This document shows positions 1 through 64,000 of a stretch of DNA of 64,000 nucleotides, piece after piece. Source of the DNA: Escherichia phage JLBYU43; the sequence record NC_105512.1, one strand, 5' to 3'. The translations under genes and the position numbers were made by a program. The notes under the pieces were generated by a model, which saw only the letters and a list, made by a program, of their open reading frames with translations, was not told where the DNA came from and searched no databases. The first letter of the stretch is position 1, and each line of letters opens with the position of its first letter.

Positions 1-124
1 GTGCAGTGGGTTGGGGGAGAATACTTAGTCTGCTAACCGCCACCCCCGTTACTATTACCTTGCTAACTGTTTCATCCTGTAACCATTATTTAATTACAGG
101 ATGAAACTATTTTATTTTTAATTG

Positions 125-859
125 TTAGGCAACTTTTAATTTCTCAATATATTGTTGCGGGCTGCAACTATATTCTGCGCGTTCTTCTTCGGTCATACCT
201 TCCCAGCATAATTTTAAACGGTCAGCTAGGAATTGATAATCATTATCATCGTCGAGAGATTCATCAATAAAGGTTTCACCTATCAATGCCACGCCGATTG
301 ATAGAATATCGTTAATGGCTTGCGCGTCCAGCGTTTTAAATCCGTATGATGCCGCCGCTGATAATACGCCTTTATGATCATCAATCATCGTAAAATCAGC
401 GTTCGGATATAACTGTTTAAACAGTTCAAAGTAATAGCTTTTGTACACTGCATCTTTACTATGATATATATCGCTAACCTTATCAGCTTTAAAATATTTA
501 TGCAGTGTATCACGGGAAAATACGCGAATATTGCTTTTATCACGACCGCGTAAACCTTGTTTGCGCAGGAAGTAATAATCTGATTTGCTCATTAGTCGAG
601 CGGTACAAATAATGTTTAAAGTATTTGCGTCATTCATGCACTGGCGCATGTATTCAACTAATGGTAATAATGTATCTTGCATTATTAAATGATGTTTGCA
701 GGCTTCATTTTTATATTTATTTAAATCTAAATTGCCCTCATTATCAAAGCAAGGCGCTACACGATGGAAAGAATTAATGATAGTGCCGTCTAAATCCCAA
801 ATCATGACGCGGGAAATATGCGGGAAGCTGCGGGAAATAGTCATAATAGCTTTATTCAT
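125..859 (-). CDS. dmp: 5'-deoxyribonucleotidase Dmp (HAD-like)
   Basis: 244 aa; N-terminal HAD motif I (WDLDGTI); size and position match my recollection of T5 Dmp; GGAG RBS. Confidence 0.8.
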   Translation of the reverse strand: MNKAIMTISRSFPHISRVMIWDLDGTIINSFHRVAPCFDNEGNLDLNKYKNEACKHHLIMQDTLLPLVEYMRQCMNDANTLNIICTARLMSKSDYYFLRKQGLRGRDKSNIRVFSRDTLHKYFKADKVSDIYHSKDAVYKSYYFELFKQLYPNADFTMIDDHKGVLSAAASYGFKTLDAQAINDILSIGVALIGETFIDESLDDDNDYQFLADRLKLCWEGMTEEERAEYSCSPQQYIEKLKVA

Positions 860-938
860 TTGTTACGTTCTCCATTTAAGGGATTAGATTAATTCAGCAT
901 TACCCGCTATTTATAAGCGGGTAATAATAAATTAACTA

Positions 939-1331
939 TTAAAGACCAAAAGCAAGAGCATCGGCGATAAAACTAATATCCTCGCCGGATACACTGGAAC
1001 GAATGCCAGCGCAGGTGTATACCTTTGCACTGGTCAATTGATCATCAAGGCAGGCGAGGCAAGGCGCGACTACTGCAAAAGCTAAACCGGATTTTACGGC
1101 GTCGATGATAATCGTTTCTTGTTTCATCGTGTCAACATAAACACCTTTTGCTTTAATATGGCTTGTTAGTTTGCCTTGCATATATGCAAACGTTGTTACC
1201 TGTAGCGCCTCGTTAAAGTCTAGCAGTTCATCAATAATATGACCCGATTCAACGTGATAACGCTCGCCATTAGAATAAACCAGAACAATGGAAGATTGAG
1301 CGCGATCGAATGGAATATTTTGCTTTTTCAT
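939..1331 (-). CDS. hypothetical pre-early protein
   Basis: 130-aa ORF with the conserved TAATCCCTTAA-GGAG leader upstream. Confidence 0.55.
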   Translation of the reverse strand: MKKQNIPFDRAQSSIVLVYSNGERYHVESGHIIDELLDFNEALQVTTFAYMQGKLTSHIKAKGVYVDTMKQETIIIDAVKSGLAFAVVAPCLACLDDQLTSAKVYTCAGIRSSVSGEDISFIADALAFGL

Positions 1332-1368
1332 AGTTATAAAACTCCAGATTATTTAATAAGGGATTAAT

Positions 1369-1659
1369 TTATTTAATTTCAATACTAGCTGAATGGTTAG
1401 TTAATTCAACTGGTACATTAAATGATTCTTGTGAAAGGGTGTAACAATCAATAGTGATAAGAGAATCACAACCGATAATTATTACCCCATTATAGGCCAT
1501 TACTATAAAATCCCCTTTCCTGATTGGGTAATCGGGATAATCGTAACAATCAGAGCAAGCGCGGTAAACATGGTTATTTAAATATGCGTCACTGATTGGA
1601 ATATCAGATAATAAAAGGGATTTAGGCGAAAAGTCATTAATAGGTAGTACAATATTCAT
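1369..1659 (-). CDS. hypothetical pre-early protein
   Basis: 96-aa ORF in the leftward pre-early gene array. Confidence 0.5.
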   Translation of the reverse strand: MNIVLPINDFSPKSLLLSDIPISDAYLNNHVYRACSDCYDYPDYPIRKGDFIVMAYNGVIIIGCDSLITIDCYTLSQESFNVPVELTNHSASIEIK

Positions 1660-1716
1660 TTGATTAACCTTTTATTAATGGCGGTATATTTCAACCGCTA
1701 GGATGTTAATTAGTTA

Positions 1717-3387
1717 TTATGCAAAGAATTTTCCATTCTTAAAGTCAATCAAAGTACGTTGCCCGTTTGCATATGTAATTAAATGCGTTTGCGTCCAGCT
1801 TGACGCGCCAACGTTGTAACCCATATCCAGACTACCAGCAACGCCCGCGGTATATACGCCACCGTAAATGCTTGCCGTATGCGTATGCCCCGTGTTTAAC
1901 TTGCCCAATTTCTTAAATTGCTTAGGATTACCACGGCTGCCGTTAATGCCGTTGTGACCATGTACGCCGCATTCAATGCCTGCAATCTTGAAAGATTGAT
2001 CAGTGGTCAGGAAAATGGCGTTAAATTCACAACCTGCAACATTACGCAAGGCATAATCTAGCACGTTAAACGTTTCGTCGTGTTCACCGATTGCCGCGTA
2101 AATAGCCGCATTCAGGCGGTGATATATTTCCGCGTTTGCGGGATCGTCCTTAATGTTAGCATTACGATCATCAAGCCAACGGGATAGCGCCAAATCGTGA
2201 TTCGATTCGACAATGATCGTTTGACTAAAATCACGTTCCATCGATTCCAGCACGCGCCCCGTATCGATAAGATCATCCAGAACTTTATCACGTCCGGCGG
2301 CATACTGTTTTGCTAGGAATACACCGGATGCGCGGTTATGATGATTGCGGGATGTAAAATCATGCACGTCATGCACAAACTGATATTTTGGTTTAAGAAT
2401 ATCCACAAGCCCATAAGTATCACCATGCCCCCAAGATGCGGCGGCGCACTCTTCATCTAATTTTTCGGCGTGAATATCACCATACTGCAAGCCTAAAACA
2501 TGCCCCGATGTCTCATAGCATCCGGCAGGAGTAGCGCACACATTCAGATCATAAAATACCCCGCTTTCGTCCATCGTTTCGAGCTGGCGTACAAAAAATT
2601 CGCCGTCGTCGTCAAATTCTACCAGCAAAGCGCCGTAATTATGCAGCGCCTCAGCTTTTTGACCTGCTTTCTGCTGAATATAGTTTTTAAGTGTAGCCGT
2701 TCCGGTGGAGTACATACGGCGCACTACTTCACCTTTTAACGCTGGCACACTTTCAGCGGTAATTTTTGCGTGACCAATTGCCAGCCCTTCAATATTTAAA
2801 GCGGTGGCAGTTTCTGCGAATCCTGAAAGCGGGTAGTCTGCCGTTGGTAATACGTTAATTTCAGCCATGAAAGCAAAACGGCGATTGTTTAAAAATACAT
2901 TTTTCTCGCAGATATATTTATCAAATGCGGAGTCATATTTGATTTTTTCGCCGCCTTCCCCGTTCTGGAAGCCGTTTTTATTATAAATATACTTAGAAAC
3001 AAGCAAATCGGCACCGATATATTCAGCGAATTTTTCCAGACTTGCTAAAAAGTTTTTATGCGGGAAAGTATTATTCTGAATCGACGTAATAATAAAACGT
3101 TTACCCTGTTTTACTTCCCATTGCTCAACCGTACTAGAAACAATCCCAGCCGCTTCGGGGCGCTCGTCGTTTTTAATGGCTTTTGCTACTTTTGCCGCTT
3201 TCGGTTTAGCTGGTTTGTTTGCTTCCAGCCAATCACAAATGGCGGTAGAATGTTTCGTTGTATCGTAGACTGCTTTTGATATATCGTCGCAGACCTCCAG
3301 TTTAGTAGCGCGCAGACGTTTACCATAAAAATTAAAGTCAGCGGCCATTTTCAGGATAACGGTTTGTTTTTCTGCGGAAATAATCAT
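1717..3387 (-). CDS. A1: A1 protein, metallophosphoesterase-like
   Basis: 556 aa, the size I recall for T5 A1; calcineurin-like motifs GDIH and SNHD; conserved leader and GGAG RBS. Confidence 0.8.
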   Translation of the reverse strand: MIISAEKQTVILKMAADFNFYGKRLRATKLEVCDDISKAVYDTTKHSTAICDWLEANKPAKPKAAKVAKAIKNDERPEAAGIVSSTVEQWEVKQGKRFIITSIQNNTFPHKNFLASLEKFAEYIGADLLVSKYIYNKNGFQNGEGGEKIKYDSAFDKYICEKNVFLNNRRFAFMAEINVLPTADYPLSGFAETATALNIEGLAIGHAKITAESVPALKGEVVRRMYSTGTATLKNYIQQKAGQKAEALHNYGALLVEFDDDGEFFVRQLETMDESGVFYDLNVCATPAGCYETSGHVLGLQYGDIHAEKLDEECAAASWGHGDTYGLVDILKPKYQFVHDVHDFTSRNHHNRASGVFLAKQYAAGRDKVLDDLIDTGRVLESMERDFSQTIIVESNHDLALSRWLDDRNANIKDDPANAEIYHRLNAAIYAAIGEHDETFNVLDYALRNVAGCEFNAIFLTTDQSFKIAGIECGVHGHNGINGSRGNPKQFKKLGKLNTGHTHTASIYGGVYTAGVAGSLDMGYNVGASSWTQTHLITYANGQRTLIDFKNGKFFA

Positions 3388-3478
3388 AGTAATAAAACTC
3401 CATTAAAGGGATTAGATTAATAATGGCAATATTGCCAAATATAACGCCTCAAATAATAGGCGTTATAATTTGCAATAT

Positions 3479-3676
3479 TTAACTAATAGGCATCAGGCTA
3501 GAACTAACACCACAAACAACGGCGGCAATAAAACAAAGTAAGCCTAACCGCTTTGCTAACTTAGATTTGCGTTTAAAATAATACGAATCTAGATCATTTT
3601 GAAAATAAGTGAACAATAATGAGGCCGCCATAATAAACAAGCCTAGAATCAAAGATTCAGTAGGGAAGAAAATCAT
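3479..3676 (-). CDS. small membrane protein
   Basis: 65 aa, two hydrophobic helices, conserved pre-early leader. Confidence 0.45.
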   Translation of the reverse strand: MIFFPTESLILGLFIMAASLLFTYFQNDLDSYYFKRKSKLAKRLGLLCFIAAVVCGVSSSLMPIS

Positions 3677-3732
3677 TTTTAAAACTCCTGATTTAAGGGA
3701 AATTAGTGGGGAGTATTCCCCACTAATTAAAT

Positions 3733-4140
3733 TTATTCACCTGCGGCCTGTTTTACTTCATCGGCAACGCCTAACAATTGCGCCACGGCTTCCAGCGTTT
3801 CAAGTTTTGCACTTTCCAGCGATGCCAGATCATCGGCGTCTTTGATAATGCCGGAATCGATAGCATGTTTAGCGATAACGCGCACATAGTGAGCTTTACG
3901 CACAGAGCTACCGCCGCCAACTTTACGCGGCTTATCGCTTTTTTGATAGGCTTTTGCACTGGTCAATTTTGACCGAACGGATACGGGAGAAGCCGCGCCT
4001 ACTGCTTTTGCAATCTCTTTTAAACCGTCGCTATTTGCGAAATCTAAACCGTTTTCATTGATTAACTGCTGGTACATAGAAACAGCTTTCTGAGTGTTTT
4101 CTTCGTTCCATGCGAATTTTGCGGTTTTTGCGTTAGTCAT
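3733..4140 (-). CDS. A2: A2-like DNA-binding protein
   Basis: 135 aa directly upstream of A1 with an HTH-like segment; the A2 assignment rests on size and position. Confidence 0.6.
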   Translation of the reverse strand: MTNAKTAKFAWNEENTQKAVSMYQQLINENGLDFANSDGLKEIAKAVGAASPVSVRSKLTSAKAYQKSDKPRKVGGGSSVRKAHYVRVIAKHAIDSGIIKDADDLASLESAKLETLEAVAQLLGVADEVKQAAGE

Positions 4141-4240
4141 GGTAAAAACTCCTATTAGTTTAATTTAAGGGATTAAATGATTAACTAATGTTAATCGTTA
4201 TATGCCCCGAACTACTGGGGCATATAAAGTTAACACTAAA

Positions 4241-4492
4241 TTATAAAACAGCTTCCCACTTTTCGTTACGTTGAACAACCTTTACAACGTCGCCAGATTT
4301 AACGCGAACGTTATAAATTGGCTTGCCGTTGTTACTGCGTTCCGTTTCAGCGTATACCGCTTCGATTGTATCGAACGGCATAAGCGCCGCACCTTTAATA
4401 CGTTCGGCTTTTCCGGTTAATTCATCCATTTTAGTAACGAAAGGAATGAAGACGGATTGACCAACTTTCGGCGCGGTAATAACGTTTTGCAT
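4241..4492 (-). CDS. hypothetical pre-early protein
   Basis: 83-aa ORF with GGAG RBS; a 10-bp stem / GAAA loop hairpin lies upstream at ~4527-4552. Confidence 0.5.
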   Translation of the reverse strand: MQNVITAPKVGQSVFIPFVTKMDELTGKAERIKGAALMPFDTIEAVYAETERSNNGKPIYNVRVKSGDVVKVVQRNEKWEAVL

Positions 4493-4719
4493 AGTATAAA
4501 CTCCTAGTTATTTGGGGATTGTTCCGCATTACCTGCTAGAAAGTAGCAGGTAATAAGTAACAATCCGCTCGCCAATATAATAAAGTTAAAGAACTCCACG
4601 TAGGCCGCTATATCCCAGTTAGGGGGCGGGATGCATTATGGTAAGCACCGACCGTCAAATTGTATCAAGTTATCGCTCTTGTCGAACTGGGTATATCTTA
4701 AAGCCTATCGGCTAGGGTG

Positions 4720-4923
4720 TCAAACTGTTTTTTGCAGTTTTTTATGATTTTCTTTCAGGTCAATCATAATGTTTCGCCAGATCATTTCTAAACCTTGCTG
4801 GCGACCTTTCTTGTACTGCTTGAATCGGTATTTTACCGATCTTTGCGCTACGGTCAACAAATTTTTTGTTTTGCTATCTAGTGCCTTGCTAGGCTTGCCA
4901 GTGATCAATAAAGTTTGTTTCAT
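4720..4923 (-). CDS. small basic protein inside an inverted-repeat-flanked segment
   Basis: 67-aa Lys/Arg-rich ORF bracketed by perfect 25-bp inverted repeats (4688-4712 / 4956-4980). Confidence 0.3.
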   Translation of the reverse strand: MKQTLLITGKPSKALDSKTKNLLTVAQRSVKYRFKQYKKGRQQGLEMIWRNIMIDLKENHKKLQKTV

Positions 4924-5492
4924 ATCGTCGATTCCTTATAGTAGATAAGTTTACCGCCGATAGGCTTTAAGATATACCCAATTTTTAAAGAGCGCGGCGG
5001 TAAACTTCCCGCCGTGTAGTTCGTCATTGCCGCCCTACGAGATAAATAATAGGGGATTCCCGAAAATGGCGCAACCTTATTTTTGTAAAGAAACGTAAAG
5101 ACACGATTCACCGCACCACGTCCGGCGACGGCCTAAAATTAAAAGAAACGGGCGCGCAAATACCACAAAACATAGCAGATAAGCAAGTAATTTTTTCATT
5201 TATATTTGCTTTGCCCTAATTGACAAAATCCAAAAAGCTCATGGCAGCGATAAACGGCTTATCCCTTTATGATTGGATGGCTAAAAACTTTATTGCGTTC
5301 TGGAGCGTTTTCTCACTGCTGCCCTTATTATAATAAAGCCTTGTGTACGCTTACAGGACGCTAGAAATAGAAAACGCGCGGCTATCATAAAATTAGACGC
5401 TAGGCAAGGAAAATAAAAAAGTAAAATAATCTTTGCCCCTAGAAAGAAAATACCTTTATCATTCTTCTACCGATTAACGAGGAGGCCAACAA

Positions 5493-5819
5493 ATGCGGCT
5501 ATATAAACCAGATAACGCAACCGTCTTAAAAGGTGCACTGCGTAACCTGCTGGATGGTAGCAGAACAACCAGCATCCGGCATTTTGTTTTCAATTTTGAA
5601 ACTATTCATCAAAACTTTTTTGATGAATATGACGCTCATAATATGAATAGTTTTCTACCGTTATATAAACAAGGGGCAACGCTTGTTTTGTATAATCAGG
5701 ATTATCAATTGCTCACTAGTCGGGGGCCGGATACTGATTTCATAATCGTAAAAGGCAACACAGTAAAAGCCTATGATACTGGGGCGGGCTTAGAAGTTTT
5801 TTTCAATAGAAAACTATGA
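5493..5819 (+). CDS. hypothetical protein
   Basis: 108-aa ORF, strong GAGGAGG RBS. Confidence 0.55.
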   Translation: MRLYKPDNATVLKGALRNLLDGSRTTSIRHFVFNFETIHQNFFDEYDAHNMNSFLPLYKQGATLVLYNQDYQLLTSRGPDTDFIIVKGNTVKAYDTGAGLEVFFNRKL

Positions 5820-6129
5820 AGCCAATGATAATGATCTTTATGACGTAGAAAATTTTCTTGATTCATTTTGGCGTTATTTATCAGTTGGCTGGAATCGGTC
5901 GGATTATGACGGGTATTGTTTTGCGGCTATAATGGCCTTCGATGATAACGGTAATTTTTTGCTACCGTCGGAACTATGCCCGTATGTTTATAATGATCTG
6001 ATACAGGAGGCCGGTTTTACTTTCTGGAAAGATGAGGATCAGATTATTAACAGTATAGAAAAACATGCTGTAAATTCTAACACTCAAAGCGTTATCACTC
6101 AAACTACTGAAAATAAAGGAAAAAACACT

Positions 6130-6486
6130 ATGACCAAGATCGCTAACATCGTTGCCGCCAATAAGTCTGCCGTTGTAAACGCTGCAAAACTGGAAGCGGG
6201 TAAAATTGCACTAACTCAAATCACGAAAGTAGCGGCTAAAAAAGCACCGTTCATGATCAAAGGTTATATCGATACGCCGATTGGTCGCGTAGTAATCGCT
6301 AACCTGCTGAGTGTAGTGGTTGACCAGTACGCCCCTAACAACCAAAAAGCGAAAGCGGTAGCAGGCGCGGCTATGGAAGCGGCAATGCTGGAAATGGTAC
6401 AGAGTTTCAATATTGCTGAAATGATCGATGAAATGGTAAAAGGTATTGACATTTCAACCTTTACCCAAAATGCTGAAAGCGAGTAA
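6130..6486 (+). CDS. hypothetical protein
   Basis: in-frame ATG with an AAGGA RBS inside track ORF 5932-6486; start uncertain. Confidence 0.4.
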   Translation: MTKIANIVAANKSAVVNAAKLEAGKIALTQITKVAAKKAPFMIKGYIDTPIGRVVIANLLSVVVDQYAPNNQKAKAVAGAAMEAAMLEMVQSFNIAEMIDEMVKGIDISTFTQNAESE

Positions 6487-6605
6487 TAATTAGTCTAATG
6501 TAAAGTTTTGTAAAGGTCGCCTATTATGGCGGCCTTTTTTGTTATAATGCCTTTACACCGAAACGGTGGATTGAAAATTTTCCCTGATTTCTAGGAGGCG
6601 TTAAA

Positions 6606-6833
6606 ATGGTACATTCATCATCTTCTGCAATTTTTAATGGTATGGAATGGGTATCCGTTCCCGCTATTATCAGCGTTATGGTTTCTGAATTTGGGATTGG
6701 TAAAACTTATGTTACCATTCAGGAGCTTTACGACAATGACAAGATTGATCAGCAAACAGCCGGATTTTTGCTGGATGAATTGAAAGCTAACTACTGCACC
6801 AAAAAGCAAGCGGTAAAAATTGTTTTAATGTAA
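6606..6833 (+). CDS. hypothetical protein
   Basis: 75 aa, AGGAGG RBS. Confidence 0.5.
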   Translation: MVHSSSSAIFNGMEWVSVPAIISVMVSEFGIGKTYVTIQELYDNDKIDQQTAGFLLDELKANYCTKKQAVKIVLM

Positions 6834-6879
6834 TTATTAAAGGGGATAATATATCCCCTAATTTCTAGGAGCTAATGAA

Positions 6880-7062
6880 ATGGTTATTTTTCGATCTATT
6901 CTGGCTAGTATCTTGGGCGCTATTTTATCGCTGTTTGTAATAGCTTTCGGTATTCAGGATTCCTATTGCGGTTTGGTAAACACAAAACCTATGGTTATTA
7001 TTGGAGCAGGTATCGCTGTATTTTCTTATCTGCTGGGCTGCATGACTAGTAAAGGAGAATAA
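6880..7062 (+). CDS. small membrane protein
   Basis: 60 aa, hydrophobic, AGGAG RBS. Confidence 0.5.
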   Translation: MVIFRSILASILGAILSLFVIAFGIQDSYCGLVNTKPMVIIGAGIAVFSYLLGCMTSKGE

Positions 7063-7064
7063 AA

Positions 7065-7277
7065 ATGATCCGCAACGTTTCTCTTGCACGTTCGAAAGGC
7101 TTTAAGCTGGTGGATGCTAACACGTTCGAGCGGGAAGATTGTAAAATCGAATATGTAGCACGTAATAAAAATGCCTTTCGTGTTACCGAGAAAAAATTTG
7201 ATAAGCGCGGCAACGTGATCCTTGAAACGGTTAGGCACTTTGCCACCTTTTACGCTGCATTTCGTGGGGTACTATGA
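7065..7277 (+). CDS. hypothetical protein
   Basis: 70 aa, AAGGAGA RBS. Confidence 0.45.
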   Translation: MIRNVSLARSKGFKLVDANTFEREDCKIEYVARNKNAFRVTEKKFDKRGNVILETVRHFATFYAAFRGVL

Positions 7278-7400
7278 AAAGCGTTATTGTTGTTCTCCTT
7301 GCAATGGCTGGCGGTTTTATCGCCACCTTATTTAAGAATGATCCCACTTCGTTGGGGATCTTTATGTTATTATCTGGCTATCTGATCGGGAGGTTATAAA

Positions 7401-7745
7401 ATGGTTATTTATGAGGGCAATCGTTTTGTTGCTAACTGCCGCCCGGCATTGTTAGCAAACTATTTGAACCAGCTTTCGCCAGCTTATAAGGGCGTTATTA
7501 ATATTTATGAGGGCAAGGCGCATTATAAAATTAATGCGGTCGTTGCCCGTGAACTAGCGTTTCAATTTTTAACCTTTGCAGCTTGCGACGTTCAGGTTAT
7601 GGGTGAGGCATTAATCGCAGAAAATGAAGATGATTTTATTAATATTTTTCGCAAGATATGCACCGAGCGCCTGATAATGAAAGGCGCATATATTCAATCC
7701 ACGGCTGATAGTATTGAAACAGCGTTTCGAAAAATAGGTAAATAA
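7401..7745 (+). CDS. hypothetical protein
   Basis: 114 aa, GGGAGG RBS. Confidence 0.5.
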   Translation: MVIYEGNRFVANCRPALLANYLNQLSPAYKGVINIYEGKAHYKINAVVARELAFQFLTFAACDVQVMGEALIAENEDDFINIFRKICTERLIMKGAYIQSTADSIETAFRKIGK

Positions 7746-8018
7746 TATGGCTGTTTATATTGCTTTGCTAGGATATGCGCTATCCCTTATTGCTGGTATG
7801 GTTACTTATAACATGATCGGCAATATTGTGTTACCCCTTGTTGTCTGCACTATCTTAGGTCAGTTTTGCGGAATGTTCGTTATGTATAAATTAATGCAAG
7901 GAAAATAATACTAATGAAACTATATATTTTCGTTGGTAATGCTGAGGCAGCTAATGATTCCGCTGGTGGCGGTAACGTTCGCCACTATTGGCAAAAATAT
8001 ATTTACTAGGGCGTTATT

Positions 8019-8222
8019 ATGAGCAATAAAATTGTTGTAACCAAAACTACTACGATGGTAGACGTTTTCTACGTGCCCGATACGCCGGAAAACCGACAAG
8101 CGGTTGAGCGTGGGGAGTATGATAAAGTGATTTATGATCACGATGGTTATTATCAGTATTTAGTGGATTCATATGGGGAGGAGGAAAAAATCACGCATCG
8201 ACTACCAGAGGAGGATTTATGA
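8019..8222 (+). CDS. hypothetical acidic protein
   Basis: 67-aa ORF. Confidence 0.45.
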   Translation: MSNKIVVTKTTTMVDVFYVPDTPENRQAVERGEYDKVIYDHDGYYQYLVDSYGEEEKITHRLPEEDL

Positions 8223-8375
8223 AACGATGGTTTAATCACTGGTATAAACGGTTTTTAGTACGCCGTCGCAAGTCTAGATATCAAGATGAGTGGCGGGAGT
8301 GGGCAAAGCGTAACGATTGCCCACTACTATAATAATCACGGGGCGCAACTCTCAGGGAGTGCCCCCGTTTCTCAA

Positions 8376-8396
8376 ATGAGAATCATTCTCATTTGA
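8376..8396. repeat. palindrome AAATGAGAAT-C-ATTCTCATTT
   Basis: perfect 10-bp inverted arms with a 1-nt centre; first member of a repeat family recurring to ~8910. Confidence 0.7.
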
Positions 8397-8616
8397 CCGC
8401 GCCCGCGATGGTTAGCCTGCTAATGGTTAGGGTGTTACGTGTCGCCTTGTGTGATCGTTAGCGAGCTAACTAATTTTCAAGCCTCCTCCAATTTTGCCCT
8501 TGTTTTAGTATCCCCACCAAAATTAAACGCGTTAGAATGCGATCTAGGACGTTTTAGCGGTATATTAGAATTATTCACTGCGTAGGAATACTGTATATTT
8601 ATACAGTAGGATAAGC

Positions 8617-8625
8617 TGTGGATAA
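8617..8625 (-). promoter_or_regulatory. DnaA box (TTATCCACA on minus strand)
   Basis: exact 9-mer TGTGGATAA read on plus strand. Confidence 0.6.
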
Positions 8626-8689
8626 GTCTGTTAATAACGCCTCAAAATGGCTAGGGTTTTATCAAGTCAAATCGTGCTGTTAATAAACC

Positions 8690-8698
8690 TGTGGATAA
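8690..8698 (-). promoter_or_regulatory. DnaA box (TTATCCACA on minus strand)
   Basis: second exact TGTGGATAA, 73 bp from the first, same orientation. Confidence 0.6.
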
Positions 8699-8719
8699 CT
8701 TAAATAACAGTGTTTCTCA

Positions 8720-8910
8720 CTTCCATTCTTAAATGCGAATCATTATCATTATCATTTGTATTTCACTTCCTAAATGAGAATCATTCCACTTTTTAACTGA
8801 GAATCACTCCACTTTTTAAATGATTCTCATTTCACTTTCTAAATGCGAATTACTATCATTCTCATTCCGCTTTTTAAATGAGAATGATTCTTATTTTTAT
8901 TCTCATTTAG
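8720..8910. repeat. array of AAATG(A/C)GAAT(C/G)ATT partial palindromes
   Basis: about 6 degenerate copies at ~20-35 bp spacing, several self-complementary. Confidence 0.6.
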
Positions 8911-8932
8911 CGCAGGGCAAATTGCCCTGCGC
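8910..8932. repeat. perfect 23-bp palindrome GCGCAGGGCAA-A-TTGCCCTGCGC
   Basis: exact 11-bp inverted arms around one central base. Confidence 0.75.
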
Positions 8933-8936
8933 TTTT

Positions 8937-9672
8937 GTGCAAATCCGACATTGCTCCACGGGTGTTACGTGCGGGCGTGTATGTGCGAATCCGACAATTT
9001 TTGGTAGTGTGCAAATCCGACCCCAAAATTTTTTATAGTGTGCAAATCCGACAATGAATTTTCCCAAAAACTCCAGCAATCTCGAACTGCGTTCGAATCC
9101 TGTGGAATATGTGCAAATCCGACATGGTTTTTCTAGGATTAAGATGTGCGAATCCGACAAGATTTTTGTGACTTCGATGAGAAGGTGTGTGATTGTGTGA
9201 GTTTGGGGAGAAGTTGAGAGAGCGAGAGAAAATTAGGGGAACTGCGAGAGGGGCAGCAGTGGTGGCGTGCAACGCCTGATTTGCTGCGTTTTTGGGGAAG
9301 AGTTGAGAAGATTTGGGTTAATTTGAGATTAGGGGAGATAAAGTAAAATTTTATTAGCAAAATGGGGCAAAATAGCTTGACAAGTGAAAATTTCTGTGGC
9401 TCTAAAAAACTCAGGCAATCATGGGCCTTCGGCCCGAAATAATGCTGCCATTTTCAATATCCATAGAAACTCTGGAGACCCCTATCAATGTGCAAATCCG
9501 ACCATAAATTTCTAGAAACACAATGTGCAAATCCGATAGTAATTTCTGGAAATGTGTTTTGGAAAAATGCCTTCTAGAAATAACCGCCCTCCCTATAACC
9601 GCCCTGTATAGGAAAACCGGCCTAGGATATGTGACGTTGAGAGAAACTGCCCTAGAACATGTGCAAATCCGA
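8937..9672 (+). repeat. iteron-like direct repeats GTGC(A/G)AATCCGA, 9 copies
   Basis: copies at 8937, 8983, 9009, 9040, 9111, 9146, 9490, 9525 and 9661, all in the same orientation, mostly as TGTGCAAATCCGACA. Confidence 0.8.
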
Positions 9673-10126
9673 TTTAAAGTTTAGTATAAACGCTAGAGTT
9701 AGTGTTTAACTATTTAACTATTCCTAGAAACTTAGGAGTCTACTAGAAAGTGTTGAGCCATCCTAGCAGATGAGCGGCAACTGAGTGTATCATCTTGAAC
9801 GTTAATTTACCTATTTGACAATATCAGTTTTTATGTAAGTATAAGATCCCCAGGGTTCTCATATAGAGCTTTGCCCCCGCCAGAAGGTCTCGTGATGTTT
9901 CTAGTAATCTTTATTAAATTACCTGTTGACTTGTCCTGTCGCTCCGTAACCTACGCTACAAGTCAGTAATTTAAGATTCCTGAACCACCACACCTTCTGT
10001 GTGGCAACTCTAAATGGTTAATTCTATTAACTCATAGAGTTATGATAACATACATTTAGCTATCTGTCAACGAGAGTTTGTATTATTGTCTCGGTACAGG
10101 TATTGTGCACCGAGACTTGCAAGATC

Positions 10127-11008
10127 TTACAGTAACTCTTGGTATGCTTTTTGATACGCCTCAGTGTCAGTAGGTGTATCTTTTGCAATAGCTATTAATT
10201 CATCTGTGATCTGAATATTCGTGTTATAACGTGTGTGGAACTCGTTAGGAATTTCTAGGTATCTATTGATGAATGCTGCAGCAAGCGGTGAAGCTATACC
10301 CATTTCTAGAACCCATCCAACTTGTTTCTCAAACTTCAGATAAGGAGATTCTGTTTGAGTAGTAGAAGTTTTGGTTTCCTTGACTTCTTTAGTTGGTAGA
10401 ATTGGATTTTCATAACGTGCTTCTTCTGGAATAGCAGATCTACGTTCTTTATAAATATAAGTTTCTAGATCCGATGCTTTAGACCCTGAGTATACTGCAA
10501 AGACACTTGCTTTACCTTGTGATGCTCTAATTGGAAGATAACAATTTGGATAGCTTCTTAAGGCATCATGGAACGGGCTTCCAGAATATTGATAACGATC
10601 TCCATATAAATCATCAATATTCATTCGTTCATCTTCAAAGATGTGGAATGCACTAAATGAAGGTAGCGTAAAATATTCTGTCTCTAGCGCACGAATTAAG
10701 AAACGATGTGCATATGCACTAATCTTAATAACTGTGTAAGGTTTTTCTCCTTCTTTAAGAGCGTTACCCTTAGATGTAACTTGATAACGTTTCCCAAAGA
10801 ACTCTACTAAACGTTTCTCATTTAACGAGAGCGTAGAGTATAAACGTCCATTTAGTCCTAGCAAAGTATCAAACATAAATGCTAGCTTATCTTTTTCTTC
10901 TTTGGTTAATTCAGGGAATGGTAGGATCTTAGCATTTGGAATGTTATTTGTTTCCTTTGCCTTTCCTTTACCAGCATTTTGTCTTAGTTTATCTTTAAAG
11001 TTATACAT
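10127..11008 (-). CDS. hypothetical early protein
   Basis: 293-aa ORF. Confidence 0.55.
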   Translation of the reverse strand: MYNFKDKLRQNAGKGKAKETNNIPNAKILPFPELTKEEKDKLAFMFDTLLGLNGRLYSTLSLNEKRLVEFFGKRYQVTSKGNALKEGEKPYTVIKISAYAHRFLIRALETEYFTLPSFSAFHIFEDERMNIDDLYGDRYQYSGSPFHDALRSYPNCYLPIRASQGKASVFAVYSGSKASDLETYIYKERRSAIPEEARYENPILPTKEVKETKTSTTQTESPYLKFEKQVGWVLEMGIASPLAAAFINRYLEIPNEFHTRYNTNIQITDELIAIAKDTPTDTEAYQKAYQELL

Positions 11009-11085
11009 TATTTATCTCTCGTTTTTAAGGTCATTGTGACCTTCTTTTTATTTTAGAGCCTCCGTAGAGGCTCGTGCTTTTATTA

Positions 11086-11436
11086 CTAGATATCACAGGC
11101 TTGATCACCTGTAAATTTTTTAACTGGTCTTTCTTTTAATGTTATGACTCTATCTATAGCGGGATCTAATTTAATCCATATTAGATTTAGTTGAGCAACA
11201 ATATGAGACATGTTTCTAGCTGTGAAAGGTATATCTTTTGGCAATCTAAATACTAGCTCTTTGAGATCATTCATTAAATGACCATCAGCAAAGAATAAAT
11301 ACGCTAGCCTTTCCACACGTTCATATTCATCCTCCTTAATTTCAAAGATCCCAATAGTTTCTTCGTTATTAAAAGACTTTTCATTGAGAAAAGCCACCTT
11401 GCAGTGGCCTATAGTAAATTCAGTAACTAGTTCCAT
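11086..11436 (-). CDS. hypothetical protein
   Basis: 116-aa ORF. Confidence 0.5.
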   Translation of the reverse strand: MELVTEFTIGHCKVAFLNEKSFNNEETIGIFEIKEDEYERVERLAYLFFADGHLMNDLKELVFRLPKDIPFTARNMSHIVAQLNLIWIKLDPAIDRVITLKERPVKKFTGDQACDI

Positions 11437-12047
11437 TAATTAAAACCCTTACTATTAGTCAGATCAACAAGAGCTTCCATAACTGCATCAGCAAAGCTCT
11501 CATTCCTGCTAGATGGTGTGCTCAGATGAATAGTATATGAGTTCCTAGAAACTCCAGCATCCGCTGGTGCTACGCTTCGCATATCAGATTCAAGAGCTTC
11601 TTGAGTATGTTTCAGTTGTACGGAAGGACTGCAATCTTCCCCAAACTTATATGACTGCGTACTACTTACCACACCCCCACAAGGAACATTGTGCATATCC
11701 GACATTAATCTTTTATCAGAATTAGTTAGTGCAGTAATATGCCAAGGGTCATTACGAGGAATAGTTGTAGTACTCGGGCGGTTCACTTCAGTCTTCACGA
11801 GTTTGTATCCTGCATCGATCAGTGCATTAATCAGATTATCCGCCGGGATGCGAGCTGTGCCAAAGATATTACGAGCATTCATGAGCTTAGCCTGAAACTC
11901 TTTGCAAGCCTGAAGATCAGTGTGCAAAAACGACAGTTGCATAGATTTAAACTGTACTGTAGCAGTCAGATCTTTAAAGCTATAATCCCATGTGTCGAGT
12001 TCGTGGTCTGGTACTACTTGAATAGATTGTTGTGTATTAAAAGTCAT
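11436..12047 (-). CDS. hypothetical protein
   Basis: 203-aa ORF, start overlaps the downstream gene. Confidence 0.55.
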   Translation of the reverse strand: MTFNTQQSIQVVPDHELDTWDYSFKDLTATVQFKSMQLSFLHTDLQACKEFQAKLMNARNIFGTARIPADNLINALIDAGYKLVKTEVNRPSTTTIPRNDPWHITALTNSDKRLMSDMHNVPCGGVVSSTQSYKFGEDCSPSVQLKHTQEALESDMRSVAPADAGVSRNSYTIHLSTPSSRNESFADAVMEALVDLTNSKGFN

Positions 12048-12232
12048 TATTTATTCTCCAGTTTGTCTAACAGTTTATGAGCTGCGATATTATATTGTTT
12101 AAGTTCACGATTAAGGATTTGGTTCTCACACTTTAGCTCTAGATTCTTGTTGTTAAGAATATTGCAGATTAGTAGAAGTGCTAGTATTAGTAACAGAGAA
12201 CCTACGAGCATTAAAAGAAAAAGAGTTTCCAT
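12047..12232 (-). CDS. small membrane protein
   Basis: 61 aa with an N-terminal hydrophobic helix. Confidence 0.4.
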   Translation of the reverse strand: METLFLLMLVGSLLLILALLLICNILNNKNLELKCENQILNRELKQYNIAAHKLLDKLENK

Positions 12233-12672
12233 TATTTTATCTCCATTCTTAACTTTGAAAACTTATTATACCAAACTATATGATTATCGTCAATTACAAA
12301 CTTATGATAACATGCTGGTACGGTATAAGTTCCATAATCCGTGACACGCTGCACAACCTTGTGTGCACACAGTCGACAACCATGCCCTTCTAAATGAGAT
12401 CTAGCAGTTTGCCAGTAATACCCTTCATGATCTGGACAGTAGATCTCGACTTGCTGTTGCATTGTTTTGTAATTTACACGCTCATACCCAAAGAAAGCTC
12501 CATGAACTGCAACAGCTTTCTTGATAAATATAAGGTTTAGTGCTTCTTGTTGAAAGTCGGGATGTAGCTGTTTAATCTTAGTTCTATTAATAGATCCATC
12601 CGATTTGATAAACCTATTTATTGGGAAGTTGTTAGCTTCCTCGATTAGTAATTCATTTATTTTATCACGCAT
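12232..12672 (-). CDS. Cys/His-rich hypothetical protein
   Basis: 146 aa with a CPDH...HGCRLCAH cluster. Confidence 0.5.
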   Translation of the reverse strand: MRDKINELLIEEANNFPINRFIKSDGSINRTKIKQLHPDFQQEALNLIFIKKAVAVHGAFFGYERVNYKTMQQQVEIYCPDHEGYYWQTARSHLEGHGCRLCAHKVVQRVTDYGTYTVPACYHKFVIDDNHIVWYNKFSKLRMEIK

Positions 12673-12673
12673 G

Positions 12674-12892
12674 TTACTTATTAAATAACTTATTTAGTTT
12701 ACAGTATAAGTCTTTTGCTTGTTCTTCGGATAGCCAAATAATATTGGGGGATGTTCCTCCACCTTTTTGAGCTAATCGTACTGTTTTATTTTTGCTTATT
12801 TCACAGGTTACAGCAGATTGATCTTCCGTAGGGCTATATCTAGCCTTTAGGTAGTTATCTAATGTTTTCATACTAAGTTCCTTGAAACACAA
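12674..12892 (-). CDS. hypothetical protein
   Basis: 72-aa ORF. Confidence 0.45.
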   Translation of the reverse strand: MCFKELSMKTLDNYLKARYSPTEDQSAVTCEISKNKTVRLAQKGGGTSPNIIWLSEEQAKDLYCKLNKLFNK

Positions 12893-12918
12893 AAGGCCAG
12901 AACAATTAAGTCCTGGCC
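12885..12918 (-). terminator. rho-independent terminator
   Basis: GGCCAG/CTGGCC stem followed by a U-tract on the minus strand. Confidence 0.5.
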
Positions 12919-12925
12919 TCTAGAA

Positions 12926-13297
12926 TTAATGAAGTTGTTTACCACTTCTTAAAATAGTGGCCGTTTCCATAAGATTTAGTGTTGTATCACGCTTTTTGAT
13001 TTGTTTGTCGAGTTCATCGGTACGTTTGCCAATGTAAGCGTTAATAGCCATATTCATAGCTGAGGCGAGATCTTCTTTGGTTATCTCTTCATCATCTAAA
13101 GCTAATTTAGCCAAAGAATCGAAAGTACTAGAAAGTCCTATAAGATCTGAGGTTTCACTAGCCAAAATAGGATTTATATTATCTATTGTTACTTCTAGCA
13201 TAGAGTTAACAATATCTTCTCCGTCTACCAGACCAGATTCAATATTACTCTCCCATTCCCTCATCTGCTCCAGCAATGGATTTTTCTTTTCTGTCAT
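12926..13297 (-). CDS. hypothetical acidic protein
   Basis: start moved to the internal ATG at 13297 with an AGGAAA RBS. Confidence 0.45.
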   Translation of the reverse strand: MTEKKNPLLEQMREWESNIESGLVDGEDIVNSMLEVTIDNINPILASETSDLIGLSSTFDSLAKLALDDEEITKEDLASAMNMAINAYIGKRTDELDKQIKKRDTTLNLMETATILRSGKQLH

Positions 13298-13706
13298 GGT
13301 AAAGGTTTCCTGTGTCAGTGGGTAAGAAGGACGATTGAGCTTTAGGTGGATGTTGTTTAGCAATCCAGTTAAGAATCAGCACACGACTAGGAACAATATC
13401 GGTGTTGTACCAGAAATCATGAACCCATTGACGAGCATCCTCAAACTTACCAAATTTATACGCTTTCTTAAATAATTCAAACCCAAAACAATCTGGTGTG
13501 AAGTCTACTTCACGATACTGAATTACTTTAGAACCAGTTAGATCTTGGATCGCTGCATTAATTTCTGTATGCGAGAATTTTGTTTCGTGAAACTTATTAA
13601 AGAATCGGTAGTTGAAGCGTCCGTTCGTTTCGACAAACAACTGGATGAAGAGATCGTTAAATTGGTTATCAAACCAGTAATTCTGTAGTTGTTGTAGTGC
13701 TGTCAT
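13245..13706 (-). CDS. hypothetical protein
   Basis: 153-aa ORF. Confidence 0.5.
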   Translation of the reverse strand: MTALQQLQNYWFDNQFNDLFIQLFVETNGRFNYRFFNKFHETKFSHTEINAAIQDLTGSKVIQYREVDFTPDCFGFELFKKAYKFGKFEDARQWVHDFWYNTDIVPSRVLILNWIAKQHPPKAQSSFLPTDTGNLYHDRKEKSIAGADEGMGE

Positions 13707-13903
13707 TTACGAACTCCGTTAATTGCCACAATGATGCCTTCGTACATAAAAGGAAGAACTTGTGAAATGTGGAAATCTTGGACTGTCCAACCAGCTTCTT
13801 GATACATAATGTTAATGATTGCACAACTTAACATAAAAGCTGGTAGAATTATAAAGTAATCCCACGTTGCTTTCTGCAAGTTAGGGTTATAAAAATTAAT
13901 CAT
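13703..13903 (-). CDS. small membrane protein
   Basis: 66 aa, hydrophobic. Confidence 0.45.
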   Translation of the reverse strand: MINFYNPNLQKATWDYFIILPAFMLSCAIINIMYQEAGWTVQDFHISQVLPFMYEGIIVAINGVRK

Positions 13904-14003
13904 CTGTTTTTAAGTCTCCGTATTACTTTGGCCTGCTCAACGATTATGAAAACGGCAATCACTAAACCGAAGATTAGGATTGCCGTAACAGTTGTTAAAT
14001 CAA

Positions 14004-14336
14004 TCAAGGCAGACGCCAAATATAATGGGCTGTCCAAAGTGTTTCTGGTTCATCGTCATGATGCATCACTATGGACTCTGGAGAATAACTATTAGCCAGT
14101 TCTTTACGAACCATCTCACGTTCTTCACCAGTTTCAATATTTTTAACAATCACTTTCATATTAAGAGGAGTTAGCTCAGAAAGTGGTCGCCATAAGTCTT
14201 CCAGATCTGTTTTAGTTTTATTCTGGATGGATTGCAAGACTTCTAGTGTCTGAGGATCTACATTAATAGACCCACGTTCAGTAACAAAACCTAGAAACTC
14301 GTCCAGCAGGGTTAATTCACTAAAATTAAGCTTCAT
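14004..14336 (-). CDS. hypothetical protein
   Basis: 110-aa ORF. Confidence 0.5.
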   Translation of the reverse strand: MKLNFSELTLLDEFLGFVTERGSINVDPQTLEVLQSIQNKTKTDLEDLWRPLSELTPLNMKVIVKNIETGEEREMVRKELANSYSPESIVMHHDDEPETLWTAHYIWRLP

Positions 14337-14571
14337 CTTTCAGAATATCCTCGATCATGTCTGAAGATTGCTGTAGTTCATCTACAATGCGTTTAACGTC
14401 AGTTTTCGTCACTTTACCGGCCAACATCGTGAACAGCATTGCAACGATGATGATAGGAACTGGCAGAACAAACAGTGCTACTTTACCAACGTTCTTCGGG
14501 GTCCAGGTATGATACTTAGTAACCAGAACACCAACAATAACCAGATAAAAAGCTAAGATAATTAACATCAT
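14326..14571 (-). CDS. membrane protein
   Basis: 81 aa with two predicted TM helices. Confidence 0.45.
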   Translation of the reverse strand: MMLIILAFYLVIVGVLVTKYHTWTPKNVGKVALFVLPVPIIIVAMLFTMLAGKVTKTDVKRIVDELQQSSDMIEDILKDEA

Positions 14572-14849
14572 TTCTTAATCTCCGTGATTACCTGAGCGCG
14601 CAGGACTTTAATAGGAAGTTTAGTGTTACCAACAAGAGTTTCAATATTCATTAGCTTTTCTTTAAGGAGATCTGAACGTCTTTGGGCTAATTCGATATCT
14701 TCTTCCTGTTCGACAAGGCGTTTAACTAGCCCATCATTGGTGAGGCGCATCCTCTCCATATTTTTATTAGCATTAAGAATGCCAATGATTCCACCAATTG
14801 CTGCTAAAGTCGTGAGAACCAGCAATCCAATTAAAATTTCTGTAATCAT
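14568..14849 (-). CDS. membrane-anchored coiled-coil protein
   Basis: 93 aa with an N-terminal TM helix. Confidence 0.45.
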   Translation of the reverse strand: MITEILIGLLVLTTLAAIGGIIGILNANKNMERMRLTNDGLVKRLVEQEEDIELAQRRSDLLKEKLMNIETLVGNTKLPIKVLRAQVITEIKK

Positions 14850-15262
14850 TAATCCGTTACTCCATTACTACATTTAATGTAGGGGCTTATAGTTTCATAA
14901 AACTTAATTTTTACTAAGGAGGAATCATTCATTTTACAGAATCTTTTACCCTCTTCAATTTGAAGCTTGACTTCAATTGAGTCTTCTATTTTGTAGGCAT
15001 CTAATACTTCAACCCCAGAATATTTCGATAACGCTTCATCTAATTCTATTTGTTTAAGTGCAACGTTTGCTTCTGCGAGCACTCTATTACGTTCCGCTAT
15101 TGCTTGTACTTCAGGGCTAGCATAAACGTATACTTCTTTAGTTACTGGTTTTGGTAAATCTGCATCTCTTTGACTAAGCATATAGCCCGTCGTGCCCATC
15201 GAAATACAGAGTGAAACTAGGGCACCAAGCCCTAGTGAATAGAAGAATTGGCTGTAAGTCAT
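14849..15262 (-). CDS. hypothetical protein with N-terminal TM segment
   Basis: 137-aa ORF. Confidence 0.5.
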   Translation of the reverse strand: MTYSQFFYSLGLGALVSLCISMGTTGYMLSQRDADLPKPVTKEVYVYASPEVQAIAERNRVLAEANVALKQIELDEALSKYSGVEVLDAYKIEDSIEVKLQIEEGKRFCKMNDSSLVKIKFYETISPYIKCSNGVTD

Positions 15263-15531
15263 TATTTCTTACCTTTCAGTTGCTTAACTTCACGCTCAAA
15301 AGATGCTGCACGACGTTCGGCAGTTGCCTGATGCTCTTTCGCAAAACGTGCTTCCTGTTTTGCTAGGTTGAATGCCATAGCATTCTTGTTCAGAGAATCA
15401 TACATCTTTTTCATTGCCGGAATAGACATCTTCATGAGCTGACCTTCAAACCCTTGCATGTCCAGCAGGATAGCCAATACGTTTGCCATTTCAGTTTTAG
15501 TCATGTTTTCCATTTGAACTTCCTCTCTCAT
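15262..15531 (-). CDS. hypothetical protein
   Basis: 89 aa, directly behind an early promoter-leader cassette. Confidence 0.5.
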   Translation of the reverse strand: MREEVQMENMTKTEMANVLAILLDMQGFEGQLMKMSIPAMKKMYDSLNKNAMAFNLAKQEARFAKEHQATAERRAASFEREVKQLKGKK

Positions 15532-15545
15532 TAATTTATAAATAT

Positions 15546-15574
15546 ATTATATAAGATTTCTGGACATTTAGCAA
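15546..15574 (-). promoter_or_regulatory. sigma70 early promoter (TTGCTA-17-TATAAT)
   Basis: consensus -10, near-consensus -35, exact 17-bp spacer, AT-rich upstream, conserved leader into RBS. Confidence 0.7.
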
Positions 15575-15587
15575 GTAAATTATTTAT

Positions 15588-16019
15588 TTACCAATCGTTA
15601 ACGAAACCTGAGAACTCCGAAGCAAATACTAACTCAAATTTCTCAGCAATTTCAGGATAATCCTTACAGATCAGTTCGATGCACTTCTCAGGTTCCATAC
15701 CGTCTTCTTCAGGATCACCGTAATACTTATCCCAAAGATCATCAGGAATGATATGCTCCGCCAAATCCTGAAAAGAGATTAACTGATAACGTTCTGCCTC
15801 CTCAGCGATAAGAATTTCGCACAGATCTTTATCTATATCGCTACGATAATCCGCAATTAATAGGGCATTGCAAGCATGACATTCCCAGACCATCAAACGT
15901 TCAGAGATAGGATTAGACTTATCTTGAACGTAAGACTGGAACAAGGTTCGGAAAGTTGCCTTAACTTGTTCAAACTTATCTGCTGCTGCGAAAACTAGAG
16001 CTTTATCAACTTTGTTCAT
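15588..16019 (-). CDS. hypothetical protein
   Basis: 143-aa ORF. Confidence 0.5.
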   Translation of the reverse strand: MNKVDKALVFAAADKFEQVKATFRTLFQSYVQDKSNPISERLMVWECHACNALLIADYRSDIDKDLCEILIAEEAERYQLISFQDLAEHIIPDDLWDKYYGDPEEDGMEPEKCIELICKDYPEIAEKFELVFASEFSGFVNDW

Positions 16020-16186
16020 TTTGATTCCTTCTCATCAATTTATAAAGTAATTATACAGAAACTTAAGCATTTTAGCAAATAAAACTTTTAATTAAAATGC
16101 CTAATCCTGTACCAATAGCAATACAAATGATTATAAGTATTGCTATCGCTTGTATGATTCGTTTAATAATAGCCTCAGCTATATAC

Positions 16187-16777
16187 TTAGACATTTATAT
16201 CGCCACGTAATACAGCAGCTACATCTTCCCCTATTTGTAATACTTCGCCAGTAGTACAATTAACTACTCTATCGTAACTAGTAAACTTACCAGACACAAT
16301 ATCCTCTAATGGAATTGGAGTTTTACTCATTTCAAACGAGACATTGATATAACGTGGGTCACGTAAAGAAGTAGTATGTACATGTCCGTGAATATTTAGT
16401 TTGCCACGAAGTTCATTGGGGTGCAAAGGGCAGTGAGATAGCCAAAACTTTTTGCCACCTCCAGTCTGTTTACCCAGAGCCTGAATATCATCATAAACTT
16501 CTGCTAAGTCCCTAATGCTCAGTCCTTGACGTTCCGCATCATGATTACCCATAATAAGTTGATTAGGAACATTGTGGATAACCGACTTTAATTTGGCCAG
16601 GCCTTCACGACCTACTGCAATATCTCCTAGCAAAATAAGTTTTGTTCGTTTACCAATATGCTTCGAAAGAGTATCTAGAATATACTCATCGTGCTCTTTC
16701 ATGTTCTTAAACCATGGACGAAAACGTAGTGCTCCGGGGTGGTCTAGGTGCAAGTCTGACCAGAATTTAACTTTCAT
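16187..16777 (-). CDS. metallophosphoesterase (calcineurin-like)
   Basis: motifs SDLHLD, GD, GNHD and GHVH. Confidence 0.7.
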   Translation of the reverse strand: MKVKFWSDLHLDHPGALRFRPWFKNMKEHDEYILDTLSKHIGKRTKLILLGDIAVGREGLAKLKSVIHNVPNQLIMGNHDAERQGLSIRDLAEVYDDIQALGKQTGGGKKFWLSHCPLHPNELRGKLNIHGHVHTTSLRDPRYINVSFEMSKTPIPLEDIVSGKFTSYDRVVNCTTGEVLQIGEDVAAVLRGDINV

Positions 16778-17066
16778 TACTCTTTTCCTTATTCTGTATT
16801 AAACTATCAACCCAAGAGGTTAACACTTTGGTTTTAAACTCTTCGTGGGTCTCTCCTTCCTTAAGGTCTACCTCATTAAGGTAGGTAGTAAGCCTTGTTT
16901 CTATCTCTATTTCAGCAGGAGAATTAAAACAAAAATTGACTGCTATTCCAGAATATATTACTCCGGTATCTCCTTTGACGAAAGCATTAACTAATGCCCT
17001 CCAACGAAGGGCATCAATACGCATTGCTCGTAATTCTTCTCGTACTTCTTTCATTCTATCATTCAT
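16767..17066 (-). CDS. hypothetical protein
   Basis: 99-aa ORF. Confidence 0.45.
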   Translation of the reverse strand: MNDRMKEVREELRAMRIDALRWRALVNAFVKGDTGVIYSGIAVNFCFNSPAEIEIETRLTTYLNEVDLKEGETHEEFKTKVLTSWVDSLIQNKEKSNES

Positions 17067-17929
17067 TAAAGAATCCTCTGTACACCGCAGCTATCTTCCC
17101 GGAGTGTAGTAAATGTGGTGATTTTGCCAGTTTCATCGTTAACTTGCGCAACCGTCAACTGCCCGTTGAAAACACCGCCAGTATCAAGATAAACACGGTT
17201 CTGGTATAAAATCGGGTAGGGTACTCCAGTATGCCCATGAAATACAAAGTCTACTCCATTAACTGGGGGTACTTCTACCATGTATTTTTCCTTAAATCCT
17301 GCATAACGCTGGAAATATGGGTGTTCCTCACCATTTTTGGACAAGTAGAAGCCTATTTCTTGGATTACATCTCGATCCCATAAATATGGTTCAACATGAT
17401 ATCCCGGATGGTCATGTGGGTCTTCCTTAGCTGCTTCTACTTGCGCAATAAGATTATCCCATACTGGGGTTTCTACTTCATTACCGCATTCTTTGTATGT
17501 AAAAGGTACACCACCATGAACAACACCAAACTTCTTACCACGATGTCTAACAGTTAGGAATACTGGCATTTTTTCAGCCATATCTTCGGCAATATTTTTA
17601 ATTGTGTCTGCATCTAGTTCATTCATGGCCCACATACCACCATTATACATCCAATTAGCCCAATCTCCTACAATCATAAATTGGTCATGATTACCACGTA
17701 CACTGATAAAACGTGGATTATACAGGAATTTGGCTAAAACTTGTAGGTTTTGTGTGCCTCGGTCTATTAAGTCGCCGACACATACTACGCAATCTTTTTT
17801 GCTATTATACCCAGCTAATTTCAACGCATCTTCTAGCAAATCATTGCATCCATGAATATCACCAACGAAAAATAAATTAGCGTCATCCGGCACTACTAGA
17901 GTTTTATGTACATTAAATTCTTTTTTCAT
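17066..17929 (-). CDS. Ser/Thr protein phosphatase (lambda-PPase-like)
   Basis: GDIHG, GDLIDRG and GNHD motifs; start set to the ATG at 17929 because the track start codon is TTG. Confidence 0.75.
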   Translation of the reverse strand: MKKEFNVHKTLVVPDDANLFFVGDIHGCNDLLEDALKLAGYNSKKDCVVCVGDLIDRGTQNLQVLAKFLYNPRFISVRGNHDQFMIVGDWANWMYNGGMWAMNELDADTIKNIAEDMAEKMPVFLTVRHRGKKFGVVHGGVPFTYKECGNEVETPVWDNLIAQVEAAKEDPHDHPGYHVEPYLWDRDVIQEIGFYLSKNGEEHPYFQRYAGFKEKYMVEVPPVNGVDFVFHGHTGVPYPILYQNRVYLDTGGVFNGQLTVAQVNDETGKITTFTTLREDSCGVQRIL

Positions 17930-17931
17930 AA

Positions 17932-18177
17932 TTATTCCCAAATAACAGTTAAAATAGTTGTGCCATAGTCATTAGATAGTTGGAGAGTATAACCCTCTTT
18001 ATAGAGGGCTTTTATAGCTTCATAACTAATTTCATCACGATTAAACTGCACAAAAGAACCCCCAATCCCTACAGAAGAAACTATTCTCTTTTTAACATAC
18101 TTATATGGTTTCTTTCTGCTATTAAGAAGTGCAGCTCTATTTATCCTGGCTAAACGTTTTGCTTGTTCCGCTAACAT
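17932..18177 (-). CDS. hypothetical protein
   Basis: 81-aa ORF. Confidence 0.45.
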   Translation of the reverse strand: MLAEQAKRLARINRAALLNSRKKPYKYVKKRIVSSVGIGGSFVQFNRDEISYEAIKALYKEGYTLQLSNDYGTTILTVIWE

Positions 18178-18274
18178 TTAATCCTCCAATCAATTTATAT
18201 AACTATTATACCAAAATTTTTAGCAAAAAGCAAGTAAAATAAAAGCCTGATCAGCTAAGATCAGGCTTTGTTTA

Positions 18275-18565
18275 TTAGTCCTCTGGATTATCATCTAGGA
18301 AATTTTTAATAGCTTCGTGCATAGTTTCTTTACGAAGCTGACGTCCAATCAGAATATGATTAGCTTCTACTCGACCATTAGGTAAACGATCCGCCAGAAC
18401 TACTACAGGAACTTGGCGCACACCAAATTTCTGCATTAATTCTGTATTATCAGTCTCTTTATGGATTTCTAAATTATAGTCATTGACTACTTTATCAAAT
18501 ACTGGCTCGAAAAGTTTGCAAGGGTTGCAAGTGGAACCTTTTAATAGATATACTAATTTACTCAT
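18275..18565 (-). CDS. thioredoxin/glutaredoxin-like protein
   Basis: 96 aa with a CNPC redox motif near the N-terminus. Confidence 0.55.
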   Translation of the reverse strand: MSKLVYLLKGSTCNPCKLFEPVFDKVVNDYNLEIHKETDNTELMQKFGVRQVPVVVLADRLPNGRVEANHILIGRQLRKETMHEAIKNFLDDNPED

Positions 18566-18989
18566 AGTTATTAATGGCCTCTAAGAAGTTTCTCATGGTT
18601 TTTACGGTTGCGGTGCTTAGATCAAGATTTACACCCAAACACTCGGTTAATGCTTCCTGATAAGGAGCCTTTAATCTGCCTTCCGGGACTTCTACCTTCT
18701 TATACTCTTTATTTTTGACCTTTTTAATCATAGTCTCTAGTACAAGAAGCGGTAATTTAGCACCTTCAATATCAGTACCCAAAAGTTCAGTTAAAATTTT
18801 ATTAAGATCAAGACGAGTTAACTTTTTGCCCTTAGACATAGATGCACCTACCTTTGTATCAATAGATTTTTCCGCTTTCTTTTCGAGCTTTTTGTACTCA
18901 GGAGAGTCATGATCACGGAGTGCAATGTTTAGCTCGTAATGTGGTATACGAAAATGTTCCGCCATTTGAGTATAGAAACGATCAGACAT
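18558..18989 (-). CDS. hypothetical protein
   Basis: 143-aa ORF. Confidence 0.5.
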   Translation of the reverse strand: MSDRFYTQMAEHFRIPHYELNIALRDHDSPEYKKLEKKAEKSIDTKVGASMSKGKKLTRLDLNKILTELLGTDIEGAKLPLLVLETMIKKVKNKEYKKVEVPEGRLKAPYQEALTECLGVNLDLSTATVKTMRNFLEAINNYE

Positions 18990-19064
18990 AATATATACCT
19001 CTCTTAACTAATTTATGTATATATTATATAATAACGAGGGCTAAAAGTCAACTACTTTTTTATC

Positions 19065-19481
19065 TTAATCTACTGCATGTATAAATCTTTTCCTAACTAG
19101 ATACATAGTTATTGGGTAAATTGAGTACATAAGTATCGGGGAGAAAAGGGTGAAATACGCTGTAACTCCCCCAGCTAACATCAAAGGTATTAATGCTAGA
19201 ATAAGGGCCATAAGAATCATGCCGAATGAAACAGCCAAAGCTATGGATATAGGATTCTCTAGTTCCATCCATAACCAACAATATTTCGTATCTCTATGGC
19301 AATTGCATTTACAAACGCCGAATGAACCCATAATTATATACTCTAGTCCGTGAATAACCTTTATTAATAAGCTATTTCGGGTAGTTAATGCAAGGATAGT
19401 AAAGACTATCATTAAAACGAATACTACTAGACTTATTTTCCAGATACCTAGCAGCATCATAGTGAATAGTTCTGCAAACAT
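19065..19481 (-). CDS. multi-pass membrane protein
   Basis: 138 aa with 3-4 hydrophobic helices. Confidence 0.45.
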   Translation of the reverse strand: MFAELFTMMLLGIWKISLVVFVLMIVFTILALTTRNSLLIKVIHGLEYIIMGSFGVCKCNCHRDTKYCWLWMELENPISIALAVSFGMILMALILALIPLMLAGGVTAYFTLFSPILMYSIYPITMYLVRKRFIHAVD

Positions 19482-19558
19482 GGCTTTCTCCTATCTTTAA
19501 AAATTATTAAAGCCCCCTTTGCCTAAAAAGGCGGGAATATTCCCGCCTAAGTTATTAA

Positions 19559-19972
19559 TTAAACTAGTTCGACATGACCGCCATCATAGGTACCACGTTT
19601 TATTTCATCGTGATAATCTCCCGAAGCATCCCAATCAGCACCAAAACGAAGTTTAATGCCTAGTTCTTTACCTGCTTGTTCAAAAGCCTTTTTAACTGCC
19701 CAAAATGCTTCTAAGTCATTCCAATCAATTTTGCCATTAATGTATGGAGCAAAATCAAGGGCATCTCCAGTAATATGCTTACTTTTACTAGGGTCTTTTA
19801 AAAATGAAGTACCATTAGCAATATTCTGGGCACTTTGTGCTACTGTACGAATACCCTGTACGATCGTGAAATCATACGGGGATAATTCTAAAGCTCTACG
19901 AGCTACTTTTTGTAGCTCTGGCTTAACAGTAGCTAATTGTTTTTCGCTATTTTTACCAAATTTAAAACTCAT
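19559..19972 (-). CDS. lys: endolysin, L-alanyl-D-glutamate peptidase (M15-like)
   Basis: 137 aa; H...D...H zinc-ligand pattern (SKHITGDALDF, DGGHVE); sits just downstream of a holin-like gene. Confidence 0.75.
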   Translation of the reverse strand: MSFKFGKNSEKQLATVKPELQKVARRALELSPYDFTIVQGIRTVAQSAQNIANGTSFLKDPSKSKHITGDALDFAPYINGKIDWNDLEAFWAVKKAFEQAGKELGIKLRFGADWDASGDYHDEIKRGTYDGGHVELV

Positions 19973-20625
19973 ATTGATCTACCTAAAGATCTCTGTTGTG
20001 GGGAACAGAGCTTTGTTAAATACTCGTTAAATTTCTCAGAATCGGCTGCATCTACAGGATTATCTTTCCAAGCAATACCAATATATCCAGCATAGATATT
20101 GTTTAGATTGAAATATGGACAAGTGTATATGTAATTAAAAGTAACGTTCTTAAACGCAGGTATATTTAACCCCATGTATTTATTTACTTTTACACTTAAA
20201 TCCGATGCGTAGTTAAAGCCGTCTAAGTGACGTCTATATAGCTCAGACGTCTTATTTACCGCTTTATCGGCCAAGTCAGCCCTATCTAATTGCGCATTGC
20301 TTTCCCATGCAATAATGTTAGAATAATCATTAATGGCATCGGGTTTATACTTGACTACAAAAACAGCATCCGCACCCGTTTGGGAAAAAAGCACCATGCT
20401 CTTTTCTCTAGCTACGTTAGGAAAATTACTTATCCTTTGAGTTTGAACATCCTGTAGAACCGCAGACGTGGAGAAAGTCTTTAAGAATGACATCACCTCA
20501 CTAGTATTACTAACAAATAAGAAAATAATGACAGCAACTAAGATAGTTAGCAGACGTTTAAGAAGCGATGCTGGATCTTTCGCTTCTTGGAGCAGTACCG
20601 TTAATAATTGTAAGAACTTTTCCAA
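19969..20625 (-). CDS. putative holin
   Basis: 218 aa with a TM segment, start/stop overlap with the endolysin gene. Confidence 0.55.
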   Translation of the reverse strand: MEKFLQLLTVLLQEAKDPASLLKRLLTILVAVIIFLFVSNTSEVMSFLKTFSTSAVLQDVQTQRISNFPNVAREKSMVLFSQTGADAVFVVKYKPDAINDYSNIIAWESNAQLDRADLADKAVNKTSELYRRHLDGFNYASDLSVKVNKYMGLNIPAFKNVTFNYIYTCPYFNLNNIYAGYIGIAWKDNPVDAADSEKFNEYLTKLCSPQQRSLGRSI

Positions 20626-20781
20626 TTGTAACCTCCTCTAACCAATACCATTATACTAATTTTGGAGGAAAATTACAATGTGTTTTTAAAGATCACTTCT
20701 GGAGCATAAAATTTTGTCGTTGTCAAGAAGAATTTTAGATAAAAGAAAAGCCAGGGTCGTTAAACCCTGGCTTAAAACTAC

Positions 20782-21381
20782 TTACTCTTCTTTATGCTCC
20801 TCTGATTGAGGTAACTGGGCTTTGTTATATTGCTCAGATCGATATTTTGCCAAGATTTCAATACGCTTATGGATTTCTTTGCTATCTAGATAGATATTTT
20901 TGTTGTCTTTTACCATCTCGTCTATTTCGTCTATTGAGAAGAACGGATAGTAGACATCTAGCATCATATCTTCTACGAACTTGTTGTAAGATTCATAGGC
21001 TTTCTTGATTTCCTGACCTTTCTCACAGAACCCACCAGAGAACGTGTGGCCCATTAGCGTAGCATGTGGATGTACTACCCATCCATGACAGGATAGAAAA
21101 ATTGTGCAGTAAGCAGAAGCACTAGGACCAACCAGATGTCCTATAACTGTTCCACGGCAATTAGCAATTAAGTTAGATAACTGTGCAGCAGTATCAACAT
21201 AACCACCTGGACCATTAATCATCAGATTAATTTCGTCGTCCTCATTTGCTTGCATAAGTACCATTGATAAATCACGGTATTCATCTGGCGGGCCTAATTC
21301 CTCATCAAAGAAAAAGGTATACTCGTTAGATTGGCGAATGGAGTGAAACAGGTTAGTCTTTTCTTCTTTTTTATTAGTCAT
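20782..21381 (-). CDS. ClpP-like serine peptidase family protein
   Basis: INGPGG and GPSASA motifs resemble the ClpP/S14 fold. Confidence 0.45.
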   Translation of the reverse strand: MTNKKEEKTNLFHSIRQSNEYTFFFDEELGPPDEYRDLSMVLMQANEDDEINLMINGPGGYVDTAAQLSNLIANCRGTVIGHLVGPSASAYCTIFLSCHGWVVHPHATLMGHTFSGGFCEKGQEIKKAYESYNKFVEDMMLDVYYPFFSIDEIDEMVKDNKNIYLDSKEIHKRIEILAKYRSEQYNKAQLPQSEEHKEE

Positions 21382-21393
21382 AGCGATCCTTGA

Positions 21394-22143
21394 TTATCCA
21401 ACTAGTGGTTCTAGCTCTAAGTCACAGAAGTTATAAACTTCTAGTTTAAGGTTATTGATACCATCGAATTTATTAACTAATTCGTGAGTAATATATTTTG
21501 CAGGAATACCACTTTCAGATGGATGATCTGATTTAATAGTGAACTTCTGCTCAGCGGGTACTACATTTACTATCAAAGAATCCATATCTAGAGTATTGGT
21601 TTCCATAATTAGCTCTCCCTCATTGGGAAAACGCACATCGGTAACGATTGCGACGTCTGGGTCGTCTTTATCGATGGATTGCTCCAGAATTATGAGCCAA
21701 ATGCGTTCATGCACCAGCTGCCTTCCCAACTCAGTACCTACGAGCTGTAGCATTTTTCTTGGGGAGATAAATACGCTATACAGCGCATCATCAGCTTGCC
21801 CAATTAACTGCTGAGGATCAAGGTATTTTCCTTCAAAAATAGGCCAAACGTACGAGAAGTCCTCAAACTTATCGATACCATACTTAAACCATACGTCTCT
21901 AGCTCGCTCCAGCTGAGATTGTGTGACCGTAAACCATTGGTCAATCTCCTTTCCCCTGCGCTCTCCTAGAAACTCTGGAGTTACACCGAGGATTACGGAT
22001 GCAAGTTCATAAACGGGCTTAGCAAAACTATAACGACGAGAAAAACACGTTGGATACGTGTCATTACACCAATCGATAATTAATTTTGCAACGGTATCTT
22101 TTCCCGAACCAGCTTCACCATGTAAACCGACTAATACTGACAT
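21394..22143 (-). CDS. dnk: deoxynucleoside monophosphate kinase
   Basis: P-loop GLHGEAGSGKDT at the N-terminus; ~250 aa as for T5 Dnk. Confidence 0.75.
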   Translation of the reverse strand: MSVLVGLHGEAGSGKDTVAKLIIDWCNDTYPTCFSRRYSFAKPVYELASVILGVTPEFLGERRGKEIDQWFTVTQSQLERARDVWFKYGIDKFEDFSYVWPIFEGKYLDPQQLIGQADDALYSVFISPRKMLQLVGTELGRQLVHERIWLIILEQSIDKDDPDVAIVTDVRFPNEGELIMETNTLDMDSLIVNVVPAEQKFTIKSDHPSESGIPAKYITHELVNKFDGINNLKLEVYNFCDLELEPLVG

Positions 22144-22496
22144 TAATCTTTCCTATTGTTAATTGGTGGATAATATACTAAACAACGTTTTTCTTGCAAA
22201 TCTTGACGATAGAAGCAAACCATACTTGTCAGTCGTGAAATATAAGAGTAAACTGCTTCCTCGCATTTTGCTTTTGCATTCCAATCTTTGTAAGGTACAA
22301 CAACTACTACGCCATCTTCACCATTTGTAGCTAATTTCTTTTCGAATTTGAAATCAAAACTACACGGCTGAAGTCCTTTAGGCCAATCTACATGGGCTTG
22401 CTTTAACTCATGGGATGGCTCCGGTTTTATTTCTTCTGCACAGCCTGTGATTGTGATTGCGGCTGCAAGCAGTACTCCAAGTTTCCAGTTAAACAC
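22143..22496 (-). CDS. putative lipoprotein
   Basis: signal peptide with lipobox ITGC. Confidence 0.5.
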   Translation of the reverse strand: MFNWKLGVLLAAAITITGCAEEIKPEPSHELKQAHVDWPKGLQPCSFDFKFEKKLATNGEDGVVVVVPYKDWNAKAKCEEAVYSYISRLTSMVCFYRQDLQEKRCLVYYPPINNRKD

Positions 22497-22870
22497 GCTA
22501 ATCTTTCCTCGAACTCTTTATTCTGCTTTTTAGCAATTAATGTTACCAATCCAGGCTTTGCAGCGATAATATCTTGACGACTAAGAGCTTTATCTAACTG
22601 CTTAATCTTTTTGTCTAGATCTGCTTGCGAAATATTATTCATTGTAAAATACTGGTTCATTCGAGTCTCACGAAGTTCACTCTCAGTTTTCACTTTATTA
22701 AGAGAAGTCTCTAGAGTGGAGATCTTTTTAGTCGCAACTGCAAGATCTCCCGCTAAAGTTTCGACCTTATTTACTAAATGATAAGCACCGAATCCGATAC
22801 CTATCGCAAGACCAGCTCCCAGGATATACCACTTACCTTGCCATAGAGAACTAATAAAGTTTTTTATCAT
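22427..22870 (-). CDS. membrane-anchored coiled-coil protein
   Basis: 147 aa with an N-terminal TM helix. Confidence 0.45.
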   Translation of the reverse strand: MIKNFISSLWQGKWYILGAGLAIGIGFGAYHLVNKVETLAGDLAVATKKISTLETSLNKVKTESELRETRMNQYFTMNNISQADLDKKIKQLDKALSRQDIIAAKPGLVTLIAKKQNKEFEERLACLTGNLEYCLQPQSQSQAVQKK

Positions 22871-23547
22871 CTTTTCATATTCCTGAATGACGTAACCGTA
22901 TCAAATCCATGTGCTGCTAGGCGGTCTTTATCAGAAATGGTAATAATATCTGGTTCTCCTGTTCCAAGCACGCCCCAGATATATTGTTCAATTCTCTGGT
23001 GTAATCGATATAGGTTGCTTTCAATTTCCTGCCACGGAGTACCTGATAGGTGTAGACGCGGATTAGTTATAACCTTGAAGTATTTATTGTTATCTTTATC
23101 ATTTGGAACTAATGAATCTAGAACTGCTAACGGTACTCTTAGCTCAGATAAGGCTTCTTTAGCTTTCGGGGTAACTTCATCTTGCCATGATAAGATAGAC
23201 TCTTTTGGCTTCCCTCTATTTATATCTAGTAGAGAAAATCCCGTTGACCATCCATTCTCTTTCAAAACTTCTAATGCTTTGTCTAGGTTGAAAGTTTTTA
23301 CTTGAGTATCCAATACATCAATATGGTACATCCAGTAAATCTCTCCTGCTAGGAAAAACGGTAGAATTTTAAAGTAGCCTTTCTTTTCACCAACACGAGC
23401 AATCATACGTTCTTGCATAATCATGTAGTTGCCATCATCTGGAGCCTTTATTATTAGCTCTTCAGTTTTACGCTCCCAAGCACGATCGGGGTCAAACAAG
23501 CTGTTCTGCAAATCGTATACATCTGCCCATTTACTAATAATTCTCAT
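22867..23547 (-). CDS. hypothetical protein
   Basis: 226-aa ORF. Confidence 0.5.
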   Translation of the reverse strand: MRIISKWADVYDLQNSLFDPDRAWERKTEELIIKAPDDGNYMIMQERMIARVGEKKGYFKILPFFLAGEIYWMYHIDVLDTQVKTFNLDKALEVLKENGWSTGFSLLDINRGKPKESILSWQDEVTPKAKEALSELRVPLAVLDSLVPNDKDNNKYFKVITNPRLHLSGTPWQEIESNLYRLHQRIEQYIWGVLGTGEPDIITISDKDRLAAHGFDTVTSFRNMKR

Positions 23548-23699
23548 ATTTAATCCTCTTGCCTCAATCTATAAACATATTATACAATACTTGTGGCATC
23601 TGAGCAACTGAAATTTTATTACAAAAAATAGCCCAGTCGCAAAATTGCAGGCTGGGCTTTGTCATTATTATTCTTGCTAGGAGGTGATTATCATCACTC

Positions 23700-24083
23700 T
23701 TATTTACTTAATTCTCTAGCACGACGTAGCGATCCAGCGGTTCTCCATAGTTTAATGTCGTCAATAACGTCTTTGTAAGGAGCAATAGTAAGACCTAGCG
23801 GTCCTGCTACCAACAGTCCAAAGAAACCAATTACACGCATGTAGAGCAAGCATTCTTTGGGAGTCATTGACTGGACAGCCTGCCTTTCCTCATCACTGTC
23901 GAACTCATATTCTTGATCGTCTAAACGTAGGTACTTAATAAACCATTCAGCAGAATATTCATCCAGATGACGAATAACTGCAATAGCATAGCCTAAACCA
24001 ATAATAAACCATGCTGCTACAATGAATAAAATAAAGCTCATGATATCTCCAGTTAAAGTTGAGGTCAGCGACCAACTCACCAC
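23700..24083 (-). CDS. membrane protein
   Basis: 127 aa, two TM helices. Confidence 0.45.
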   Translation of the reverse strand: MVSWSLTSTLTGDIMSFILFIVAAWFIIGLGYAIAVIRHLDEYSAEWFIKYLRLDDQEYEFDSDEERQAVQSMTPKECLLYMRVIGFFGLLVAGPLGLTIAPYKDVIDDIKLWRTAGSLRRARELSK

Positions 24084-24157
24084 TTACCGCACTAAGGGGC
24101 ACGACTCCCTTATCCGTAACAGTTGCAGGTGACGCAACTCGGTCCTACGCGAGTTCT

Positions 24158-24433
24158 TTACTTGTTATGCATTTCAGCTTTGAATTGCTTAACCTTTAAG
24201 GTCTTGCGATAAAAGCCCCAAATAGCTACTGGCCCCATTAAGGTATCCATTGCTATCCAAACACACATCAAGATTTTAAATACTTTGGTATCATCCCAGG
24301 GAATAACGTTACTTTGACGGAACTTCCAGACCATAACTTCTTTGTTCTTGGAAATAAAGACATCATCAATAACACTATAGATACCTACAACAGCACCAAT
24401 GATAAACCATAGAGCAAAAGGTGAAACAATCAT
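24158..24433 (-). CDS. membrane protein
   Basis: 91 aa, two TM helices. Confidence 0.45.
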   Translation of the reverse strand: MIVSPFALWFIIGAVVGIYSVIDDVFISKNKEVMVWKFRQSNVIPWDDTKVFKILMCVWIAMDTLMGPVAIWGFYRKTLKVKQFKAEMHNK

Positions 24434-24726
24434 TTAAGATCCTTTTCGTCAATTAAAATATTAGTAAAGAATGGTTCGCAGCCTGGAAACATAGATGCTC
24501 CGAACTTCTCCATTACACTCCATAATGGCATTGTGATCATACCATTTTTAACTTTAGGATCTTTATACTCAGCTATTCGTTTATCCGCGAATGTTATTGC
24601 ACTAGAAGTTTCTTCGTACTGTTCTGTATAGTTAGTCCAGAATTTAACATGATCCTTTCTAAGATATTCTAGTACAGCATCAGTTGCTGGAATCTGTACT
24701 AGACTGTTGATGTTTAGTCTTTTCAC
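24430..24726 (-). CDS. hypothetical protein
   Basis: 98-aa ORF. Confidence 0.45.
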   Translation of the reverse strand: MKRLNINSLVQIPATDAVLEYLRKDHVKFWTNYTEQYEETSSAITFADKRIAEYKDPKVKNGMITMPLWSVMEKFGASMFPGCEPFFTNILIDEKDLK

Positions 24727-25099
24727 GTTCTTCTCTCCGACGTTTGCGTTCTTTCATCATATGAGCTGCTACAACTTCATGGTAGTAGTCATTAATGTTA
24801 CCTTCTGGCAAGAAATGCTTAATAGTCACTAGCTGACAAATAACTCGATGAAGATGGTTATTTGGTAGACACAATTTTATACCTGCAACAAATCCAGAGA
24901 AGCCTGGAACACTGAACATGGGTTGGGCTTCTACTCTACCTTCAGAGTTGATATTAAGCTCAATTGAGATACCCATTTTCATGCTATAAAGCTGACAACC
25001 TTCACCATTACCAAATTTTGACCAAACAGTGAAATCCTCATCGATTTGATCTTGGATTTCTTCAACTGCAAGTTTAATTCTAGGGTCTAAATTACTCAT
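24680..25099 (-). CDS. hypothetical protein
   Basis: start set to the internal ATG with a GAAGGTGAAG RBS; start uncertain. Confidence 0.4.
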   Translation of the reverse strand: MSNLDPRIKLAVEEIQDQIDEDFTVWSKFGNGEGCQLYSMKMGISIELNINSEGRVEAQPMFSVPGFSGFVAGIKLCLPNNHLHRVICQLVTIKHFLPEGNINDYYHEVVAAHMMKERKRRREEREKTKHQQSSTDSSN

Positions 25100-25397
25100 C
25101 TTCACCTTCAAAGCCACAGTCATAACGGCAAGTAAAAGAATCAGAACTATTAGTACGTTGAGTAGTGATTTCACCACGTTTGCTAACAGTAACAGCCGGA
25201 GTAGAGAAGTTTTTATTAGTATAGATTTCTACTTTGCCGTTACGTTCTTTAACATCACGCACTTTACCATATTCGGTGGTAATGCCGTTCTGTTGAACTT
25301 TAACATTACCATTTTTCATAGAAACTTTGGTAGTTGCCTGAGAACCGAAACTAACTGCTGAGATTACTAGAGCAATAATAAACTTATTCATCTTCAT
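25092..25397 (-). CDS. secreted small protein
   Basis: signal peptide MKMNKFIIALVISAVSFGSQA; AAGAGGA RBS. Confidence 0.45.
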   Translation of the reverse strand: MKMNKFIIALVISAVSFGSQATTKVSMKNGNVKVQQNGITTEYGKVRDVKERNGKVEIYTNKNFSTPAVTVSKRGEITTQRTNSSDSFTCRYDCGFEGEDE

Positions 25398-25683
25398 CGT
25401 CCTCTTTACAGTCACGGCATACATCATAATCATTGAAAGAATGTTCGTGAGCTTCACACCACCAAGAACAAGAATCGCACAAGAAAATTTCTGTTTTCTC
25501 TATTGACTGTCCAAGCAGTTCGTCTGCTTCATCTTCTGTGATTTTCAAACTACAAACATCAGCAACACGTTTAACAATCATTTTACCTGCTTCATGATAA
25601 GACATACAAGTCCCAACAACATCATGCTCAAGTACGTGAACAGCACAGTCTAGGCGAGTTTTCATTTCAAAGCTCCTTATCAA
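25384..25683 (-). CDS. Cys-rich acidic protein
   Basis: 99 aa with CDSCSWWC and CRDC motifs. Confidence 0.45.
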   Translation of the reverse strand: MIRSFEMKTRLDCAVHVLEHDVVGTCMSYHEAGKMIVKRVADVCSLKITEDEADELLGQSIEKTEIFLCDSCSWWCEAHEHSFNDYDVCRDCKEDDEDE

Positions 25684-25736
25684 TTTATGTAAATATTATA
25701 TCAATAAAGAGGACTTTCGTCAAGTAAATTTTTAAG

Positions 25737-26255
25737 TTATCTACTCTTTTCTTTTATAATATTAGATATAGTAGGTTGGCTAACACCAAACATAGCAGCT
25801 AAAGCCGATTGTCCAAATTCTTTGCTTCTAGGTTGATAATGTGTGCGTATCCAATATACATCTGCATCTGATAACTTACACCTTCCGTGCTGCTCTCCTT
25901 TAGCTCTCTTTTCAGGGCTATTTAATCCAGTATTGTACGCATGTTCCATATTTTCTTCTGCCGTCACCCACTCTAGGTTACTTTCCTCGTTGTTATACTT
26001 ATTGCCATCTAGGTGGTTAACAAAAGGTTTGTTATCTGGGTTAGACACATAATGCTCTGCAACTAGCCTATGTATCCTATACTTTCTACACTTACCTGTC
26101 TCATAGTAAAGATTTACTATTAAGTAACCTTGTCTATTCACTTGAGGTTTAAGAATTTTACCAGATAAGTAACTCAGAACATTTCCTTTATTACTTATCT
26201 GATATTTACCCTCAAAACCTGTTATATCTTTCCAGGTTTCCACTAGTATCCTCAA
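25737..26255 (-). CDS. HNH homing endonuclease
   Basis: NUMOD4-like N-terminus, HNH core (HRLVAEHY...NHLDGNK), C-terminal HTH. Confidence 0.7.
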   Translation of the reverse strand: MRILVETWKDITGFEGKYQISNKGNVLSYLSGKILKPQVNRQGYLIVNLYYETGKCRKYRIHRLVAEHYVSNPDNKPFVNHLDGNKYNNEESNLEWVTAEENMEHAYNTGLNSPEKRAKGEQHGRCKLSDADVYWIRTHYQPRSKEFGQSALAAMFGVSQPTISNIIKEKSR

Positions 26256-26599
26256 TCATATACCCACCATAACCCACGCTTACGCATGTCATGGTCGCGA
26301 TTATAATCATAATTTTCTGGATCTTTCATCACGCGGTGGAGTTCTTGACGATTCCCTTGACGAACCATCTTATTAGAATGCCACTTAACATTCTTACTAA
26401 TGGAATTCCAGTTATAACCATCCTTTTTCTCATTACGAATGGTTGCTTCCTTCATTTCTTTTTTGATGTCGTCCCAGGATTTGGCATAAATAACACGAAT
26501 CCAGTAGCCATTTTCTTTGAGGAAAGAATATTCTTGAGAGAATTGTTCTTTAGACTTCCACCACTGATCACCAGATTGTTTACGATAAGTACGGCTCAT
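26252..26599 (-). CDS. hypothetical protein
   Basis: 115-aa ORF. Confidence 0.45.
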   Translation of the reverse strand: MSRTYRKQSGDQWWKSKEQFSQEYSFLKENGYWIRVIYAKSWDDIKKEMKEATIRNEKKDGYNWNSISKNVKWHSNKMVRQGNRQELHRVMKDPENYDYNRDHDMRKRGLWWVYD

Positions 26600-26720
26600 A
26601 TTACCTCCATTAAGTCTTTTAAATTAACCTAATGTGGATGAATTTTATTATACATATATTATGTACCTTTATACAGAAAAACCCCAGACTACTTATTCAA
26701 TAGCTGGGGTTTGTTATTAA

Positions 26721-27035
26721 TTACAGATCGGGGCGTTCATCTTCGAAACAGCCTGAGCTGATTCCTTCTCCGAATCCTACAAAGCCGTCAAATTCATCGT
26801 TTGAGATGCCCATAATCATTGCTTCCATTTTCCTGATCTCCGAGATTTTCATACCTGCTTTACTATTCTTATAGTATTTGCGAGGATTCCCACACATCCA
26901 ACAAGAACAGATGCAAGGAGTGGTAGTAATAATGCCTAACCGCTTAGGACTTTCTTCATGTGGGAAGACTGTCCAATACTTTTTGCGATTGTTTTTCACA
27001 CGTTGCCGGTGATGGCGTCTTAATGCTCGATCCAC
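26721..27035 (-). CDS. hypothetical Cys-containing protein
   Basis: 104-aa ORF. Confidence 0.45.
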   Translation of the reverse strand: MDRALRRHHRQRVKNNRKKYWTVFPHEESPKRLGIITTTPCICSCWMCGNPRKYYKNSKAGMKISEIRKMEAMIMGISNDEFDGFVGFGEGISSGCFEDERPDL

Positions 27036-27116
27036 ACATTTCTCCTAAAACTTGGGAGATAAATGGAGTTTGCTCGACTACCTTGCGTAGTTGGGAGAAA
27101 TCGTATCCAAATCCCA

Positions 27117-27485
27117 TTATATCGCCTGAGTAAATGTACGACTAATAACGTCGTTCTGTTGTTCACGCGTCAATGCGTTAAATCGAACAGCATAGCCAGA
27201 GACACGGATGGTCAACTGAGGATATTTTTCAGGATGTTTCTGTGCATCCAAAAGCTGATCACGGCTTAACACATTGACATTTAGGTGCTGACCACACTCG
27301 ACTTGAGGAACCACTTCTACATCTACAATGCGGAAGGCCTCAGGGTCAAAATGAGGTGTGATACCCTCTAGATCTTCAACTAGAACCTTTTGTTTAAGTT
27401 CACCATCTTTAGAATATAGCTGAATGATCTGGTTATCATGAACAAGGTTAATTACGCCAGACTTAAGACTTTGATATGCTTTCAT
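27117..27485 (-). CDS. autonomous glycyl radical cofactor (GrcA/YfiD-like)
   Basis: 122 aa; C-terminus [27 protein letters not shown] closely matches my recollection of E. coli GrcA (glycyl-radical RVSGYAV). Confidence 0.7.
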
Positions 27486-27668
27486 TAGATCTCCCTGATG
27501 TTAGAATTTGGCTCAGCTTTTTGTTAACCCAGAAGCAAGATAAAAACTGGGAGGCAGGCTGTTTATTAAGTGAATACCCGATAATCGCTCGTAGTCCGGC
27601 TTGTGGATTGATAGTCCCATTCAGTTTAATAAACACAGAGATCTGGCACAAAGGCCTGATCTTATCTT

Positions 27669-27744
27669 TGGTAGTTAGTAGTGGAGTTGAACCACTGTAG
27701 TCGCTCCGTATGAAGGAGGTGCATAACCACTCTGCCAACTAACT
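27669..27744 (-). tRNA. tRNA with anticodon CAU (Met or Ile2)
   Basis: 7-bp acceptor stem, T-arm AGTGG-TTCAACT-CCACT, encoded CCA, loop TTCATAC. Confidence 0.55.
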
Positions 27745-27750
27745 ATAATT

Positions 27751-27825
27751 TGGTACCCAATCTAGGTTACGATCCTAGGTCTGAGAGTTATCGGCTCTCT
27801 GTTCTACCATTGAACTAATCGGGCT
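27751..27825 (-). tRNA. tRNA-Ile (GAU)
   Basis: perfect D-arm and anticodon stem, encoded CCA; unusual T-loop ATCGTAA. Confidence 0.5.
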
Positions 27826-28390
27826 TTTTAATACTTTTGGGATCTTTTCCTGTTAAGGCTTTATATCTTTTTCTTAAGCCATTATCAGAATAACCAAGTT
27901 CTTTAGCTGCTCTGACCCAGGAATAGTTAGATACCCAATATTCAATTTGTTCAGCAGATACACTATTATCTTTTACTTTTGACTCGCTATAATGTTTAAG
28001 ACAATAAGTAGACTTACCCGCTATTCTTATTCCACAGACTTTGCAAAAACTTTGTTTGGGCGGAGATATTCCCCTATCAAAACAAGTTTTCTCATAATGA
28101 TCCAGTTTAGACCTCACTATCAGGTTATCTAAATCATTATTAGATATATCTGTATCATCGTGATCTACTTCTAAATCAGAGGTTAATGAGGGTAGATCTT
28201 TATATACTCTCGCTAATGCTCTGCTTAGTAGTATATTTTTAGTTCCATTTTCGACGCCGAAATATTTATACCCAGTAGTATTAGTACGTATACTAAGTAA
28301 TTTATTACTTATTTTGGAATATACTCTACCCTCTCTAGAAATTAAATAATCTGGATACTCTGGTATTTCCTTAAATTCTGTTAAGTCCAT
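27815..28390 (-). CDS. HNH homing endonuclease
   Basis: NUMOD4-like N-terminus and HNH motif (EVDHDD...N). Confidence 0.7.
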   Translation of the reverse strand: MDLTEFKEIPEYPDYLISREGRVYSKISNKLLSIRTNTTGYKYFGVENGTKNILLSRALARVYKDLPSLTSDLEVDHDDTDISNNDLDNLIVRSKLDHYEKTCFDRGISPPKQSFCKVCGIRIAGKSTYCLKHYSESKVKDNSVSAEQIEYWVSNYSWVRAAKELGYSDNGLRKRYKALTGKDPKSIKKPD

Positions 28391-28683
28391 TACATCATCT
28401 CGTCTAGGTAAGAAGTATACTGGTATTTAGCTTCACCAGTTTTAGCTACTTCGACTTCTGTTCTAGGTACTTTTCGTACCAGACCATGAATCATCTTATA
28501 GTTAAGAGACTTAGATGGTTCGTGATCTTTTGGAAAGACTTGTTTAACCGTTACTACTTTGAAGCCTTCACGAGGTGTTAATACAACAACTTGATCACCT
28601 TCTTTAATTTTCCAGGACTCAGGAAATTCATAAGTGTAGCGTTGACCACCAGTTTGGAACACGACAGAAAGATAACGTTTCAT
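28390..28683 (-). CDS. hypothetical protein
   Basis: 97-aa ORF behind an early promoter. Confidence 0.5.
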   Translation of the reverse strand: MKRYLSVVFQTGGQRYTYEFPESWKIKEGDQVVVLTPREGFKVVTVKQVFPKDHEPSKSLNYKMIHGLVRKVPRTEVEVAKTGEAKYQYTSYLDEMM

Positions 28684-28757
28684 TTGGTTTCCCTCTCATT
28701 AATTTATATAAATATTATAACAAGAAATAAGAGAGAAGGCAAATGAATTTTTAAATT

Positions 28758-28832
28758 TGGTGCTCCCACCAGGAGTCGAACCTAGTTCAGATGCTTACAA
28801 GGCAACTGCATCGCCAGCAATGCTTTAGGAGC
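28758..28832 (-). tRNA. tRNA-Thr (UGU)
   Basis: acceptor and T-arm fold, CCA encoded, loop CTTGTAA. Confidence 0.6.
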
Positions 28833-28999
28833 AATAAACCCGTCATTTCAACGGGATTTCTTTTTCAAATACAGGAGACTTATCAGACATTACTGTCATC
28901 GCCAACTGCTGAAGAAACTCGAAGGATAGTGCTAGGCGTTCGTCACCAAGCTCAATCTCTACACGTTTCTTTTGTTTGTCAACCTTTAGTTTCAGGTTA

Positions 29000-29221
29000 T
29001 CAGCCATCTTCGGATTCTAGTTGCTCGGCTACTGCTAGCCAGTCTGGTAAAAGAAACTTAGTACGAAACTCTTCATAAGGTTCTTCTGGATAAAAGCTAA
29101 AATTTGCTTTCTCATCATTTAATAAAACCGAACCGTCTTCCTGTTCATAAGCTCGGTATGTTTCACCAATAATTAAAACTCGTCTATTAGGATTTTTATT
29201 ACGAAACTCAAAAACGTCCAT
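29000..29221 (-). CDS. hypothetical protein
   Basis: 73-aa ORF. Confidence 0.45.
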   Translation of the reverse strand: MDVFEFRNKNPNRRVLIIGETYRAYEQEDGSVLLNDEKANFSFYPEEPYEEFRTKFLLPDWLAVAEQLESEDG

Positions 29222-29236
29222 AACGTTTCCTTAAAT

Positions 29237-29311
29237 TGGTGCGGGATACGAGAGTCGAACTCGTGTCTACTGGTTGGAAGCCAGTTATTCTAGCCACTGA
29301 ACTAATCACGC
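29237..29311 (-). tRNA. tRNA-Gly (UCC)
   Basis: T-arm ACGAG-TTCGACT-CTCGT, CCA encoded, loop CTTCCAA. Confidence 0.6.
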
Positions 29312-29318
29312 ATTCGTT

Positions 29319-29394
29319 TGGCTGGAGAAGGAGGAATCGAACCTACCATTAACGGAGTCAAAGGCCGCTGTGCTAACCGTTACACTACTCTCCA
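29319..29394 (-). tRNA. tRNA-Gln (UUG)
   Basis: U1-A72 acceptor with discriminator G as in Gln tRNAs; loop CTTTGAC. Confidence 0.55.
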
Positions 29395-29400
29395 ATTGTT

Positions 29401-29476
29401 TGGCTGGAGTGCCTGGGATCGAACCAGGAACCTTCGGAGTCAGAGGCCGACGATCTGCCAATTGATCTACACTCCA
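29401..29476 (-). tRNA. tRNA-Gln (CUG)
   Basis: perfect acceptor TGGAGTG/CACTCCA, discriminator G, loop CTCTGAC. Confidence 0.55.
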
Positions 29477-29484
29477 ATAATTCT

Positions 29485-29685
29485 TCACTCTACAGGAACC
29501 GTGGCTATTGGTTCTGGTTCTTCTAGACGTTTGCCTTCATGATCTACACGAATAACACCACAACCTTCACAGATTACAACAGCACCGTAGCCTTCTTTAA
29601 CTTCGGCTTCTGTAATCAGACCAGAAAGATCACCAGTATCTCTACCCCACATATCAATGGAGCATTGTTTGCAGAAATCAGCCAT
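29485..29685 (-). CDS. small zinc-ribbon protein
   Basis: 66 aa with CxxC...CxxC. Confidence 0.45.
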   Translation of the reverse strand: MADFCKQCSIDMWGRDTGDLSGLITEAEVKEGYGAVVICEGCGVIRVDHEGKRLEEPEPIATVPVE

Positions 29686-29710
29686 ATTTTATTTCCTATT
29701 TAAGTTAACT

Positions 29711-29787
29711 TGGGGTGGCTAGTGGAATTCGAATCCACATAGGCCTGATTCACAATCAGGATCATTAACCAATTATGATATAGCCAC
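29711..29787 (-). tRNA. tRNA-His (GUG)
   Basis: extra 5' G (G-1), discriminator C, loop TTGTGAA, CCA encoded. Confidence 0.7.
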
Positions 29788-30255
29788 AATTGAAAACTCG
29801 CAGTGTTAGCGAAACCATCCTCAAATAGCATTTTCTAGAATACTAATCAAGTTATCTCCTATTGCACGCAGCTCAAGACGAGTACGAATTTTCAATTGTG
29901 GCGGCTCTCCGAAACTCATCACACTAACAACTAGTTGATTACACCTGGATTCTCGCCCAGGAAATTCTCTAGAAAGGCGCACCGTTACACTTTGAGCCAT
30001 TGAATGGGATGGTCTCTCATCCCTACTAACTACTTGATCCTTACGATCCGTCGGTTAGCACGAGCAGCGACCCTTCATATATTGTATAGTGCTCAGAAGG
30101 TCATTAGAAGCACTTATCAAGAAGCAGAAGGACTTGAACCTTCACGAGATAGACCATTTATCTCAGCCTCGTTTTCGGGTATCTTATGAGGAGTGGATGT
30201 TCCCCTTACGCCCTTTAGGAAGCCCCGTCTACCGATTCCGGCATACTTCAAGATT

Positions 30256-30350
30256 TGGAGGTAGGTAAGGGGATCGAACCCTTACACCGTATCACTACGA
30301 TCAACCGATTTCAAGTCGGAGTCCAGCGCCAGCCATTGGATTGACCTACC
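30256..30350 (-). tRNA. tRNA-Ser (UGA), long variable arm
   Basis: perfect acceptor GGTAGGT/ACCTACC, CCA encoded, loop CTTGAAA, 95 nt. Confidence 0.55.
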
Positions 30351-30362
30351 GTATAAATTGTT

Positions 30363-30456
30363 TGGCGGAAAAGATGGGAGTTGAACCCATAAGGCGGTAT
30401 TGCTACCACTCAACCGATTTCCAATCGGGTTTAGTCACCAGTCTATTTGCTTTTCC
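30363..30456 (-). tRNA. tRNA-Ser (GGA), long variable arm
   Basis: perfect acceptor GGAAAAG/CTTTTCC, CCA encoded, loop TTGGAAA. Confidence 0.5.
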
Positions 30457-31027
30457 GTTGTTCTGTTAATACTTTTGGGCTTAATCCGGTTAGTTTAGTA
30501 TATCGTCTACGTAAAGTGGACTCTGATACTTCTAGATCTTTAGCTGCCTTAACCCACCCCATTAATAATACCTTTTCAGTTATGTCTTCTAAGGACAATT
30601 CTGGTTTTATTAACTTTCCTGTAGGTTTTGGCTTACAATTTGTACATGTTACTGATCTCTGAAGCATTAGATTTCCACATAAGGGGCAAGGTACTCTACT
30701 ATCAGACCATCCATTATCTTTATTAGTTTTCTTCTGATGTTCTATTTTTGATAAAACTTGAAGATTATCTTTAGATAGATTCAGCCTATCTCTATCCTTG
30801 TGATCTACTTCTAATTCAGGGTCAAATAGATTATATAAGTCCCCAAATACATGAGAAATAATTCGGTGTATAAGTACCGAAGTTTGCTTACCATTTATCT
30901 GTAATTTTACAGCAGGGTATCCATCAACTATATATCTTGATAAAATTTTATTAGTAAATGTAGATAACACATCCCCTGTTTCATTTACTAAATACCCTGG
31001 TGCATCTTTTATTGGTACAAACTGCAT
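30443..31027 (-). CDS. HNH homing endonuclease
   Basis: NUMOD4-like N-terminus, HNH motif EVDHKDRDRLN, Cys-rich zinc ribbon. Confidence 0.7.
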   Translation of the reverse strand: MQFVPIKDAPGYLVNETGDVLSTFTNKILSRYIVDGYPAVKLQINGKQTSVLIHRIISHVFGDLYNLFDPELEVDHKDRDRLNLSKDNLQVLSKIEHQKKTNKDNGWSDSRVPCPLCGNLMLQRSVTCTNCKPKPTGKLIKPELSLEDITEKVLLMGWVKAAKDLEVSESTLRRRYTKLTGLSPKVLTEQRKSK

Positions 31028-31043
31028 ACATTACCCTATAAGT

Positions 31044-31128
31044 TGGTGGGGCTAGGGAGACTCGAACTCCCACGCATTTAAGCTACGGAATCTAAGGCCG
31101 TATTGTCTACCAGTTCCAGCATAGCCCC
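31044..31128 (-). tRNA. tRNA-Leu (UAG), long variable arm
   Basis: perfect acceptor GGGGCTA/TAGCCCC, CCA encoded, loop CTTAGAT. Confidence 0.55.
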
Positions 31129-31133
31129 AAATT

Positions 31134-31207
31134 TGGTGGAGAAAGAGGGAGTTGAACCCTCGTCTTCTGCGTGCAAAGCAGATGTTCTACCATTAAACTA
31201 TATCCCC
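31134..31207 (-). tRNA. tRNA-Ala (UGC)
   Basis: G3-U70 wobble (Ala identity element), loop TTTGCAC, CCA encoded. Confidence 0.6.
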
Positions 31208-31467
31208 AAATTCTTTAGTTTACTAAGGCTATTAGCTCGGTGTGCGTATTACCCTCAGACATTAGCCAGTAGAGGATAACCGCTCTTCACAAACCCGATA
31301 CACTATTCAGTTGCCGCTGAATCTAGTGGACTAATCTAGAACTTCTCCCGAGTCGTAGGGATTGTGCTTTTTGGCAGCCAGTCCTAGGTCGAGCTAATAC
31401 CTTAGTGAACTTTGATGAGGATTTCTCCTCATCAATTTATATAAATATTATAACAAGAAATTAAACA

Positions 31468-31827
31468 TTAAGCAAGTACATTTTTGCAGATTTCTTGTAT
31501 TTCCTTAACGTCACTAACGAAAAGGTAATCAGAGCTTCCAGAGTGCATACTCTGCATAACCACACCACCATCCGGTGCATCTTCTTTCAAAGTAATACCT
31601 AACCAGAACTTGGCAAAACTAGGTGTTACCTCACCTTGACTTGCCTTGAACACATCGCCTTCTGTGATCTCTTGACCAGTGGAGAGTCCCATGTATGGTA
31701 CGTTCAGATCAATATCTTTGTAGAACTCAGCTAGATCTTGCTCGAAATCCCAACCTTTAGAGATAGCGAACTCCATTGTTACATGACCGAAATAGCCTTG
31801 AACCTTGCTTGATAATTGCATTTGCAA
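31468..31827 (-). CDS. hypothetical protein
   Basis: 119-aa ORF. Confidence 0.5.
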   Translation of the reverse strand: MQMQLSSKVQGYFGHVTMEFAISKGWDFEQDLAEFYKDIDLNVPYMGLSTGQEITEGDVFKASQGEVTPSFAKFWLGITLKEDAPDGGVVMQSMHSGSSDYLFVSDVKEIQEICKNVLA

Positions 31828-31846
31828 TTCCTTATTTTGAGTTAAT

Positions 31847-31920
31847 TGGTACTCGGTGATAGAATCGAACTATCGCAACCGCCGTGTAAAGACGGGGTTC
31901 TCCCATTAAACTAACCGAGC
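31847..31920 (-). tRNA. tRNA-Val (UAC)
   Basis: T-arm GATAG-TTCGATT-CTATC, loop TTTACAC, CCA encoded. Confidence 0.55.
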
Positions 31921-31924
31921 AATT

Positions 31925-32002
31925 TGGTGGATTGCCTGGGATTCGAACCCAGAACTGACGGATTAAAGGTCCGCTACTCTTATCCAGTTGAGCTAGCAAT
32001 CC
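31925..32002 (-). tRNA. tRNA-Lys (UUU)
   Basis: perfect acceptor GGATTGC/GCAATCC, loop CCTTTAA (C at position 33), CCA encoded. Confidence 0.5.
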
Positions 32003-32466
32003 AATTTTTCTACTAATAATTTAAAAGCATCTAGTACAGGTACTTCAAACCATTCTCCAGATACTATATAATCTTTAAGAAGATTATGTAATTCTTTCTC
32101 TGTACGTCTTTTATCCGACGAAAATCTGAAATGGTATAGCTTGTAGTCTCTATTAGGTGAATAAGTTTGATAACTTGCTAACCTCTCATTCACATCTATA
32201 GTCATACCTATTTTATACATGCCTGGCCATGCTGGATTACCAATTACATATACAAAACCTTCCGTTATAGGTATTTTATGCTCCCTTTTATACTTTAAGA
32301 GATTTAAGGCTGCCATTCGATAACAGAATCTAAACTCTGAAGTTTTTAACTTACCTTCTTTACCTGAAATTTCGTTATATTTGCTCATATAAGCTCTTAT
32401 GAGCTTATCATCTATAATGAAGTTATCAGGAAGGTTTAAGGCAGATAAAACTTTATTAATTAGCAT
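31993..32466 (-). CDS. T5orf172-domain protein (GIY-YIG-like)
   Basis: motif VYVIGNPAWPGMYKIGMT...ERL...YQTYSP. Confidence 0.55.
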   Translation of the reverse strand: MLINKVLSALNLPDNFIIDDKLIRAYMSKYNEISGKEGKLKTSEFRFCYRMAALNLLKYKREHKIPITEGFVYVIGNPAWPGMYKIGMTIDVNERLASYQTYSPNRDYKLYHFRFSSDKRRTEKELHNLLKDYIVSGEWFEVPVLDAFKLLVEKLDC

Positions 32467-32641
32467 AGACTTCCTTAATAGAATAAACTTTTAAGTAAGG
32501 GTGATTAATACCAAATTCCGCCATCACTTCGTTTTCATCTTTACCGTAATGGGCTAGTGGATACTTCTTACGATCTTTGCTAGAACGCAGATCACTTACT
32601 TTTAAACGAAATAATTTCATTTCGAAATCCTTCTATTAAAT

Positions 32642-32719
32642 TGGAAGCGGGTGTAGGAATCGAACCTACCTCTTTCTAGCTTATGAGACTAGCGATCTCT
32701 ACCAGAGATCTAACCCGCA
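32642..32719 (-). tRNA. tRNA-Met (CAU)
   Basis: loop CTCATAA, T-arm GTAGG-TTCGATT-CCTAC, CCA encoded; 1-72 pair mismatched. Confidence 0.5.
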
Positions 32720-32725
32720 ATTGTT

Positions 32726-32803
32726 TGGTCTCCGTGGGAGGATTTGAACCCCCGACCCTACCGCCCCAAACGGAACGCTCTGGCCAAACTGAGCTACACG
32801 GAG
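32726..32803 (-). tRNA. tRNA-Pro (UGG)
   Basis: perfect acceptor CTCCGTG/CACGGAG, loop TTTGGGG, CCA encoded. Confidence 0.6.
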
Positions 32804-33119
32804 AATATTCTTTGTTAACTCACTTTATAAGATATATTATACAGAGAATTAAGTGAAATAGCAAATGAATTTTTAATAAATTTACTTATTGCGTAGGCCA
32901 CCTGGAGGGTTCAAGCCCCACGGCTGACAAAGAAGTTTGCGAGACTTCTCTTAAATGCCAGAATAGACCCGCCGATCTATCGGAACCTACATAATAAGTA
33001 AACTTTCGTTTACCTACACCTACCTGGTCGGGAGGATTTTCAGCGACTAGAACCGGCCGGAAACTCATCGCCTTGTTTACCCTGTAGTCCCACTATAAGT
33101 GACGCGACCTACAAAGATT

Positions 33120-33193
33120 TGGTGCGGTCGGAGGGAATCGAACCCTCAACTTCTGGTTGGCAACCAAAAATTATACCTTTTAACTACGAACGC
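33120..33193 (-). tRNA. tRNA-Gly (GCC)
   Basis: T-arm GAGGG-TTCGATT-CCCTC, loop TTGCCAA, CCA encoded. Confidence 0.5.
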
Positions 33194-33406
33194 ATAATGA
33201 GTCAATCTAGGTAGGACTTGAACCTACTATCACTTGTGCGGATTTACGAGAACCATTCTTTCACTCGAATCGAACGAGCTTCTACCCTCGGCAAGCTGGT
33301 GTCCCCTCTCCACCACGCTAGAATGATAATTAATGCCTGCTCCTTTGAATCAAGAAGTCCACCCCGGACTTTGGGTCTTTGCAGTACATCACGCTGCTCT
33401 GATGTT

Positions 33407-33483
33407 TGGTACACCCACTAGGACTTGAACCTAGAACCCTCCGCTTAAGAGGCGGTAGCTCTAACCAATTGAGCTATGGATGT
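33407..33483 (-). tRNA. tRNA-Lys (CUU)
   Basis: acceptor ACATCCA/TGGGTGT, loop CTCTTAA, CCA encoded. Confidence 0.5.
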
Positions 33484-33489
33484 ATAATT

Positions 33490-33542
33490 TGGCGGTACTA
33501 AGGGTAATCGAAACCCTACCTCTCCCGTGACAGGGGAGTACC
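33490..33542 (-). tRNA. compact tRNA-like element without D-arm (anticodon loop GUC, Asp-like)
   Basis: 53 nt: acceptor-like stem, hairpin CTCCC-CTGTCAC-GGGAG, T-arm AGGGT-TTCGATT-ACCCT, CCA encoded; no room for a D-arm. Confidence 0.3.
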
Positions 33543-33574
33543 ATTACCAAGCCAGCCCCGATCGCATAATTTAT

Positions 33575-33760
33575 TTACTCAGCTTTGAGTTTTTCGATAG
33601 CTTCCTCAACCTCTTTTAGAGCTTCACGACGCTCTACTTGACCTTGAAGTTCTTCAAGAAGTTCAGCTTTCAGAGCCTTAATAATATTACCACGAACCTT
33701 AATATTATTAATCATATTATCACGATCAGCTTCTAGTCGAGCAATTGCACGAGTTGTCAT
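33575..33760 (-). CDS. small coiled-coil protein
   Basis: 61-aa charged ORF. Confidence 0.35.
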   Translation of the reverse strand: MTTRAIARLEADRDNMINNIKVRGNIIKALKAELLEELQGQVERREALKEVEEAIEKLKAE

Positions 33761-33787
33761 ATCTATTTCCTCAGTTGTTAGTGAAAT

Positions 33788-33873
33788 TGGCGGGCCGTGT
33801 AGGAGTTGAACCTACTTTATCCTTGCGGATACGGATTAACAGTCCGGCGCTTAAACCGTTCAGCCAACGACCC
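33788..33873 (-). tRNA. tRNA with anticodon GUU (Asn-type loop) and long variable arm
   Basis: 86 nt; acceptor GGGTCGT/ACGGCCC, loop CTGTTAA, variable hairpin ATCC-GCAA-GGAT, CCA encoded. Confidence 0.5.
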
Positions 33874-34025
33874 TAAATTTATATTGCTGACTAGGATTTT
33901 CACCTAGACGGAGTTAGCACCGTAGCGTGTAGCGGCATACCTCTCCAAACCGTGCCTCATCTTTCAATTACTGAGGCAGTGTTCCTACGCGTGCCTGAAC
34001 TGTTTTAACAATTCTTTCAGCAAAT

Positions 34026-34101
34026 TGGACGACCGCATGAGATTCGAACTCACATAAAAAGGATTTGCAATCCTTCGCCTAAGCCATTCAGCCAACAGTC
34101 G
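34026..34101 (-). tRNA. tRNA-Cys (GCA)
   Basis: loop TTGCAAA on a perfect AAGGA/TCCTT stem, discriminator U, CCA encoded. Confidence 0.6.
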
Positions 34102-34282
34102 ATTTATCTTGTTTTTCGAGATCTTCAAATTCTAGATTTATAGAATGTCCTATGGACCTAGCATAATAGCTATCTCCAGCATCAGTATCTCTTTCAATTT
34201 GGTACAACCTGTACGCAACGATCGTACCTCTTCTCCTTTTCAGGGAGATACTAATCCTTCTCAGTTAAAGTTGCATATTATC

Positions 34283-34353
34283 TGGCAGGGGTAAAGGTAT
34301 TCGAAACCTTTTCATGGGTTTTGGAGGCCCACTAGCAACCTATGCGTACCCCA
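34283..34353 (-). tRNA. tRNA-Trp (CCA)
   Basis: 3' end CCCCTGCCA as in E. coli tRNA-Trp, loop CTCCAAA. Confidence 0.55.
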
Positions 34354-34362
34354 ATTATTAAT

Positions 34363-34437
34363 TGGCACACCCACGGAGAATTGAACTCCGATTCTCAGAT
34401 TGAAATCCTGATGTCCTAACCATTAGACGATAGGTGC
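34363..34437 (-). tRNA. tRNA-Glu (UUC)
   Basis: Glu-type D-arm GTCTAATGGTTAGGAC, loop ATTTCAA, CCA encoded. Confidence 0.55.
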
Positions 34438-34445
34438 ATTAATTT

Positions 34446-34526
34446 TGGTGGGGGATGGAGGACTCGAACCTCCGCGTGGTATACCCGGTCTACAGCCAGG
34501 CGCCGTCGCCACTGAGCCAATCCCCC
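34446..34526 (-). tRNA. tRNA, probable anticodon GUA (Tyr)
   Basis: perfect acceptor GGGGGAT/ATCCCCC and T-arm, CCA encoded; anticodon arm fold ambiguous. Confidence 0.45.
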
Positions 34527-34632
34527 ATATTTGAATGAAAAGTAAGTCGGTTAAACTCAAAGTGGAATATTTCAGGAAATCCTGACTTTACCCCTAAAAG
34601 CAACTCGCTTAATTACTTCTCATTCAGATATG

Positions 34633-34661
34633 TTTCCAAAGTAGATAACTATTATATCAAG
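34633..34661 (-). promoter_or_regulatory. sigma70 promoter upstream of the tRNA cluster (TTGCTC-17-TATAAT)
   Basis: consensus -10 and 17-bp spacer on the minus strand; a 13-bp-stem hairpin lies immediately upstream at 34662-34701; ~110-nt leader before tRNA-Tyr. Confidence 0.5.
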
Positions 34662-34715
34662 TTTTATGGCACTGAGCAAGTCAGATTTTAAAGAACTTGC
34701 TCAGTGCTATATCAG

Positions 34716-35009
34716 TTAATCAAATGAAGGAGTGACTTTCAAAGTGAATGGAAGTTCGAATACCTCTTCACCTTCATCAGTAACAGTGACTACTCGACCC
34801 TCTAGATTATTCATGCTGATTTCAACATCAGCCGTAGCATCAGGAGCCATACCAGCCTCAATACATTGAGCTTTGATCTCTGGAAGAAGTTCTACATTGT
34901 AGAAATAAAGCCACTCGATCTCACCTTCCCAACCACCCCAGGATTTACATACTGAGCTTTCAATACCAGTTGCTGTAACACGTTTTGACATTCTGATTCC
35001 TCTCATCAA
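34716..35009 (-). CDS. hypothetical protein
   Basis: 97-aa ORF. Confidence 0.5.
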   Translation of the reverse strand: MMRGIRMSKRVTATGIESSVCKSWGGWEGEIEWLYFYNVELLPEIKAQCIEAGMAPDATADVEISMNNLEGRVVTVTDEGEEVFELPFTLKVTPSFD

Positions 35010-35080
35010 TTTATATAACTATTATATCAGAAATTTAAGGCAAAAGGCAAGTACATTTTTAAAAATTCTGTTTGGAGGAG

Positions 35081-35287
35081 TTAAAGACCGGATTCATCAG
35101 CCAGATCTAGACCAATAAGGGTGATTGCCATGATTGCAGCAGCCTGTTCTTTTTCACTCACATCTTTAGCAGACGCGATAATCTTTTCAAATTGTGATTT
35201 AAAATCTGCTACTTCAGCTTCTAAACCAGCTTCAGCAATAATGCCTTTCACCATAATACGCTGCGTCATAATTTCAGGATTTGCCAT
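35081..35287 (-). CDS. hypothetical protein
   Basis: 68-aa ORF. Confidence 0.4.
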   Translation of the reverse strand: MANPEIMTQRIMVKGIIAEAGLEAEVADFKSQFEKIIASAKDVSEKEQAAAIMAITLIGLDLADESGL

Positions 35288-35462
35288 TTGTTTTCTCCAG
35301 TTTCATTTTTAGTATTTTGCAAACAAAGTCAATATCTTCATCCGTGCCTAGATCTCTATCTTCAAGGGTTGCCTTGAAATTTTTTGTTAGTTCCATAAGA
35401 ATAACTTCCCTGGAACGACGTGTTGGCGGAGGTGGATGTCTATACATCTTAATTCCTTAATT

Positions 35463-35537
35463 TGGTGGGTCGGAGGAGAATCTAACTCCTACTCGTTAGC
35501 TTATGAGGCCACCGCTTTAACTTTAAGCTACCGACCC
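35463..35537 (-). tRNA. tRNA with anticodon CAU (Met/fMet/Ile2)
   Basis: perfect acceptor GGGTCGG/CCGACCC, loop CTCATAA, CCA encoded; anticodon stem weak. Confidence 0.5.
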
Positions 35538-35543
35538 TATGTT

Positions 35544-35632
35544 TGGAGGAAGAAGTGGGAATCGAACCCACAAGGCTATATTTCAAACTGACAGATTAGC
35601 AATCTGCTGCAATACCGTTATGCTATTCTTCC
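35544..35632 (-). tRNA. tRNA-Ser (GCU), long variable arm
   Basis: perfect acceptor GGAAGAA/TTCTTCC, loop TTGCTAA, CCA encoded. Confidence 0.55.
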
Positions 35633-35653
35633 GAATTTATAAGATATATTATA

Positions 35654-36172
35654 TTAGAAATTTAGCTTCATAGCAAGAAAATTTTTCAAGTTTTCGGTAG
35701 ACATCTCATCCACATCTACAGGAGAAACAAATCCATTTAATTGTTTAGCAAATTTTTCACCTGCAGGATCATTATCCCCAACAGCTACCAATTTAAAAGG
35801 TAGTAATTTCAATTGCTTTAACAACGCTTTTCCAGGGGAAGAACCCAACATTGCTAGGGCTGGATAACCAGCATTATGTAATGCAACTGCCTTAAATACA
35901 GATTCAGCAATCAATACTACTTTTTCATCTCCATTGAGAGTTTCTAGTCCCCATACACACTGGGTAGTAGAATAAGTAAAATATTTAGCTTCAAAGGGAC
36001 ACTTACCATGACCTTTTGGAGCAGAAGGATTATAAGTTTGATAGCCCCTCAACATCCCAGAGAAATCATATAACGGGACTGTTAGCCATCCTTCCGGACT
36101 TAACCAGCAATGATATTTTTCTGTATCAAATCCCCTAGATAGAAGGTGCTGTGTTAGCTCATCAACACTCAT
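35654..36172 (-). CDS. Toprim-domain protein (primase-like)
   Basis: conserved Glu (LIAES) and DxD (VAVGDNDPAG) typical of DnaG-type Toprim. Confidence 0.45.
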   Translation of the reverse strand: MSVDELTQHLLSRGFDTEKYHCWLSPEGWLTVPLYDFSGMLRGYQTYNPSAPKGHGKCPFEAKYFTYSTTQCVWGLETLNGDEKVVLIAESVFKAVALHNAGYPALAMLGSSPGKALLKQLKLLPFKLVAVGDNDPAGEKFAKQLNGFVSPVDVDEMSTENLKNFLAMKLNF

Positions 36173-36210
36173 ATTTGATCTCCTAGTTAGTTTTATAAAT
36201 ACATTATATA

Positions 36211-36242
36211 GAAAAGCCCGCGCTCTCGGAGGAAACGCGGGC
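36211..36242 (-). terminator. rho-independent terminator
   Basis: AGCCCGCG/CGCGGGCT stem followed by a U-tract on the minus strand. Confidence 0.5.
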
Positions 36243-36267
36243 TTGTTTCGAAGATTACGTGTAACTA

Positions 36268-37284
36268 TTACTTATTACGCATATCCATAATCATCTGGCC
36301 ATCATAACCAGTACCTACAACAGTCTGAGGAACGCCACCCTGATATTTTTCAGCGCGTTTCATATCAACTTCCAGCTGCTTCCAACGAATCATTTCAGGA
36401 GTAATGGTACGTTGCAGAGCGGCGTTAGCTTCAGCTTCTTTCTTAGCTGCGTACAGTTTAGCATCTGCGTCACGTTCGTTAGCTACTGCCATATTTTCAC
36501 GAGCAGAACGATCAGCTTCAGCTTGCTTAACTTTCTGCTGTGCTTCTTGTTCAACACGAGCTAGTTCAGCTTTTGCAGCGTTAACTTGTTCTTCACGAAC
36601 TTTTGTGTTTTGTACCTGTTCCATGATTACCGGTGGCAGAGTAATATCCTGAAGGAATACTTGCTTAACGGTGTAACCATAAGGACGCGCGTACTCTTCT
36701 ACTTCTTGCTGAATAGCGGTTTGCAGTTGAGCCTGAATCTTAGCGTCGAACAGATCTTGTGCTTTTGGTACAGACTTACCAAACTCACGAATCGTAGACA
36801 GCATCTTCTCTTCAACGTACTTGTTCAGAGCTTGATCCTGAGTACCTGCGTTAATACGGTTAATCGGTGCCTTAGAACCATCAAACTGCAACATAACAGT
36901 CAAGTCAACAGTGGATTTAAACTTATCCTGGCTAGGAACCTGAAGTTTATCTAATTTTACAGCAATATCTTTTGTACTAAAAGTATCGAAAGATGCAAAC
37001 GGGTTTACAAGATGGAAACCAGGCAATACTGGATTAGGATCTACTTTACCCAGAAATGTTTGGGTTTTAACCGTACCATCAGAAACAATAGTATATGAAT
37101 TAAAAGCTAGAATCAAGCCTGCTAAACCAACTACAGCACCAATACCCCAACGTTTAATAGTATATGAATTAAAAGCTAGAATCAAGCCTGCTAAACCAAC
37201 TACAGCACCAATACCCCAACGTTTAATAGTACGAATTACTTTCTGCTCAGAAGTCAGTTCTTTCATATTTTTAGTATTAAACAT
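36268..37284 (-). CDS. SPFH/band-7 (prohibitin, HflC-like) membrane protein
   Basis: N-terminal TM anchor, SPFH core, C-terminal coiled coil; contains an exact 69-bp tandem duplication. Confidence 0.7.
   Translation of the reverse strand: MFNTKNMKELTSEQKVIRTIKRWGIGAVVGLAGLILAFNSYTIKRWGIGAVVGLAGLILAFNSYTIVSDGTVKTQTFLGKVDPNPVLPGFHLVNPFASFDTFSTKDIAVKLDKLQVPSQDKFKSTVDLTVMLQFDGSKAPINRINAGTQDQALNKYVEEKMLSTIREFGKSVPKAQDLFDAKIQAQLQTAIQQEVEEYARPYGYTVKQVFLQDITLPPVIMEQVQNTKVREEQVNAAKAELARVEQEAQQKVKQAEADRSARENMAVANERDADAKLYAAKKEAEANAALQRTITPEMIRWKQLEVDMKRAEKYQGGVPQTVVGTGYDGQMIMDMRNK
37087..37231. repeat. 69-bp perfect tandem duplication (2.1 copies)
   Basis: 37088-37156 is identical to 37157-37225; in frame, duplicating the TM segment of the SPFH protein. 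Confidence 0.85.
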
Positions 37285-37318
37285 ATGTTTCCTTTGTTTT
37301 AGTTACAGTTAATAAAAT

Positions 37319-37393
37319 TGGCCGAGGTGACAGGATTCGAACCTGCATAAAGGAATTTAGAAGACTCCTGCCTATCCCTTAGACTACACCCCG
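37319..37393 (-). tRNA. tRNA-Arg (UCU)
   Basis: T-arm GCAGG-TTCGAAT-CCTGT, loop CTTCTAA, CCA encoded. Confidence 0.55.
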
Positions 37394-37995
37394 TTTAGGT
37401 ATTTTTAAGAACTCTCGTAAAAGTCCTTAAAGATACCCAACGGTAGGTAGGGTCAGCCCCCTCAGATTAAGCTCTGCAGCCCTTCCGTCAGACAATATCT
37501 TCCAGTTTAAGTCAAGGTGACTTTGTGGTTATGTTCTCCGTATGTGAAGAACTCGGTTAGGCTTAGGTCATGACTCCCAGCCTACTGCTGCCGCTCAACA
37601 GGAATTATCGCGAATTACCTGTACTATTGGGCACCATTAGTGACATCTCTCATGTCAGCATTTCCCACTTTGTGGATAGCTTGAAAAACTACTCCGATAT
37701 GGAGAAAGAACTTCACTATCCTAGAAATACCTTCTAAAGTTCTTCTTTAGCCTGGACATAGTTAAATCGTAATAAAACTATTCAGCAGACTAGTTGGTTA
37801 GCCTGGAACCAACTACCGCGTGGTTTAGGCAGTGCGTAACTAACCTAGGAAGCTTTTACGTTAAAAGCATCAGTTATCCAGTTCTTACCGACCGTAGGAT
37901 TCGAACCTACATCTTCCACCAGTTACGGCTTGATAATACCAATTATACTAGGACGGCAGTGTTACTACATAAGTGATTTCCACACACCACTATTA

Positions 37996-38478
37996 CTAAC
38001 CAAAGTTAGTAAATTCTTTATGTAAGGATTCTCTTAATATCTTAGAGGCCTCGAAAGCCTCTTCCGCAGTTTTAAACCCTCTTTTACTGTAATTTTTTCC
38101 TTCATGTCTTACTTGGTATCTCCAGGAAGAGCCTTCCCAACTTACTCCTTTGTACCCAGAAGTATTATTGCATTGTTGGTTTCTATTCGCATTGTTTTGC
38201 GATCTAGAGGCGTCCCTTAGATTATTTTTCCTATTATTTCTAGGATTAGTATCCTTATGATCTACTTCTTCAGGCCTATATCCATAGTACATAATAAACA
38301 ATAAGACATGCAGTTGATAGGTGTCGCCCTGAAATCCCACATCTGGGTGTGATTTCTTATTATTGGCACAACACTCTTTCAAACCTTTCTTTGTTTTCCT
38401 ATATAGTACCCCATTATCAGGATCAGCTACAAAATATTTTTCAAGTATTTCTTTAGTAGGGTATTCTTTCCTTTTCAT
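37996..38478 (-). CDS. HNH endonuclease with AP2-like domain
   Basis: HNH motif (EVDHKDTNPRNN) plus C-terminal YKGVSWEGSSWRYQV. Confidence 0.65.
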   Translation of the reverse strand: MKRKEYPTKEILEKYFVADPDNGVLYRKTKKGLKECCANNKKSHPDVGFQGDTYQLHVLLFIMYYGYRPEEVDHKDTNPRNNRKNNLRDASRSQNNANRNQQCNNTSGYKGVSWEGSSWRYQVRHEGKNYSKRGFKTAEEAFEASKILRESLHKEFTNFG

Positions 38479-38521
38479 GAAACTATTATATCAACTTTTT
38501 CGATGTTAAGCAAATCAATTT

Positions 38522-38965
38522 TTAATTAAATTCGCCAGCAACCTGAGCAGCAATGCCACCGTCGTAACGACCAGGAAACTCTTCCTTAATCGCTTTCATC
38601 AGCATACCTTTTGTAATCCCAGGATTCAACTTAACTAATTCTGCAAAGTATTTGCGAATCTCAGAATCAGATAACTGAGGCGGCAGATACTGCTGTAACC
38701 ATTTGTTCAGTATATATTCATACTGAGCAGACTGCAAGCTATAATTATCAAGGTCTTGACCGTGAAGTTTAGCTTTCGTCTGATTAATGCTTTTCAGTTG
38801 AGCTTTTAGATAAGATACAAACTGTTCAGAAGTAATGAAGTCTTTATCAACACGCTGAAGATCTCCGATTATGGTCTGGTAGCTTTTAGCTACTTCTTTA
38901 TCAGAACCATTAAACTTGGATTCCTGCAAAGCCCTACGCAAAACATCTAGAATATTCTCTTCCAT
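38522..38965 (-). CDS. GatB/YqeY-domain protein
   Basis: 147 aa; C-terminal pattern (GITKGMLMKAIKEEFPGRYDG) resembles the YqeY family. Confidence 0.5.
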   Translation of the reverse strand: MEENILDVLRRALQESKFNGSDKEVAKSYQTIIGDLQRVDKDFITSEQFVSYLKAQLKSINQTKAKLHGQDLDNYSLQSAQYEYILNKWLQQYLPPQLSDSEIRKYFAELVKLNPGITKGMLMKAIKEEFPGRYDGGIAAQVAGEFN

Positions 38966-39156
38966 TATTTAATTCCCAGTGCTTGGTTAAAAGATTGTTC
39001 TGTCATAACTGCTGAGACTTTGGCGAAATCAAACTTCTTAGGATTTGTAGTAATTTCAGCAACGTTAGTAGTTTTAACTGTTTTCGTAGTACGAATACCG
39101 TGAGTGTTAACACCAATAATTACTAAGGTTTTCATTGTTCGCTTTCCTCTCATCAA
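38965..39156 (-). CDS. hypothetical protein
   Basis: 63-aa ORF. Confidence 0.4.
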   Translation of the reverse strand: MMRGKRTMKTLVIIGVNTHGIRTTKTVKTTNVAEITTNPKKFDFAKVSAVMTEQSFNQALGIK

Positions 39157-39204
39157 TTTATACAGTTATTATACAGAATTTTAAGGCTTAAAGCAATTGA
39201 ATTT

Positions 39205-39651
39205 TTAAATTTTCTTAGTCACAGGCTTATAGAACGTGTGGCCTTGAATTTTAGTTGTTTTCTTGAACGTTTTCGTCCAGTACGGCTTTTCTTTACCACT
39301 ATGGAAGTATAACGCTCCATATGTTGGATCATGTGGTAAATCAACGTAGTATATCACTCTAGCTACATTCTTAGCAGTTTGCCAAGCCGCATCGGTTTTA
39401 TCAACTTTTGGTCTCTTAGATACCCAAGAGAACTGGTTAGACTGATATACTACTTTACAGTAAGAATCCGGGAATGTGCCAGAGTTAACACGGTTTTTAG
39501 TGACCTGTGCAACTGCAACCATTCCCTTCGTGCCCTCACCTCGGCTCTCAAAATAGACATTTTTTGCAATGCAATCAATCTGTTTAGCGTCGTAGGTAGC
39601 ATGACTCTGAAAGCTAAAGGTTAGGGCAGCCATTAGTAAGACTGCCTTCAT
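39205..39651 (-). CDS. secreted cell-wall hydrolase (SleB-like)
   Basis: signal peptide plus Hydrolase_2-like core (NVYFESRGEG...GALYFH). Confidence 0.6.
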   Translation of the reverse strand: MKAVLLMAALTFSFQSHATYDAKQIDCIAKNVYFESRGEGTKGMVAVAQVTKNRVNSGTFPDSYCKVVYQSNQFSWVSKRPKVDKTDAAWQTAKNVARVIYYVDLPHDPTYGALYFHSGKEKPYWTKTFKKTTKIQGHTFYKPVTKKI

Positions 39652-39663
39652 TCTTTTTACTCC

Positions 39664-40485
39664 TTAAAATAGATCATATTCTAATCTATTGGGATTTTCT
39701 CGGTATCCATAAGACGTAAGGGTTCCTCTCATGTACTCTGCGTCAACAGGATTAGATGTTACTAGAACCACTTTTAGTGGTCTTTGACCTAAAAATAGTA
39801 TATGATCTAATAAATCTTTTCCTTGTACCTCTGGATCCCCTAAATCTGAGTCCATAAATAAATAGGATCCTGTGAAACTAAACATATCTGATAGTTCCAG
39901 CGCACCTATAACTGTACGACAAATAATGGACATTTCAGGTAGATCTCTAACATCGTCTATTAGAATATTGGTCTGCTTCCCAATTTCTGCATTACATAAA
40001 CCATTTACTAGTTTTTCTCTTTCCCCTTTAGCTTGTTCGAAAGTGGTGAAGCCAGGAGATACGAAAAACTTTCCACCTAATGTAATGCTATACGCAAAAC
40101 CCTCGGAGAGGAGTTCTACACCTACGGTTTTATCAGTATTAATCCTATTTAACTTAAAATTTGTCTCTCTTAGATTAAGAATTCTGTTATCCCACGGTAT
40201 GGTATTTATATGGTCGATCATATCAGGTGGCTCTTCACCATAATGGAGCAACCACGCTATTCGGTGCCCATAAATAATTGTGGGTTTATTACCTAAGAGC
40301 AAGCTAACTCTGATGTACCCATTAGAGTTCTTACTACATATTTCTCTCCCAGCATATAGGGTGTGCCAAGTTTTATTCTTGTATTTATTAGGCTTATAAA
40401 ATAATTTACCTGTATAAGGATTATATTCTATAATTTCTCGAATATAATCTATATATGATAGTATTTGTTTTTGTAATTTACCCAT
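39664..40485 (-). CDS. HNH homing endonuclease
   Basis: HNH motif (HRIAWLLHYG...IDHIN...N). Confidence 0.65.
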   Translation of the reverse strand: MGKLQKQILSYIDYIREIIEYNPYTGKLFYKPNKYKNKTWHTLYAGREICSKNSNGYIRVSLLLGNKPTIIYGHRIAWLLHYGEEPPDMIDHINTIPWDNRILNLRETNFKLNRINTDKTVGVELLSEGFAYSITLGGKFFVSPGFTTFEQAKGEREKLVNGLCNAEIGKQTNILIDDVRDLPEMSIICRTVIGALELSDMFSFTGSYLFMDSDLGDPEVQGKDLLDHILFLGQRPLKVVLVTSNPVDAEYMRGTLTSYGYRENPNRLEYDLF

Positions 40486-40936
40486 AATAGCCTCGTCTCA
40501 TCAATTTAAAAATATATTATATAGAAAACTAAACTAATTAGCAAATACATTTTTAAATTGAGAGACTAGTAAACCGATAAACAGCCTAGAGGCGCCACAG
40601 GCCATATCTTATGAGCCATGTACCTTTGATCTAGGGTTTGAATCATCAACGAATACTTTGCATCTTTTAGCTTTAGAAGGTTAGAAGTTTGAGTGCTTTT
40701 AACTTTTCAGCTTTCATACTTGAGCGTTGATCTTTGAAGTTGTGTTGGTACTACCAACGACGTCTTGTTTTATTTTGACAGATGCAACATCTGCCGAAAA
40801 ATAAATTAAGATAATCTCCAATAGATTATACTGTATCTAGTATGGTCAGCGGTCTTATTTAACCTCGTATTTCAACCGCTGCTGCGAGGTAAGATGCTTG
40901 GGCTTTCGTCTACCGATTTACTAGTCTTTTAAATTA

Positions 40937-41575
40937 TTACTCTACTTCGATAAAAGTAGAGGCGTTGGACTCAGACAGAACAAAGTCAACGTTGGTTGCA
41001 AAGTCCTGGTATTCTTCGTCGTGTTGCTTGATCAGCTTTTCCAGCTCCAGCGGATCGATCAGGAACGGAGTGTTCTTGAGTTCCAGCAGGTTAAGCTGCA
41101 TCTTAACTTCATCCTCGGAAGTCTTCTTGTCGCGGGTAGCCATGGTATCCTGCAAACGCTCATACTTAGCATCAAACTGAGCTTTCTGAGTGTTAAACTT
41201 AACAGTAGCAGCATGGAACTGCTTACGCATGTTAGCCAGCAACTGAGCTTTGAGTTCCATAGAACGCTTAGCTTCGATTGCTTCCGCAACAGTCATAGAG
41301 CGCGAACCGATCTCTACAACAGTTTCAGCATTGCTCTTGATCAGCGCAGCTTTCAGACGATCACGCTGGGACATCATATCCAGCAGAGACTGGAAATCAG
41401 TCTTAATACGGGTAGACAGATCGTCTACTTCGATTGCAGCGCCAACTACAACCTGGTTCTTGTCCTTACCTTCACCAACAGCGATCAAAAGCTGTTGTTC
41501 AGTAGCTTTACGGATTTTAGCTTCCAGAGACTTGATAGTTGCCAGAGCACGAGTTTTAGAGATACGAGTAGTCAT
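40937..41575 (-). CDS. hypothetical protein
   Basis: 212-aa ORF in a locally GC-richer segment. Confidence 0.5.
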   Translation of the reverse strand: MTTRISKTRALATIKSLEAKIRKATEQQLLIAVGEGKDKNQVVVGAAIEVDDLSTRIKTDFQSLLDMMSQRDRLKAALIKSNAETVVEIGSRSMTVAEAIEAKRSMELKAQLLANMRKQFHAATVKFNTQKAQFDAKYERLQDTMATRDKKTSEDEVKMQLNLLELKNTPFLIDPLELEKLIKQHDEEYQDFATNVDFVLSESNASTFIEVE

Positions 41576-41628
41576 TATTTGCTTCCTTATATGAAGTTTG
41601 AGATTTGAATTTGTTTAAATTTGGTCTA

Positions 41629-41811
41629 TTACAGACCAATTGCCAGCAGAGTGCGCAGAACAGTATCGTTACTGTTATCAATTTTAGGATTAGCACGATT
41701 TAGCAGATCAAAGATTTTCTGGATACCTGATTGACGTTCAGCCATACGACGGATACCCAGATTACGAGTAGCTTTCTTACCATTTTTACGAACATTTTTA
41801 GATACTGGCAT
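41629..41811 (-). CDS. hypothetical basic protein
   Basis: 60-aa ORF. Confidence 0.4.
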   Translation of the reverse strand: MPVSKNVRKNGKKATRNLGIRRMAERQSGIQKIFDLLNRANPKIDNSNDTVLRTLLAIGL

Positions 41812-41881
41812 ATTTGTTTTCCTTTTATTGTTTTCTCAAATTTATGAATATATTATACAGAATTTTGGAGCCGGAAGCAAA

Positions 41882-42583
41882 TCAAATTTTCATTTTTTCG
41901 ATCATAGCTGCAACACAATAGCTCTCAACTAGGGCATCGAATGCTGGGTCGTGCTTAACCGGATAGATCCCATAACGAATGGTGTCCATCTTCTCCATTT
42001 TAGCTATTGCCCAGCTAATACCTTCGGTTTCTAGAGCTTTATAACTATAGCCAGTTTGCATCCAGAGATTACGAAGAGATCTAACATTACCCAAGTTCCA
42101 GAATTTCCACGGAACTATTTCTTCATTGGTTCCAGCATGGAAAGTGTTTGCAGAGTAGATAGTCATATCAAACTCTGGGCCATTGCCATAATACAAAGCA
42201 TTTTCGCCTAGAGCCAACTCCATAATATTTTGAGCCATAGAGAAGGCAGCATGGTTAGAGCCAAGTTTATTAGTGCAATGATGTTTACCATTTTGGAAGG
42301 CAACCAGTTTTGGATTAGGCTCATTCATAGCTTCCATAATGTGGATAGCAGACGGGCTATGTTTAGCCTGATCCATCCAGAATGCTAGAGTAGATGCTGT
42401 AACTTTGGCACCAGAATTAAGTTGATCTTGTACATCTAAAGTAACAAATACTAGATCAGGGTCTTTATCAATTCCATGCATAGCCACAAAAGCGAATGAA
42501 GGCATTGCGATATGGGTAGTACCACAATCTCCTGGAGTTCCTAGAGATTCAATATCTAGCATACCAAATGGTTTTACTTTCAT
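41882..42583 (-). CDS. putative 3'-5' exonuclease (DEDD-like)
   Basis: Exo I-like LDIESLG and Exo III-like HDPAFDAL motifs. Confidence 0.45.
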   Translation of the reverse strand: MKVKPFGMLDIESLGTPGDCGTTHIAMPSFAFVAMHGIDKDPDLVFVTLDVQDQLNSGAKVTASTLAFWMDQAKHSPSAIHIMEAMNEPNPKLVAFQNGKHHCTNKLGSNHAAFSMAQNIMELALGENALYYGNGPEFDMTIYSANTFHAGTNEEIVPWKFWNLGNVRSLRNLWMQTGYSYKALETEGISWAIAKMEKMDTIRYGIYPVKHDPAFDALVESYCVAAMIEKMKI

Positions 42584-42611
42584 AACTTATCCTTTATTGT
42601 GTAGAAAACTA

Positions 42612-42833
42612 TTAAAGAGCTGTCTCTTTAATAGACTCCCACTTCTTGGGGTCTTTAAAACCAGGAAGCATATCCTCACTGACATCCCAGTTCTCTTCCA
42701 TATAGAGATCATCTAAGTCTAGCTCATCCACTGCTAAATCCATTATCTCATGACTAGAAAGTCGTGTATAATCTCTAGCGGACTTATGAGTGCTAGCACG
42801 GTTAAAATCATTCTTTGCTACAAAATTACGCAT
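42612..42833 (-). CDS. hypothetical protein
   Basis: 73-aa ORF. Confidence 0.4.
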   Translation of the reverse strand: MRNFVAKNDFNRASTHKSARDYTRLSSHEIMDLAVDELDLDDLYMEENWDVSEDMLPGFKDPKKWESIKETAL

Positions 42834-42874
42834 AGTTTCTCCGATTAAGAGGGGCTTTCGCCCCTATTTATCTA

Positions 42875-43390
42875 TTACTTCGCTTTACGCTTGCGAGCTG
42901 GTTTAGCAGATTTACGAGCAGAATCACCCGTGAACTTAATGCCTACACCGTAACACAGAGCACGAACGTTATCTTTACTATACTCTACGCCAAAGATATT
43001 TGGCTTAACAGAACCAAACTGCCCGCGAGTATCACGCAATACATCTGCCGTTGGTTTACGCTTCTGGTTAACTGCCTTCTCATAGTCTTTCATAGACATA
43101 CCATTACGAGAGAACAATTCAGCCCCAGCGTTGAAGCTCAGGGAAACTGGGACAGATTTGTGGCCGTAATTTTCTACATACATAACCATTTTGTAGGATT
43201 TACGGGTGGCATTTTTAGCTTTAGGCTTCTGACGAATCGGAGCCGGATTATTCAGTGCTTGCGCAGCCTGAGCATCGGTGGGATGCTTACGCAGGTGGCG
43301 TTCCAGACGAGCCTTGCGATTAGCCTCAGTCTTCGGGAAAGTTTTAACTGCCGGAGCTGCTTGAGTTTTTGCGTTTTTCTGCTTAGCCAT
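42875..43390 (-). CDS. hypothetical basic protein
   Basis: 171-aa ORF, Lys/Arg-rich. Confidence 0.5.
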   Translation of the reverse strand: MAKQKNAKTQAAPAVKTFPKTEANRKARLERHLRKHPTDAQAAQALNNPAPIRQKPKAKNATRKSYKMVMYVENYGHKSVPVSLSFNAGAELFSRNGMSMKDYEKAVNQKRKPTADVLRDTRGQFGSVKPNIFGVEYSKDNVRALCYGVGIKFTGDSARKSAKPARKRKAK

Positions 43391-43473
43391 TATTTGTTTT
43401 CCTTTTTGTTTATCAATTTATGAAGTATATTATACGAGAATTTGAAGCGTTTAGCAAATGAATTTTTTAAAAA

Positions 43474-43752
43474 TTATCTACCAACCATCTTAGCTTGTTC
43501 GGCATCTGAGACATATTGATACGCCCCTTTATTATACGCCGGAGCAGTACACATTTTCTTACGCTCAATCTCTTCCTGAGCTTTTCTTTCACGTTCAGCT
43601 AATTCTTCATCCAGATAAACTAAACGTTGCTCTGGAGGAGGTGGAAGACGTGTTTCTGGCTCACCAATATTAGCCTTTCTTATTTGACGAGGTGATTGTG
43701 CACGTTTTCTCAATGGTTTAAATCCTAATGAATTTGAGTTATAAATTCGCAT
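43474..43752 (-). CDS. hypothetical protein
   Basis: 92-aa ORF. Confidence 0.45.
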   Translation of the reverse strand: MRIYNSNSLGFKPLRKRAQSPRQIRKANIGEPETRLPPPPEQRLVYLDEELAERERKAQEEIERKKMCTAPAYNKGAYQYVSDAEQAKMVGR

Positions 43753-43828
43753 AAAGCCCTCCTCACTTTCAATACGAATATTATACTAAATTAGAGGGCT
43801 TTAAGCAAGAAAATTTTTAATTTATTTA

Positions 43829-44305
43829 TCACATCTCAGCCATTTCAGCTTCAGTAATAACTGTGTTGCACAATGCATCTACAGCTTCATTACCACTAAT
43901 ACCAGAATGCCCTTTAACCTTAATAAAGGTAGGATTAGTATTATGAAAGTTGATATACTGCTGTGTTAATTTAAATGCTTCCTGCCAAAGTTCTAGATTA
44001 AGAGGAACTTCACCATCTGCTTTCTTCCAGCCTTTCCTTTGCCAAGAAAACATCCAACTTTCCATACCATTTTTGCAATAAGCAGAATCAGTATAGATAG
44101 CAATTGGTCTATTATCTTTTTTAACAGACCAACGTAGAGCTTCTACAATAGCTGTGAGTTCCATCTCATTATTTGTAGTTTTAGGATTATAACCAGATTT
44201 AGAACCTAAACGATCGTCGTTATCATCATAGACAATAAAACCCCAAGCACCTGGACCTGGGTTAGACTTACAAGCACCATCTGTGTAAATGTGGAAAACG
44301 CTCAC
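43829..44305 (-). CDS. rnh: ribonuclease H
   Basis: RNase HI signature (YTDGAC...ELTA...TDS). Confidence 0.8.
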   Translation of the reverse strand: MSVFHIYTDGACKSNPGPGAWGFIVYDDNDDRLGSKSGYNPKTTNNEMELTAIVEALRWSVKKDNRPIAIYTDSAYCKNGMESWMFSWQRKGWKKADGEVPLNLELWQEAFKLTQQYINFHNTNPTFIKVKGHSGISGNEAVDALCNTVITEAEMAEM

Positions 44306-44850
44306 TTATTAAGTTCCTCTATTGGTGGGTAATAGTTGGTATAGAAATCTTCTATAACTGCTTCGCTACCATGAAGTGTTTTTCTTAGTTCATTAGCCTT
44401 TATGACCGCACTTTCTAGGTCTAAGTAGTCAAAAACACACCCGTAAATATTTTTACCATTATTATCAATCACCTGTACTTGCCATTTCTGTAGTTGTTTG
44501 TTCCAGTGTACGCCTAGATATCCAGATTTACTCGATGCGGTACAATTTCTGTTATTAGACTGGCTTGTAGCTTCTCTTAGATTTATCCACCTATTATCTG
44601 ACCTAATTCTATTTTTGTGGTCTATTAAATCAGGTATTGATCCTGTCATGTATAGAAAGGCTAACCTATGAGCTAAATAATCTATTTTATCTATCTTAAT
44701 AGTTATATAGCCATCTTTTCTTAGGTATCCAGCGGGCGAACCTGCTTTTCCTCCCCTACCACGACTTATCTTATTAGTAAATATACCGGTATCTGGGTCA
44801 TAGATTAGTATTTCTTTTAATCTTTCTTGGCTAGGTAACTTTTTACTCAT
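44302..44850 (-). CDS. HNH homing endonuclease with AP2-like domain
   Basis: HNH motif (DHKNRIRSDN) plus YLGVHWNKQLQKWQVQV. Confidence 0.7.
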   Translation of the reverse strand: MSKKLPSQERLKEILIYDPDTGIFTNKISRGRGGKAGSPAGYLRKDGYITIKIDKIDYLAHRLAFLYMTGSIPDLIDHKNRIRSDNRWINLREATSQSNNRNCTASSKSGYLGVHWNKQLQKWQVQVIDNNGKNIYGCVFDYLDLESAVIKANELRKTLHGSEAVIEDFYTNYYPPIEELNK

Positions 44851-45226
44851 CTAACCATCCTATGTCTATACTAAGTAATGCTTTTATTCCTGTAATACCT
44901 GTACCATAAGTATTATATCGAATAGCACTTCTGCTCTTTACTTCAAGTATATTTTCATACTCTGTATTTTCTAGAATTTCTGTAGATATACCTAAATATC
45001 CTAATTGATCTTCCTCGTCCCAACCCATATCTTCTAGAAGATTTAGACGTAACTCTACCTTCTCATCTCCATTGCCTACAGAGTGGTAGTCTTCTAAAGT
45101 CCTGAATTTAGAAGTGATAGAGTCTAGTATTAATAATACCTGTTCCTTAGTAATAGTTTCTTTATCACTCTGCAAGTAATTGGAGTAATTCAGAAGGGCT
45201 TGTTCTAATTCAATTTCTTTACTCAT
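44843..45226 (-). CDS. hypothetical acidic protein
   Basis: 127-aa ORF. Confidence 0.45.
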   Translation of the reverse strand: MSKEIELEQALLNYSNYLQSDKETITKEQVLLILDSITSKFRTLEDYHSVGNGDEKVELRLNLLEDMGWDEEDQLGYLGISTEILENTEYENILEVKSRSAIRYNTYGTGITGIKALLSIDIGWLDE

Positions 45227-45325
45227 TTTATTATCCTTTTGTACTTATTGAGTATATTATATTTGAAATTGTACTTAATAAGCAAATACAATTTCAAATA
45301 TAATAGTCCCGAAGGACTATTTAAG

Positions 45326-46165
45326 TTAAGAAGACATTTTAGCTTTAAGAGCTGGATGCGGATCATATCCTTCCAGCTTGAAAGACCAAGCCGCAGTATT
45401 ATTCTCTAATAAATCATAGAGATCTACAAATTCTGGCATTACTAGAGTTGGCAAGGGACGTGGTTTACGTTTCAATTGCTCCTCTACTTGCTCTATATGA
45501 TCACTGTAAATATGTGTATCTCCACCACTAAAGATGAGATAACGGGGTTTTAATCCAGTCAGTTTTGCCAGGATATGTGTTAATAAAGCATAACTAGCAA
45601 TATTGAAAGGTAGGCCTAGAAAACAGTCTACAGAACGTTGTGTCCATTTAAGATCTAAGTATCCATCATTACTTACGTAACATTGGAAACCATAGTGACA
45701 TGGTGGTAATGCCATCTTATCCAGTTCAGCTACATTCCATGCAGATACTAGGTGTCTACGACCATGTGGATTATTCTTGAGACCCTCAATGAGTTCTAGA
45801 ATCTGATCTCGTCCACCAAAGTTACGCCATTGTTTGCCATATACTGGCCCTAGATTACCCTTGTCATATCCCATACTTATGGCTTGGTCTTCATAATTTG
45901 GAGTCCAGATGGTCCACTGTCCTTCGTCACGCCCAAATGTGAATACTCGTAGATCATGGAGATTTGTAGATCCAGATAAAAACCATAAGAGTTCTCCAAC
46001 TACCGATTTCCAAGCTAGACGTTTAGTAGTTACAGCTGGGAATCCCTCACGTAAATCGAACTTAGCATAGGAATCAAAAATTGAAACTGTGCCTGTTCCT
46101 GTACGATCGTTACGTGGTTCACCTAGTAGAATTACATCTGTTAGAATTTTTAAATATTGTTGCAT
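45326..46165 (-). CDS. thyA: thymidylate synthase
   Basis: 279 aa with canonical ThyA motifs. Confidence 0.9.
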   Translation of the reverse strand: MQQYLKILTDVILLGEPRNDRTGTGTVSIFDSYAKFDLREGFPAVTTKRLAWKSVVGELLWFLSGSTNLHDLRVFTFGRDEGQWTIWTPNYEDQAISMGYDKGNLGPVYGKQWRNFGGRDQILELIEGLKNNPHGRRHLVSAWNVAELDKMALPPCHYGFQCYVSNDGYLDLKWTQRSVDCFLGLPFNIASYALLTHILAKLTGLKPRYLIFSGGDTHIYSDHIEQVEEQLKRKPRPLPTLVMPEFVDLYDLLENNTAAWSFKLEGYDPHPALKAKMSS

Positions 46166-46698
46166 TAATAAGTAACCAATTCCTGTACAAATCGCAGGCT
46201 GTTATCACTGTTTGCGCCAGTTGCGTAAACTAAACGAGTAGATTCATAGTTGTAATCTAGAATCATATTATCCAGATGTACATCTGCATCTAGTTTTTGA
46301 TTACTAAAGATTGTTGATACAAAAGCACTTTCAATATGTCCATGAATATACATTTCGTATAGTAATGTTGCGCCACCTAAAACCACTGTCTGTTGATCTT
46401 TTAAGAATGTAGGTAATGTATCCCCAATCTTAGAAATTGGAGTGTAAATACCATGTTTAATATCATCAGGCAGAGGACGATCCGCACGAATAAAGAGGTC
46501 AGATTCTCCAATCATACGTTGCCGAACAACTTCTGGAAGTGCTAAATAAGTACCCACACCAATGATGATGTTATCTGGGTTCAACACGTCCAGTTGAGAG
46601 TAGAAAGCATCTAGTTCTTCTTTGAAGGAACCCCAGGGGAGTTTACCTCGGAGGCCGAACTCCCCATTCGGCCCAACTGCATATAATGCCGTTATCAT
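46165..46698 (-). CDS. frd: dihydrofolate reductase
   Basis: DHFR N-terminus (ITALYAVGPNGEFG...LPW); start at ATG 46698 in an ATGA overlap with the nrdB stop. Confidence 0.8.
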   Translation of the reverse strand: MITALYAVGPNGEFGLRGKLPWGSFKEELDAFYSQLDVLNPDNIIIGVGTYLALPEVVRQRMIGESDLFIRADRPLPDDIKHGIYTPISKIGDTLPTFLKDQQTVVLGGATLLYEMYIHGHIESAFVSTIFSNQKLDADVHLDNMILDYNYESTRLVYATGANSDNSLRFVQELVTY

Positions 46699-47840
46699 AA
46701 GAAATCTCCAAATTCGTTGCCAAGATCTTTCAGAGTATCCATAGATGTTTCTGTGACTTGACCTACACGATATGCTGCGCCAATCTGAATCTCTTGCGGA
46801 GCAGGTTGTAAAGATGTAGTATCCAACCAGTTCATGATCCACGGAATAGGGTTTTTGGTGATTACTGGTAAATGACTAGGCCATTCTACACCAATGTGCA
46901 TAAACGCATTACGCCCCACAAAATATAGGTACTCTTCTAGAAGTTCTGCATTCAAGCCAATCAGACTACGACCTTTGAAAATGAAATGACCCCATTCAAT
47001 TTCAGTTTTCAGAGTTTTCAGGAGCTGTGCTGGTGCTTTAGCCACTGCTTCATCCACCAGATCTTTGTCAAACTGCTGGAACATAATCTGGATGATTGCT
47101 TTGGACATCTGAGTATGCAGAGCTTCATCTTTAGCGATTAATTGCAGATTTTTAGCAATACCCTGCAGAATATCATTCTCTGCTAATGCAAAGGTACATG
47201 CAAAGGATGCGTAAAACTGCATTGCTTCCAGACCGTAGATCGCAAAGTAAGCGTCTAATAGCTTAGCCTGAGTTTCACGTTTAACTTCAGGGAACTCAGT
47301 TTCTGGATATGTATTGTCGCCACGATGATCGCGTACTGCGATGAAATACTGACCTAACTGGTACAGTTCATCGAATAGTTCAACAGAATCAGCGATGCGT
47401 GCGAATGCTTCTTGGTTTTTGGTTACAGAATCAATAAATTCTGCTGGATCAGTTAGCACATTACGAATAATATTGCTATAAGCACGACTATGCAGATCTT
47501 CGAAGTAGCTCCACTGTTTGAGCATACCTTCTAGTTCTGGACGACTTACAAGCGGCATAATAGCTGCTTCAGGAGCACGACTGATAAAAGAATCTGTTTG
47601 AGTCTGCCATGCTAAGTTCAGGAGTGTAATTTCCTGAATTTCACGTGGGAGATTAGGCCATTGTTTCTTATCTGCTTCCAGACTGATTTCAGTTTCAGTC
47701 CAAAATTGAGAGCGTTGCAAAAGTGCCAGACGTTCTAGTTCTGGGTGTGCTACACGTACATAATCTGCGATACCGAGAGAATCGCCCAGGAAAAGGTCAG
47801 CGTTAGTATGGTCCCAATTCAGGTTTAGTAAAGTAGTCAT
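46695..47840 (-). CDS. nrdB: ribonucleotide reductase class Ia beta subunit
   Basis: 381 aa with the di-iron/tyrosyl-radical architecture. Confidence 0.85.
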   Translation of the reverse strand: MTTLLNLNWDHTNADLFLGDSLGIADYVRVAHPELERLALLQRSQFWTETEISLEADKKQWPNLPREIQEITLLNLAWQTQTDSFISRAPEAAIMPLVSRPELEGMLKQWSYFEDLHSRAYSNIIRNVLTDPAEFIDSVTKNQEAFARIADSVELFDELYQLGQYFIAVRDHRGDNTYPETEFPEVKRETQAKLLDAYFAIYGLEAMQFYASFACTFALAENDILQGIAKNLQLIAKDEALHTQMSKAIIQIMFQQFDKDLVDEAVAKAPAQLLKTLKTEIEWGHFIFKGRSLIGLNAELLEEYLYFVGRNAFMHIGVEWPSHLPVITKNPIPWIMNWLDTTSLQPAPQEIQIGAAYRVGQVTETSMDTLKDLGNEFGDFL

Positions 47841-47910
47841 TGATTTTCCTCTTTCTCACTATTTCAGGAATATTATAGCAAATCTGGTAGCGATTAGCAA
47901 GTAAAATTTC

Positions 47911-47948
47911 AAAGAAAAAGGAGACCCGAAGATCTCCTTGTTTTTATT
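47911..47948. terminator. bidirectional hairpin terminator between nrdA and nrdB
   Basis: AGGAGA/TCTCCT stem with A-tract on one side and T-tract on the other. Confidence 0.45.
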
Positions 47949-50277
47949 AAATAGTACAACCACCGGATGCACAACCGGCTGCTTCTTCTCCAGCACCTCC
48001 ACCATTTGCGGTATTGAAGTTTGCATAGTAGAAAGTTTTCCACCCATACTTAACAGCAGTCATGAAATCACGAACTACTACTGGGCCAGGAATGATTTCA
48101 TTCTCAAACTTGGTGTAGTCATAGTACATATTCGTACTGATAGACTGACTGAAGAATTTCTGCATAGTTGCTACCCATTTGATCCACTCGATACGATCTA
48201 CATCATAAGCCAGTTTATAGCTCATTAACGTTTCCCAATCAGTTGCACCTGGAGCAATTGCAATTACTTTATTAACTGCACTACCCTTGATAGATACAAT
48301 CTTACGAGGTGGTTCGATAGAGTTAGTAACACCTAACAGAACAGAAGAACTTTCTCCCGGCATCTGAGCAGTCAGAACAGAGTTACGCATACCATATTTC
48401 AGAATATCTGCACGCAGAGACTCCCAATCCATTTCTAGACCTACAGATACCAGTTCATCAACAGTTTTCTTGTACGTGTCGATTACCAGAATTCCTTTAG
48501 ACGGTTTAGTACGATCAAACCACTCACATGCACCCTGTTCTTTAGCTAGGCGTACAGAGGCTTTATGCAGGAAGTAAGACAGTTTTTCAGCCTCACGGTG
48601 GATCCAGTTACGGGCTTCAATACCTTCATAAGCCAGACCTTCTGCTGCCATTGCACCTGCTGCGTTCATTAGGCCAATACCAACATTACGACGTTTCTTA
48701 GCCGTATATTCCATAGTTGGGAACGGATAATCCTGAATTTCAATAATTGTATCAACGAATTTCAGGAGGATGTAGCAAGTTTTTTCCCACTCAGCCAGAG
48801 ATTCCATGCGTCCAAGTACAACACCACCTAAGTTACACAGAGATACTTCACCAATATCCTCCGGCTTCATTTGATCAAGCTGCTCTTTTGTCTTATACAG
48901 TTCTGTGATATGATGGAACGGGCGTGTAGGCTGAGTAATTTCAACACAAAGGTTTGTCATACGGATCGGATCAAGGAAGTTACCATGACGATTAGATTCC
49001 CCGATGTGATGAGCATACATACGTCCTGTTTCCATTCGGATACGTAGCCAAGTATCTAGGATTTCTTTTGCGGAAACTTTAGGAGCTGCTGGAACTGTTT
49101 TTCCTTCATGATCGATCTTTGTAAGAGATGCCACACGTTTCTCCGCTGCCACGTAGATTTCTTCAAATTTAGCCTCGTCATCACTATAAAACGCTTCATG
49201 AACTTCTGGAGCATAGAAGTATGACATTAGCGTAATATCTTCGTTTTTAAGATAACGTTTTAACAAAAGATTGTTAAAGCTCAGAGAATAATCCATCTTA
49301 TCGATTTTATTCTCATCTGTAGCACGTTGTTGCTTAACCTGCATCAATTGAATGATTTCAGGGTCGAAGTATGGATAAGACACTGTGGCAGAACCACCAC
49401 GAGTTTGCTGAGTATTGGCCTTTACTGAGCGGTCAATGTGTCGATAATATGGCAGTTTTCCGGAATGCGGGAATGCCCCATTTCGCACCGGATCAGCAAT
49501 TGATCGGCTTTCAAGATGATACCCGATTCCCGCTCTGGCTGCGACCATTTTGAAGACGATGTGCTCGGCGGTGTCGATTGAATCCAACGTGTCAGTGGAA
49601 TCCACGAGGCAGCAACTAGCAAATCCACGGTCACTAGAGCGCAGACCAACCAGTGGCGGCGTAGGAACGTTGATTTTGTGGAGTGACATTGCGTTGTAGA
49701 GGTCGATTGCATCTAGAATTGTCCAGTTAGGTTGAGATAGCATCGCCATTGCCATACCCATGTAGGCAAACTGCGGAGTTTCGTAAATTTCACCAGTGGC
49801 TATGTTGCGACGGGAATACTTATCAAAGAACTGCTTCAGTCCACCACTAGTAAAAAGACGATCACGATCATGGTCGATAACCTGATTCAGAGCTTCAAAT
49901 TGCTCATCGGTAATCCATGCACTCATGTCTTCCCATGCACCTACGCTAACCATATGGTCATGGAAGAAGCGTAGAGAAGGTGGTTCGAAAGAGTCATAGA
50001 GGCGCTTACGCATTTGCGCAAGACGTAATTCCTTTGCTGGCACATCGTATGCTGGGTTATCTTTAATAAGACTTTCAGCAGCTTTAATTAATGCATCCAT
50101 CAGAGTGTCGGAATCTACAACCCCTTTAGGCAGAGTTTTTTGAGCAGCCATAGTAATGGCTGACCAACTTACATCAACTGTTTTGCAACCATACTCTGCC
50201 CAACCATTGATTTTTTCAGGAGCAAAGTCTTCTACAGTACCGTCACGTTTAATTACTTTTTCAATGCGATGGCTCAT
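47947..50277 (-). CDS. nrdA: ribonucleotide reductase class Ia alpha subunit
   Basis: ATP-cone N-terminus; start set to ATG 50277 (AGGAAAG RBS), trimming a 35-aa upstream extension in the track. Confidence 0.85.
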   Translation of the reverse strand: MSHRIEKVIKRDGTVEDFAPEKINGWAEYGCKTVDVSWSAITMAAQKTLPKGVVDSDTLMDALIKAAESLIKDNPAYDVPAKELRLAQMRKRLYDSFEPPSLRFFHDHMVSVGAWEDMSAWITDEQFEALNQVIDHDRDRLFTSGGLKQFFDKYSRRNIATGEIYETPQFAYMGMAMAMLSQPNWTILDAIDLYNAMSLHKINVPTPPLVGLRSSDRGFASCCLVDSTDTLDSIDTAEHIVFKMVAARAGIGYHLESRSIADPVRNGAFPHSGKLPYYRHIDRSVKANTQQTRGGSATVSYPYFDPEIIQLMQVKQQRATDENKIDKMDYSLSFNNLLLKRYLKNEDITLMSYFYAPEVHEAFYSDDEAKFEEIYVAAEKRVASLTKIDHEGKTVPAAPKVSAKEILDTWLRIRMETGRMYAHHIGESNRHGNFLDPIRMTNLCVEITQPTRPFHHITELYKTKEQLDQMKPEDIGEVSLCNLGGVVLGRMESLAEWEKTCYILLKFVDTIIEIQDYPFPTMEYTAKKRRNVGIGLMNAAGAMAAEGLAYEGIEARNWIHREAEKLSYFLHKASVRLAKEQGACEWFDRTKPSKGILVIDTYKKTVDELVSVGLEMDWESLRADILKYGMRNSVLTAQMPGESSSVLLGVTNSIEPPRKIVSIKGSAVNKVIAIAPGATDWETLMSYKLAYDVDRIEWIKWVATMQKFFSQSISTNMYYDYTKFENEIIPGPVVVRDFMTAVKYGWKTFYYANFNTANGGGAGEEAAGCASGGCTI

Positions 50278-50419
50278 TTGGCTTTCCTTTTTATAGTTAT
50301 CAGGATTTAAGGAATATTCTACTTTATTATCGGTCATTAGGCAAATAAAATTTTCTGATAGAAAAGGCCCGAGTATTTTCATACCCAGGCCCTGTGTATT
50401 ACCAGTCTAGCTTTTTAGC

Positions 50420-50641
50420 TTATTCAATTACTTTAGCTCTAGCTACTTCTTTTAATAGAATATCTATGGAGGTGCTCAGCTCGTTATAATTGAATGGTTT
50501 ATTTGGATTTGAGGTTACAATTTTCCACGCTAGGGTTGTCTTAGGACTTTCTTCCCCTTCCTTACGTGTAATAATATTAGCAGCACTCAGTGAAGTACGA
50601 TGTATTTTAGTTTTACGGCTCAGATGAACGACGTTTCCCAT
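50420..50641 (-). CDS. hypothetical protein
   Basis: start set to the internal ATG with a GGGGAAGGTG RBS just after the phoH stop. Confidence 0.4.
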   Translation of the reverse strand: MGNVVHLSRKTKIHRTSLSAANIITRKEGEESPKTTLAWKIVTSNPNKPFNYNELSTSIDILLKEVARAKVIE

Positions 50642-50642
50642 A

Positions 50643-51404
50643 TTACACCTTCCCCATGTCTTTAAAAATACCATAGAATGCTTTAGACTCAACAGAACGA
50701 ACGTTATCAATCAATTCGATCATTGAGAATGGGGCATTTTCATATTTCTCATAGACTTCCATAAGGAGTGCTAGACCTGAGTCACCTTTAATGTCTTTCT
50801 GAGCTATATCTCCGCAGATAATTAAACGGCAGTCTTGTCCTACACGAGTTAGGAGACAAATCATTGCCTCAACGGAAATATTCTGAGCTTCATCGACAAT
50901 TACATAGGAGTTGTTGAAAGTTCTGCCACGAGCATGTTCGATAGCCAAAAATTTAATTTTCTGACGTTCGACATATCCCTTATATGCATGATCTCCGATG
51001 GCCCATTTCATACCATCAGCTATTGGCTCCAACCAAGGCTCTAGCTTTTCCGCTAGATCACCAGGAAGCATACCAAGAGACTTACCTAGAGGTTCATTAG
51101 GACGTACGAGGATCACTTGCTCAATATCTGAGTGAATGTCTACGAGTTCCTGAGCTGCAAGAACGGACGGAATAAAGGTTTTACCAGTACCTGGCTCACC
51201 GATACCCACAGTCACTGTGTTGTTCTTGATCATATTGATATATGATTTTTGCTCGCGGTTTTTACCTACTAGGGATTTAGCAACTGGGTTAGCGTAATCA
51301 TTAGAAAAATCAGCCTGAATTACGTTATTCTCATATTTGTTGCCACGCTTTCTTGAACCATTGCGGTTCTCTCTTTTTTGACGTGCTTTTCCCATAAATA
51401 ACAC
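50643..51404 (-). CDS. phoH: PhoH-like ATPase
   Basis: Walker A GEPGTGKT, PhoH-like architecture. Confidence 0.8.
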   Translation of the reverse strand: MLFMGKARQKRENRNGSRKRGNKYENNVIQADFSNDYANPVAKSLVGKNREQKSYINMIKNNTVTVGIGEPGTGKTFIPSVLAAQELVDIHSDIEQVILVRPNEPLGKSLGMLPGDLAEKLEPWLEPIADGMKWAIGDHAYKGYVERQKIKFLAIEHARGRTFNNSYVIVDEAQNISVEAMICLLTRVGQDCRLIICGDIAQKDIKGDSGLALLMEVYEKYENAPFSMIELIDNVRSVESKAFYGIFKDMGKV

Positions 51405-51694
51405 TCCTATAGTGTACTTCGCTTCTAACAGAGGATCAACAAAAAGATCTTGTTTATCAACTTACAAATATATTATACCAATATATGTGGGAGAAAGCAA
51501 CTACAATTTTAAATAAGCATATGATATTGCATTTAAATAAAAAATTTGCTTGCTTATAGAGGCAGAAATATGATACTAGATAATCATTTATTTATACGCA
51601 AAATATTACAGTATTAGATGACGAAAGAAAATTTTAATTGACATAGTGGATAATGTTTAGTATAATAGGTGTAAAAATTCTGTGGAGAAGGGGA

Positions 51695-52558
51695 ATGCCG
51701 AAAAAATTAACTCAAGAAGAAGTAGATAAATGCCTAGCCGAACGTGGTTTTACTATGGTGGATAAGCCTTACCAAAATTCTAGGTATAGGCATACGTATC
51801 AGTGTGAATATGGTCATCAATGGACATCTAAATTTGATGCTATTAGGAATGGAAAGACCAATTGTCCTACTTGTTCTATTAATAGCCGTAAACTAGATAT
51901 CGATAAAATTAATACTGTATTACAGGGTAGGGGTATTACATTGTTGGAGGGCTATAAAAATAGTGCCGATATAAATACTAAATTTAGGTGTGTTTGTGGT
52001 CATGAGTGGGCTACTACACTTAATAGTATAATTAATAGAGGTAGTGGCTGCCCCTCTTGTGCTATTAATAAACAAAAACTTAGTATTAATACTATAAACG
52101 ATCGTCTTACTGCTAGGAATATTAGAATAGTAGGTGAATATAGTAATGCGAATATTAAGACCACCTTTCTCTGTGGTGCAGGGCATCAGTGGGAAGCTAC
52201 TCCAGGATCCGTGTTAGGAGGAAATGGTTGTCCTTACTGTAAGTATAGGGATTTAGAAAATACTAAGGTATATATTATGCATAGCCCTTCACATGGTGTT
52301 AAAATAGGAAGGTCTAACAATCCAGAGCGCAGACTTTTACATATTAAATCTAGTAGTCACCTTACTGATCTGGAAGTAATTAAAGTATTTGAAATTGGAG
52401 AATATAGTGATGCTGTTCAAATCGAAAAATTAGCTCATAATTACTTTAAAGAACAGAATTGCCAATACAAAGATTTTGATGGTGCTACGGAATTCTTCAA
52501 TATTGAGCCAGAAGTAGCTATAAAATTTATCGAGGAAATAATCAATGACAGAAAATGA
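51695..52558 (+). CDS. T5orf172-domain protein with three zinc-ribbon repeats
   Basis: three ~47-aa repeats CxxGHxW...GxGCPxC followed by a T5orf172/GIY-YIG-like C-terminus; start at ATG 51695 with a GGAGAAGGGG RBS. Confidence 0.55.
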   Translation: MPKKLTQEEVDKCLAERGFTMVDKPYQNSRYRHTYQCEYGHQWTSKFDAIRNGKTNCPTCSINSRKLDIDKINTVLQGRGITLLEGYKNSADINTKFRCVCGHEWATTLNSIINRGSGCPSCAINKQKLSINTINDRLTARNIRIVGEYSNANIKTTFLCGAGHQWEATPGSVLGGNGCPYCKYRDLENTKVYIMHSPSHGVKIGRSNNPERRLLHIKSSSHLTDLEVIKVFEIGEYSDAVQIEKLAHNYFKEQNCQYKDFDGATEFFNIEPEVAIKFIEEIINDRK

Positions 52559-54371
52559 ACTAATTGAAAATTGCAAAGGTTTACTTACTCTAACTGCTGA
52601 CAAAGACTTGCAGCATAATAATGCTAATAAACCTAGCGAGATGTTTCATACACAGAGGGACTTACTAGCTGGAGAAATCAACAAGTATTTAGTAGCACAA
52701 GAATTACCTAAACATTTATTAGACGCCCATAATCTAGGTAAAATACACATCCATGATATGGATTATAGAGCACAGGGGTACACTAACTGTTGTTTAGTAG
52801 ACCTAGGTGGTATGTTGAAAAATGGTACTAAAATTGGTAATGCGAATATTGAAACTCCTAAATCTATAACTACTGCATGTGCGATTACTGCTCAGATTAT
52901 TGCTCAGGTATCAGGCGCTCAGTATGGGGGTACTTCTATTGATCGTATTGATGAAGTTCTAGCTCCGTATGTTAGGAAGTCCTACAATAAACATCTGGGG
53001 CGTGGCCTACGTTGGCTTAAGGATGAGAGAAAAGCTGCTGTATATGCTACTGAACTTACTGAAAAAGAATGTTATGATGCATTCCAAGCTCTAGAGTATG
53101 AAACTAATTCATTATTTAACTCTAATGGGCAGACTCCTTTTATTACGCTGGGCTTTGGATTAGGGCAGGAGTGGGAGGAAAGGATGATTCAGAAAGCCAT
53201 CCTCCAAAATCGTATTAAAGGTTTAGGTGCTGCTGAGTCAACTCCTATCTTCCCTAAACTAGTATTCTCAGTTAAAGAAGGGTTAAATAAAAATCCAGGT
53301 GATCCTAACTATGATATAAAACAACTAGCACTTGAGTGTTCTGCTACTCGTATGTACCCAGACTATTTAAGTTACGAGAAAGTTGTAGCTGTTACTGGTG
53401 ATTTTAAAGCCCCTATGGGTTGTCGTAGTTTTTTATCTGCCATCCCCTCTGGAGAAATTGCAGGACGTAATAATTTAGGTGTTGTGTCTATCAATCTACC
53501 TATGGTTGCTGCTGAGGCAGATGGAGTTTTTGAAGATTTCTGGGATATTCTAGACAAATATGTGGATGAGGCTTTTGAAGCACATGACTTCTTCTTAAAC
53601 AGACTGAAGAAAGTTAAGGCTAAACAAGCCCCTATTCTTTATATGCACGGTGGTTTTGGTGTACGTTTAGAAGGAGAAGAATATGTATGGCCTATTTTTG
53701 AGGGTAGATCTTCTGTATCTCTTGGGTATATTGGGGTCTATGAGATGTGCCAAATAATGTTTAGTTTACCACAGACTCATAGGGACTGTATTGAATTTAC
53801 AGAGGAAGTTCTCACTCACCTAAAAAATCGTTGCGAAGTTAAAGCTACTGAAACTAATCTTGGGTTTAGCTTGTATGCTACTCCTAGTGAGTCTCTGTGT
53901 AATCGCTTTAATAAACTACTGGAGCGTAGATTCCCAGAGTATTCTTGGTTAGCAGATAAAGGTTATCTTACTAATAGCCATCATTTGGACGTGAGGGAGA
54001 AGGTAGCTCCAGATACTAAATTTGAGTATGAGGCTCATTTTACTAAAATAGCTAATGGTGGTAATATATCATTTGTGGAACTACCTCAAATGAAAAAGTT
54101 CCACAAAGCTCTTGAGTATGTGGTGGATAAGGGGCTAGAATGTAGTCATTATATTGGTGTTAATATACCAATTGATGAGTGCTTCAATTGTGGGTATATG
54201 GGTGAATCTATTGCTTCTGAGCGTGGGTTTGTATGTCCAAGTTGTGGGTCTGAAGAAATAGAGGTTACACGTAGGGTTTGCGGGTACCTGGGATCCCCTG
54301 GCAGTAGGCCTTTCAATTCTGGGAAACAAAAAGAAGTTCTTGGTAGAGTAAAACACTTAAATTTCAAGTAA
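52545..54371 (+). CDS. nrdD: anaerobic ribonucleoside-triphosphate reductase (class III)
   Basis: 608 aa; C-terminal zinc ribbon CxxC...CPxCG and glycyl-radical motif RRVCGYLGS. Confidence 0.85.
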   Translation: MTENELIENCKGLLTLTADKDLQHNNANKPSEMFHTQRDLLAGEINKYLVAQELPKHLLDAHNLGKIHIHDMDYRAQGYTNCCLVDLGGMLKNGTKIGNANIETPKSITTACAITAQIIAQVSGAQYGGTSIDRIDEVLAPYVRKSYNKHLGRGLRWLKDERKAAVYATELTEKECYDAFQALEYETNSLFNSNGQTPFITLGFGLGQEWEERMIQKAILQNRIKGLGAAESTPIFPKLVFSVKEGLNKNPGDPNYDIKQLALECSATRMYPDYLSYEKVVAVTGDFKAPMGCRSFLSAIPSGEIAGRNNLGVVSINLPMVAAEADGVFEDFWDILDKYVDEAFEAHDFFLNRLKKVKAKQAPILYMHGGFGVRLEGEEYVWPIFEGRSSVSLGYIGVYEMCQIMFSLPQTHRDCIEFTEEVLTHLKNRCEVKATETNLGFSLYATPSESLCNRFNKLLERRFPEYSWLADKGYLTNSHHLDVREKVAPDTKFEYEAHFTKIANGGNISFVELPQMKKFHKALEYVVDKGLECSHYIGVNIPIDECFNCGYMGESIASERGFVCPSCGSEEIEVTRRVCGYLGSPGSRPFNSGKQKEVLGRVKHLNFK

Positions 54372-54378
54372 GCTAATC

Positions 54379-54411
54379 AGCCAGGTTGCTAGTCGACCTG
54401 GCTTTTATTTT
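54379..54411 (+). terminator. rho-independent terminator after nrdD
   Basis: AGCCAGGT/ACCTGGCT stem followed by TTTATTTTATTT. Confidence 0.65.
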
Positions 54412-54412
54412 A

Positions 54413-54441
54413 TTTGCTTTCAGCTAAAAATTTATGTATAA
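54413..54441 (+). promoter_or_regulatory. sigma70 early promoter (TTGCTT-17-TATAAT)
   Basis: consensus -10, near-consensus -35, 17-bp spacer, conserved leader into RBS. Confidence 0.65.
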
Positions 54442-54469
54442 TAGATTTATAAATTTAAGAGGAGGGTAT

Positions 54470-54829
54470 ATGAAATTAAAACCATTTATTGTTGTATCTA
54501 AACTAGGGCATTATCACGTAGGAGTAGATACAATTCAGGAAGCTATTTTTGCTGCTACAGGTGATTACTCATTACTAGAAGGTATTGGGTATCCTACACT
54601 ACTAGGCGACTTCGTAGAGCAAGAACTAGATATTACTGTCTATAATCCTATATATGAAGAACCTGAATACTTAAAAGAGACTCTAGAATTTGTATATTGG
54701 AACCACTTACAAGTATTTAATGTTACCTCTAATGGCACAGAGGATTTCTCTTCTGTTATTAAATGCCATATTAAACAAGTTTACTACGATTATTTCTACG
54801 AGGATATTGGAGCGGAGCTAAAAGTATGA
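54470..54829 (+). CDS. hypothetical protein
   Basis: start at ATG 54470 with a GAGGAGGG RBS directly behind the promoter. Confidence 0.5.
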   Translation: MKLKPFIVVSKLGHYHVGVDTIQEAIFAATGDYSLLEGIGYPTLLGDFVEQELDITVYNPIYEEPEYLKETLEFVYWNHLQVFNVTSNGTEDFSSVIKCHIKQVYYDYFYEDIGAELKV

Positions 54830-55029
54830 AAAACGTAAAACATCTTAAATATCGCTTAATTTACAACGGACGTATGGAAACAGAAGATCTAGCACAGCTA
54901 GCGATCAATTCAGATGAAGTTACAGTTCGTGCTTTGTCCATTGAGAAGCTGCGTGCTTCTTACGAAAATCGTATTATGGAATTAGAGGAGAAACTTTATG
55001 GCATTCTCGAGTCAGAAGCTACCAAGTGA
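54826..55029 (+). CDS. hypothetical protein
   Basis: 67 aa, ATGA overlap with the upstream gene. Confidence 0.45.
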   Translation: MKNVKHLKYRLIYNGRMETEDLAQLAINSDEVTVRALSIEKLRASYENRIMELEEKLYGILESEATK

Positions 55030-55243
55030 AAATGTTAGTCTTATTGACCTGAGTAAACTCAATGTAGAGTTTCAGGGGGTTTTAATGAAGCACTGGGAAA
55101 CTGGCTATAAGGATGGTGTTGAATCCTGTGCTACTATGCTAGAATTTATTGCTAATACCTTAGTGGAGAAAGGCAATAAAGAATTAGCTGAGCTGTTAGA
55201 CAGTATTGGGCAAAACTTCAGAGAGCAGGTGAAAAATGCGTAG
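54998..55243 (+). CDS. hypothetical protein
   Basis: 81-aa ORF. Confidence 0.45.
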   Translation: MAFSSQKLPSENVSLIDLSKLNVEFQGVLMKHWETGYKDGVESCATMLEFIANTLVEKGNKELAELLDSIGQNFREQVKNA

Positions 55244-56012
55244 ACTAATCATTGTTAGTGGTGCTGGTTTAAGTGTTGATAGTGGTATCCGTGCATTCCG
55301 TACAGATACTGCTAGTGGTAAAGCAATGTGGGACGAGTACGATCTAGAAGAGGTGTGTGATATTCATGCTTTTCGTGGCCAGTTCTACTGGAAAACCCAC
55401 GAGTTCTACAACAAGCGTCGTCAGGAGTTGCGGACTGTTGAACCTAACATTGCGCACCTTCGTATTGGGGAATGGTTCCAGCGGTATCCAGAAGCGGTAC
55501 TAAACATTACTACTAACGTAGATGACTTGCTGGAAAGAGCTGGTGTGCCGAAAAGTGAGGTTCTCCACGTTCATGGCTATTTACCGGAAGTTCGTATTAA
55601 GGAATTGCCAGACCGAAAAGAGTACATCCTAGATGTGGGCTATACTGCTATTGATCCTGATGAATTTTATTGGGCAAAGCCTAACGTTGTATTCTTTGGT
55701 GAAGCAGCCCCCGAATATGCTCTGATGCATGCCACTTTTGATAGTCTTACAGCTAACGATATGGTTATCGTGGTTGGGTGTAGTAACCAAGTTATCAACT
55801 TCAACTGGGAACTTTTTCCTGCACTAGCTCGTGGTACTAAGATGATGGTTGTTAACCCAACTATTAACTACTTGGAACAATCCCTGTACGAAGAGCGTGG
55901 TGTTACTGTATGGCGTGCTGGGGCTGCCGAAGTTTTCGGTAACAAACACTTTATTGGCCAGGTAGAAGCTTTTATGGAAGGAACTATTTATGCCCCAGAA
56001 AAGCATGTGTGA
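55236..56012 (+). CDS. SIR2-family (sirtuin-like) NAD-binding protein
   Basis: sirtuin motifs GAGLSVDSGIRAFR, VVFFGE and VVGCS; no CxxC zinc-ribbon insert visible. Confidence 0.65.
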   Translation: MRRLIIVSGAGLSVDSGIRAFRTDTASGKAMWDEYDLEEVCDIHAFRGQFYWKTHEFYNKRRQELRTVEPNIAHLRIGEWFQRYPEAVLNITTNVDDLLERAGVPKSEVLHVHGYLPEVRIKELPDRKEYILDVGYTAIDPDEFYWAKPNVVFFGEAAPEYALMHATFDSLTANDMVIVVGCSNQVINFNWELFPALARGTKMMVVNPTINYLEQSLYEERGVTVWRAGAAEVFGNKHFIGQVEAFMEGTIYAPEKHV

Positions 56013-56182
56013 TCTTTTAGTATGGCCGGACGGTAGTTGGTGCTACCGTTTCGAATTTGCTACCGATGACTTCTCATGGAAAAGTGATGATTTCTGCGTT
56101 ATCTAAGAGGATACAGCAGAATGGAAAGAGTTCCTTATTAAGGAGGGAGAGTATGGTGAAGAAGATTTTTAAGGGTATCTGG

Positions 56183-56338
56183 AAGGGTCTATTATGGTTT
56201 GTCAACCTAATCGGTATGATTACCATTTATTCTCTGTTCCTATCTGTTATGTGGGGTAAAGGTGAACTGAAGGTTCCAGTTCCTTTTACTGATGAAGTTA
56301 AAGTCTGGACGTGGGATGCTACTGGTGGAAATAAGTAA
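56183..56338 (+). CDS. small membrane protein
   Basis: AAGGAGGGAG RBS, one TM helix; start moved inside the track ORF. Confidence 0.4.
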   Translation, partial: KGLLWFVNLIGMITIYSLFLSVMWGKGELKVPVPFTDEVKVWTWDATGGNK

Positions 56339-56528
56339 TACTCCTGTGATTTTCCTGGATATTGATGGGGTGCTCAATTCGAGCATCTCTCACCATCATG
56401 CTCGAGATAATGAAAAGCTGTTCTTTGGCAGTGATTGGGTTTATAAGCCATTACTCCAGGCTTTTCAGAACTTCCTCAAACCTTCTCCAATAATGATTGT
56501 TGGGGTATCTTCATGGTTTTCTGTATGA
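56316..56528 (+). CDS. HAD-like fragment (motif I DIDGVLN), N-terminal part
   Basis: ends at an in-frame TGA; continues in the same frame as 56535-56831. Confidence 0.35.
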   Translation: MLLVEISNTPVIFLDIDGVLNSSISHHHARDNEKLFFGSDWVYKPLLQAFQNFLKPSPIMIVGVSSWFSV

Positions 56529-56534
56529 AATGAA

Positions 56535-56831
56535 ATGGAGAACGTTCAGATTATGACCGGACTCGGTTTGATCGATCGTTTTCTTGGTACAACAGATTTT
56601 ACTGGAGGTGGTTTATCTAGGGGTAATTCTGTTTTACGTTTTGTCGAAAAATATAAGCTCAAACATTGGTGTGTGCTGGATGATGCCGGTGCTATGATGT
56701 ATCAGTATCCAACGGTTATAGTCAATGGTAGAACTGGGATAAATCTTCAAGATTTAAGAGCTGTTAGCTATATGTTAGAATTTAGTCCAGATCTTGAAAT
56801 GTGTAAAGCCCTACAGCAATTTAAGGTGTAA
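56535..56831 (+). CDS. hypothetical protein (possible C-terminal part of split HAD-like protein)
   Basis: 98 aa in the same frame as the upstream fragment; contains VLDDAG. Confidence 0.4.
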   Translation: MENVQIMTGLGLIDRFLGTTDFTGGGLSRGNSVLRFVEKYKLKHWCVLDDAGAMMYQYPTVIVNGRTGINLQDLRAVSYMLEFSPDLEMCKALQQFKV

Positions 56832-56833
56832 AT

Positions 56834-57262
56834 ATGTTTAATAATGTATTCTCTAAAGAAGCTAACCCAATTTTGGTTAACTTTTGGCGTACTCTCCCAG
56901 CTAGCCTGTATAATGAGGCTATTAACTCTTTGAAAATATGGTGTGAGAATAACGAAATCTCCTTTGCTTTTAAAGATGATATTGATGAGGCCCCTTGTAT
57001 TGGTTTAATTGTTCAGGTAGAGGAGGGTCTTGAAGAGATTGTCGGCTGGAAAGAGTTAGATGAAATGGGCTTAGTTTTTGCATTAAATTATAAGCTGTTT
57101 ATGCCTGCTAAGCATCGCCTCGTTGTTAACTATAAAACTAGTGAGTCTCCTGGTTTTCAGGTTAATGAACGTGAGGGCTGGTCATATTCGCCCGAGGAAG
57201 TAAATGAAGGGATTCAGAAACTTCGTCGTTTCGGGTATATGATCCCAGGTTTAACTGCTTAA
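56834..57262 (+). CDS. hypothetical protein
   Basis: 142-aa ORF. Confidence 0.5.
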   Translation: MFNNVFSKEANPILVNFWRTLPASLYNEAINSLKIWCENNEISFAFKDDIDEAPCIGLIVQVEEGLEEIVGWKELDEMGLVFALNYKLFMPAKHRLVVNYKTSESPGFQVNEREGWSYSPEEVNEGIQKLRRFGYMIPGLTA

Positions 57263-57271
57263 GGAGGCAGA

Positions 57272-57667
57272 ATGGAACAAGTATTTTGGCGTCAGATAGA
57301 TCCTAGTTTGGTAGAGCGTGCTGAGGGGCTCCTTGCACATTGGTTGGGGGTTGACAAGGTTAGTGTAACATTTCCGTTTACTTCTGTAACAGACCCTAGT
57401 GTAGGTGTATTTGTGGACGAAGATGAAGATGATGGTTGGGAAGCTGACTGGAATGAATTGTCCAGCATGGGCTTGATTGTTGCCATCAACTTCTCTATAT
57501 TCCATCCACGTGGCTTAGCCATTACACGTGACCCCGAAACTGGTGAATCCCCTTATCTTTTGCAAGTAGAAGATGATATTTGGGAGTACACCGAAGATAT
57601 TCTCGAAGAAGCTAAAGGTCAATTAAATCGCATTGGGATCTATGTTCCAGGCCTAAATGATGATTGA
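57272..57667 (+). CDS. hypothetical acidic protein
   Basis: 131 aa, AGGAGG RBS. Confidence 0.5.
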   Translation: MEQVFWRQIDPSLVERAEGLLAHWLGVDKVSVTFPFTSVTDPSVGVFVDEDEDDGWEADWNELSSMGLIVAINFSIFHPRGLAITRDPETGESPYLLQVEDDIWEYTEDILEEAKGQLNRIGIYVPGLNDD

Positions 57668-57690
57668 TTTTCATTAGCCCAATCCTGATT

Positions 57691-57718
57691 ACCGAGTCAT
57701 TTTGGCTCGGTTTTCTCT
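57691..57718 (+). terminator. rho-independent terminator
   Basis: ACCGAG/CTCGGT stem followed by a T-tract. Confidence 0.55.
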
Positions 57719-57753
57719 GTGCTCAAAGACACTGATAGCACCTTCGTAAAAAA

Positions 57754-57782
57754 TTTTGTTGCACGATGCTCAAAATCTTGGT
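57754..57782 (+). promoter_or_regulatory. candidate sigma70 promoter (TTGCAC-17-TATAAT)
   Basis: consensus -10, 17-bp spacer, upstream A-tract; ~590 nt before the next start codon. Confidence 0.45.
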
Positions 57783-58380
57783 ATAATATTTATATTGAAT
57801 TGAGAGACATTAGTAAAAATTGATTTTGCTAATTTTTCTTAGTGAAGCTGACAATGGATTTACGGCGAGAGTGGTCGATGACCCGTAAATAGCTGCATAA
57901 GGTACGTTGCTAGAGCTTTATGAAAAAGTTTTTCTTGTTTACAATCCGCGATACGGAACAGTTAGGCTGCCCCATTAAGGGTTGTTTTAACTATTACTAG
58001 TGTTTATATTGCATTAGTTAATCTTCAATTAAGTGATCTGTGTACCCTGAATTCGGAAAGGTAAATCCAAACCGTGCATATTTAGCTCGTTATATAGGCA
58101 GAGCTTTATATGGGGGTGCGAACGAAAAGAGCAGCGAATGGCGGCACGTACAGTAGTCACCTACCAATAGGATAGCGAGGACAAATAGAATCGGCTTAGC
58201 GGCCAATGACCTAGGTTCTATTCTGTATATGAGCGAAGAGAGCACAGCACTGAGATATGATAACTTATTCATATTGTTTGATGATAATTGATGTTTACGT
58301 AAATAGTAGTAATAGTTGTTCTATTCTTTCTGAATAGTCCTAAAGAAAAGATTTCGATTAATCAACACAGGAGTATTGTT

Positions 58381-61170
58381 GTGTTTTCTATCCTCCAAGG
58401 TCACGCCGGGTTTTCTCGTGATTTAGCAACAGGTATTTGGCGAGAAATCAAAGCGGAAGATTATACCTTTGCCAAACGATTCTCGAAAGAGCATCCAGAA
58501 GGTAAACCAGCTTCTATGCCCTTCAAATTTGATGTAATAGAAGAGCACGACCCACAAAGCCTTGCTGAAATGTTACCACTTATGAGACGTTTAACGTCTG
58601 ACCCTCATATCGTTGTGGTACGAGGTCGATGTCTTGCACCTAAAAATAATGTGCGACGTAAGAAAGGTAACTTTAATGTATCCAACCCTAGCAATATTAT
58701 TGCTATGGACGTGGATGGTATCCTGGATACCGGTGGGTACGACAAGTTTAATCTTGTAGGTATGGCCCGTCACATTATTAAGATGTTGAATAGTATTAGT
58801 GAGGACATGTTTCCTCTTGATGCAGGGTTTATTGCTCATGCATCGTCTTCGGCTGGCCTAAAACCAGGTATCCGAATGCACTTAATGCTAGAATCTAACG
58901 TCAAGGTAACTCAAGGTCAGTTAAAGTTCTTATTTACGTCTATCAATGATAGTAGTAAGCAAAAATTCGGTTTTGATATTGCCGACTTAGCTTATTATTC
59001 ATCTGTCCAGCTTCACTATTTTGCCGACCCTTTATTTAGCGATGGTATTGTTGATCCGTTTAAAGCGGAGAGTAAGCCACGTCTGGTGTATGTTAAAGGT
59101 TCGAAAGTAAATTTGCCTAATAATCTGGTTGACTATGAAACAACTAGAGGGGAGTTTAAGGAAGAGTTTTATTCTTTACTTGATCAAATTAAAGGCAAAA
59201 AGATTGCTTCTGATAAAGTAGAAGAAACCATCAGCGAATTGGAAGAAGCTGAGGATGGGGTGTACTTGCGTATTATCCCCAAACTATACCATAGAGCATT
59301 AGAGGATGGTGTTGATTTCGCATGGCTAGAACGTGAGATTAAACCCGCTTTATCTGAATATATTGCAACTAAAGATAACAGTCGTAATATTCAAGATTAC
59401 TTTAATAACGGTCGTAAGCAGGCTCTCAAAGCGTTTGTTAATAATTCTAAACGCGAGATTCCATTAAATCTGAAAGGTGTTCCTCTTAAGAAATTAGAAG
59501 TGGATTCTCCACCAGAAGTTCCATACCTGAAGATTAACATTGTGCCCCCAAAAGGGCATATAACATTTGTTAAGGCAAGTCTTGGTACTGGCAAAACTAC
59601 GGCAGTAACTAAATGGCTGGACGCAGGTGTTCTTCCTGGCAACTTTTTAGCAGTTACAAATACTAGAGCGCTGGTATCTTCAAACGCTAAGAAATTTAGC
59701 GCAGGACAATATGATAAGTCTGTAGATATGCTCAACTTTAAACGTGGAGCTATTGATCGTATGTCCACAACTATTCACTCTTTGCATAAGTTCAAGAGTT
59801 TTATTGGTCAAATTGATGCAATCTTTATCGATGAATGTGATGCTGTAATGAATGACCTATTATTCGCCCCGGTTGTTAAACAGCGTCGTGAATGTATTCA
59901 AGTTCTACGTGACATCCTCATGACAGCTAAAACTGTAATTCTATCAGATGGTGATATTAGTGCCGAAACTATTGAAGCATATGGTTCTCTAATTGATTTT
60001 GATAAACCAGTAGCATTTTATAATCATCACCGTAAAATGCTGTCAAAAGCTCATGCTTATGAGTTCCCTGACGAATCCAGTATTTGGGTTGCACTTCAAA
60101 CATCTCTAGAGATGGGTGAGAAGTCAATCCTAGTATCTGACTGTGGACCTGATGAATTAAATGAAAAGGGAATGGCATTACGTCGTAATACCGGTGCGTT
60201 AGTTAAAGAAATTCACTCAAACTCTACGTCTGATGTAGATATCCGACGTATTCTGGATTATACAACTAATGAGCTAATTGATCAACAGATTGATTGTTTG
60301 TTATGTAGTCCATCTGTAACGAGTGGTGTTGACTTTAACTATTTTGATAACGTATTCGTAATCACTAGAACCTCAAACCAAGCGCCAAACATGCGTTTCC
60401 AAGCAATCAGGCGCGACCGTGGTGCTCAGAACATTTATTATTTTATTGATAAATCTACGAGTGGATTTTCTGCAGGTTCCGAGCAATATAATATTGACGA
60501 GGGTTGGATTGAGTTAGCCCAACAACTGTACGCACGTCGTCGTGAGCTGGAATCTAGAAACTATACCAGTACTTTGCGTTATTATCTTCTCGATCAAGGT
60601 GCAACTATTGATATCTTCAGTGAAAGCTGGGGGACTATCGAAGGTGCAGGCAAAGAGTATACAGAAGAGCGAATCAAAGCCATTTTGTATTCAACTCCTG
60701 ATTATTGTGCTCCACGCCATGCAGATGCGTATGAAGCTAAACTACTTCTTGTTCGCTATTATCATCTTGAGTCTATTAAAGATGTAACAGTTGAGCATGT
60801 TGAGCAATATATCAAGGATAAACCTAATGATCGAGCTGCATTCTTCCATAAAATGCACGAGATGTTCTGGGAAGATATTAAGAAGTGTTCAAATGTCACT
60901 ATCAAACCATTCATAGAAGCTCTGAAAGGTAAGAAGAAAGATTTCTTCCTTAAAACAGGTCAGAGTGCTAACCCAAAATACGCCAGAATGTATCTTGGTA
61001 TGATGGGTATTGGTAAGGATATGAACACGGAGAATATTGTAGACTGGTACAGAACCTATTGTAAAATCGAATGTATGCCAATCCCGTATAAGTTTATGAC
61101 TGATGAGGAGAAACATATGCATGATGAAGCAATGGCAGAGCTAGGCGCTAGAAATGACAGTGAAGAATAA
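58381..61170 (+). CDS. large Walker-ATPase/helicase-like protein (putative replication initiator or origin-binding protein)
   Basis: 929 aa; GTG start after an AGGAG RBS; Walker A SLGTGKTT and Walker B-like IFIDECD. Confidence 0.6.
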   Translation: MFSILQGHAGFSRDLATGIWREIKAEDYTFAKRFSKEHPEGKPASMPFKFDVIEEHDPQSLAEMLPLMRRLTSDPHIVVVRGRCLAPKNNVRRKKGNFNVSNPSNIIAMDVDGILDTGGYDKFNLVGMARHIIKMLNSISEDMFPLDAGFIAHASSSAGLKPGIRMHLMLESNVKVTQGQLKFLFTSINDSSKQKFGFDIADLAYYSSVQLHYFADPLFSDGIVDPFKAESKPRLVYVKGSKVNLPNNLVDYETTRGEFKEEFYSLLDQIKGKKIASDKVEETISELEEAEDGVYLRIIPKLYHRALEDGVDFAWLEREIKPALSEYIATKDNSRNIQDYFNNGRKQALKAFVNNSKREIPLNLKGVPLKKLEVDSPPEVPYLKINIVPPKGHITFVKASLGTGKTTAVTKWLDAGVLPGNFLAVTNTRALVSSNAKKFSAGQYDKSVDMLNFKRGAIDRMSTTIHSLHKFKSFIGQIDAIFIDECDAVMNDLLFAPVVKQRRECIQVLRDILMTAKTVILSDGDISAETIEAYGSLIDFDKPVAFYNHHRKMLSKAHAYEFPDESSIWVALQTSLEMGEKSILVSDCGPDELNEKGMALRRNTGALVKEIHSNSTSDVDIRRILDYTTNELIDQQIDCLLCSPSVTSGVDFNYFDNVFVITRTSNQAPNMRFQAIRRDRGAQNIYYFIDKSTSGFSAGSEQYNIDEGWIELAQQLYARRRELESRNYTSTLRYYLLDQGATIDIFSESWGTIEGAGKEYTEERIKAILYSTPDYCAPRHADAYEAKLLLVRYYHLESIKDVTVEHVEQYIKDKPNDRAAFFHKMHEMFWEDIKKCSNVTIKPFIEALKGKKKDFFLKTGQSANPKYARMYLGMMGIGKDMNTENIVDWYRTYCKIECMPIPYKFMTDEEKHMHDEAMAELGARNDSEE

Positions 61171-61387
61171 AAAATGGGAAACAAGGAAGTTTCCAGTAAA
61201 AGAGCGTAAAGTTCCTGTTTACGACACTTCGGAAAAGCTATGTAGGGTGGTACCACACAGATTAGCTGGCATCCCTAACATATCCGAGTGGTTACTTAAA
61301 CAACGGAAAACTAACGTGTCTCTTCGCATCGGCTTTGAGTTAGATAAAGTCTATGCTGAACTTGCTTCTTTGCTCAAGGAACAATAA
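61154..61387 (+). CDS. hypothetical protein
   Basis: 77-aa ORF overlapping the end of the ATPase gene. Confidence 0.4.
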   Translation: MTVKNKKWETRKFPVKERKVPVYDTSEKLCRVVPHRLAGIPNISEWLLKQRKTNVSLRIGFELDKVYAELASLLKEQ

Positions 61388-61959
61388 TGTTTATAAGAAT
61401 TCCCGAATTTCCTGACTATGCAGTGAATGAAAATGGAGATGTATACTCTTTTCTCTCCAACAAATTTCTTGCTCCAGGTCAAAATACTGCGGGGTACTTA
61501 CAAGTTAACTTAATGAAAGATGGCTCCCCTATAAATGTGAGAGTGCATAGGCTAGTGGCTTATTGTTTTGGTCTACTTCCTGAGTTAGAATCAGAGTTGG
61601 TAGTAGACCATATAAATGATAATAAGTTAGATCCTAGATTAGTTAACCTACAGGTATTAACCCACAAAGCTAATGCAATAAAATTCCATAATAAAAACTG
61701 GAGAGAACATCCAGATTTCTTAGCAGAGATTAAGAAATTAGAAAGTATGGGTATAACTAAAGCAGCTGCATCTTATAGGTGTAGGGCTATGTTTAAATAT
61801 AATGTGGTTATTCCTTCCGGTGATACTCTAACCTTAGAGTTAATAGAATCTACATATCAGAAAACCAATTCTTGGAGAAAAACCGCGAGAGTACTTGGAT
61901 TTAAAAGCGCTCCTGCCATTCTTTATAGATATAACAAGCTGAAAGCAGCTTCTTTATAA
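61387..61959 (+). CDS. HNH homing endonuclease
   Basis: NUMOD4-like N-terminus and HNH motif VVDHINDNKLDPRLVN. Confidence 0.7.
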   Translation: MFIRIPEFPDYAVNENGDVYSFLSNKFLAPGQNTAGYLQVNLMKDGSPINVRVHRLVAYCFGLLPELESELVVDHINDNKLDPRLVNLQVLTHKANAIKFHNKNWREHPDFLAEIKKLESMGITKAAASYRCRAMFKYNVVIPSGDTLTLELIESTYQKTNSWRKTARVLGFKSAPAILYRYNKLKAASL

Positions 61960-61965
61960 ATTTAT

Positions 61966-61994
61966 TTGCTTTCAGGAAAAAATTTCTGTATAAT
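61966..61994 (+). promoter_or_regulatory. P_N25-like sigma70 promoter (TTGCTT-17-TATAAT)
   Basis: TTTATTTGCTTTCAGGAAAAAATTTCTGTATAATAGATTCATAAATTTGAGAGAGGAG closely matches my recollection of T5 P_N25. Confidence 0.75.
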
Positions 61995-62025
61995 AGATTC
62001 ATAAATTTGAGAGAGGAGTTTAAAT

Positions 62026-62730
62026 ATGGCTGGTTCTCGTAGAAAGAAACACATTCATGAAATCCCGGATGAAGTCTTTAAAAAGGTTATAGAGCATCTG
62101 GAGAACGGCGGTACTAAGAAAGCAGCATGTGAAATGCTCGGCGTATCATCCAATCCAACTATGGAAAGGATGATTGAGGAATGGCAAGACCGCCAAATTC
62201 AAGTTGCCGAGATGAAGAAAAAGAAACGTGGCACACTCATTGAAGGCATTGAGTTAGCTAACGTTATTGAGCAGTATTTATCTGGTGATTCTTTTGAAGA
62301 AATTGCCGATCGTAATTATCGTTCTGTAGCAATGGTTAAATCTGTTTTGGAACGCTATGGTGCTCTGCTTCGTTTGAACGATATTGTAGATCCATTGAAT
62401 CCTCCAATTATTCCTGATGATGCTGTAGCAGAAGAATTTGAGGTTGGAGAACTAGTTTGGGTTCCTGGATACCAGTGTATTGGTGAAATCAAAAAAGCAA
62501 TGGATAATCCTGTTGGTTGTTACCGTGTATGGCTTCTATCAGAAGGCAAACAACAGAACGTCCATTATATGAATTACGAGCTGGCTTCTGTTAAACATCT
62601 GGAAAAGCTAGGGGTTGATGTAAAATCTCTAGGGTATAAATGGACTCGTGAAGAAATTATTACGTTGATTAATGAAGCTGTTAAGGCTGCCCTGAAACTT
62701 GATAAAGAAAAAGGAAAACGCCGTGAGTAA
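62026..62730 (+). CDS. HTH DNA-binding protein
   Basis: 234 aa with an N-terminal helix-turn-helix (GGTKKAACEMLGVS); first gene behind the P_N25-like promoter. Confidence 0.55.
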   Translation: MAGSRRKKHIHEIPDEVFKKVIEHLENGGTKKAACEMLGVSSNPTMERMIEEWQDRQIQVAEMKKKKRGTLIEGIELANVIEQYLSGDSFEEIADRNYRSVAMVKSVLERYGALLRLNDIVDPLNPPIIPDDAVAEEFEVGELVWVPGYQCIGEIKKAMDNPVGCYRVWLLSEGKQQNVHYMNYELASVKHLEKLGVDVKSLGYKWTREEIITLINEAVKAALKLDKEKGKRRE

Positions 62731-62959
62731 GCTAACTGATTTGCTTAAAGATGGGGATGTAAAATATCTTCAACGGGATAGCTGGGAGAATAATAAAGAG
62801 TATACTGTACTGTTAAAATTTGACGTAGACAGCAATACTGTACGTCAATACGTGTGGATGCCTCCAGATACTACGCTGCTGCCTAGTGATGAAGAGGTTG
62901 AATTAACCCTAGACGAAGCTCTAGCGGATGATTGGGAGATTGTTGAGCTAGATGTGTAG
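62726..62959 (+). CDS. hypothetical acidic protein
   Basis: GTG start after an AAGGAAAA RBS; start uncertain. Confidence 0.4.
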   Translation, partial: SKLTDLLKDGDVKYLQRDSWENNKEYTVLLKFDVDSNTVRQYVWMPPDTTLLPSDEEVELTLDEALADDWEIVELDV

Positions 62960-62977
62960 CAATTACCGAAAAATTTC

Positions 62978-63008
62978 AGTTGCTTAATCCTATAATTCTT
63001 GATATAAT
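62978..63008 (+). promoter_or_regulatory. sigma70 early promoter (TTGCTT-17-TATAAT)
   Basis: consensus elements upstream of the AAGGAAA RBS of gene 63066. Confidence 0.55.
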
Positions 63009-63065
63009 ATTCTCATAGTTTGAAAGAACTATTCTGTTTAATTCTTAATTAAGGAAATATAAAAT

Positions 63066-63476
63066 ATGACTACTCCAACTCAGTGGACTGATGAACTGTT
63101 CGAAAAAATGTCTTCCGAATACGTTGCTCGTATGGAGCAATTCCCAGAGGATGAACGTCCGGGTGTTAGCATGGAAATTGTTAGCGAAATTGCCCAGGAA
63201 AATGGTGTAACTCCGAACGGTTTTCGTATGAAGCTGACTAAAGCAGGTTTGTATATCAAGAAAGCTGCTGGCTCTGCTTCTAAATCTAGTGCATCTACTG
63301 GAGAAAAAGCTTCTGGTGGTTCTCGCACTTCTAAAGCTCAAGCCCATGCCGACCTTCGTTCAGCATTCTCTGATGCTGGCCTAGCACCAGATTTTCTGGA
63401 TGATGCAATTATTGACAAACTGACCGGTAAAGCGGCTGCTCATCTGGCAGAAGCAATCCGAGCTATCACTAAGTAA
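63066..63476 (+). CDS. hypothetical protein
   Basis: 136-aa ORF. Confidence 0.5.
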   Translation: MTTPTQWTDELFEKMSSEYVARMEQFPEDERPGVSMEIVSEIAQENGVTPNGFRMKLTKAGLYIKKAAGSASKSSASTGEKASGGSRTSKAQAHADLRSAFSDAGLAPDFLDDAIIDKLTGKAAAHLAEAIRAITK

Positions 63477-63512
63477 TTTTTAGATAAATCCACCAACAAA
63501 AGGAACACAGTT

Positions 63513-63809
63513 ATGACCAAAGCTGAAATTATCGCACAATGTGAAAAATTTGGTGAGTTTTATCTTCATTACGAGAAACTTCGTCAGAAAGGAACCACGT
63601 ACCTTCAGGGTACGATGGAATTTGATCCAGCCCAAGATAAATATCTGGCTGAGCGTATTAAACGTGAACGTATTCGTAAAGCGAAAGATGATGAGATCCT
63701 TGTCTTCTCTCGTACTAATGATAGCTTCCGTTTTATTCCTGTCGAGAAAGTCCGTCGTGTGACTAGCCTCCAATCAGAGTTAGATCGTGCTTCTCCAGTA
63801 GGCCGATAA
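63513..63809 (+). CDS. hypothetical protein
   Basis: 98 aa, AAGGAACACAG RBS. Confidence 0.5.
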   Translation: MTKAEIIAQCEKFGEFYLHYEKLRQKGTTYLQGTMEFDPAQDKYLAERIKRERIRKAKDDEILVFSRTNDSFRFIPVEKVRRVTSLQSELDRASPVGR

Positions 63810-63819
63810 GAAACCAATT

Positions 63820-63842
63820 AGCCCCTATATGGGGCTTTTTGT
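63820..63842 (+). terminator. rho-independent terminator
   Basis: AGCCCC-TATAT-GGGGCT hairpin followed by TTTTTG. Confidence 0.65.
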
Positions 63843-63859
63843 GTATTTGGGATATGTAA

Positions 63860-64000
63860 ATGAGCGAACAGGTAAATCAAAACTATGAAGGACACGTTGA
63901 TGACCAGTCCATCATACTTTGGGAGAAGGAGGGAGAACAAGTAAGATTAACAGTATCTGAATTTCGTGGGAATCTATACATGGGTATTCGTTACTGGCTT
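63860..64000 (+). CDS. hypothetical protein (partial, runs off window)
   Basis: ATG at 63860 with open frame to the window end. Confidence 0.35.
   Translation, partial: MSEQVNQNYEGHVDDQSIILWEKEGEQVRLTVSEFRGNLYMGIRYWL

What the first reader, a model, noticed from the sequence alone, without database searches (positions are those of the whole stretch)
33490..33542. 53-nt D-arm-less tRNA-like minigene with an Asp (GUC) anticodon loop and encoded CCA
The element has an acceptor-like stem (GGTACT/AGTACC), a hairpin CTCCC-CTGTCAC-GGGAG whose loop equals the tRNA-Asp anticodon loop, a canonical T-arm AGGGT-TTCGATT-ACCCT, discriminator G and CCA. There is no sequence between acceptor and anticodon stem for a D-arm, and no alternative 5' acceptor strand within 100 nt. 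It is either a truncated tRNA pseudogene or a functional minimal tRNA-like RNA.
Basis: seen in the sequence. Interest (0 to 1): 0.5.

Follow-up and report, generated by a model that had tools for sequence, protein, structure and literature searches.

The report
Hybrid, probably dead, phage tRNA-Asp gene
The "mini-tRNA" is the 3′ two-thirds of a tRNA-Asp gene in a T5-like phage that was spliced together by recombination from two different tRNA-Asp alleles, so its two ends no longer pair and it is most likely a dead gene left by homing-endonuclease traffic, not a new kind of tRNA.

Summary
The window is a T5-like phage with a cluster of 23 minus-strand tRNA genes. Relatives carry one of two full-length tRNA-Asp alleles at this position. 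Allele A is the T5 type (about 353 GenBank records). Allele B (about 66 records) almost always sits just behind an HNH homing-endonuclease gene whose stop codon lies inside the tRNA.

The window's 5′ 25 nt are allele A and its 3′ 30 nt plus downstream spacer are allele B. The switch lies in the 21-nt anticodon arm that both alleles share.

The hybrid's acceptor strands pair at only 4 of 7 positions. ARAGORN does not call it, and Rfam's tRNA model gives 25.6 bits (threshold 29; allele A 46.8, allele B 64.7).

The same hybrid occurs in two other phages, unannotated, so it is not an assembly artefact.

Best reading: a recombinant tRNA pseudogene, plausibly a partial homing (co-conversion) scar. 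This is ordinary phage mosaicism of modest interest. Function as a D-armless tRNA is unlikely but untested.

The parts
33490..33565 (-). Complete hybrid tRNA-Asp(GUC) gene, 76 nt: allele-A 5' part + shared anticodon arm + allele-B 3' part with encoded CCA. Probable pseudogene.
   Evidence: Alignments with SuperGirl, S114 and Sw2 (allele A) and PMBT22 (allele B). Not called by ARAGORN. Rfam tRNA 25.6 bits, below the 29-bit threshold.
33541..33565 (-). Allele-A-specific segment: acceptor 5' strand GCGATCG (33559..33565), nt 8-9, and most of the D-arm (GCTG/TGGT stem).
   Evidence: Identical to SuperGirl, S114 and Sw2 allele A and different from allele B at most positions.
33520..33540 (-). The 21 nt TACTCCCCTGTCACGGGAGAG, identical in alleles A and B (anticodon stem-loop, anticodon GTC at 33529..33531). 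This is the crossover interval.
   Evidence: It is the only long block of identity between the two alleles in alignments A1 and A2.
33490..33519 (-). Allele-B-specific segment: end of the variable loop, T-arm AGGGT-TTCGATT-ACCCT, acceptor 3' strand TAGTACC, G73, CCA.
   Evidence: Identical to PMBT22 and 1Sgal2PP allele B. The 100% matches to query positions 26-76 all lie in allele-B phages.
33553..33559 (-). GGGGCTG, an alternative shifted 5' acceptor strand (6 of 7 pairs with TAGTACC, one G.A mismatch), used by Rfam and relaxed ARAGORN.
   Evidence: (-16.2 kcal/mol).
33484..33489 (-). 6-nt spacer AAATTA, of the allele-B type, to the next tRNA gene.
   Evidence: Identical in PMBT22.
33407..33483 (-). 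Intact tRNA-Lys(CUU) immediately downstream, so probably co-transcribed with the hybrid.
   Evidence: ARAGORN. Rfam 63.9 bits.
33575..33760 (-). 61-aa ORF (DUF7337, T5 ORF064/T5.068-like) immediately upstream. In allele-B phages the HNH endonuclease gene is inserted between this ORF and the tRNA.
   Evidence: Pfam PF24026, E = 1.2e-29. Annotations of relatives.

Best explanation
The element is the 3' two-thirds of a 76-nt recombinant tRNA-Asp gene (33490..33565, minus strand).

T5-like phages carry two old, fully functional-looking alleles of tRNA-Asp at this locus. Allele A is the phage T5 type. Allele B normally travels as a cassette with an HNH/NUMOD4 homing-endonuclease gene placed directly upstream and overlapping the tRNA's first 10 nt.

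The window's gene has allele A's 5' acceptor strand and D-arm, and allele B's variable loop, T-arm, 3' acceptor strand and downstream spacer. They are joined within the 21-nt anticodon arm, the only sequence the alleles share (shown).

Because the two acceptor strands come from different alleles, they pair at only 4 of 7 positions. No normal cloverleaf can form, and the gene most likely no longer yields a working tRNA (inferred from structure and model scores, not tested).

The most likely origin is a mixed infection between an endonuclease-free allele-A phage and an endonuclease-bearing allele-B phage. In that scenario, a break made by the endonuclease in the 3' part of allele A was repaired from the allele-B donor. 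The conversion tract then ended in the anticodon-arm homology instead of extending across the endonuclease gene. The result is a homing scar without the endonuclease gene that is probably resistant to cleavage (inferred by analogy with T4/T6 SegB; the cleavage site is unknown).

For: The window is a T5-like phage with 23 minus-strand tRNA genes and no called tRNA-Asp.

Alignment: window nt 1-46 of the gene are identical to allele A (SuperGirl, S114, Sw2), and nt 26-76 plus the 6-nt spacer are identical to allele B (PMBT22).

Both parental alleles are called by ARAGORN and score 46.8 (A) and 64.7 (B) bits against Rfam's tRNA model, with cloverleaf energies of -23.5 and -23.2 kcal/mol. The hybrid scores 25.6 bits, is not called by ARAGORN, and its canonical-register cloverleaf is -7.1 kcal/mol against a non-tRNA minimum-energy fold of -23.7.

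Population counts in GenBank phages: allele A about 353 records, allele B about 66, hybrid 4 records (phagemcphageface and smaug, each with a RefSeq copy, none annotated as tRNA), reciprocal B5'/A3' hybrid none.

Allele B abuts an ORF with NUMOD4 and HNH_3 matches that other records annotate as an HNH homing endonuclease.

The window's flanks are about 99% identical to both an allele-A phage (SuperGirl) and endonuclease+B phages (1Sgal2PP, PMBT22), so all three states segregate among near-identical genomes.

The same cassette design (endonuclease ORF ending 10-15 nt inside a tRNA gene) recurs at tRNA-Lys in 100268_sal2 and, within the window, at tRNA-Ile, tRNA-Ser and tRNA-Lys(UUU).

Literature: HNH endonucleases F-TflI, II and IV lie in the T5 tRNA cluster and account for most differences between T5-like genomes (PMC10644984). 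T4 SegB recognises the T-psi-C arm of tRNA genes and co-converts flanking markers (PMC2330249). T6 SegB triggers recombination at microhomologies in the tRNA cluster (PMC13096335).
Against: No cleavage site is known for this endonuclease, so its involvement is circumstantial. Plain homologous recombination in a mixed infection would give the same product.

The hybrid persists in at least two different genomic backgrounds: the window, and phagemcphageface/smaug, whose upstream flank is only about 70% identical. That could mean the hybrid is tolerated, formed more than once, or even useful.

Non-function is inferred from structure only. A shifted acceptor register (6 of 7 pairs) and a 6-bp D-armless register both exist. 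The GGTACT coincidence is uncommon (about 1.3%).

The absence of the reciprocal hybrid rests on very few events.
Confidence: 0.8

Rival explanations
1. Same hybrid, but produced by ordinary homologous recombination in a mixed infection, with no endonuclease break involved. This includes loss of the endonuclease gene from an allele-B phage by a double crossover with an allele-A phage.
For: Both parents exist with about 99% identical flanks. The 21-nt shared arm is the only possible internal crossover point, whatever the initiating lesion. NR01 shows that the endonuclease gene can be lost from allele B.
Against: A crossover in only 21 nt of homology is rare without a nearby break. The reciprocal product was not seen in about 420 records. 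The cluster is full of homing-endonuclease cassettes.
Confidence: 0.3
2. One reading: a functional about-53-nt D-arm-less tRNA-like RNA (GGUACU/AGUACC acceptor, Asp anticodon hairpin, T-arm, GCCA), processed out of the precursor and used in translation or otherwise.
For: The 53-nt piece alone folds into that shape (-17.3 kcal/mol). The 6-bp complementarity occurs in only about 1.3% of shuffles. The element lies in a tRNA operon 6 nt upstream of tRNA-Lys. It persists in three phages.
Against: - The fold is no better than shuffles (z = -0.8).
- The acceptor and anticodon stems compete for the same CT.
- There are 0 nt between the acceptor and anticodon stems.
- ARAGORN in mitochondrial mode finds no D-replacement tRNA.
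- In the 76-nt context this fold is about 9 kcal/mol above the minimum.
- The complementarity could not have been selected before the recombination, because its two strands come from different alleles.
- From general knowledge, D-armless tRNAs are known from metazoan mitochondria, which have specialised elongation factors, and not from bacteria or their phages.
Confidence: 0.04
3. A functional but aberrant 70-nt tRNA-Asp that uses the shifted 5' strand GGGGCUG (33553..33559), with a shortened D region.
For: 6 of 7 acceptor pairs. Rfam aligns it end to end at 25.6 bits. ARAGORN at the 80% threshold or in mitochondrial mode calls it tRNA-Asp(GTC) at 33491..33560. G73, the GUC anticodon and C38 are retained.
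Against: - It is below the Rfam gathering score and below ARAGORN's default and -ps thresholds.
- It has a G.A mismatch at 3:70 and two G.U pairs.
- Only 14 nt lie between the acceptor and anticodon stems, and they form no credible D-stem.
- The fold is -16.2 kcal/mol against a -23.7 minimum.
- Every other RF00005 match in the cluster scores at least 35.5 bits.
- No compensatory changes are seen in phagemcphageface, only an extra G.
Confidence: 0.05
4. An assembly artefact: a mixed lysate of an allele-A and an allele-B phage, wrongly joined across the 21-nt identical stretch.
For: Flanks of allele-A and allele-B phages are about 99% identical, so a mixture would assemble as one genome with a bubble at this locus.
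Against: The same junction is present in independently sequenced phages phagemcphageface and smaug, in a very different local background. Joining across only 21 nt would need a very small k-mer.
Confidence: 0.03
5. An intragenomic deletion between tandem A and B copies flanking the endonuclease gene in a single ancestral genome.
For: A direct repeat of 21 nt would allow such a deletion and would give exactly this product.
Against: No precursor with an allele-A copy upstream of the endonuclease gene was seen. In PMBT22 and 1Sgal2PP the endonuclease ORF follows the DUF7337 ORF directly. Only 2 of 412 records show two places for the query.
Confidence: 0.05

Closest known systems
Phage T5 tRNA-Asp (allele A; AY587007, true position 33499..33575 of the record)
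   Same: The 5' 46 nt of the window's gene (acceptor 5' strand, D-arm, anticodon arm) match the SuperGirl, S114 and Sw2 form of this allele exactly. The genomic position is the same, just after the DUF7337/ORF064 gene.
   Different: The 3' 30 nt (T-arm, acceptor 3' strand) come from another allele, so the acceptor helix is lost: 4 of 7 pairs, against 7 of 7 in allele A.
Endonuclease-linked tRNA-Asp allele B of Epseptimavirus-like phages (PMBT22, 1Sgal2PP, IrmaTschudi, S113 and others)
   Same: The 3' 51 nt and the 6-nt spacer to tRNA-Lys are identical.
   Different: The window lacks allele B's own 5' strand GGTACTA and D-arm, and lacks the upstream HNH endonuclease gene.
Free-standing homing endonucleases in phage tRNA clusters: T4/T6 SegB (GIY-YIG) and T5 F-TflI/II/IV (HNH)
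   Same: An endonuclease gene embedded among tRNA genes. The target lies in tRNA gene sequence (SegB: the T-psi-C arm). Homing co-converts flanking markers and uses microhomologies (PMC2330249, PMC13096335, PMC10644984). The allele-B cassette and three ORFs in the window have the same layout.
   Different: The window shows only the presumed by-product, a partially converted tRNA gene without the endonuclease. The cleavage specificity of the allele-B endonuclease is not known.
D-arm-lacking mitochondrial tRNAs (for example metazoan mt-tRNA-Ser(AGY) and nematode mt-tRNAs; from general knowledge)
   Same: The 53-nt excerpt can be drawn as acceptor + anticodon + T arms without a D-arm.
   Different: There is no connector or replacement loop. 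The acceptor helix is only 6 bp and competes with the anticodon stem. ARAGORN's mitochondrial mode does not detect it as such. Its origin is a recombination accident, not a conserved gene.

Membership tests
Canonical tRNA (Rfam RF00005) | 7-bp acceptor stem formed by the 5' and 3' ends | tested here: not met
   In the canonical register, GCGAUCG against UAGUACC gives 4 of 7 pairs. The shifted register gives 6 of 7 with a G.A mismatch.
Canonical tRNA (Rfam RF00005) | Score at or above the family gathering threshold, and a call by a standard tRNA finder | tested here: not met
   25.6 bits against a 29-bit threshold. ARAGORN at default and -ps settings makes no call; it calls the element only at -ps80 or -mt. 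Intact alleles score 46.8 and 64.7 bits.
Canonical tRNA (Rfam RF00005) | Anticodon arm (5 bp + 7-nt loop) and T-arm (5 bp + TTCRANY loop), discriminator and CCA | tested here: met
   CTCCC-CTGTCAC-GGGAG, AGGGT-TTCGATT-ACCCT, G73 and CCA are all present.
Canonical tRNA (Rfam RF00005) | Aminoacylation and use in translation | not testable with these tools
   Needs AspRS charging assays or tRNA-seq.
D-arm-less (mitochondrial-type) tRNA | Acceptor stem joined to the anticodon stem by a short D-replacement loop, all helices able to form together | tested here: not met
   0 nt separate the stems, and GGTACT overlaps CTCCC by 2 nt. ARAGORN -mt reports 0 D-replacement-loop genes.
D-arm-less (mitochondrial-type) tRNA | Conservation of the truncated architecture across related genomes | tested here: not met
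   About 420 related records carry full-length allele A or B. Only 4 records (2 phages) carry the hybrid, with no variation within the 76-nt element apart from one extra G in the allele-A part of phagemcphageface/smaug, so covariation cannot be tested.
Recombinant (mosaic) allele / homing co-conversion scar | Two distinct parental alleles exist, and the sequence switches from one to the other within a block of shared identity | tested here: met
   Alignments A1 and A2: allele A up to 33541, shared 33520..33540, allele B from 33519.
Recombinant (mosaic) allele / homing co-conversion scar | One parental allele is physically linked to a homing-endonuclease gene | tested here: met
   An ORF with a NUMOD4 match above Pfam's cut-off (24.3 bits against 23.4) and an HNH_3 match below it (18.5 bits against 24.8) sits directly upstream of allele B and overlaps it by 10 nt.
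Recombinant (mosaic) allele / homing co-conversion scar | The endonuclease cleaves the other (allele A) form, and the converted allele is resistant | not testable with these tools
   Needs an in vitro cleavage assay. Inferred only by analogy with SegB (PMC2330249).
tRNA pseudogene | Derived from a tRNA gene but unable to form the functional structure | tested here: met
   Derivation is shown. The canonical cloverleaf is -7.1 kcal/mol against about -23 for the parents, and the minimum-energy fold is a non-tRNA rod. Loss of function itself is not measured.

The most novel reading that the evidence does not exclude
The hybrid transcript is not junk. RNase P and other processing enzymes would release a stable 53-70-nt tRNA-like RNA that keeps an intact tRNA-Asp anticodon arm, T-arm and GCCA end. 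That RNA would be retained because it does something other than decoding, for example acting as a decoy substrate for host anticodon nucleases or tRNA-targeting defence systems. Alternatively, the DNA allele could be kept because it makes the phage immune to the allele-B homing endonuclease at the price of its own tRNA-Asp.
Probability: 0.07. Interest if true: 0.6.

Novelty: new member of a known kind. Interest (0 to 1): 0.25.

Why it matters
It explains why this phage, and two published ones, appear to lack tRNA-Asp, and warns against reading the remnant as a minimal tRNA.

It is also a clean natural example of how homing-endonuclease cassettes remodel phage tRNA clusters. Each such cassette pairs an endonuclease gene with a divergent, presumably cleavage-resistant, allele of the adjacent tRNA. 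The crossover is confined to a 21-nt anticodon arm.

If the endonuclease link is confirmed, the hybrid would place the cleavage site in the 3′ half of the tRNA gene. It would also show that phages can escape a homing endonuclease by sacrificing a dispensable tRNA.

The parental states are present in E. coli K-12 phages SuperGirl (allele A) and IrmaTschudi (endonuclease + allele B), which makes this directly testable.

Tried and rejected
- **IMG/VR scans.** I scanned for the exact hybrid junction and for the reciprocal junction and found nothing. Controls showed only 15 allele-A contigs and no allele B there, so these negatives are uninformative.
- **JGI metagenome scans.** Two scans, one for the hybrid junction and one for the shared arm plus B 3′ half, found nothing, not even allele B. 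These are also uninformative.
- **Tandem A+B precursor.** I looked for a genome with both alleles in tandem. KKP_3822 turned out to have a G-rich, apparently low-quality stretch in place of the endonuclease gene, and no precursor was found.
- **T5 "second tRNA-Asp".** The T5 record's tRNA-Asp annotation seemed to indicate a second copy. It is a 68-nt annotation offset.
- **Akulenko et al. 2004.** This paper on F-TflI/II/IV cleavage sites is not in the library.
- **Literature on hybrid tRNA genes.** A search for chimeric tRNA genes as homing by-products found no description, and the only paper naming phagemcphageface is about taxonomy.
- **Terminator-like hit.** The hit at 33514..33535 is within chance expectation: 3 found against 1.3 ± 1.2 in shuffles.
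- **Other relaxed ARAGORN calls.** Apart from 30256..30350 and 37885..37958 (see the items noticed in passing), the extra relaxed ARAGORN calls in the cluster, such as the 'Phe' and 'Trp' calls, have no Rfam support.

Full report
**1. What is at the coordinates**

On the minus strand, 33490..33542 read GGTACTCCCCTGTCACGGGAGAGGTAGGGTTTCGATTACCCTTAGTACCGCCA. Two qualifications apply:
- GGTACT and CTCCC share the dinucleotide CT, so the proposed acceptor and anticodon helices cannot both form in full (6+3 or 4+5 bp).
- The unit does not begin at 33542, as shown below.

The window is a T5-like phage (Demerecviridae; the nearest relatives are Epseptimavirus-type Salmonella and Escherichia phages at 98-99% identity). 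It has 23 minus-strand tRNA genes between 27.6 and 38 kb. No tRNA-Asp is called by ARAGORN or by Rfam at its gathering threshold. The element sits 6 nt upstream of an intact tRNA-Lys(CUU) and just downstream of a 61-aa DUF7337 ORF.

**2. What relatives have at this position**

Relatives annotate a full-length tRNA-Asp exactly here, and it comes in two forms.

- **Allele A** (SuperGirl, S114, Sw2 and T5 itself) is 77 nt: GCGATCGGGGCTGGCTTGGTAATGGTACTCCCCTGTCACGGGAGAGAATGTGGGTTCGAATCCCATCGGTCGCGCCA.
- **Allele B** (PMBT22, 1Sgal2PP, IrmaTschudi, S113 and others) is 75 nt: GGTACTATAGTCTAATGGTTAGGATACTCCCCTGTCACGGGAGAGGTAGGGTTTCGATTACCCTTAGTACCGCCA. It lies directly behind a ~580-nt ORF whose stop codon is inside the first 10 nt of the tRNA.

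That ORF matches NUMOD4 and HNH_3 and is annotated as an HNH homing endonuclease in many records. Both alleles are called by ARAGORN. They score 46.8 and 64.7 bits with Rfam's tRNA model and form complete cloverleaves at -23.5 and -23.2 kcal/mol.

**3. The window's gene is a hybrid**

Alignment shows three segments:
- 33541..33565 are identical to allele A (acceptor 5′ strand and D-arm).
- 33520..33540 (TACTCCCCTGTCACGGGAGAG, the anticodon arm) are common to both alleles.
- 33490..33519, plus the 6-nt spacer to tRNA-Lys, are identical to allele B.

So the true unit is a 76-nt A5′/B3′ recombinant, with the crossover inside the only 21 nt the alleles share. By accident this equals the first six bases of allele B's real acceptor strand GGTACTA. 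Composition-matched shuffles of the 5′ part give such a match 1.3% of the time.

**4. Can the hybrid work as a tRNA?**

| Sequence and fold | Result |
|---|---|
| Hybrid, canonical register | acceptor strands pair at 4 of 7; -7.1 kcal/mol |
| Hybrid, shifted register (GGGGCUG, 33553..33559) | 6 of 7 pairs, one G·A mismatch, only 14 nt in place of a D-arm; -16.2 kcal/mol |
| Hybrid, D-armless drawings | -15.0 and -14.9 kcal/mol |
| Hybrid, minimum-energy fold of the 76-mer | a non-tRNA rod, -23.7 kcal/mol, no more stable than shuffles (z = +0.39) |

Rfam aligns the shifted register end to end at 25.6 bits. That is below the 29-bit threshold and is the lowest tRNA-model (RF00005) score in the cluster, where the other RF00005 matches score at least 35.5 bits. 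ARAGORN calls nothing at default or -ps settings. At -ps80 or in mitochondrial mode it calls a 70-nt Asp at 33491..33560 in the shifted register, and it reports no D-replacement-loop tRNA.

On this evidence the gene is most likely non-functional as a tRNA. That is an inference from structure and not a measurement.

**5. The junction is real and rare**

| State in the GenBank phage collection | Records |
|---|---|
| Allele A over at least 80% of its length | 353 |
| Allele B at full length | about 66 |
| Hybrid | 4 (phagemcphageface and smaug, each with a RefSeq copy) |
| Reciprocal B5′/A3′ hybrid | 0 |

None of the four hybrid records annotates a tRNA at this position. The phagemcphageface hybrid differs from the window's by one extra G and lies in a very different background, with about 70% upstream identity and a different tRNA-Lys allele. 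The junction is therefore not an assembly artefact of this genome. It has either arisen more than once or moved between backgrounds.

IMG/VR and the JGI metagenomes hold too few relatives to add anything.

**6. How it probably arose**

The window's flanks are about 99% identical both to SuperGirl (allele A) and to 1Sgal2PP and PMBT22 (endonuclease + B). Three states of the locus therefore segregate among near-identical genomes, which is the usual signature of homing-endonuclease gain and loss.

The cassette design, an endonuclease ORF ending 10-15 nt inside a divergent allele of the downstream tRNA, recurs in several places:
- at tRNA-Lys in 100268_sal2; phagemcphageface has that Lys allele without the endonuclease
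- in the window, as HNH/NUMOD4 ORFs running into tRNA-Ile and tRNA-Ser
- in the window, as a T5orf172 (GIY-YIG-like) ORF running into tRNA-Lys(UUU)

NR01 carries allele B without the endonuclease but keeps the last 12 nt of its ORF, in a T5-like flank. This shows allele replacement followed by endonuclease loss.

Published work supports this general picture:
- It places HNH endonucleases F-TflI, II and IV in the T5 tRNA cluster and attributes most differences between T5-like genomes to such genes (PMC10644984, PMC3326045).
- It shows that T4 SegB recognises the T-psi-C arm of tRNA genes and co-converts neighbouring markers (PMC2330249).
- It shows that T6 SegB triggers recombination at microhomologies in the tRNA cluster (PMC13096335).

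I therefore favour a partial homing event. A break in the 3′ part of allele A was repaired from an endonuclease+B donor, and the conversion tract ended in the anticodon-arm homology. This gives an endonuclease-free hybrid that carries allele B's T-arm and is probably resistant to cleavage. The absence of the reciprocal hybrid fits this weakly, because that product would keep both the endonuclease and its presumed target.

Endonuclease involvement is inferred. Plain recombination in a mixed infection gives the same product and cannot be excluded.

**7. Comparison with known things, and novelty**

The element is not a member of the tRNA family by the family's own threshold, and it does not meet the defining features of D-armless tRNAs. 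It is a recombinant of two known phage tRNA-Asp alleles. Endonuclease-driven mosaicism of T5 and T4 tRNA clusters is well known. This particular hybrid, and the fact that it explains the 'missing' tRNA-Asp in three phages, does not seem to have been described.

I rate it a new member of a known kind and of modest interest. The residual novel possibility is a stable tRNA-like RNA with a non-decoding role, or an allele kept for endonuclease immunity. That possibility is not excluded but has no positive support.

Noticed in passing
window 27815..28390 (-), 30443..31027 (-), 31993..32466 (-): Three ORFs end 10-14 nt inside the 5' end of a tRNA gene (tRNA-Ile, tRNA-Ser(GGA), tRNA-Lys(UUU)). The first two match HNH_3 (the first also NUMOD4) and are 43% and 36% identical to the allele-B endonuclease. 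The third matches T5orf172/MUG113 (GIY-YIG-like). The layout is the same as the endonuclease + tRNA-Asp allele-B cassette.
   Followed up: partly
L024 (Salmonella phage 100268_sal2) 551..1105 and 1091..1168; L005 519..595: A second HNH endonuclease (annotated F-TflII) sits between an intact allele-A tRNA-Asp and a divergent tRNA-Lys(CUU) allele, whose 5' end it overlaps by 15 nt. phagemcphageface carries that divergent Lys allele without the endonuclease, right after its hybrid tRNA-Asp.
   Followed up: partly
L023 (Salmonella phage NR01) 1189..1275: Allele B without an endonuclease gene. It is preceded by AAAAAGTTAAAG, the last codons of the endonuclease ORF. Its discriminator is C instead of G (…AGTACCCCCA). 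Its flanks match phage T5, which has allele A there.
   Followed up: partly
L001 1202..1276 (allele B); window 33501..33517: Allele B's T-stem closes with U53-A61 instead of the almost universal G53-C61, and its T-arm reads GGGTTTCGATTACCC rather than the consensus-like GGGTTCGAATCCC of allele A. If the endonuclease recognises the T-arm, as SegB does, this could be the immunity polymorphism.
   Followed up: no
window 33204..33330 (-): The gap between tRNA-Lys and tRNA-Gly contains two isolated T-arm-like hairpins: GCTCGTTCGATTCGAG at 33264..33279 and GTAGGTTCAAGTCCTAC at 33211..33227. There is no tRNA call at normal thresholds. Relaxed ARAGORN gives only poor overlapping calls, and Rfam gives only a 5.8-bit tmRNA fragment. 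These may be further tRNA remnants.
   Followed up: partly
window 37886..37957 (-): An Rfam tRNA hit of 35.5 bits is not called by ARAGORN at default settings. Relaxed ARAGORN calls it 'tRNA-Ser(act)'. Its anticodon arm looks irregular.
   Followed up: no
window 30256..30350 (-): A long-arm tRNA-like sequence lies directly downstream of tRNA-Ser(GGA). It is found only by relaxed ARAGORN (Ser, tga) and by Rfam's tRNA-Sec model at 37.6 bits, below threshold. It is possibly a second, unusual tRNA-Ser.
   Followed up: no
L025 (phage T5 AY587007.1) 1501..1577 vs 1569..1645: In this T5 record the tRNA annotations in the fetched region (Cys, Asn, Asp, Pro, Met, Lys) are shifted about 68 nt from the genes ARAGORN finds there. 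The real tRNA-Asp is at record positions 33499..33575.
   Followed up: yes
L022 (Salmonella phage KKP_3822) 560..790: In place of the endonuclease ORF, this record has a G/T-rich, low-complexity stretch that looks like poor-quality sequence.
   Followed up: no

What the first reader, a model, noticed from the sequence alone, without database searches (positions are those of the whole stretch)
33788..33873. Type-II-shaped tRNA (86 nt, long variable arm) carrying an Asn-type GUU anticodon loop
Acceptor and T-arm are near-perfect and CCA is encoded. The anticodon loop CTGTTAA with flanking CCGGA/TCCGT matches the E. coli tRNA-Asn anticodon arm as I recall it, yet there is a 15-nt variable hairpin (ATCC-GCAA-GGAT) of the kind found in Leu/Ser/Tyr tRNAs. 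This could be a one-base derivative of a Tyr (GUA) tRNA or an unusual decoding tRNA.
Basis: partly seen in the sequence, partly recalled or inferred. Interest (0 to 1): 0.4.

Follow-up and report, generated by a model that had tools for sequence, protein, structure and literature searches.

The report
Phage asparagine tRNA with extra arm
This is a real asparagine tRNA gene of a T5-like phage that carries the long extra arm normally found only in leucine, serine and tyrosine tRNAs; the same odd design turns up in hundreds of phage genomes but hardly ever in bacteria, and I found no paper that describes it.

Summary
Window 33788-33873 (minus strand) is an 86-nt tRNA with anticodon GUU, discriminator G73, an encoded CCA and a 15-nt variable arm (AUCC-GCAA-GGAU + AAA). 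ARAGORN calls it and Rfam tRNA scores 54.7 bits.

It is not a one-base derivative of a tRNA-Tyr. Its anticodon arm matches host tRNA-Asn, it has G73 rather than A73, and the rest of the molecule is no closer to Tyr than to other isotypes.

The window is a T5-like phage tRNA cluster. The gene sits in the slot where T5 itself has an ordinary 78-nt tRNA-Asn.

The design is widespread:
- 586 phage GenBank records hold a homologue, from T5-like, T4-like and phAPEC8-like phages.
- At least 126 distinct sequences occur in metagenomic viral contigs.
- Only 19 loci were found in 185,579 bacterial and archaeal species genomes.

Across the family GUU and G73 are kept. The arm stem covaries and is mostly capped by GNRA loops. 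Its geometry is Tyr-like (3-4 bp, 3-4 unpaired 3' bases), not Ser-like.

Best reading: a working Asn tRNA charged by host AsnRS. The arm is under selection, but its purpose is only inferred; blocking host tRNA-cutting defence nucleases is the leading idea. No description was found in the searchable literature. Interest is moderate.

The parts
33788..33873 (-). Whole tRNA-Asn(GUU) gene, 86 nt including the encoded CCA; class-II shape
   Evidence: ARAGORN; Rfam RF00005 54.7 bits; own covariance model R1 90.6 bits
33867..33873 (-). Acceptor stem, 5' strand (GGGUCGU, nt 1-7)
   Evidence: Pairs 7/7 with 33792-33798. All 7 pairs show compensatory changes among 18 relatives.
33849..33864 (-). D arm (GCUG AACGGUUU AAGC): three Watson-Crick pairs plus G13-A22; C16, no nt 17, U in place of A21
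   Evidence: Rfam alignment; pair counts
33831..33847 (-). Anticodon arm CCGGA CUGUUAA UCCGU; nt 28-43 identical to host tRNA-Asn; C27-U43 mismatch
   Evidence: blastn against E. coli genomes hits only tRNA-Asn, over nt 25-45
33838..33840 (-). Anticodon GUU (plus strand reads AAC)
33816..33830 (-). Long variable arm, 15 nt: AUCC-GCAA-GGAU hairpin plus AAA
   Evidence: Inserted relative to the Rfam consensus. MFE fold. In the MAFFT alignment of 18 relatives all 4 pairs show compensatory changes and 95.8% of cells are paired.
33799..33815 (-). T arm GUAGG UUCAACU CCUAC
33792..33798 (-). Acceptor stem, 3' strand (ACGGCCC)
33791..33791 (-). Discriminator G73 (Asn identity element; antideterminant for LeuRS and TyrRS)
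   Evidence: Sequence. G73 in 73/74 and 52/53 relatives. Identity rules from PMC9976931.
33788..33790 (-). Genome-encoded CCA end

Best explanation
It is a functional, phage-encoded tRNA-Asn(GUU) from a widespread phage lineage of Asn tRNAs that carry a Tyr-type long variable arm.

Shown here:
- The gene is a well-formed 7/5 cloverleaf with the two known bacterial Asn identity elements, anticodon GUU and G73, and an encoded CCA.
- It lies in a T5-like phage tRNA cluster, in the slot where T5 has a normal tRNA-Asn.
- Relatives occur in hundreds of phage genomes of several families. They keep GUU and G73 while their acceptor, D, T and variable-arm stems change by compensatory substitutions.
- The arm has a constant geometry: 3-4 bp, mostly a GNRA loop, and 3-4 unpaired bases on the 3' side.

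Inferred:
- Host AsnRS charges it with asparagine and it reads AAC/AAU during infection. I put this at about 0.85.
- The arm is kept by selection. It makes the body of the phage tRNA unlike host tRNA-Asn, so that host tRNA-targeting defence enzymes are hindered while AsnRS recognition is untouched. The model case is the PARIS nuclease AriB, which cuts host tRNA-Asn at 40|41 next to the variable region and is modelled as also contacting D-loop U16-U17. I put this purpose at only about 0.3.
For: Gene and fold.

Identity elements:
- GUU and G73 are the determinants for E. coli AsnRS (PMC9976931).
- G73 is an antideterminant for LeuRS and TyrRS (same paper).
- G73 is kept in 73/74 and 52/53 distinct relatives.

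Selection on the arm:
- All 4 stem pairs show compensatory changes in an unbiased MFFT-style (MAFFT) alignment, and 0 of 500 shuffles reach the observed score.
- Over the 74 relatives, the variable regions fold with a mean z of -3.75 and show 40 distinct stems; 47 of 71 loops are GNRA.
- In the second set, 38 of the 52 hairpin loops are GNRA.

Distribution:
- 586 phage records hold a homologue, from Demerecviridae, Straboviridae, Stephanstirmvirinae and others. T5's class-I tRNA-Asn is found in 152 records.
- Viral contigs gave 67 and 59 loci for two anticodon-arm types.
- With the same anticodon arm and T loop, 9 viral loci are long against 26 normal.
- Only 19 loci were found in 185,579 species genomes, several of them in tRNA arrays.

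Synteny and co-occurrence:
- The downstream 61-aa ORF is the T5.068 orthologue, so the gene occupies the slot of T5's tRNA-Asn.
- Six distinct viral contigs carry both a class-I and a long-arm Asn gene within a few kb.

Plausibility of the counter-defence idea:
- AriB cleaves host Lys-UUU, Thr-UGU and Asn-GUU at 40|41, and phage tRNA variants rescue infection (PMC12409363).
- The AlphaFold 3 model has the AriB dimer spanning from 40/41 to D-loop U16-U17. This tRNA has C16 and no nt 17.
- Long-arm versions of Thr-UGU and Lys-UUU also occur in phage contigs.
Against: - There are no charging or expression data for this tRNA or any long-arm relative.
- The published rescue experiments used T5's tRNA-Asn, which is a normal class-I tRNA.
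- The cleavage-site sequence U36-A-A-U-C|C41 is unchanged from host tRNA-Asn, so any resistance would have to come from the arm or the D loop.
- Bas33 (HildyBeyeler) has an identical tRNA-Asn and is still PARIS-sensitive. Supplying tRNA-Lys alone rescues it, which neither supports nor refutes protection of the Asn tRNA.
- Long arms also occur in isotypes with no known nuclease link, such as Trp, His, Ile-UAU, Met and Pro.
- Class II synthetases approach the variable-loop side of the tRNA (my own knowledge), so tolerance of the arm by AsnRS is assumed, not shown.
- The window tRNA departs from consensus at U21 (normally A21) and has a C27-U43 mismatch.
Confidence: 0.6

Rival explanations
1. It is a functional tRNA-Asn, but the long arm has no adaptive role. 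An insertion tolerated by AsnRS was fixed once or a few times and then spread among phages by horizontal transfer. Selection only keeps the inserted bases folded.
For: - Asn identity needs only the anticodon and G73, so the body is free to drift.
- Acceptor stems are identical (GGGUCGU/ACGGCCC) in T5-like and T4-like Klebsiella phages, which points to horizontal spread.
- T5 manages with a class-I Asn in the same slot.
- Low-frequency long arms occur in many other isotypes.
Against: - A one-step deletion would remove the arm, yet it persists in at least 126 distinct sequences with very different bodies and two anticodon-stem types.
- The geometry is constant and GNRA loops dominate.
- It makes up about a quarter of viral tRNA-Asn with one arm and T-loop type, but is nearly absent from cellular genomes.
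- Some phages keep both forms.
Confidence: 0.25
2. It is a decoy rather than a decoder. The host-identical anticodon arm attracts a host tRNA-Asn-directed nuclease or modification enzyme, and the adjacent arm makes the molecule uncleavable, so it acts as a competitive inhibitor.
For: - The anticodon arm is identical to the host's, including the AriB site.
- The authors of PMC12409363 raise the possibility that overexpressed viral tRNAs inhibit AriB by competition.
Against: - Near-universal G73, a 7-bp acceptor stem and the frequent encoded CCA are what aminoacylation needs, not what a decoy needs.
- It is the only tRNA-Asn in this phage's tRNA cluster, which otherwise holds tRNAs for 17 further amino acids (18 in all; Asp, Phe and Trp are missing).
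Confidence: 0.08
3. It is mischarged. The long arm together with G1-C72, G2-C71, C11-G24 and G73 lets SerRS (or the Tyr-like arm lets TyrRS) acylate it, so some AAY codons are read as Ser or Tyr during infection.
For: - Serine identity rests mainly on the variable arm, is independent of the anticodon, and uses G73, G1-C72 and G2-C71 (PMC9976931).
- A long arm plus G73 was used to predict serylation of allo-tRNAs (PMC5389517).
- The window tRNA has all these acceptor features.
Against: - The arm geometry is Tyr-type (3 unpaired 3' bases, 4 bp). Ser tRNAs in the same pool have 0-1 unpaired bases and 4-7 bp.
- In the 74 relatives, pair 2-71 is G-C in only 29 and C-G, a SerRS antideterminant, in 24.
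- G73 blocks TyrRS and LeuRS.
- The invariant features of the family are exactly the Asn determinants.
Confidence: 0.04
4. It is a pseudogene or a prediction artefact.
For: U21 in place of A21 and the C27-U43 mismatch. The T5 annotation lists several tRNA-like RNAs of unknown function in this region.
Against: 54.7 bits in Rfam; 100% identical copies in other phages; about 80% identical homologues with compensatory changes in every helix.
Confidence: 0.03

Closest known systems
Canonical bacterial and phage tRNA-Asn(GUU), e.g. E. coli asn tRNA genes and phage T5 tRNA-Asn (T5t17)
   Same: Anticodon GUU, A37 and G73. Nt 28-45 are identical to E. coli tRNA-Asn. It sits in the same genomic slot as T5 tRNA-Asn.
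   Different: 15-nt variable arm instead of 5 nt. G1-C72 instead of U1-A72. D arm with three Watson-Crick pairs plus G13-A22. Only about 60% identity outside the anticodon arm.
Bacterial class II tRNA-Tyr
   Same: Long variable arm with a short 3-4 bp stem and 3 unpaired 3' bases. G34 and U35. D-arm style.
   Different: U36 not A36. G73 not A73. The anticodon stem is unrelated. Sequence identity is at background level.
Noncanonical variable-arm tRNAs: nematode nev-tRNAs (PMC3333845) and bacterial allo-tRNAs (PMC5389517)
   Same: A long variable arm combined with an anticodon that does not belong to Leu, Ser or Tyr.
   Different: Those carry Leu or Ser identity and would recode the codon, and allo-tRNAs have 8/4 or 9/3 acceptor/T stems. 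This tRNA is 7/5 and keeps the identity set that matches its anticodon, so no recoding is expected.
Phage tRNAs that escape host tRNases: T5 tRNA-Lys/Thr/Asn against PARIS AriB (PMC12409363), phage tRNA-Thr against P2-OLD (PMC12445682), T5-like tRNA-Tyr against Retron-Eco7 (PMC11555353)
   Same: A phage-encoded isoacceptor of a host tRNA that is a known nuclease target (Asn-GUU is an AriB target), in a T5-like tRNA cluster.
   Different: The known cases escape by point changes or a shortened stem at the cleavage site. Here the site is unchanged and the difference is an added arm. No cleavage data exist.
[quoted passage not shown]
   Same: One isotype exists in both short-arm and long-arm forms (title and abstract only).
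   Different: That is the opposite direction (loss of the arm in a class II isotype), and it is cellular rather than viral.

Membership tests
tRNA (Rfam RF00005) | Cloverleaf covariance-model score at or above the gathering score | tested here: met
   54.7 bits against 29; full-length match 1-71. ARAGORN also calls it.
tRNA-Asn isoacceptor | Anticodon GUU in a 7-nt loop with U33 and A37 | tested here: met
   Loop is CUGUUAA.
tRNA-Asn isoacceptor | Discriminator G73 (AsnRS determinant) | tested here: met
   G at 33791. Conserved in 125 of 127 relatives. Rule taken from PMC9976931.
tRNA-Asn isoacceptor | Aminoacylation with asparagine by AsnRS | not testable with these tools
   No charging data found for any long-arm tRNA-Asn. 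The published rescue used T5's class-I tRNA-Asn.
tRNA-Asn isoacceptor | Class-I architecture (4-5 nt variable loop), as in host and T5 tRNA-Asn | tested here: not met
   15-nt variable region with a hairpin.
tRNA-Asn isoacceptor | U1-A72, typical of bacterial tRNA-Asn and needed only for the GatCAB route | tested here: not met
   The window has G1-C72; 48 of 74 relatives have U1-A72. The GatCAB rule is from PMC9976931. That enterobacteria charge tRNA-Asn directly with AsnRS is my own knowledge.
Class II (type II) tRNA architecture | Variable region longer than 10 nt that forms a base-paired arm | tested here: met
   4-bp stem plus GCAA loop. All four pairs covary in relatives. Geometry compared.
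Bacterial tRNA-Tyr | Anticodon GUA and discriminator A73 | tested here: not met
   GUU and G73. 54 of 59 Tyr tRNAs in the pool have A73.
Bacterial tRNA-Tyr | Sequence relatedness to Tyr tRNAs above that to other isotypes | tested here: not met
   58-66% identity to Tyr tRNAs, the same as to Lys, Cys, Met and Ser. The anticodon-free position-specific scoring matrix (PSSM) does not single out Tyr.
Bacterial tRNA-Ser | Long arm in Ser-type orientation (0-1 unpaired 3' base, stem of 4-7 bp or more) | tested here: not met
   3 unpaired 3' bases and 4 bp, against the Ser distribution.
Bacterial tRNA-Ser | G1-C72, G2-C71 and G73 acceptor set | tested here: met
   Present in the window tRNA, but not family-wide: C2-G71 in 24 of 74. 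Serylation itself is not testable here.
allo-tRNA / tRNA-Sec-like | 8/4, 9/3 or 8/5 acceptor/T-stem configuration | tested here: not met
   Canonical 7/5. Definition from PMC5389517.

The most novel reading that the evidence does not exclude
Long Tyr-type variable arms grafted onto class-I isotypes are a general phage counter-defence design. Asn is the commonest case here, with Thr-UGU and Lys-UUU (the other AriB targets) and further isotypes also represented. The added arm would sterically block host tRNases that read the anticodon stem together with the D loop (PARIS AriB or OLD-type Toprim nucleases, or others still unknown). The few bases the cognate synthetase needs are left untouched.
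Probability: 0.25. Interest if true: 0.75.

Novelty: new variant of a known kind. Interest (0 to 1): 0.55.

Why it matters
Textbook tRNA classification reserves the long variable arm for Leu, Ser, bacterial Tyr and Sec. Here an Asn tRNA with that arm is common in phages. It is more frequent in the phage GenBank collection than the T5-type normal tRNA-Asn (586 against 152 records), yet almost absent from cellular genomes.

If charging by AsnRS is confirmed, a class IIb synthetase tolerates a long arm. That is useful knowledge for tRNA engineering.

If the arm protects against host tRNA-cutting defence systems, it adds a new structural strategy to the phage-host conflict over tRNAs, which so far is known only through point mutations. 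The question is directly testable with phages already in laboratories: Bas33/HildyBeyeler carries an identical gene and Bas28/IrmaTschudi a 97%-identical one.

Tried and rejected
1. Tyr derivative. Rejected on G73, the Asn-type anticodon stem and background-level identity to Tyr tRNAs.
2. Ser identity. Judged unlikely from arm geometry and from C2-G71 in many relatives, but not excluded for the window tRNA itself.
3. Alternative class-I fold or intron. Rfam places the extra bases in the variable region, and the hairpin covaries.
4. Anticodon-free isotype scoring. I built position-specific scoring matrices (PSSMs) on 43 fixed body positions from about 2,200 ARAGORN tRNAs. The result is inconclusive for the window tRNA: Phe, Trp, Cys, Tyr, Lys, Val and Asn all fall within 5 bits. 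Family-wide, Gln or Asn is the top model for 76 of 126 sequences, Ser for 13 and Tyr for 8. tRNAscan-SE isotype models were not available.
5. Covariance-model search to build a large alignment. Model R1 pulled in tRNAs of every isotype, so alignment A2 was not used. Covariation was counted on the MAFFT alignment A1 instead.
6. Direct experimental support from the PARIS paper. Not applicable, because T5's own tRNA-Asn turned out to be class I, and no supplementary files were held.
7. Nine literature searches (only identified the BASEL phage names). None returned a description of long-arm tRNA-Asn. Older subscription papers on T5 and BF23 tRNAs could not be searched.
8. Co-occurrence of long-arm Asn with other long-arm class-I tRNAs in the same loci. 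Only weak: odds ratio 2.1, p = 0.02.

Full report
**1. What is there**

The window is a tRNA-rich region of a T5-like phage (Demerecviridae).
- A 2-kb stretch around the finding matches Salmonella phages PMBT22, rutana and bobsandoy and Escherichia phage SuperGirl at 92-96% identity.
- ARAGORN finds 23 tRNA genes between 27.7 and 37.4 kb, all on the minus strand. Rfam finds the same set plus one more.
- The finding corresponds exactly to ARAGORN's tRNA-Asn (gtt) at 33788..33873 on the minus strand. Rfam tRNA scores it 54.7 bits and places a 12-nt insertion in the variable region.
- Read from the sequence: acceptor stem 7/7 pairs (one G-U), D arm GCUG/AAGC with G13-A22, anticodon arm CCGGA-CUGUUAA-UCCGU (C27-U43 mismatch), a 15-nt variable region AUCC-GCAA-GGAU-AAA, T arm 5/5 pairs, G73, and an encoded CCA.
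- The MFE fold recovers the acceptor stem, variable hairpin and T arm (z = -2.28).

Only the strand was left unstated.

**2. Is it a mutated tRNA-Tyr?**

No.
- Against 5,426 E. coli genomes the only matches are to tRNA-Asn genes, over the anticodon arm (nt 25-45, 100% identity to one allele).
- Outside that arm the tRNA is about 60% identical to host tRNA-Asn. It is equally distant (58-66%) from Tyr, Ser, Lys, Cys and Met tRNAs of this phage, T5, Eps7, a Klebsiella T4-like phage and E. coli.
- An anticodon-free position-specific scoring matrix (PSSM) over 43 fixed body positions does not single out any isotype for the window tRNA.
- The discriminator is G73. In the pool of tRNAs collected here, 54 of 59 Tyr and 87 of 88 Leu tRNAs have A73.
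- By the published identity rules, GUU plus G73 is the E. coli Asn set, and G73 is an antideterminant for TyrRS and LeuRS (PMC9976931).

What is Tyr-like is the geometry of the arm: a short stem followed by three unpaired bases. Among class II tRNAs from the same loci the commonest number of unpaired 3' bases is 0-1 for Ser, 2 for Leu and 3 for Tyr. For long-arm Asn tRNAs it is 3-4.

**3. It is one of many**

*Phage GenBank records.*
- A blastn search of the phage collection finds 586 records with a homologue, 585 of them covering at least 80% of the 86 nt. Most are annotated tRNA-Asn.
- They include T5-like phages of Salmonella, Escherichia, Klebsiella, Proteus and Providencia.
- They also include T4-like Jiaodavirus and relatives (Klebsiella, Enterobacter, Citrobacter, Aeromonas) and phAPEC8-like myoviruses.
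- HildyBeyeler (Bas33) and bobsandoy carry a 100% identical copy.

*T5 itself.*
- T5 has a normal 78-nt class-I tRNA-Asn with a different, partly mismatched anticodon stem.
- That type occurs in 152 records.
- The 61-aa ORF just downstream of the window gene is the orthologue of T5.068 (49% identity). The two kinds of Asn gene therefore occupy the same slot.

*Metagenomic viral contigs.*
- Exact-pattern scans found 67 loci with the arm CGGACUGUUAAUCCG and a spacing that implies a long variable region.
- A further 59 loci have the arm CGGCUGUUAACCG and the same long spacing.
- Together these give at least 126 distinct long-arm Asn tRNAs.
- With the same arm and one T-loop variant, 9 loci are long and 26 are normal.

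*Cellular genomes.*
- The first pattern found only 19 loci in one genome for each of 185,579 bacterial and archaeal species.
- Several of these lie in large tRNA arrays, for example a 34-tRNA array in Micromonospora.

**4. Evidence that the arm is a selected structure**

- In a MAFFT alignment of 18 relatives, made without reference to structure, all four arm pairs show changes on both sides and 95.8% of cells are paired. The whole cloverleaf is 97.3% paired, against 71% in shuffles and 33-48% when the partners are slid.
- Over 74 distinct sequences the variable region is 12-19 nt (mode 15). It folds better than its shuffles (mean z -3.75) and shows 40 distinct stems. Loops are GNRA in 47 of 71.
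- The second set behaves the same way: 38 of the 52 hairpin loops are GNRA, and the commonest number of unpaired 3' bases is three.
- Acceptor stems differ widely (U1-A72 in 48, G1-C72 in 23), yet G73 is present in 73/74 and 52/53.
- The invariants are thus exactly the Asn determinants. That argues for Asn charging and against Ser or Tyr identity.
- C2-G71, a SerRS antideterminant, occurs in 24 of 74.

**5. How it most likely works**

*Shown:* gene structure, identity elements, conservation, covariation, distribution and synteny.

*Inferred, step one.* The tRNA is transcribed with the cluster, charged by host AsnRS and used for AAC/AAU codons. It is the only tRNA-Asn in this cluster.

*Inferred, step two: why the arm is kept.* The leading idea is evasion of host enzymes that target tRNA.
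- Host tRNA-Asn(GUU) is a proven target of the PARIS nuclease AriB, together with Lys-UUU and Thr-UGU. The cut is at 40|41, and phage tRNA variants rescue infection (PMC12409363).
- The published AlphaFold 3 model has the AriB dimer bridging the 40/41 site and D-loop U16-U17, and a U16-to-C change impairs cleavage.
- My geometric inference is that a hairpin projecting from positions 44-48 lies between those two contacts.
- This tRNA also has C16 and lacks nt 17.
- Long-arm versions of Thr-UGU and Lys-UUU also exist in phage contigs.

*Against this idea.*
- The cleavage-site sequence is unchanged from the host.
- No cleavage data exist for any long-arm tRNA.
- Bas33, which has the identical gene, is PARIS-sensitive. 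Supplying tRNA-Lys alone rescues it, which is uninformative about the Asn tRNA.
- Long arms also appear in Trp, His, Ile-UAU, Met, Pro and Glu tRNAs.

I put the functional-Asn part at about 0.85 and the shield function at about 0.3.

*Rivals.* A neutral, horizontally spread insertion (0.25); a nuclease decoy (0.08); Ser or Tyr mischarging (0.04); a pseudogene (0.03).

**6. Comparison with what is known**

It works like an ordinary tRNA-Asn and meets the Asn identity tests. It fails the class-I architecture that all described tRNA-Asn share. It meets the structural definition of a class II tRNA but fails the identity tests for Tyr, and its arm geometry does not fit Ser.

It differs from nev-tRNAs and allo-tRNAs. 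In those a long arm brings Leu or Ser identity to a foreign anticodon, and allo-tRNAs have 8/4 or 9/3 stems. Here the identity matches the anticodon and the stems are 7/5.

It differs from known nuclease-escaping phage tRNAs, which rely on point changes or a shortened anticodon stem.

**7. Novelty and score**

The gene is routinely annotated as tRNA-Asn in GenBank, so as a gene it is known. Nine full-text searches found no description of its class-II shape, its spread in phages or its near-absence from cells. The PARIS specificity paper, which discusses phage tRNA-Asn, never uses the word 'variable'. Older subscription literature on T5 and BF23 tRNAs could not be searched.

I class it as a new variant of a known kind, with interest 0.55. 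It would be a real surprise to tRNA specialists and is directly testable, but it most probably decodes conventionally.

Noticed in passing
window 33874-34025 (-): A 152-nt unannotated spacer lies between tRNA-Cys and the long-arm tRNA-Asn. It is 95-99% conserved in about 200 T5-like phage records. It folds well (-47.3 kcal/mol, z = -2.87) and has no Rfam match. It is absent in IrmaTschudi, where Cys and Asn are 6 nt apart. It may be a small stable RNA like the T5 'RNA' species annotated in this region.
   Followed up: partly
window 31925-32002 (-): tRNA-Lys(UUU) has the anticodon loop CCUUUAA, that is C33 in place of the near-universal U33. Its anticodon stem (GCGGA/UCCGU) is almost the same as that of the Asn tRNA. 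It has C41, like the AriB-resistant change A41-to-C, but keeps U39.
   Followed up: no
window 34446-34526 (-): tRNA-Tyr(GUA) is only 81 nt with a short variable arm. Its loop is CUGUAGA, with G37 instead of A37. T5 and Eps7 Tyr tRNAs are 88 and 91 nt.
   Followed up: no
window 37886-37957 (-): Rfam finds an extra tRNA-like sequence (35.5 bits) that ARAGORN does not call. It has several non-standard pairs.
   Followed up: partly
Loci L004-L088 and L213-L262 (e.g. L074, L059, L189, L196, L024): Other class-I isotypes in phage contigs also carry Tyr-type long variable arms while keeping their own discriminators: Thr-UGU, Trp-CCA, Lys-UUU, His-GUG, Met, Pro and Glu. The L074 Thr-UGU arm AUCCGCAAGGACAC nearly equals the window's Asn arm.
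   Followed up: partly
L006, L010, L055, L076, L118, L169, L173, L196, L218, L236 and others: tRNA-Ile(UAU) genes of 91-95 nt recur, with a 21-25-nt variable region that contains a conserved CCAGAUUAG-like motif.
   Followed up: no
L188, L195, L198, L200, L205 (Saprospiraceae and Bacteroidetes MAGs): These loci hold Asn anticodon-arm and T-arm pattern matches with an 18-nt insert AUGCCGAUAGCUAUCGGC, sometimes two per locus, next to a normal tRNA-Asn. ARAGORN does not call them as tRNAs.
   Followed up: partly
L190, L191, L194 (Micromonospora / Verrucosispora chromosomes): The Micromonospora/Verrucosispora chromosome locus L190 holds a dense array of 34 tRNA genes that includes a 90-nt long-arm tRNA-Asn. 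L191 and L194 carry near-identical long-arm Asn genes among many further tRNA hits, but I did not list their tRNAs. I suspect these arrays are mobile or phage-derived; this was not tested.
   Followed up: no
L207 8953-9030 (-) (phage T5): T5's class-I tRNA-Asn has a weakened anticodon stem (GCAUC/GUUGA) with a U30-U40 mismatch right at the AriB cleavage position. The T5 record also annotates a putative tRNA-like 'rna3' immediately downstream.
   Followed up: no

What the first reader, a model, noticed from the sequence alone, without database searches (positions are those of the whole stretch)
35654..36172. Small Toprim-domain protein embedded in the tRNA island
The 172-aa protein carries the Toprim catalytic Glu and DxD motif (GDNDPAG) but no zinc-binding or helicase domain. 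It could be a stand-alone primase-like nuclease or topoisomerase-like fragment; its function in a tRNA gene region is unclear.
Basis: partly seen in the sequence, partly recalled or inferred. Interest (0 to 1): 0.4.

Follow-up and report, generated by a model that had tools for sequence, protein, structure and literature searches.

The report
Stand-alone primase core among phage tRNAs
A conserved 172-residue protein of a T5-like phage is the bare catalytic core of a DnaG-type primase (no zinc finger, no helicase partner); its relatives in other phages repeatedly sit beside, or are fused to, tRNA-repair enzymes, which hints at a job on RNA rather than in DNA replication.

Summary
ORF 35654-36172 (-) encodes a 172-aa protein inside a 23-tRNA island of a T5-like phage. 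It is the homologue of T5.076, which some records annotate as 'DNA primase'. It passes the Pfam Toprim_2 cutoff and matches PHROG 849 'DNA primase' (4.9e-62). Its confident AlphaFold model matches whole DnaG and T7-gp4 primase catalytic cores. Profile-profile alignment (99.2%) places it on the RNA-polymerase domain of canonical phage primases, without their zinc ribbon and linker. It is under strong purifying selection (dN/dS 0.055). It is not a topoisomerase fragment. T5-like phages carry a complete primase and helicase about 30 kb away, so this copy is accessory. The family is phage-restricted and mostly stand-alone (165-200 aa). In many independent lineages it is embedded in tRNA arrays. 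It also lies next to or fused with CCA-adding enzymes, next to RtcB, or fused to a PNK-type phosphatase, and it sometimes neighbours NAD-salvage genes. My best reading (0.4) is a primase-derived enzyme acting on tRNA/RNA ends. The main rival (0.3) is an auxiliary DNA primase subunit that borrows a zinc finger in trans. No biochemistry exists for the family. I rate it a new variant of a known kind, of moderate interest.

The parts
35654..36172 (-). CDS, 172 aa; T5.076 homologue; stand-alone DnaG/T7-gp4-type primase RNA-polymerase domain without a zinc-binding domain
   Evidence: dN/dS 0.055
35933..36172 (-). N-terminal primase-type subdomain (residues ~1-80). Family-invariant H9, L10, R13 ('HLxxRG', aligned with the 'RG' motif of canonical primases), G43, Y47, P49 and Y64 (K63-Y64 'KY')
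   Evidence: alignment A2; hhalign to canonical primases; Foldseek whole-domain matches to 1dde and 1nui
35663..35926 (-). Toprim subdomain (residues ~83-170). Motif IV is E90-S-V-F-K94, with Lys where E. coli DnaG has D269. Motif V is D133-N-D135-P-A-G. The distal acidic motif is D153-V-D155-E156
   Evidence: (alignment to E. coli DnaG core, E 5e-7)
36180..36184 (-). AGGAG ribosome-binding site, 7 nt before the ATG
   Evidence: read from the sequence
36214..36244 (-). Intrinsic-terminator-like hairpin (12 pairs, 7 GC) plus T-run between the SPFH gene and this gene
35648..35676 (-). Sigma-70-like promoter match (TTGCTA-17-TATAAT, 10/12) overlapping the 3' end of the CDS and facing tRNA-Ser/tRNA-Met. 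A consensus match only
35463..35632 (-). tRNA-Ser(GCT) and tRNA-Met(CAT) immediately downstream, both with genomically encoded CCA
   Evidence: tRNA-Ser lies 24-25 nt downstream in all 19 T5-like loci
36268..37393 (-). Upstream neighbours: SPFH/Band-7 membrane protein gene (36268-37284) and tRNA-Arg(TCT) (37319-37393)

Best explanation
The gene encodes a stand-alone catalytic core (RNA-polymerase domain, i.e. N-terminal subdomain plus Toprim) of a DnaG/T7-gp4-type primase. It has lost the zinc-binding domain and any helicase-docking part. It belongs to a phage-restricted family of such 'mini-primases'. It is not the replicative primase of this phage, because T5-like phages carry a complete ZBD-DnaG_N-Toprim primase next to a DnaB-like helicase elsewhere. 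I infer that it uses the Toprim two-metal centre on RNA ends, most likely tRNA 3' ends, as part of phage tRNA maturation or repair. Within that reading I favour NTP-dependent nucleotidyl transfer over hydrolytic trimming, roughly 60:40. The transfer would extend or fill in a recessed RNA 3' end before CCA addition or ligation. The trimming alternative would be RNase-M5-like. Shown here: fold, motifs, conservation, absence of a ZBD, coexistence with a full primase, and the genomic and fusion associations. Inferred: the substrate (RNA/tRNA) and the chemistry.
For: (1) The fold and homology are those of a primase RPD. The AF2 model has pLDDT 91.7. Foldseek top hits are E. coli DnaG core 1dde (TMq 0.74), Mtb, S. 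aureus and Aquifex DnaG, T7 gp4 1nui, Twinkle and T4 gp61. hhalign to canonical ZBD phage primases gives 99.2% probability, E 3.9e-19, and covers only their RPD. (2) Catalytic residues are invariant or nearly so across 23 divergent members: E90, D135, D153, G138, plus N-subdomain H9, L10, R13 and Y64. dN/dS is 0.055. (3) It is accessory. The T5-like relative DT571/2 has a DnaB-like helicase D6 and a 296-aa primase with Zn_ribbon_DnaG, DNAG_N and Toprim. L046 and L114 also carry canonical ZBD primases nearby. Privateer has a T3/T7-type primase-helicase according to its annotation. (4) T7 biochemistry says a ZBD-less RPD lacks template-directed primer synthesis and template binding on its own (PMC2910064). 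(5) There are recurrent links to tRNA and RNA repair in unrelated lineages. A CCA-adding enzyme is adjacent, often as an overlapping same-strand pair, in L041, L046, L117, L132, L156/157, L178, L201 and Vibrio phage F99. It is fused in P0096, a real uninterrupted ORF on L198. RtcB lies immediately downstream in Agricanvirus jumbo phages. A PNK-type HAD phosphatase is fused in P0124. The gene is embedded in or within 2.5 kb of same-strand tRNA arrays in T5-likes, L036, L037/42, L047, L057, L090, L116, L119 and L182. (6) In every locus group where a CCA gene lay within the ±8 kb held, at least one member has it within 3 genes of the family gene. (7) None of the fusion proteins I scanned has a helicase or a DnaG zinc ribbon. 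(8) Toprim enzymes that act on RNA exist: RNase M5 (6z2b/6tpq) and OLD acting on tRNA (PMC12445682).
Against: About 60% of the sampled family lineages show no tRNA or RNA-repair neighbour. Some members of the same Lys-motif branch as the T5 protein sit in replication or nucleotide-metabolism modules: Kagunavirus after an SNF2 helicase near PolA, Privateer between primase-helicase and PolA, L045 near RNR, and L049 near gp32. tRNA islands and CCA/NAD genes are accessory-gene hot spots, so co-location could reflect shared 'island' residence rather than shared function. I could not build a matched control set. The P0096 fusion is a singleton. Several other 'fusions' are probably merged neighbouring genes. 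No DnaG-type RPD is known to act on RNA ends, and no experiment exists for this family. T5 tRNA genes already encode CCA, and T5 has no CCA enzyme of its own in this window.
Confidence: 0.4

Rival explanations
1. It is an auxiliary DNA primase catalytic subunit. It would make RNA primers on phage DNA, borrowing a zinc-binding domain in trans (from the T5 primase or a separate zinc-ribbon protein) or priming without sequence specificity, for example at special origins, for restart, or for repair.
For: All primase catalytic-core motifs and the primase-specific N-subdomain are retained. Separate T7 ZBD and RPD can complement each other in a mixture (PMC2910064). Jumbo phages tend to pair DnaG-like primases with a stand-alone primase-type zinc ribbon (PMC7824862). 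One family member is fused to a DUF3268 zinc finger (P0078). In Kagunavirus and Privateer the gene lies in the replication module. The primase nature of the Kagunavirus 'helicase-primase' N-terminus could not be verified, so the small protein might be the real primase there. Databases already name it 'DNA primase'.
Against: There is no helicase-binding or ZBD element. A zinc-ribbon ORF beside the family gene is rare (about 1-2 of 26 groups) and absent beside the window gene. The family coexists with complete primases in T5-likes, L046 and L114. None of the fusion proteins scanned has a helicase fusion. The second acidic residue of motif IV (DnaG D269) is Lys in this branch. The recurrent CCA-enzyme, RtcB, PNK and tRNA-array contexts are unexplained by DNA priming.
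Confidence: 0.3
2. It is a counter-defence or nucleotide-metabolism accessory enzyme linked to NAD/ADP-ribose chemistry rather than to tRNA. For example, it might act on NAD-derived or ADP-ribosylated nucleic-acid ends, or make or degrade small nucleotide products.
For: NAMPT and bifunctional NMNAT-NUDIX genes lie within 3 genes in three groups (L037/42, L047 group, L066) and within 8-21 genes in several other loci. The family is fused to Arr-type ADP-ribosyltransferase domains in P0041, P0084 and L105. An NMNAT-like cytidylyltransferase unit precedes it in P0073. A macro-domain gene lies nearby in Dickeya phage JA11.
Against: NAD-salvage genes often share accessory islands with tRNA arrays (L037/42 have both), so this signal is not independent. 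P0073 is probably two merged genes. No such genes flank the window copy. No known DnaG-type domain has such chemistry.
Confidence: 0.12
3. It is a non-catalytic remnant, decoy or selfish passenger of the homing-endonuclease-rich tRNA region, with no enzymatic role.
For: The tRNA island is rich in HNH homing endonucleases. One orthologue (L022) has an extra stop, and VSe12 matches in two pieces. The gene is not universal in T5-like phages.
Against: dN/dS is 0.055 and length and position are conserved in 19 of 20 genomes. The metal-binding Glu/Asp and N-subdomain residues are invariant across members only 36-45% identical. The family has 360 clusters at 50% identity with E<=1e-10.
Confidence: 0.05

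Closest known systems
T7 gene 4 primase RNA-polymerase domain, and the natural ZBD-less 56-kDa gp4 isoform
   Same: It has the same two-subdomain fold (1nui, 6n9u; TMq 0.60-0.66) and a similar size (~170-200 aa). It has the same acidic Toprim centre. Like the 56-kDa form, it lacks the zinc-binding domain.
   Different: gp4 is covalently joined to a helicase, and its ZBD-less form arises from an internal start of the same gene. Here the domain is a separate gene, far from the helicase, in a tRNA island. Sequence identity is only ~16%.
Bacterial DnaG catalytic core (E. coli 1dde/1eqn/3b39; S. aureus 4e2k)
   Same: It is the best structural match (TMq 0.74). The family profile aligns to DnaG motifs IV-V at E 5e-7. 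The equivalents are E265=E90, D309/D311=D133/D135, and 'RG' and 'KY' motifs in the N-subdomain.
   Different: It has no CHC2 zinc ribbon and no C-terminal DnaB-binding domain. The core is about half the length. DnaG D269 is Lys94 here, and G266 is Ser91.
Canonical T5-type phage primase (T5.120-like, 296 aa) with DnaB-like helicase D6
   Same: It is encoded by the same kind of genome. The RPDs are homologous (hhalign 99.2%; BLASTP 23% identity).
   Different: The canonical enzyme has Zn_ribbon_DnaG, DNAG_N and Toprim and sits in the replication module. The window protein lacks the first ~128 alignment columns and sits among tRNAs.
Jumbo-phage DnaG-like primases accompanied by a stand-alone primase zinc ribbon (Iyer et al. 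2021, PMC7824862)
   Same: These are ZBD-less DnaG-type proteins in phages. Agricanvirus and Salmondvirus jumbo phages carry ~45%-identical homologues of the window protein.
   Different: That paper treats them as replication primases. It does not list a DnaG-like component among RNA-repair genes. The Agricanvirus copy sits directly upstream of RtcB.
RNase M5 (Toprim ribonuclease that matures 5S rRNA)
   Same: It is a small (~180 aa) stand-alone Toprim enzyme acting on a stable RNA. The Toprim halves superpose (6z2b, rmsd ~2 A).
   Different: Only the Toprim half matches (TMq ~0.45, E 6e-3). The window protein's other half is the primase N-subdomain, not the RNase M5 C-terminal domain.
Mycoplasma MG010 'DNA primase-like protein' (TIGR00646)
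   Same: It is a short ZBD-less DnaG paralogue that coexists with a full DnaG. There is a weak profile match (E 1.4e-4).
   Different: The score of 21.5 bits is far below the 260-bit cutoff, so the window protein is not a member. MG010 is cellular rather than phage-encoded, and its function is likewise unknown.

Membership tests
Toprim domain superfamily | Profile match to a Toprim model above the curated threshold | tested here: met
   Pfam Toprim_2 scores 25.5 bits against a cutoff of 22.1. Toprim (PF01751) and Toprim_4 fall below their cutoffs.
Toprim domain superfamily | Conserved Glu after strand 1 and a DxD motif | tested here: met
   E90 and D135 are invariant in 23 family members. D133 is present here but replaced in a sub-branch.
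DnaG/T7-gp4-type primase | RNA-polymerase domain fold (N-terminal subdomain plus Toprim) | tested here: met
   Foldseek matches 1dde (TMq 0.74) and 1nui (0.60). hhalign to canonical primases gives 99.2%.
DnaG/T7-gp4-type primase | N-terminal zinc-binding domain (CHC2 or Cys4 ribbon) for template recognition | tested here: not met
   There is no Zn-ribbon Pfam hit, only 3 Cys and no CxxC. The alignment starts after the ZBD and linker of canonical primases.
DnaG/T7-gp4-type primase | Physical link to the replicative helicase (fused helicase or C-terminal helicase-binding domain) | tested here: not met
   The protein ends ~17 residues after the last Toprim acidic motif. There is no helicase domain. 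The helicase gene is ~30 kb away in relatives.
DnaG/T7-gp4-type primase | Full set of acidic metal ligands (DnaG E265, D269, D309, D311, D345/D347) | tested here: inconclusive
   E90, D133 and D135 align to E265, D309 and D311. D153/D155 align with the distal acidic motif of canonical phage primases. The D269 position is Lys94 in this branch and Asp in the other branch.
DnaG/T7-gp4-type primase | Template-directed oligoribonucleotide synthesis on ssDNA | not testable with these tools
   This needs a biochemical assay. T7 data predict that a ZBD-less RPD alone is inactive (PMC2910064).
PHROG 849 ('DNA primase') | Profile match | tested here: met
   E 4.9e-62, covering profile positions 146-337 of 435. 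The fusion proteins match the same segment.
RNase M5 | Toprim domain plus the RNase M5-specific C-terminal domain; whole-protein similarity | tested here: not met
   Only the Toprim half superposes (TMq 0.44-0.47). There is no sequence-level PDB or NCBIfam match.
OLD/AriB/GajA-type defence Toprim nucleases | ATPase partner or domain and an OLD-type Toprim (DUF4435) signature | tested here: not met
   PADLOC gives only a Toprim-segment hit to a DRT 'RTasDnaG-like' model (E 6.9e-7). There is no OLD, Gabija or PARIS model and no ATPase.
Type IA/II topoisomerase | Toprim joined to topoisomerase catalytic (Tyr) domains; structural similarity | tested here: not met
   No topoisomerase appears among the 50 listed PDB matches. 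Pfam PF01751 is below its cutoff.
Phage RNA-repair module (proposed, not an established family for this protein) | Conserved operon or fusion linkage with RNA-repair enzymes (CCA-adding enzyme, RtcB, PNK phosphatase) | tested here: inconclusive
   The linkage is present in about 10-12 independent lineages. It is absent in most others and in the window itself, apart from the tRNA genes. No matched control could be built.

The most novel reading that the evidence does not exclude
A primase catalytic core has been repurposed in phages as an RNA-repair polymerase. It would extend recessed or truncated tRNA 3' ends, using the 5' strand of the acceptor stem as template, so that the CCA-adding enzyme (often encoded next door or fused) or RtcB can finish the repair. 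This would be a previously unrecognised enzyme class in phage counter-defence against tRNA-targeting nucleases, mirroring what Thg1-like proteins do at 5' ends.
Probability: 0.12. Interest if true: 0.8.

Novelty: new variant of a known kind. Interest (0 to 1): 0.5.

Why it matters
Hundreds of T5-like and other phage genomes label this gene 'DNA primase' or 'hypothetical'. This analysis shows it is a zinc-finger-less primase core that coexists with a complete primase. The current label is therefore probably misleading about its role. Phage tRNA islands and RNA-repair genes are now understood as counter-measures to tRNA-cleaving bacterial defences. If the family acts on tRNA or RNA ends, it would add a primase-derived enzyme to the phage RNA-repair toolkit. 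It would also give a concrete function to a conserved gene of the T5 tRNA island. If it is instead a trans-acting primase subunit, it would be a natural example of split primase architecture. Simple assays can test either outcome.

Tried and rejected
(1) Topoisomerase fragment: rejected, because the structural neighbours are all primases.
(2) RNase M5 or OLD/AriB membership: rejected, because only the generic Toprim half matches.
(3) Split primase with a zinc-ribbon ORF next door: a regex scan for CxxC...CxxC ORFs found none adjacent in the window and almost none beside family genes. The one near L046 is a complete canonical primase.
(4) Direct sequence search of the PDB with the single protein gave only noise. 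The family profile was needed.
(5) The first indexed homologue search gave only 6 hits. The profile search and the exhaustive search were needed.
(6) My first neighbour-profile iteration was contaminated by the family gene itself and was redone without iteration.
(7) The apparent homology between family C-terminal extensions and the CCA-enzyme C-terminus turned out to be a shared lineage-specific ~40-aa tag, not a CCA-specific domain. Two-tag 'fusions' (P0073, P0087, P0119) are therefore probably merged neighbouring genes and are not counted as fusions.
(8) The ligase-like 'KLDGQN' motif in P0073 could not be confirmed by PDB, Pfam or PHROG searches.
(9) The fusions P0096 and P0116 were not found in IMG/VR. 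P0096 was verified on its Logan contig instead.
(11) Literature searches for T5.076, for Toprim in phage RNA repair, and for T5 tRNA-region genes found no functional data. One search failed on a term shorter than three characters.
(12) The primase identity of the Kagunavirus 755-aa protein's N-terminus could not be verified.

Full report
WHAT IS THERE

The window is part of a T5-like phage (Demerecviridae). A 2.4-kb stretch around the finding matches hundreds of Tequintavirus and Epseptimavirus genomes at 89-93% identity. The window carries 23 tRNA genes on the minus strand between 27.7 and 37.4 kb.

It has an AGGAG ribosome-binding site 7 nt before the ATG. A strong terminator-like hairpin (36214-36244) separates it from the upstream SPFH/Band-7 gene. 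tRNA-Ser begins 21 nt after its stop codon. That spacing is kept (24-25 nt) in all 19 T5-like loci fetched.

In the annotated relative DT571/2 the orthologue is 'hypothetical protein T5.076 (DNA primase-like protein)', and RefSeq calls it 'DNA primase'.

IS IT A REAL GENE

Yes. All 20 T5-type copies are 172 codons long, and one (L022) shows an extra stop. Median dN/dS is 0.055 over 170 pairs with dS>0.05.

An exhaustive profile search of 1.84 billion representative proteins finds 848 relatives at E<=1e-3 and 360 at E<=1e-10. Most are stand-alone proteins of 165-200 aa.

A scan of one genome per prokaryotic species found only six full-length copies. All six are on MAG contigs that look like binned phage DNA. 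The family is therefore essentially phage-restricted.

WHAT KIND OF PROTEIN

The protein is more than a Toprim domain, as four results show:

- PHROG 849 'DNA primase' matches at 4.9e-62, but only over profile positions 146-337 of 435.
- An AlphaFold2 model built on a 23-sequence alignment is confident (pLDDT 91.7, pTM 0.88).
- The model's best PDB neighbours are whole primase catalytic cores. They are E. coli DnaG 1dde (TMq 0.74), DnaG from M. tuberculosis, S. aureus, Aquifex and Pseudomonas, T7 gp4 (1nui, 6n9u), Twinkle and T4 gp61. RNase M5 matches only through the Toprim half (TMq ~0.45), and no topoisomerase is listed.
- Profile-profile alignment with canonical ZBD-containing phage primases, including the T5-type one, gives 99.2% probability (E 3.9e-19). 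It places the family on template columns 129-305 of 318. That is the entire RNA-polymerase domain, minus the zinc ribbon and linker.

The family profile also aligns with E. coli DnaG motifs IV-V at E 5e-7. The equivalences are E90=E265 and D133/D135=D309/D311.

Invariant residues in the 23-member alignment are H9, L10, R13 ('HLxxRG'), G39, G43, Y47, P49, Y64, G75, E90, F93, D135, G138 and D153.

One deviation stands out. The second acidic residue of motif IV (DnaG D269) is Lys94 here ('ESVFKA'). This Lys branch also contains the Kagunavirus, Privateer and Agricanvirus homologues and the P0096 fusion. Most jumbo-phage and metagenomic members keep Asp ('EGIFDA').

The protein has three Cys residues and no CxxC motif. 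There is no zinc-binding domain and no helicase or helicase-binding domain.

IT IS AN ACCESSORY COPY

T5-like phages have a standard replisome about 30 kb from this gene, outside the window. It includes a DnaB-like helicase (D6) followed by a 296-aa primase with Zn_ribbon_DnaG, DNAG_N and Toprim domains. That primase shares only ~23% identity with the window protein.

Other family-bearing phages also carry a separate main primase:

- L046: a canonical ZBD primase two genes away.
- L114: a canonical ZBD primase five genes away.
- Privateer: a T3/T7-type primase-helicase, according to its annotation.
- Kagunavirus: a 755-aa 'helicase-primase', again by annotation. Pfam confirms only its AAA_25 ATPase domain. 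Its N-terminus has no zinc ribbon and no detectable similarity to DnaG-type primases, so this case is unverified.

Established T7 biochemistry is relevant here. The natural ZBD-less 56-kDa gp4 'lacks template-directed primer synthesis'. The isolated RPD does not bind template detectably. A mixture of separate ZBD and RPD can nevertheless synthesise (PMC2910064).

GENOMIC AND FUSION CONTEXT OF THE FAMILY

I fetched 160 family loci from IMG/VR, which fall into 45 groups at 70% identity. I also examined annotated phages and MAG contigs. The recurrent associations are these.

(i) Same-strand tRNA arrays within 2.5 kb, often on both sides. This holds for T5-likes, L036, L037/38/42/43, L047, L057, L090, L116, L119 and L182. 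L065 and L126 lie about 3.2 kb from an array. The arrays occur in both the Lys and the Asp branch and without shared flanking genes.

(ii) CCA-adding tRNA nucleotidyltransferase.
- Directly adjacent: L041 (2 nt upstream, same strand), L046 (convergent, 22 nt away), L157 (-1), L178 (overlapping upstream), L201 (overlapping upstream) and Vibrio phage F99 (overlapping upstream).
- Within 3 genes: L117 and L132.
- Fused: P0096, a full bacterial-type CCA/HD enzyme followed by the family domain. It is a real uninterrupted ORF on contig L198.
- Probably fused or merged: P0116.

In every locus group where a CCA gene lay within the ±8 kb held, at least one member has it within three genes of the family gene.

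(iii) RtcB RNA ligase lies immediately downstream in Agricanvirus jumbo phages (Pfam RtcB 3.9e-126).

(iv) A PNK-type HAD phosphatase is fused in P0124 (phrog_415, 6.6e-14), and a related one lies at +5 in L065. An Rnl-type RNA ligase occurs among the ±3 neighbours once.

(v) NAD salvage: NAMPT and NMNAT-NUDIX lie within three genes in three groups. Arr-type ADP-ribosyltransferase is fused in P0041, P0084 and L105.

(vi) Replication or nucleotide-metabolism neighbours: Kagunavirus (SNF2 helicase, PolA), Privateer, L045 (RNR), L049 (gp32) and Dickeya JA11.

None of the fusion proteins I scanned carries a helicase or a DnaG-type zinc ribbon. One carries a DUF3268 zinc finger.

Roughly a third of the sampled lineages show a tRNA or RNA-repair link. 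The rest show no informative neighbours.

The survey of jumbo-phage RNA-repair genes by Iyer et al. lists tRNAs, RtcB, Rnl1/2, PNK-HAD, 2H, cRec, RlaP, CCA-adding enzyme, Thg1, PTH2 and KptA. It lists no DnaG-like component. The same paper treats DnaG-like proteins as replication primases that are often accompanied by a stand-alone zinc ribbon (PMC7824862).

INTERPRETATION

Shown: the protein is a conserved, catalytically equipped, ZBD-less DnaG-type RNA-polymerase domain. It is accessory to a complete primase. It belongs to a phage-only family with non-random links to tRNA arrays and tRNA-repair enzymes.

Inferred: it acts on RNA ends, probably tRNA, rather than priming DNA (confidence 0.4). 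Within that reading I lean towards nucleotidyl transfer, because the primase N-subdomain and its conserved Arg and Lys-Tyr motifs are retained. An RNase-M5-like trimming activity remains possible. The Asp-to-Lys change in motif IV shows that the active site is not a standard DnaG one.

The main rival (0.3) is an auxiliary DNA primase subunit that works with a ZBD in trans. The T7 complementation data, the jumbo-phage zinc-ribbon observation, the P0078 zinc-finger fusion and the replication-module contexts keep this rival alive.

An NAD/ADP-ribose-linked role (0.12) and a non-catalytic remnant (0.05) are less likely.

CAVEATS

- tRNA islands are accessory-gene and homing-endonuclease hot spots.
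- I could not build a matched control set.
- The clean CCA fusion is a singleton.
- Several long 'fusions' are probably merged neighbouring genes that each end in a shared C-terminal tag.
- T5 tRNA genes already encode CCA.
- No experimental data on T5.076 or the family were found.

VERDICT

The gene is already in the databases, mostly as 'DNA primase' or 'hypothetical'. What is new is the recognition that it is a stand-alone primase core with recurrent tRNA-repair associations. I rate it a new variant of a known kind, with interest 0.5.

Noticed in passing
window 37087-37231 (within the SPFH/Band-7 gene 36268-37284, minus strand): A perfect 69-bp tandem duplication (2.1 copies, 100% match) duplicates a 23-residue hydrophobic segment (IKRWGIGAVVGLAGLILAFNSYT x2). 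The protein is 338 aa here against 315 aa in DT571/2. It may be a recent duplication or an assembly artefact.
   Followed up: partly
L095 ~5990-6511 (Erwinia phage Special G gp48/gp49) and L096 ~4001-4496 (Dickeya phage JA11): The family gene is interrupted at the same point in two jumbo-phage genera. The N-terminal frame ends in TGA ('...NRILN*' / '...DDRIFN*'), and the +1 frame continues '...VFLTESVFKAC...', including the catalytic Glu, with no start codon. About 65 records show the same two-piece match. This is a candidate programmed +1 frameshift. It also explains why PHROGs has separate half-length families (phrog_14043 and phrog_17952).
   Followed up: partly
L041 7995-8747 and 6395-7993; L046 7974-8708 and 8730-10310; L109 8007-8747; proteins P0050, P0073, P0087, P0106, P0111, P0119, P0124: A ~40-residue C-terminal tag, 'KNP(E/D)TGNDILVKTALxYxxxHPAxxxA', ends many unrelated enzymes of one jumbo-phage lineage: family proteins, CCA-adding enzymes, PNK phosphatase, Mom-like, ParB_N and cytidylyltransferase units. 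It occurs twice in some long predicted proteins, which suggests merged genes. Its function is unknown; it may be a targeting or assembly peptide.
   Followed up: partly
window 27669-37393: All 23 tRNA genes encode their 3' CCA, and each CCA is followed by an A. Several are paired with spacers of only 4-8 nt. The island therefore needs 5'/3' trimming but not CCA addition for maturation.
   Followed up: partly
window 38522-38965 (minus): A 147-aa protein in the tRNA island has a weak YqeY/GatB-type hit (PF09424, 24.9 bits, below the cutoff of 27). Relatives annotate it as 'tRNA amidotransferase'. It may be a second tRNA-related protein in the island.
   Followed up: no
window 37996-38478 and 61387-61959: These are HNH_3 homing-endonuclease genes. 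Further Cys-cluster ORFs at 27815-28390 and 30443-31027 lie inside the tRNA island and are possible endonucleases. This is consistent with the island being a hot spot for mobile genes.
   Followed up: no
window 29485-29685 (minus): A 66-aa ORF with a four-Cys pattern (CKQC...CEGC) lies in the tRNA island and has no Pfam match. It is 6 kb from the finding and is the only small zinc-ribbon-like ORF in the region.
   Followed up: partly
L066 5102-7883; L067 8588-10976; L037 5641-7074; L042 5652-7022: NAD-salvage gene pairs (NAMPT plus bifunctional NMNAT-NUDIX) lie within 1-3 genes of family members in three lineages, sometimes inside tRNA arrays.
   Followed up: partly
L022 (T5-like IMG/VR contig), match 8001-8516; Salmonella phage VSe12 (H52): One T5-type orthologue shows an extra stop codon, and another matches in two pieces. 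These may be occasional inactivation or sequencing errors.
   Followed up: no
window 51653-52558, 55236-56012 and 58381-61170: Other accessory or early genes were seen while mapping the window: a T5orf172/DUF4379 (treble-clef zinc finger) protein, a Sir2-family protein, and the 929-aa D1-type helicase (annotated as replication origin binding in DT571/2). The window ends before the D6 helicase and primase module.
   Followed up: no
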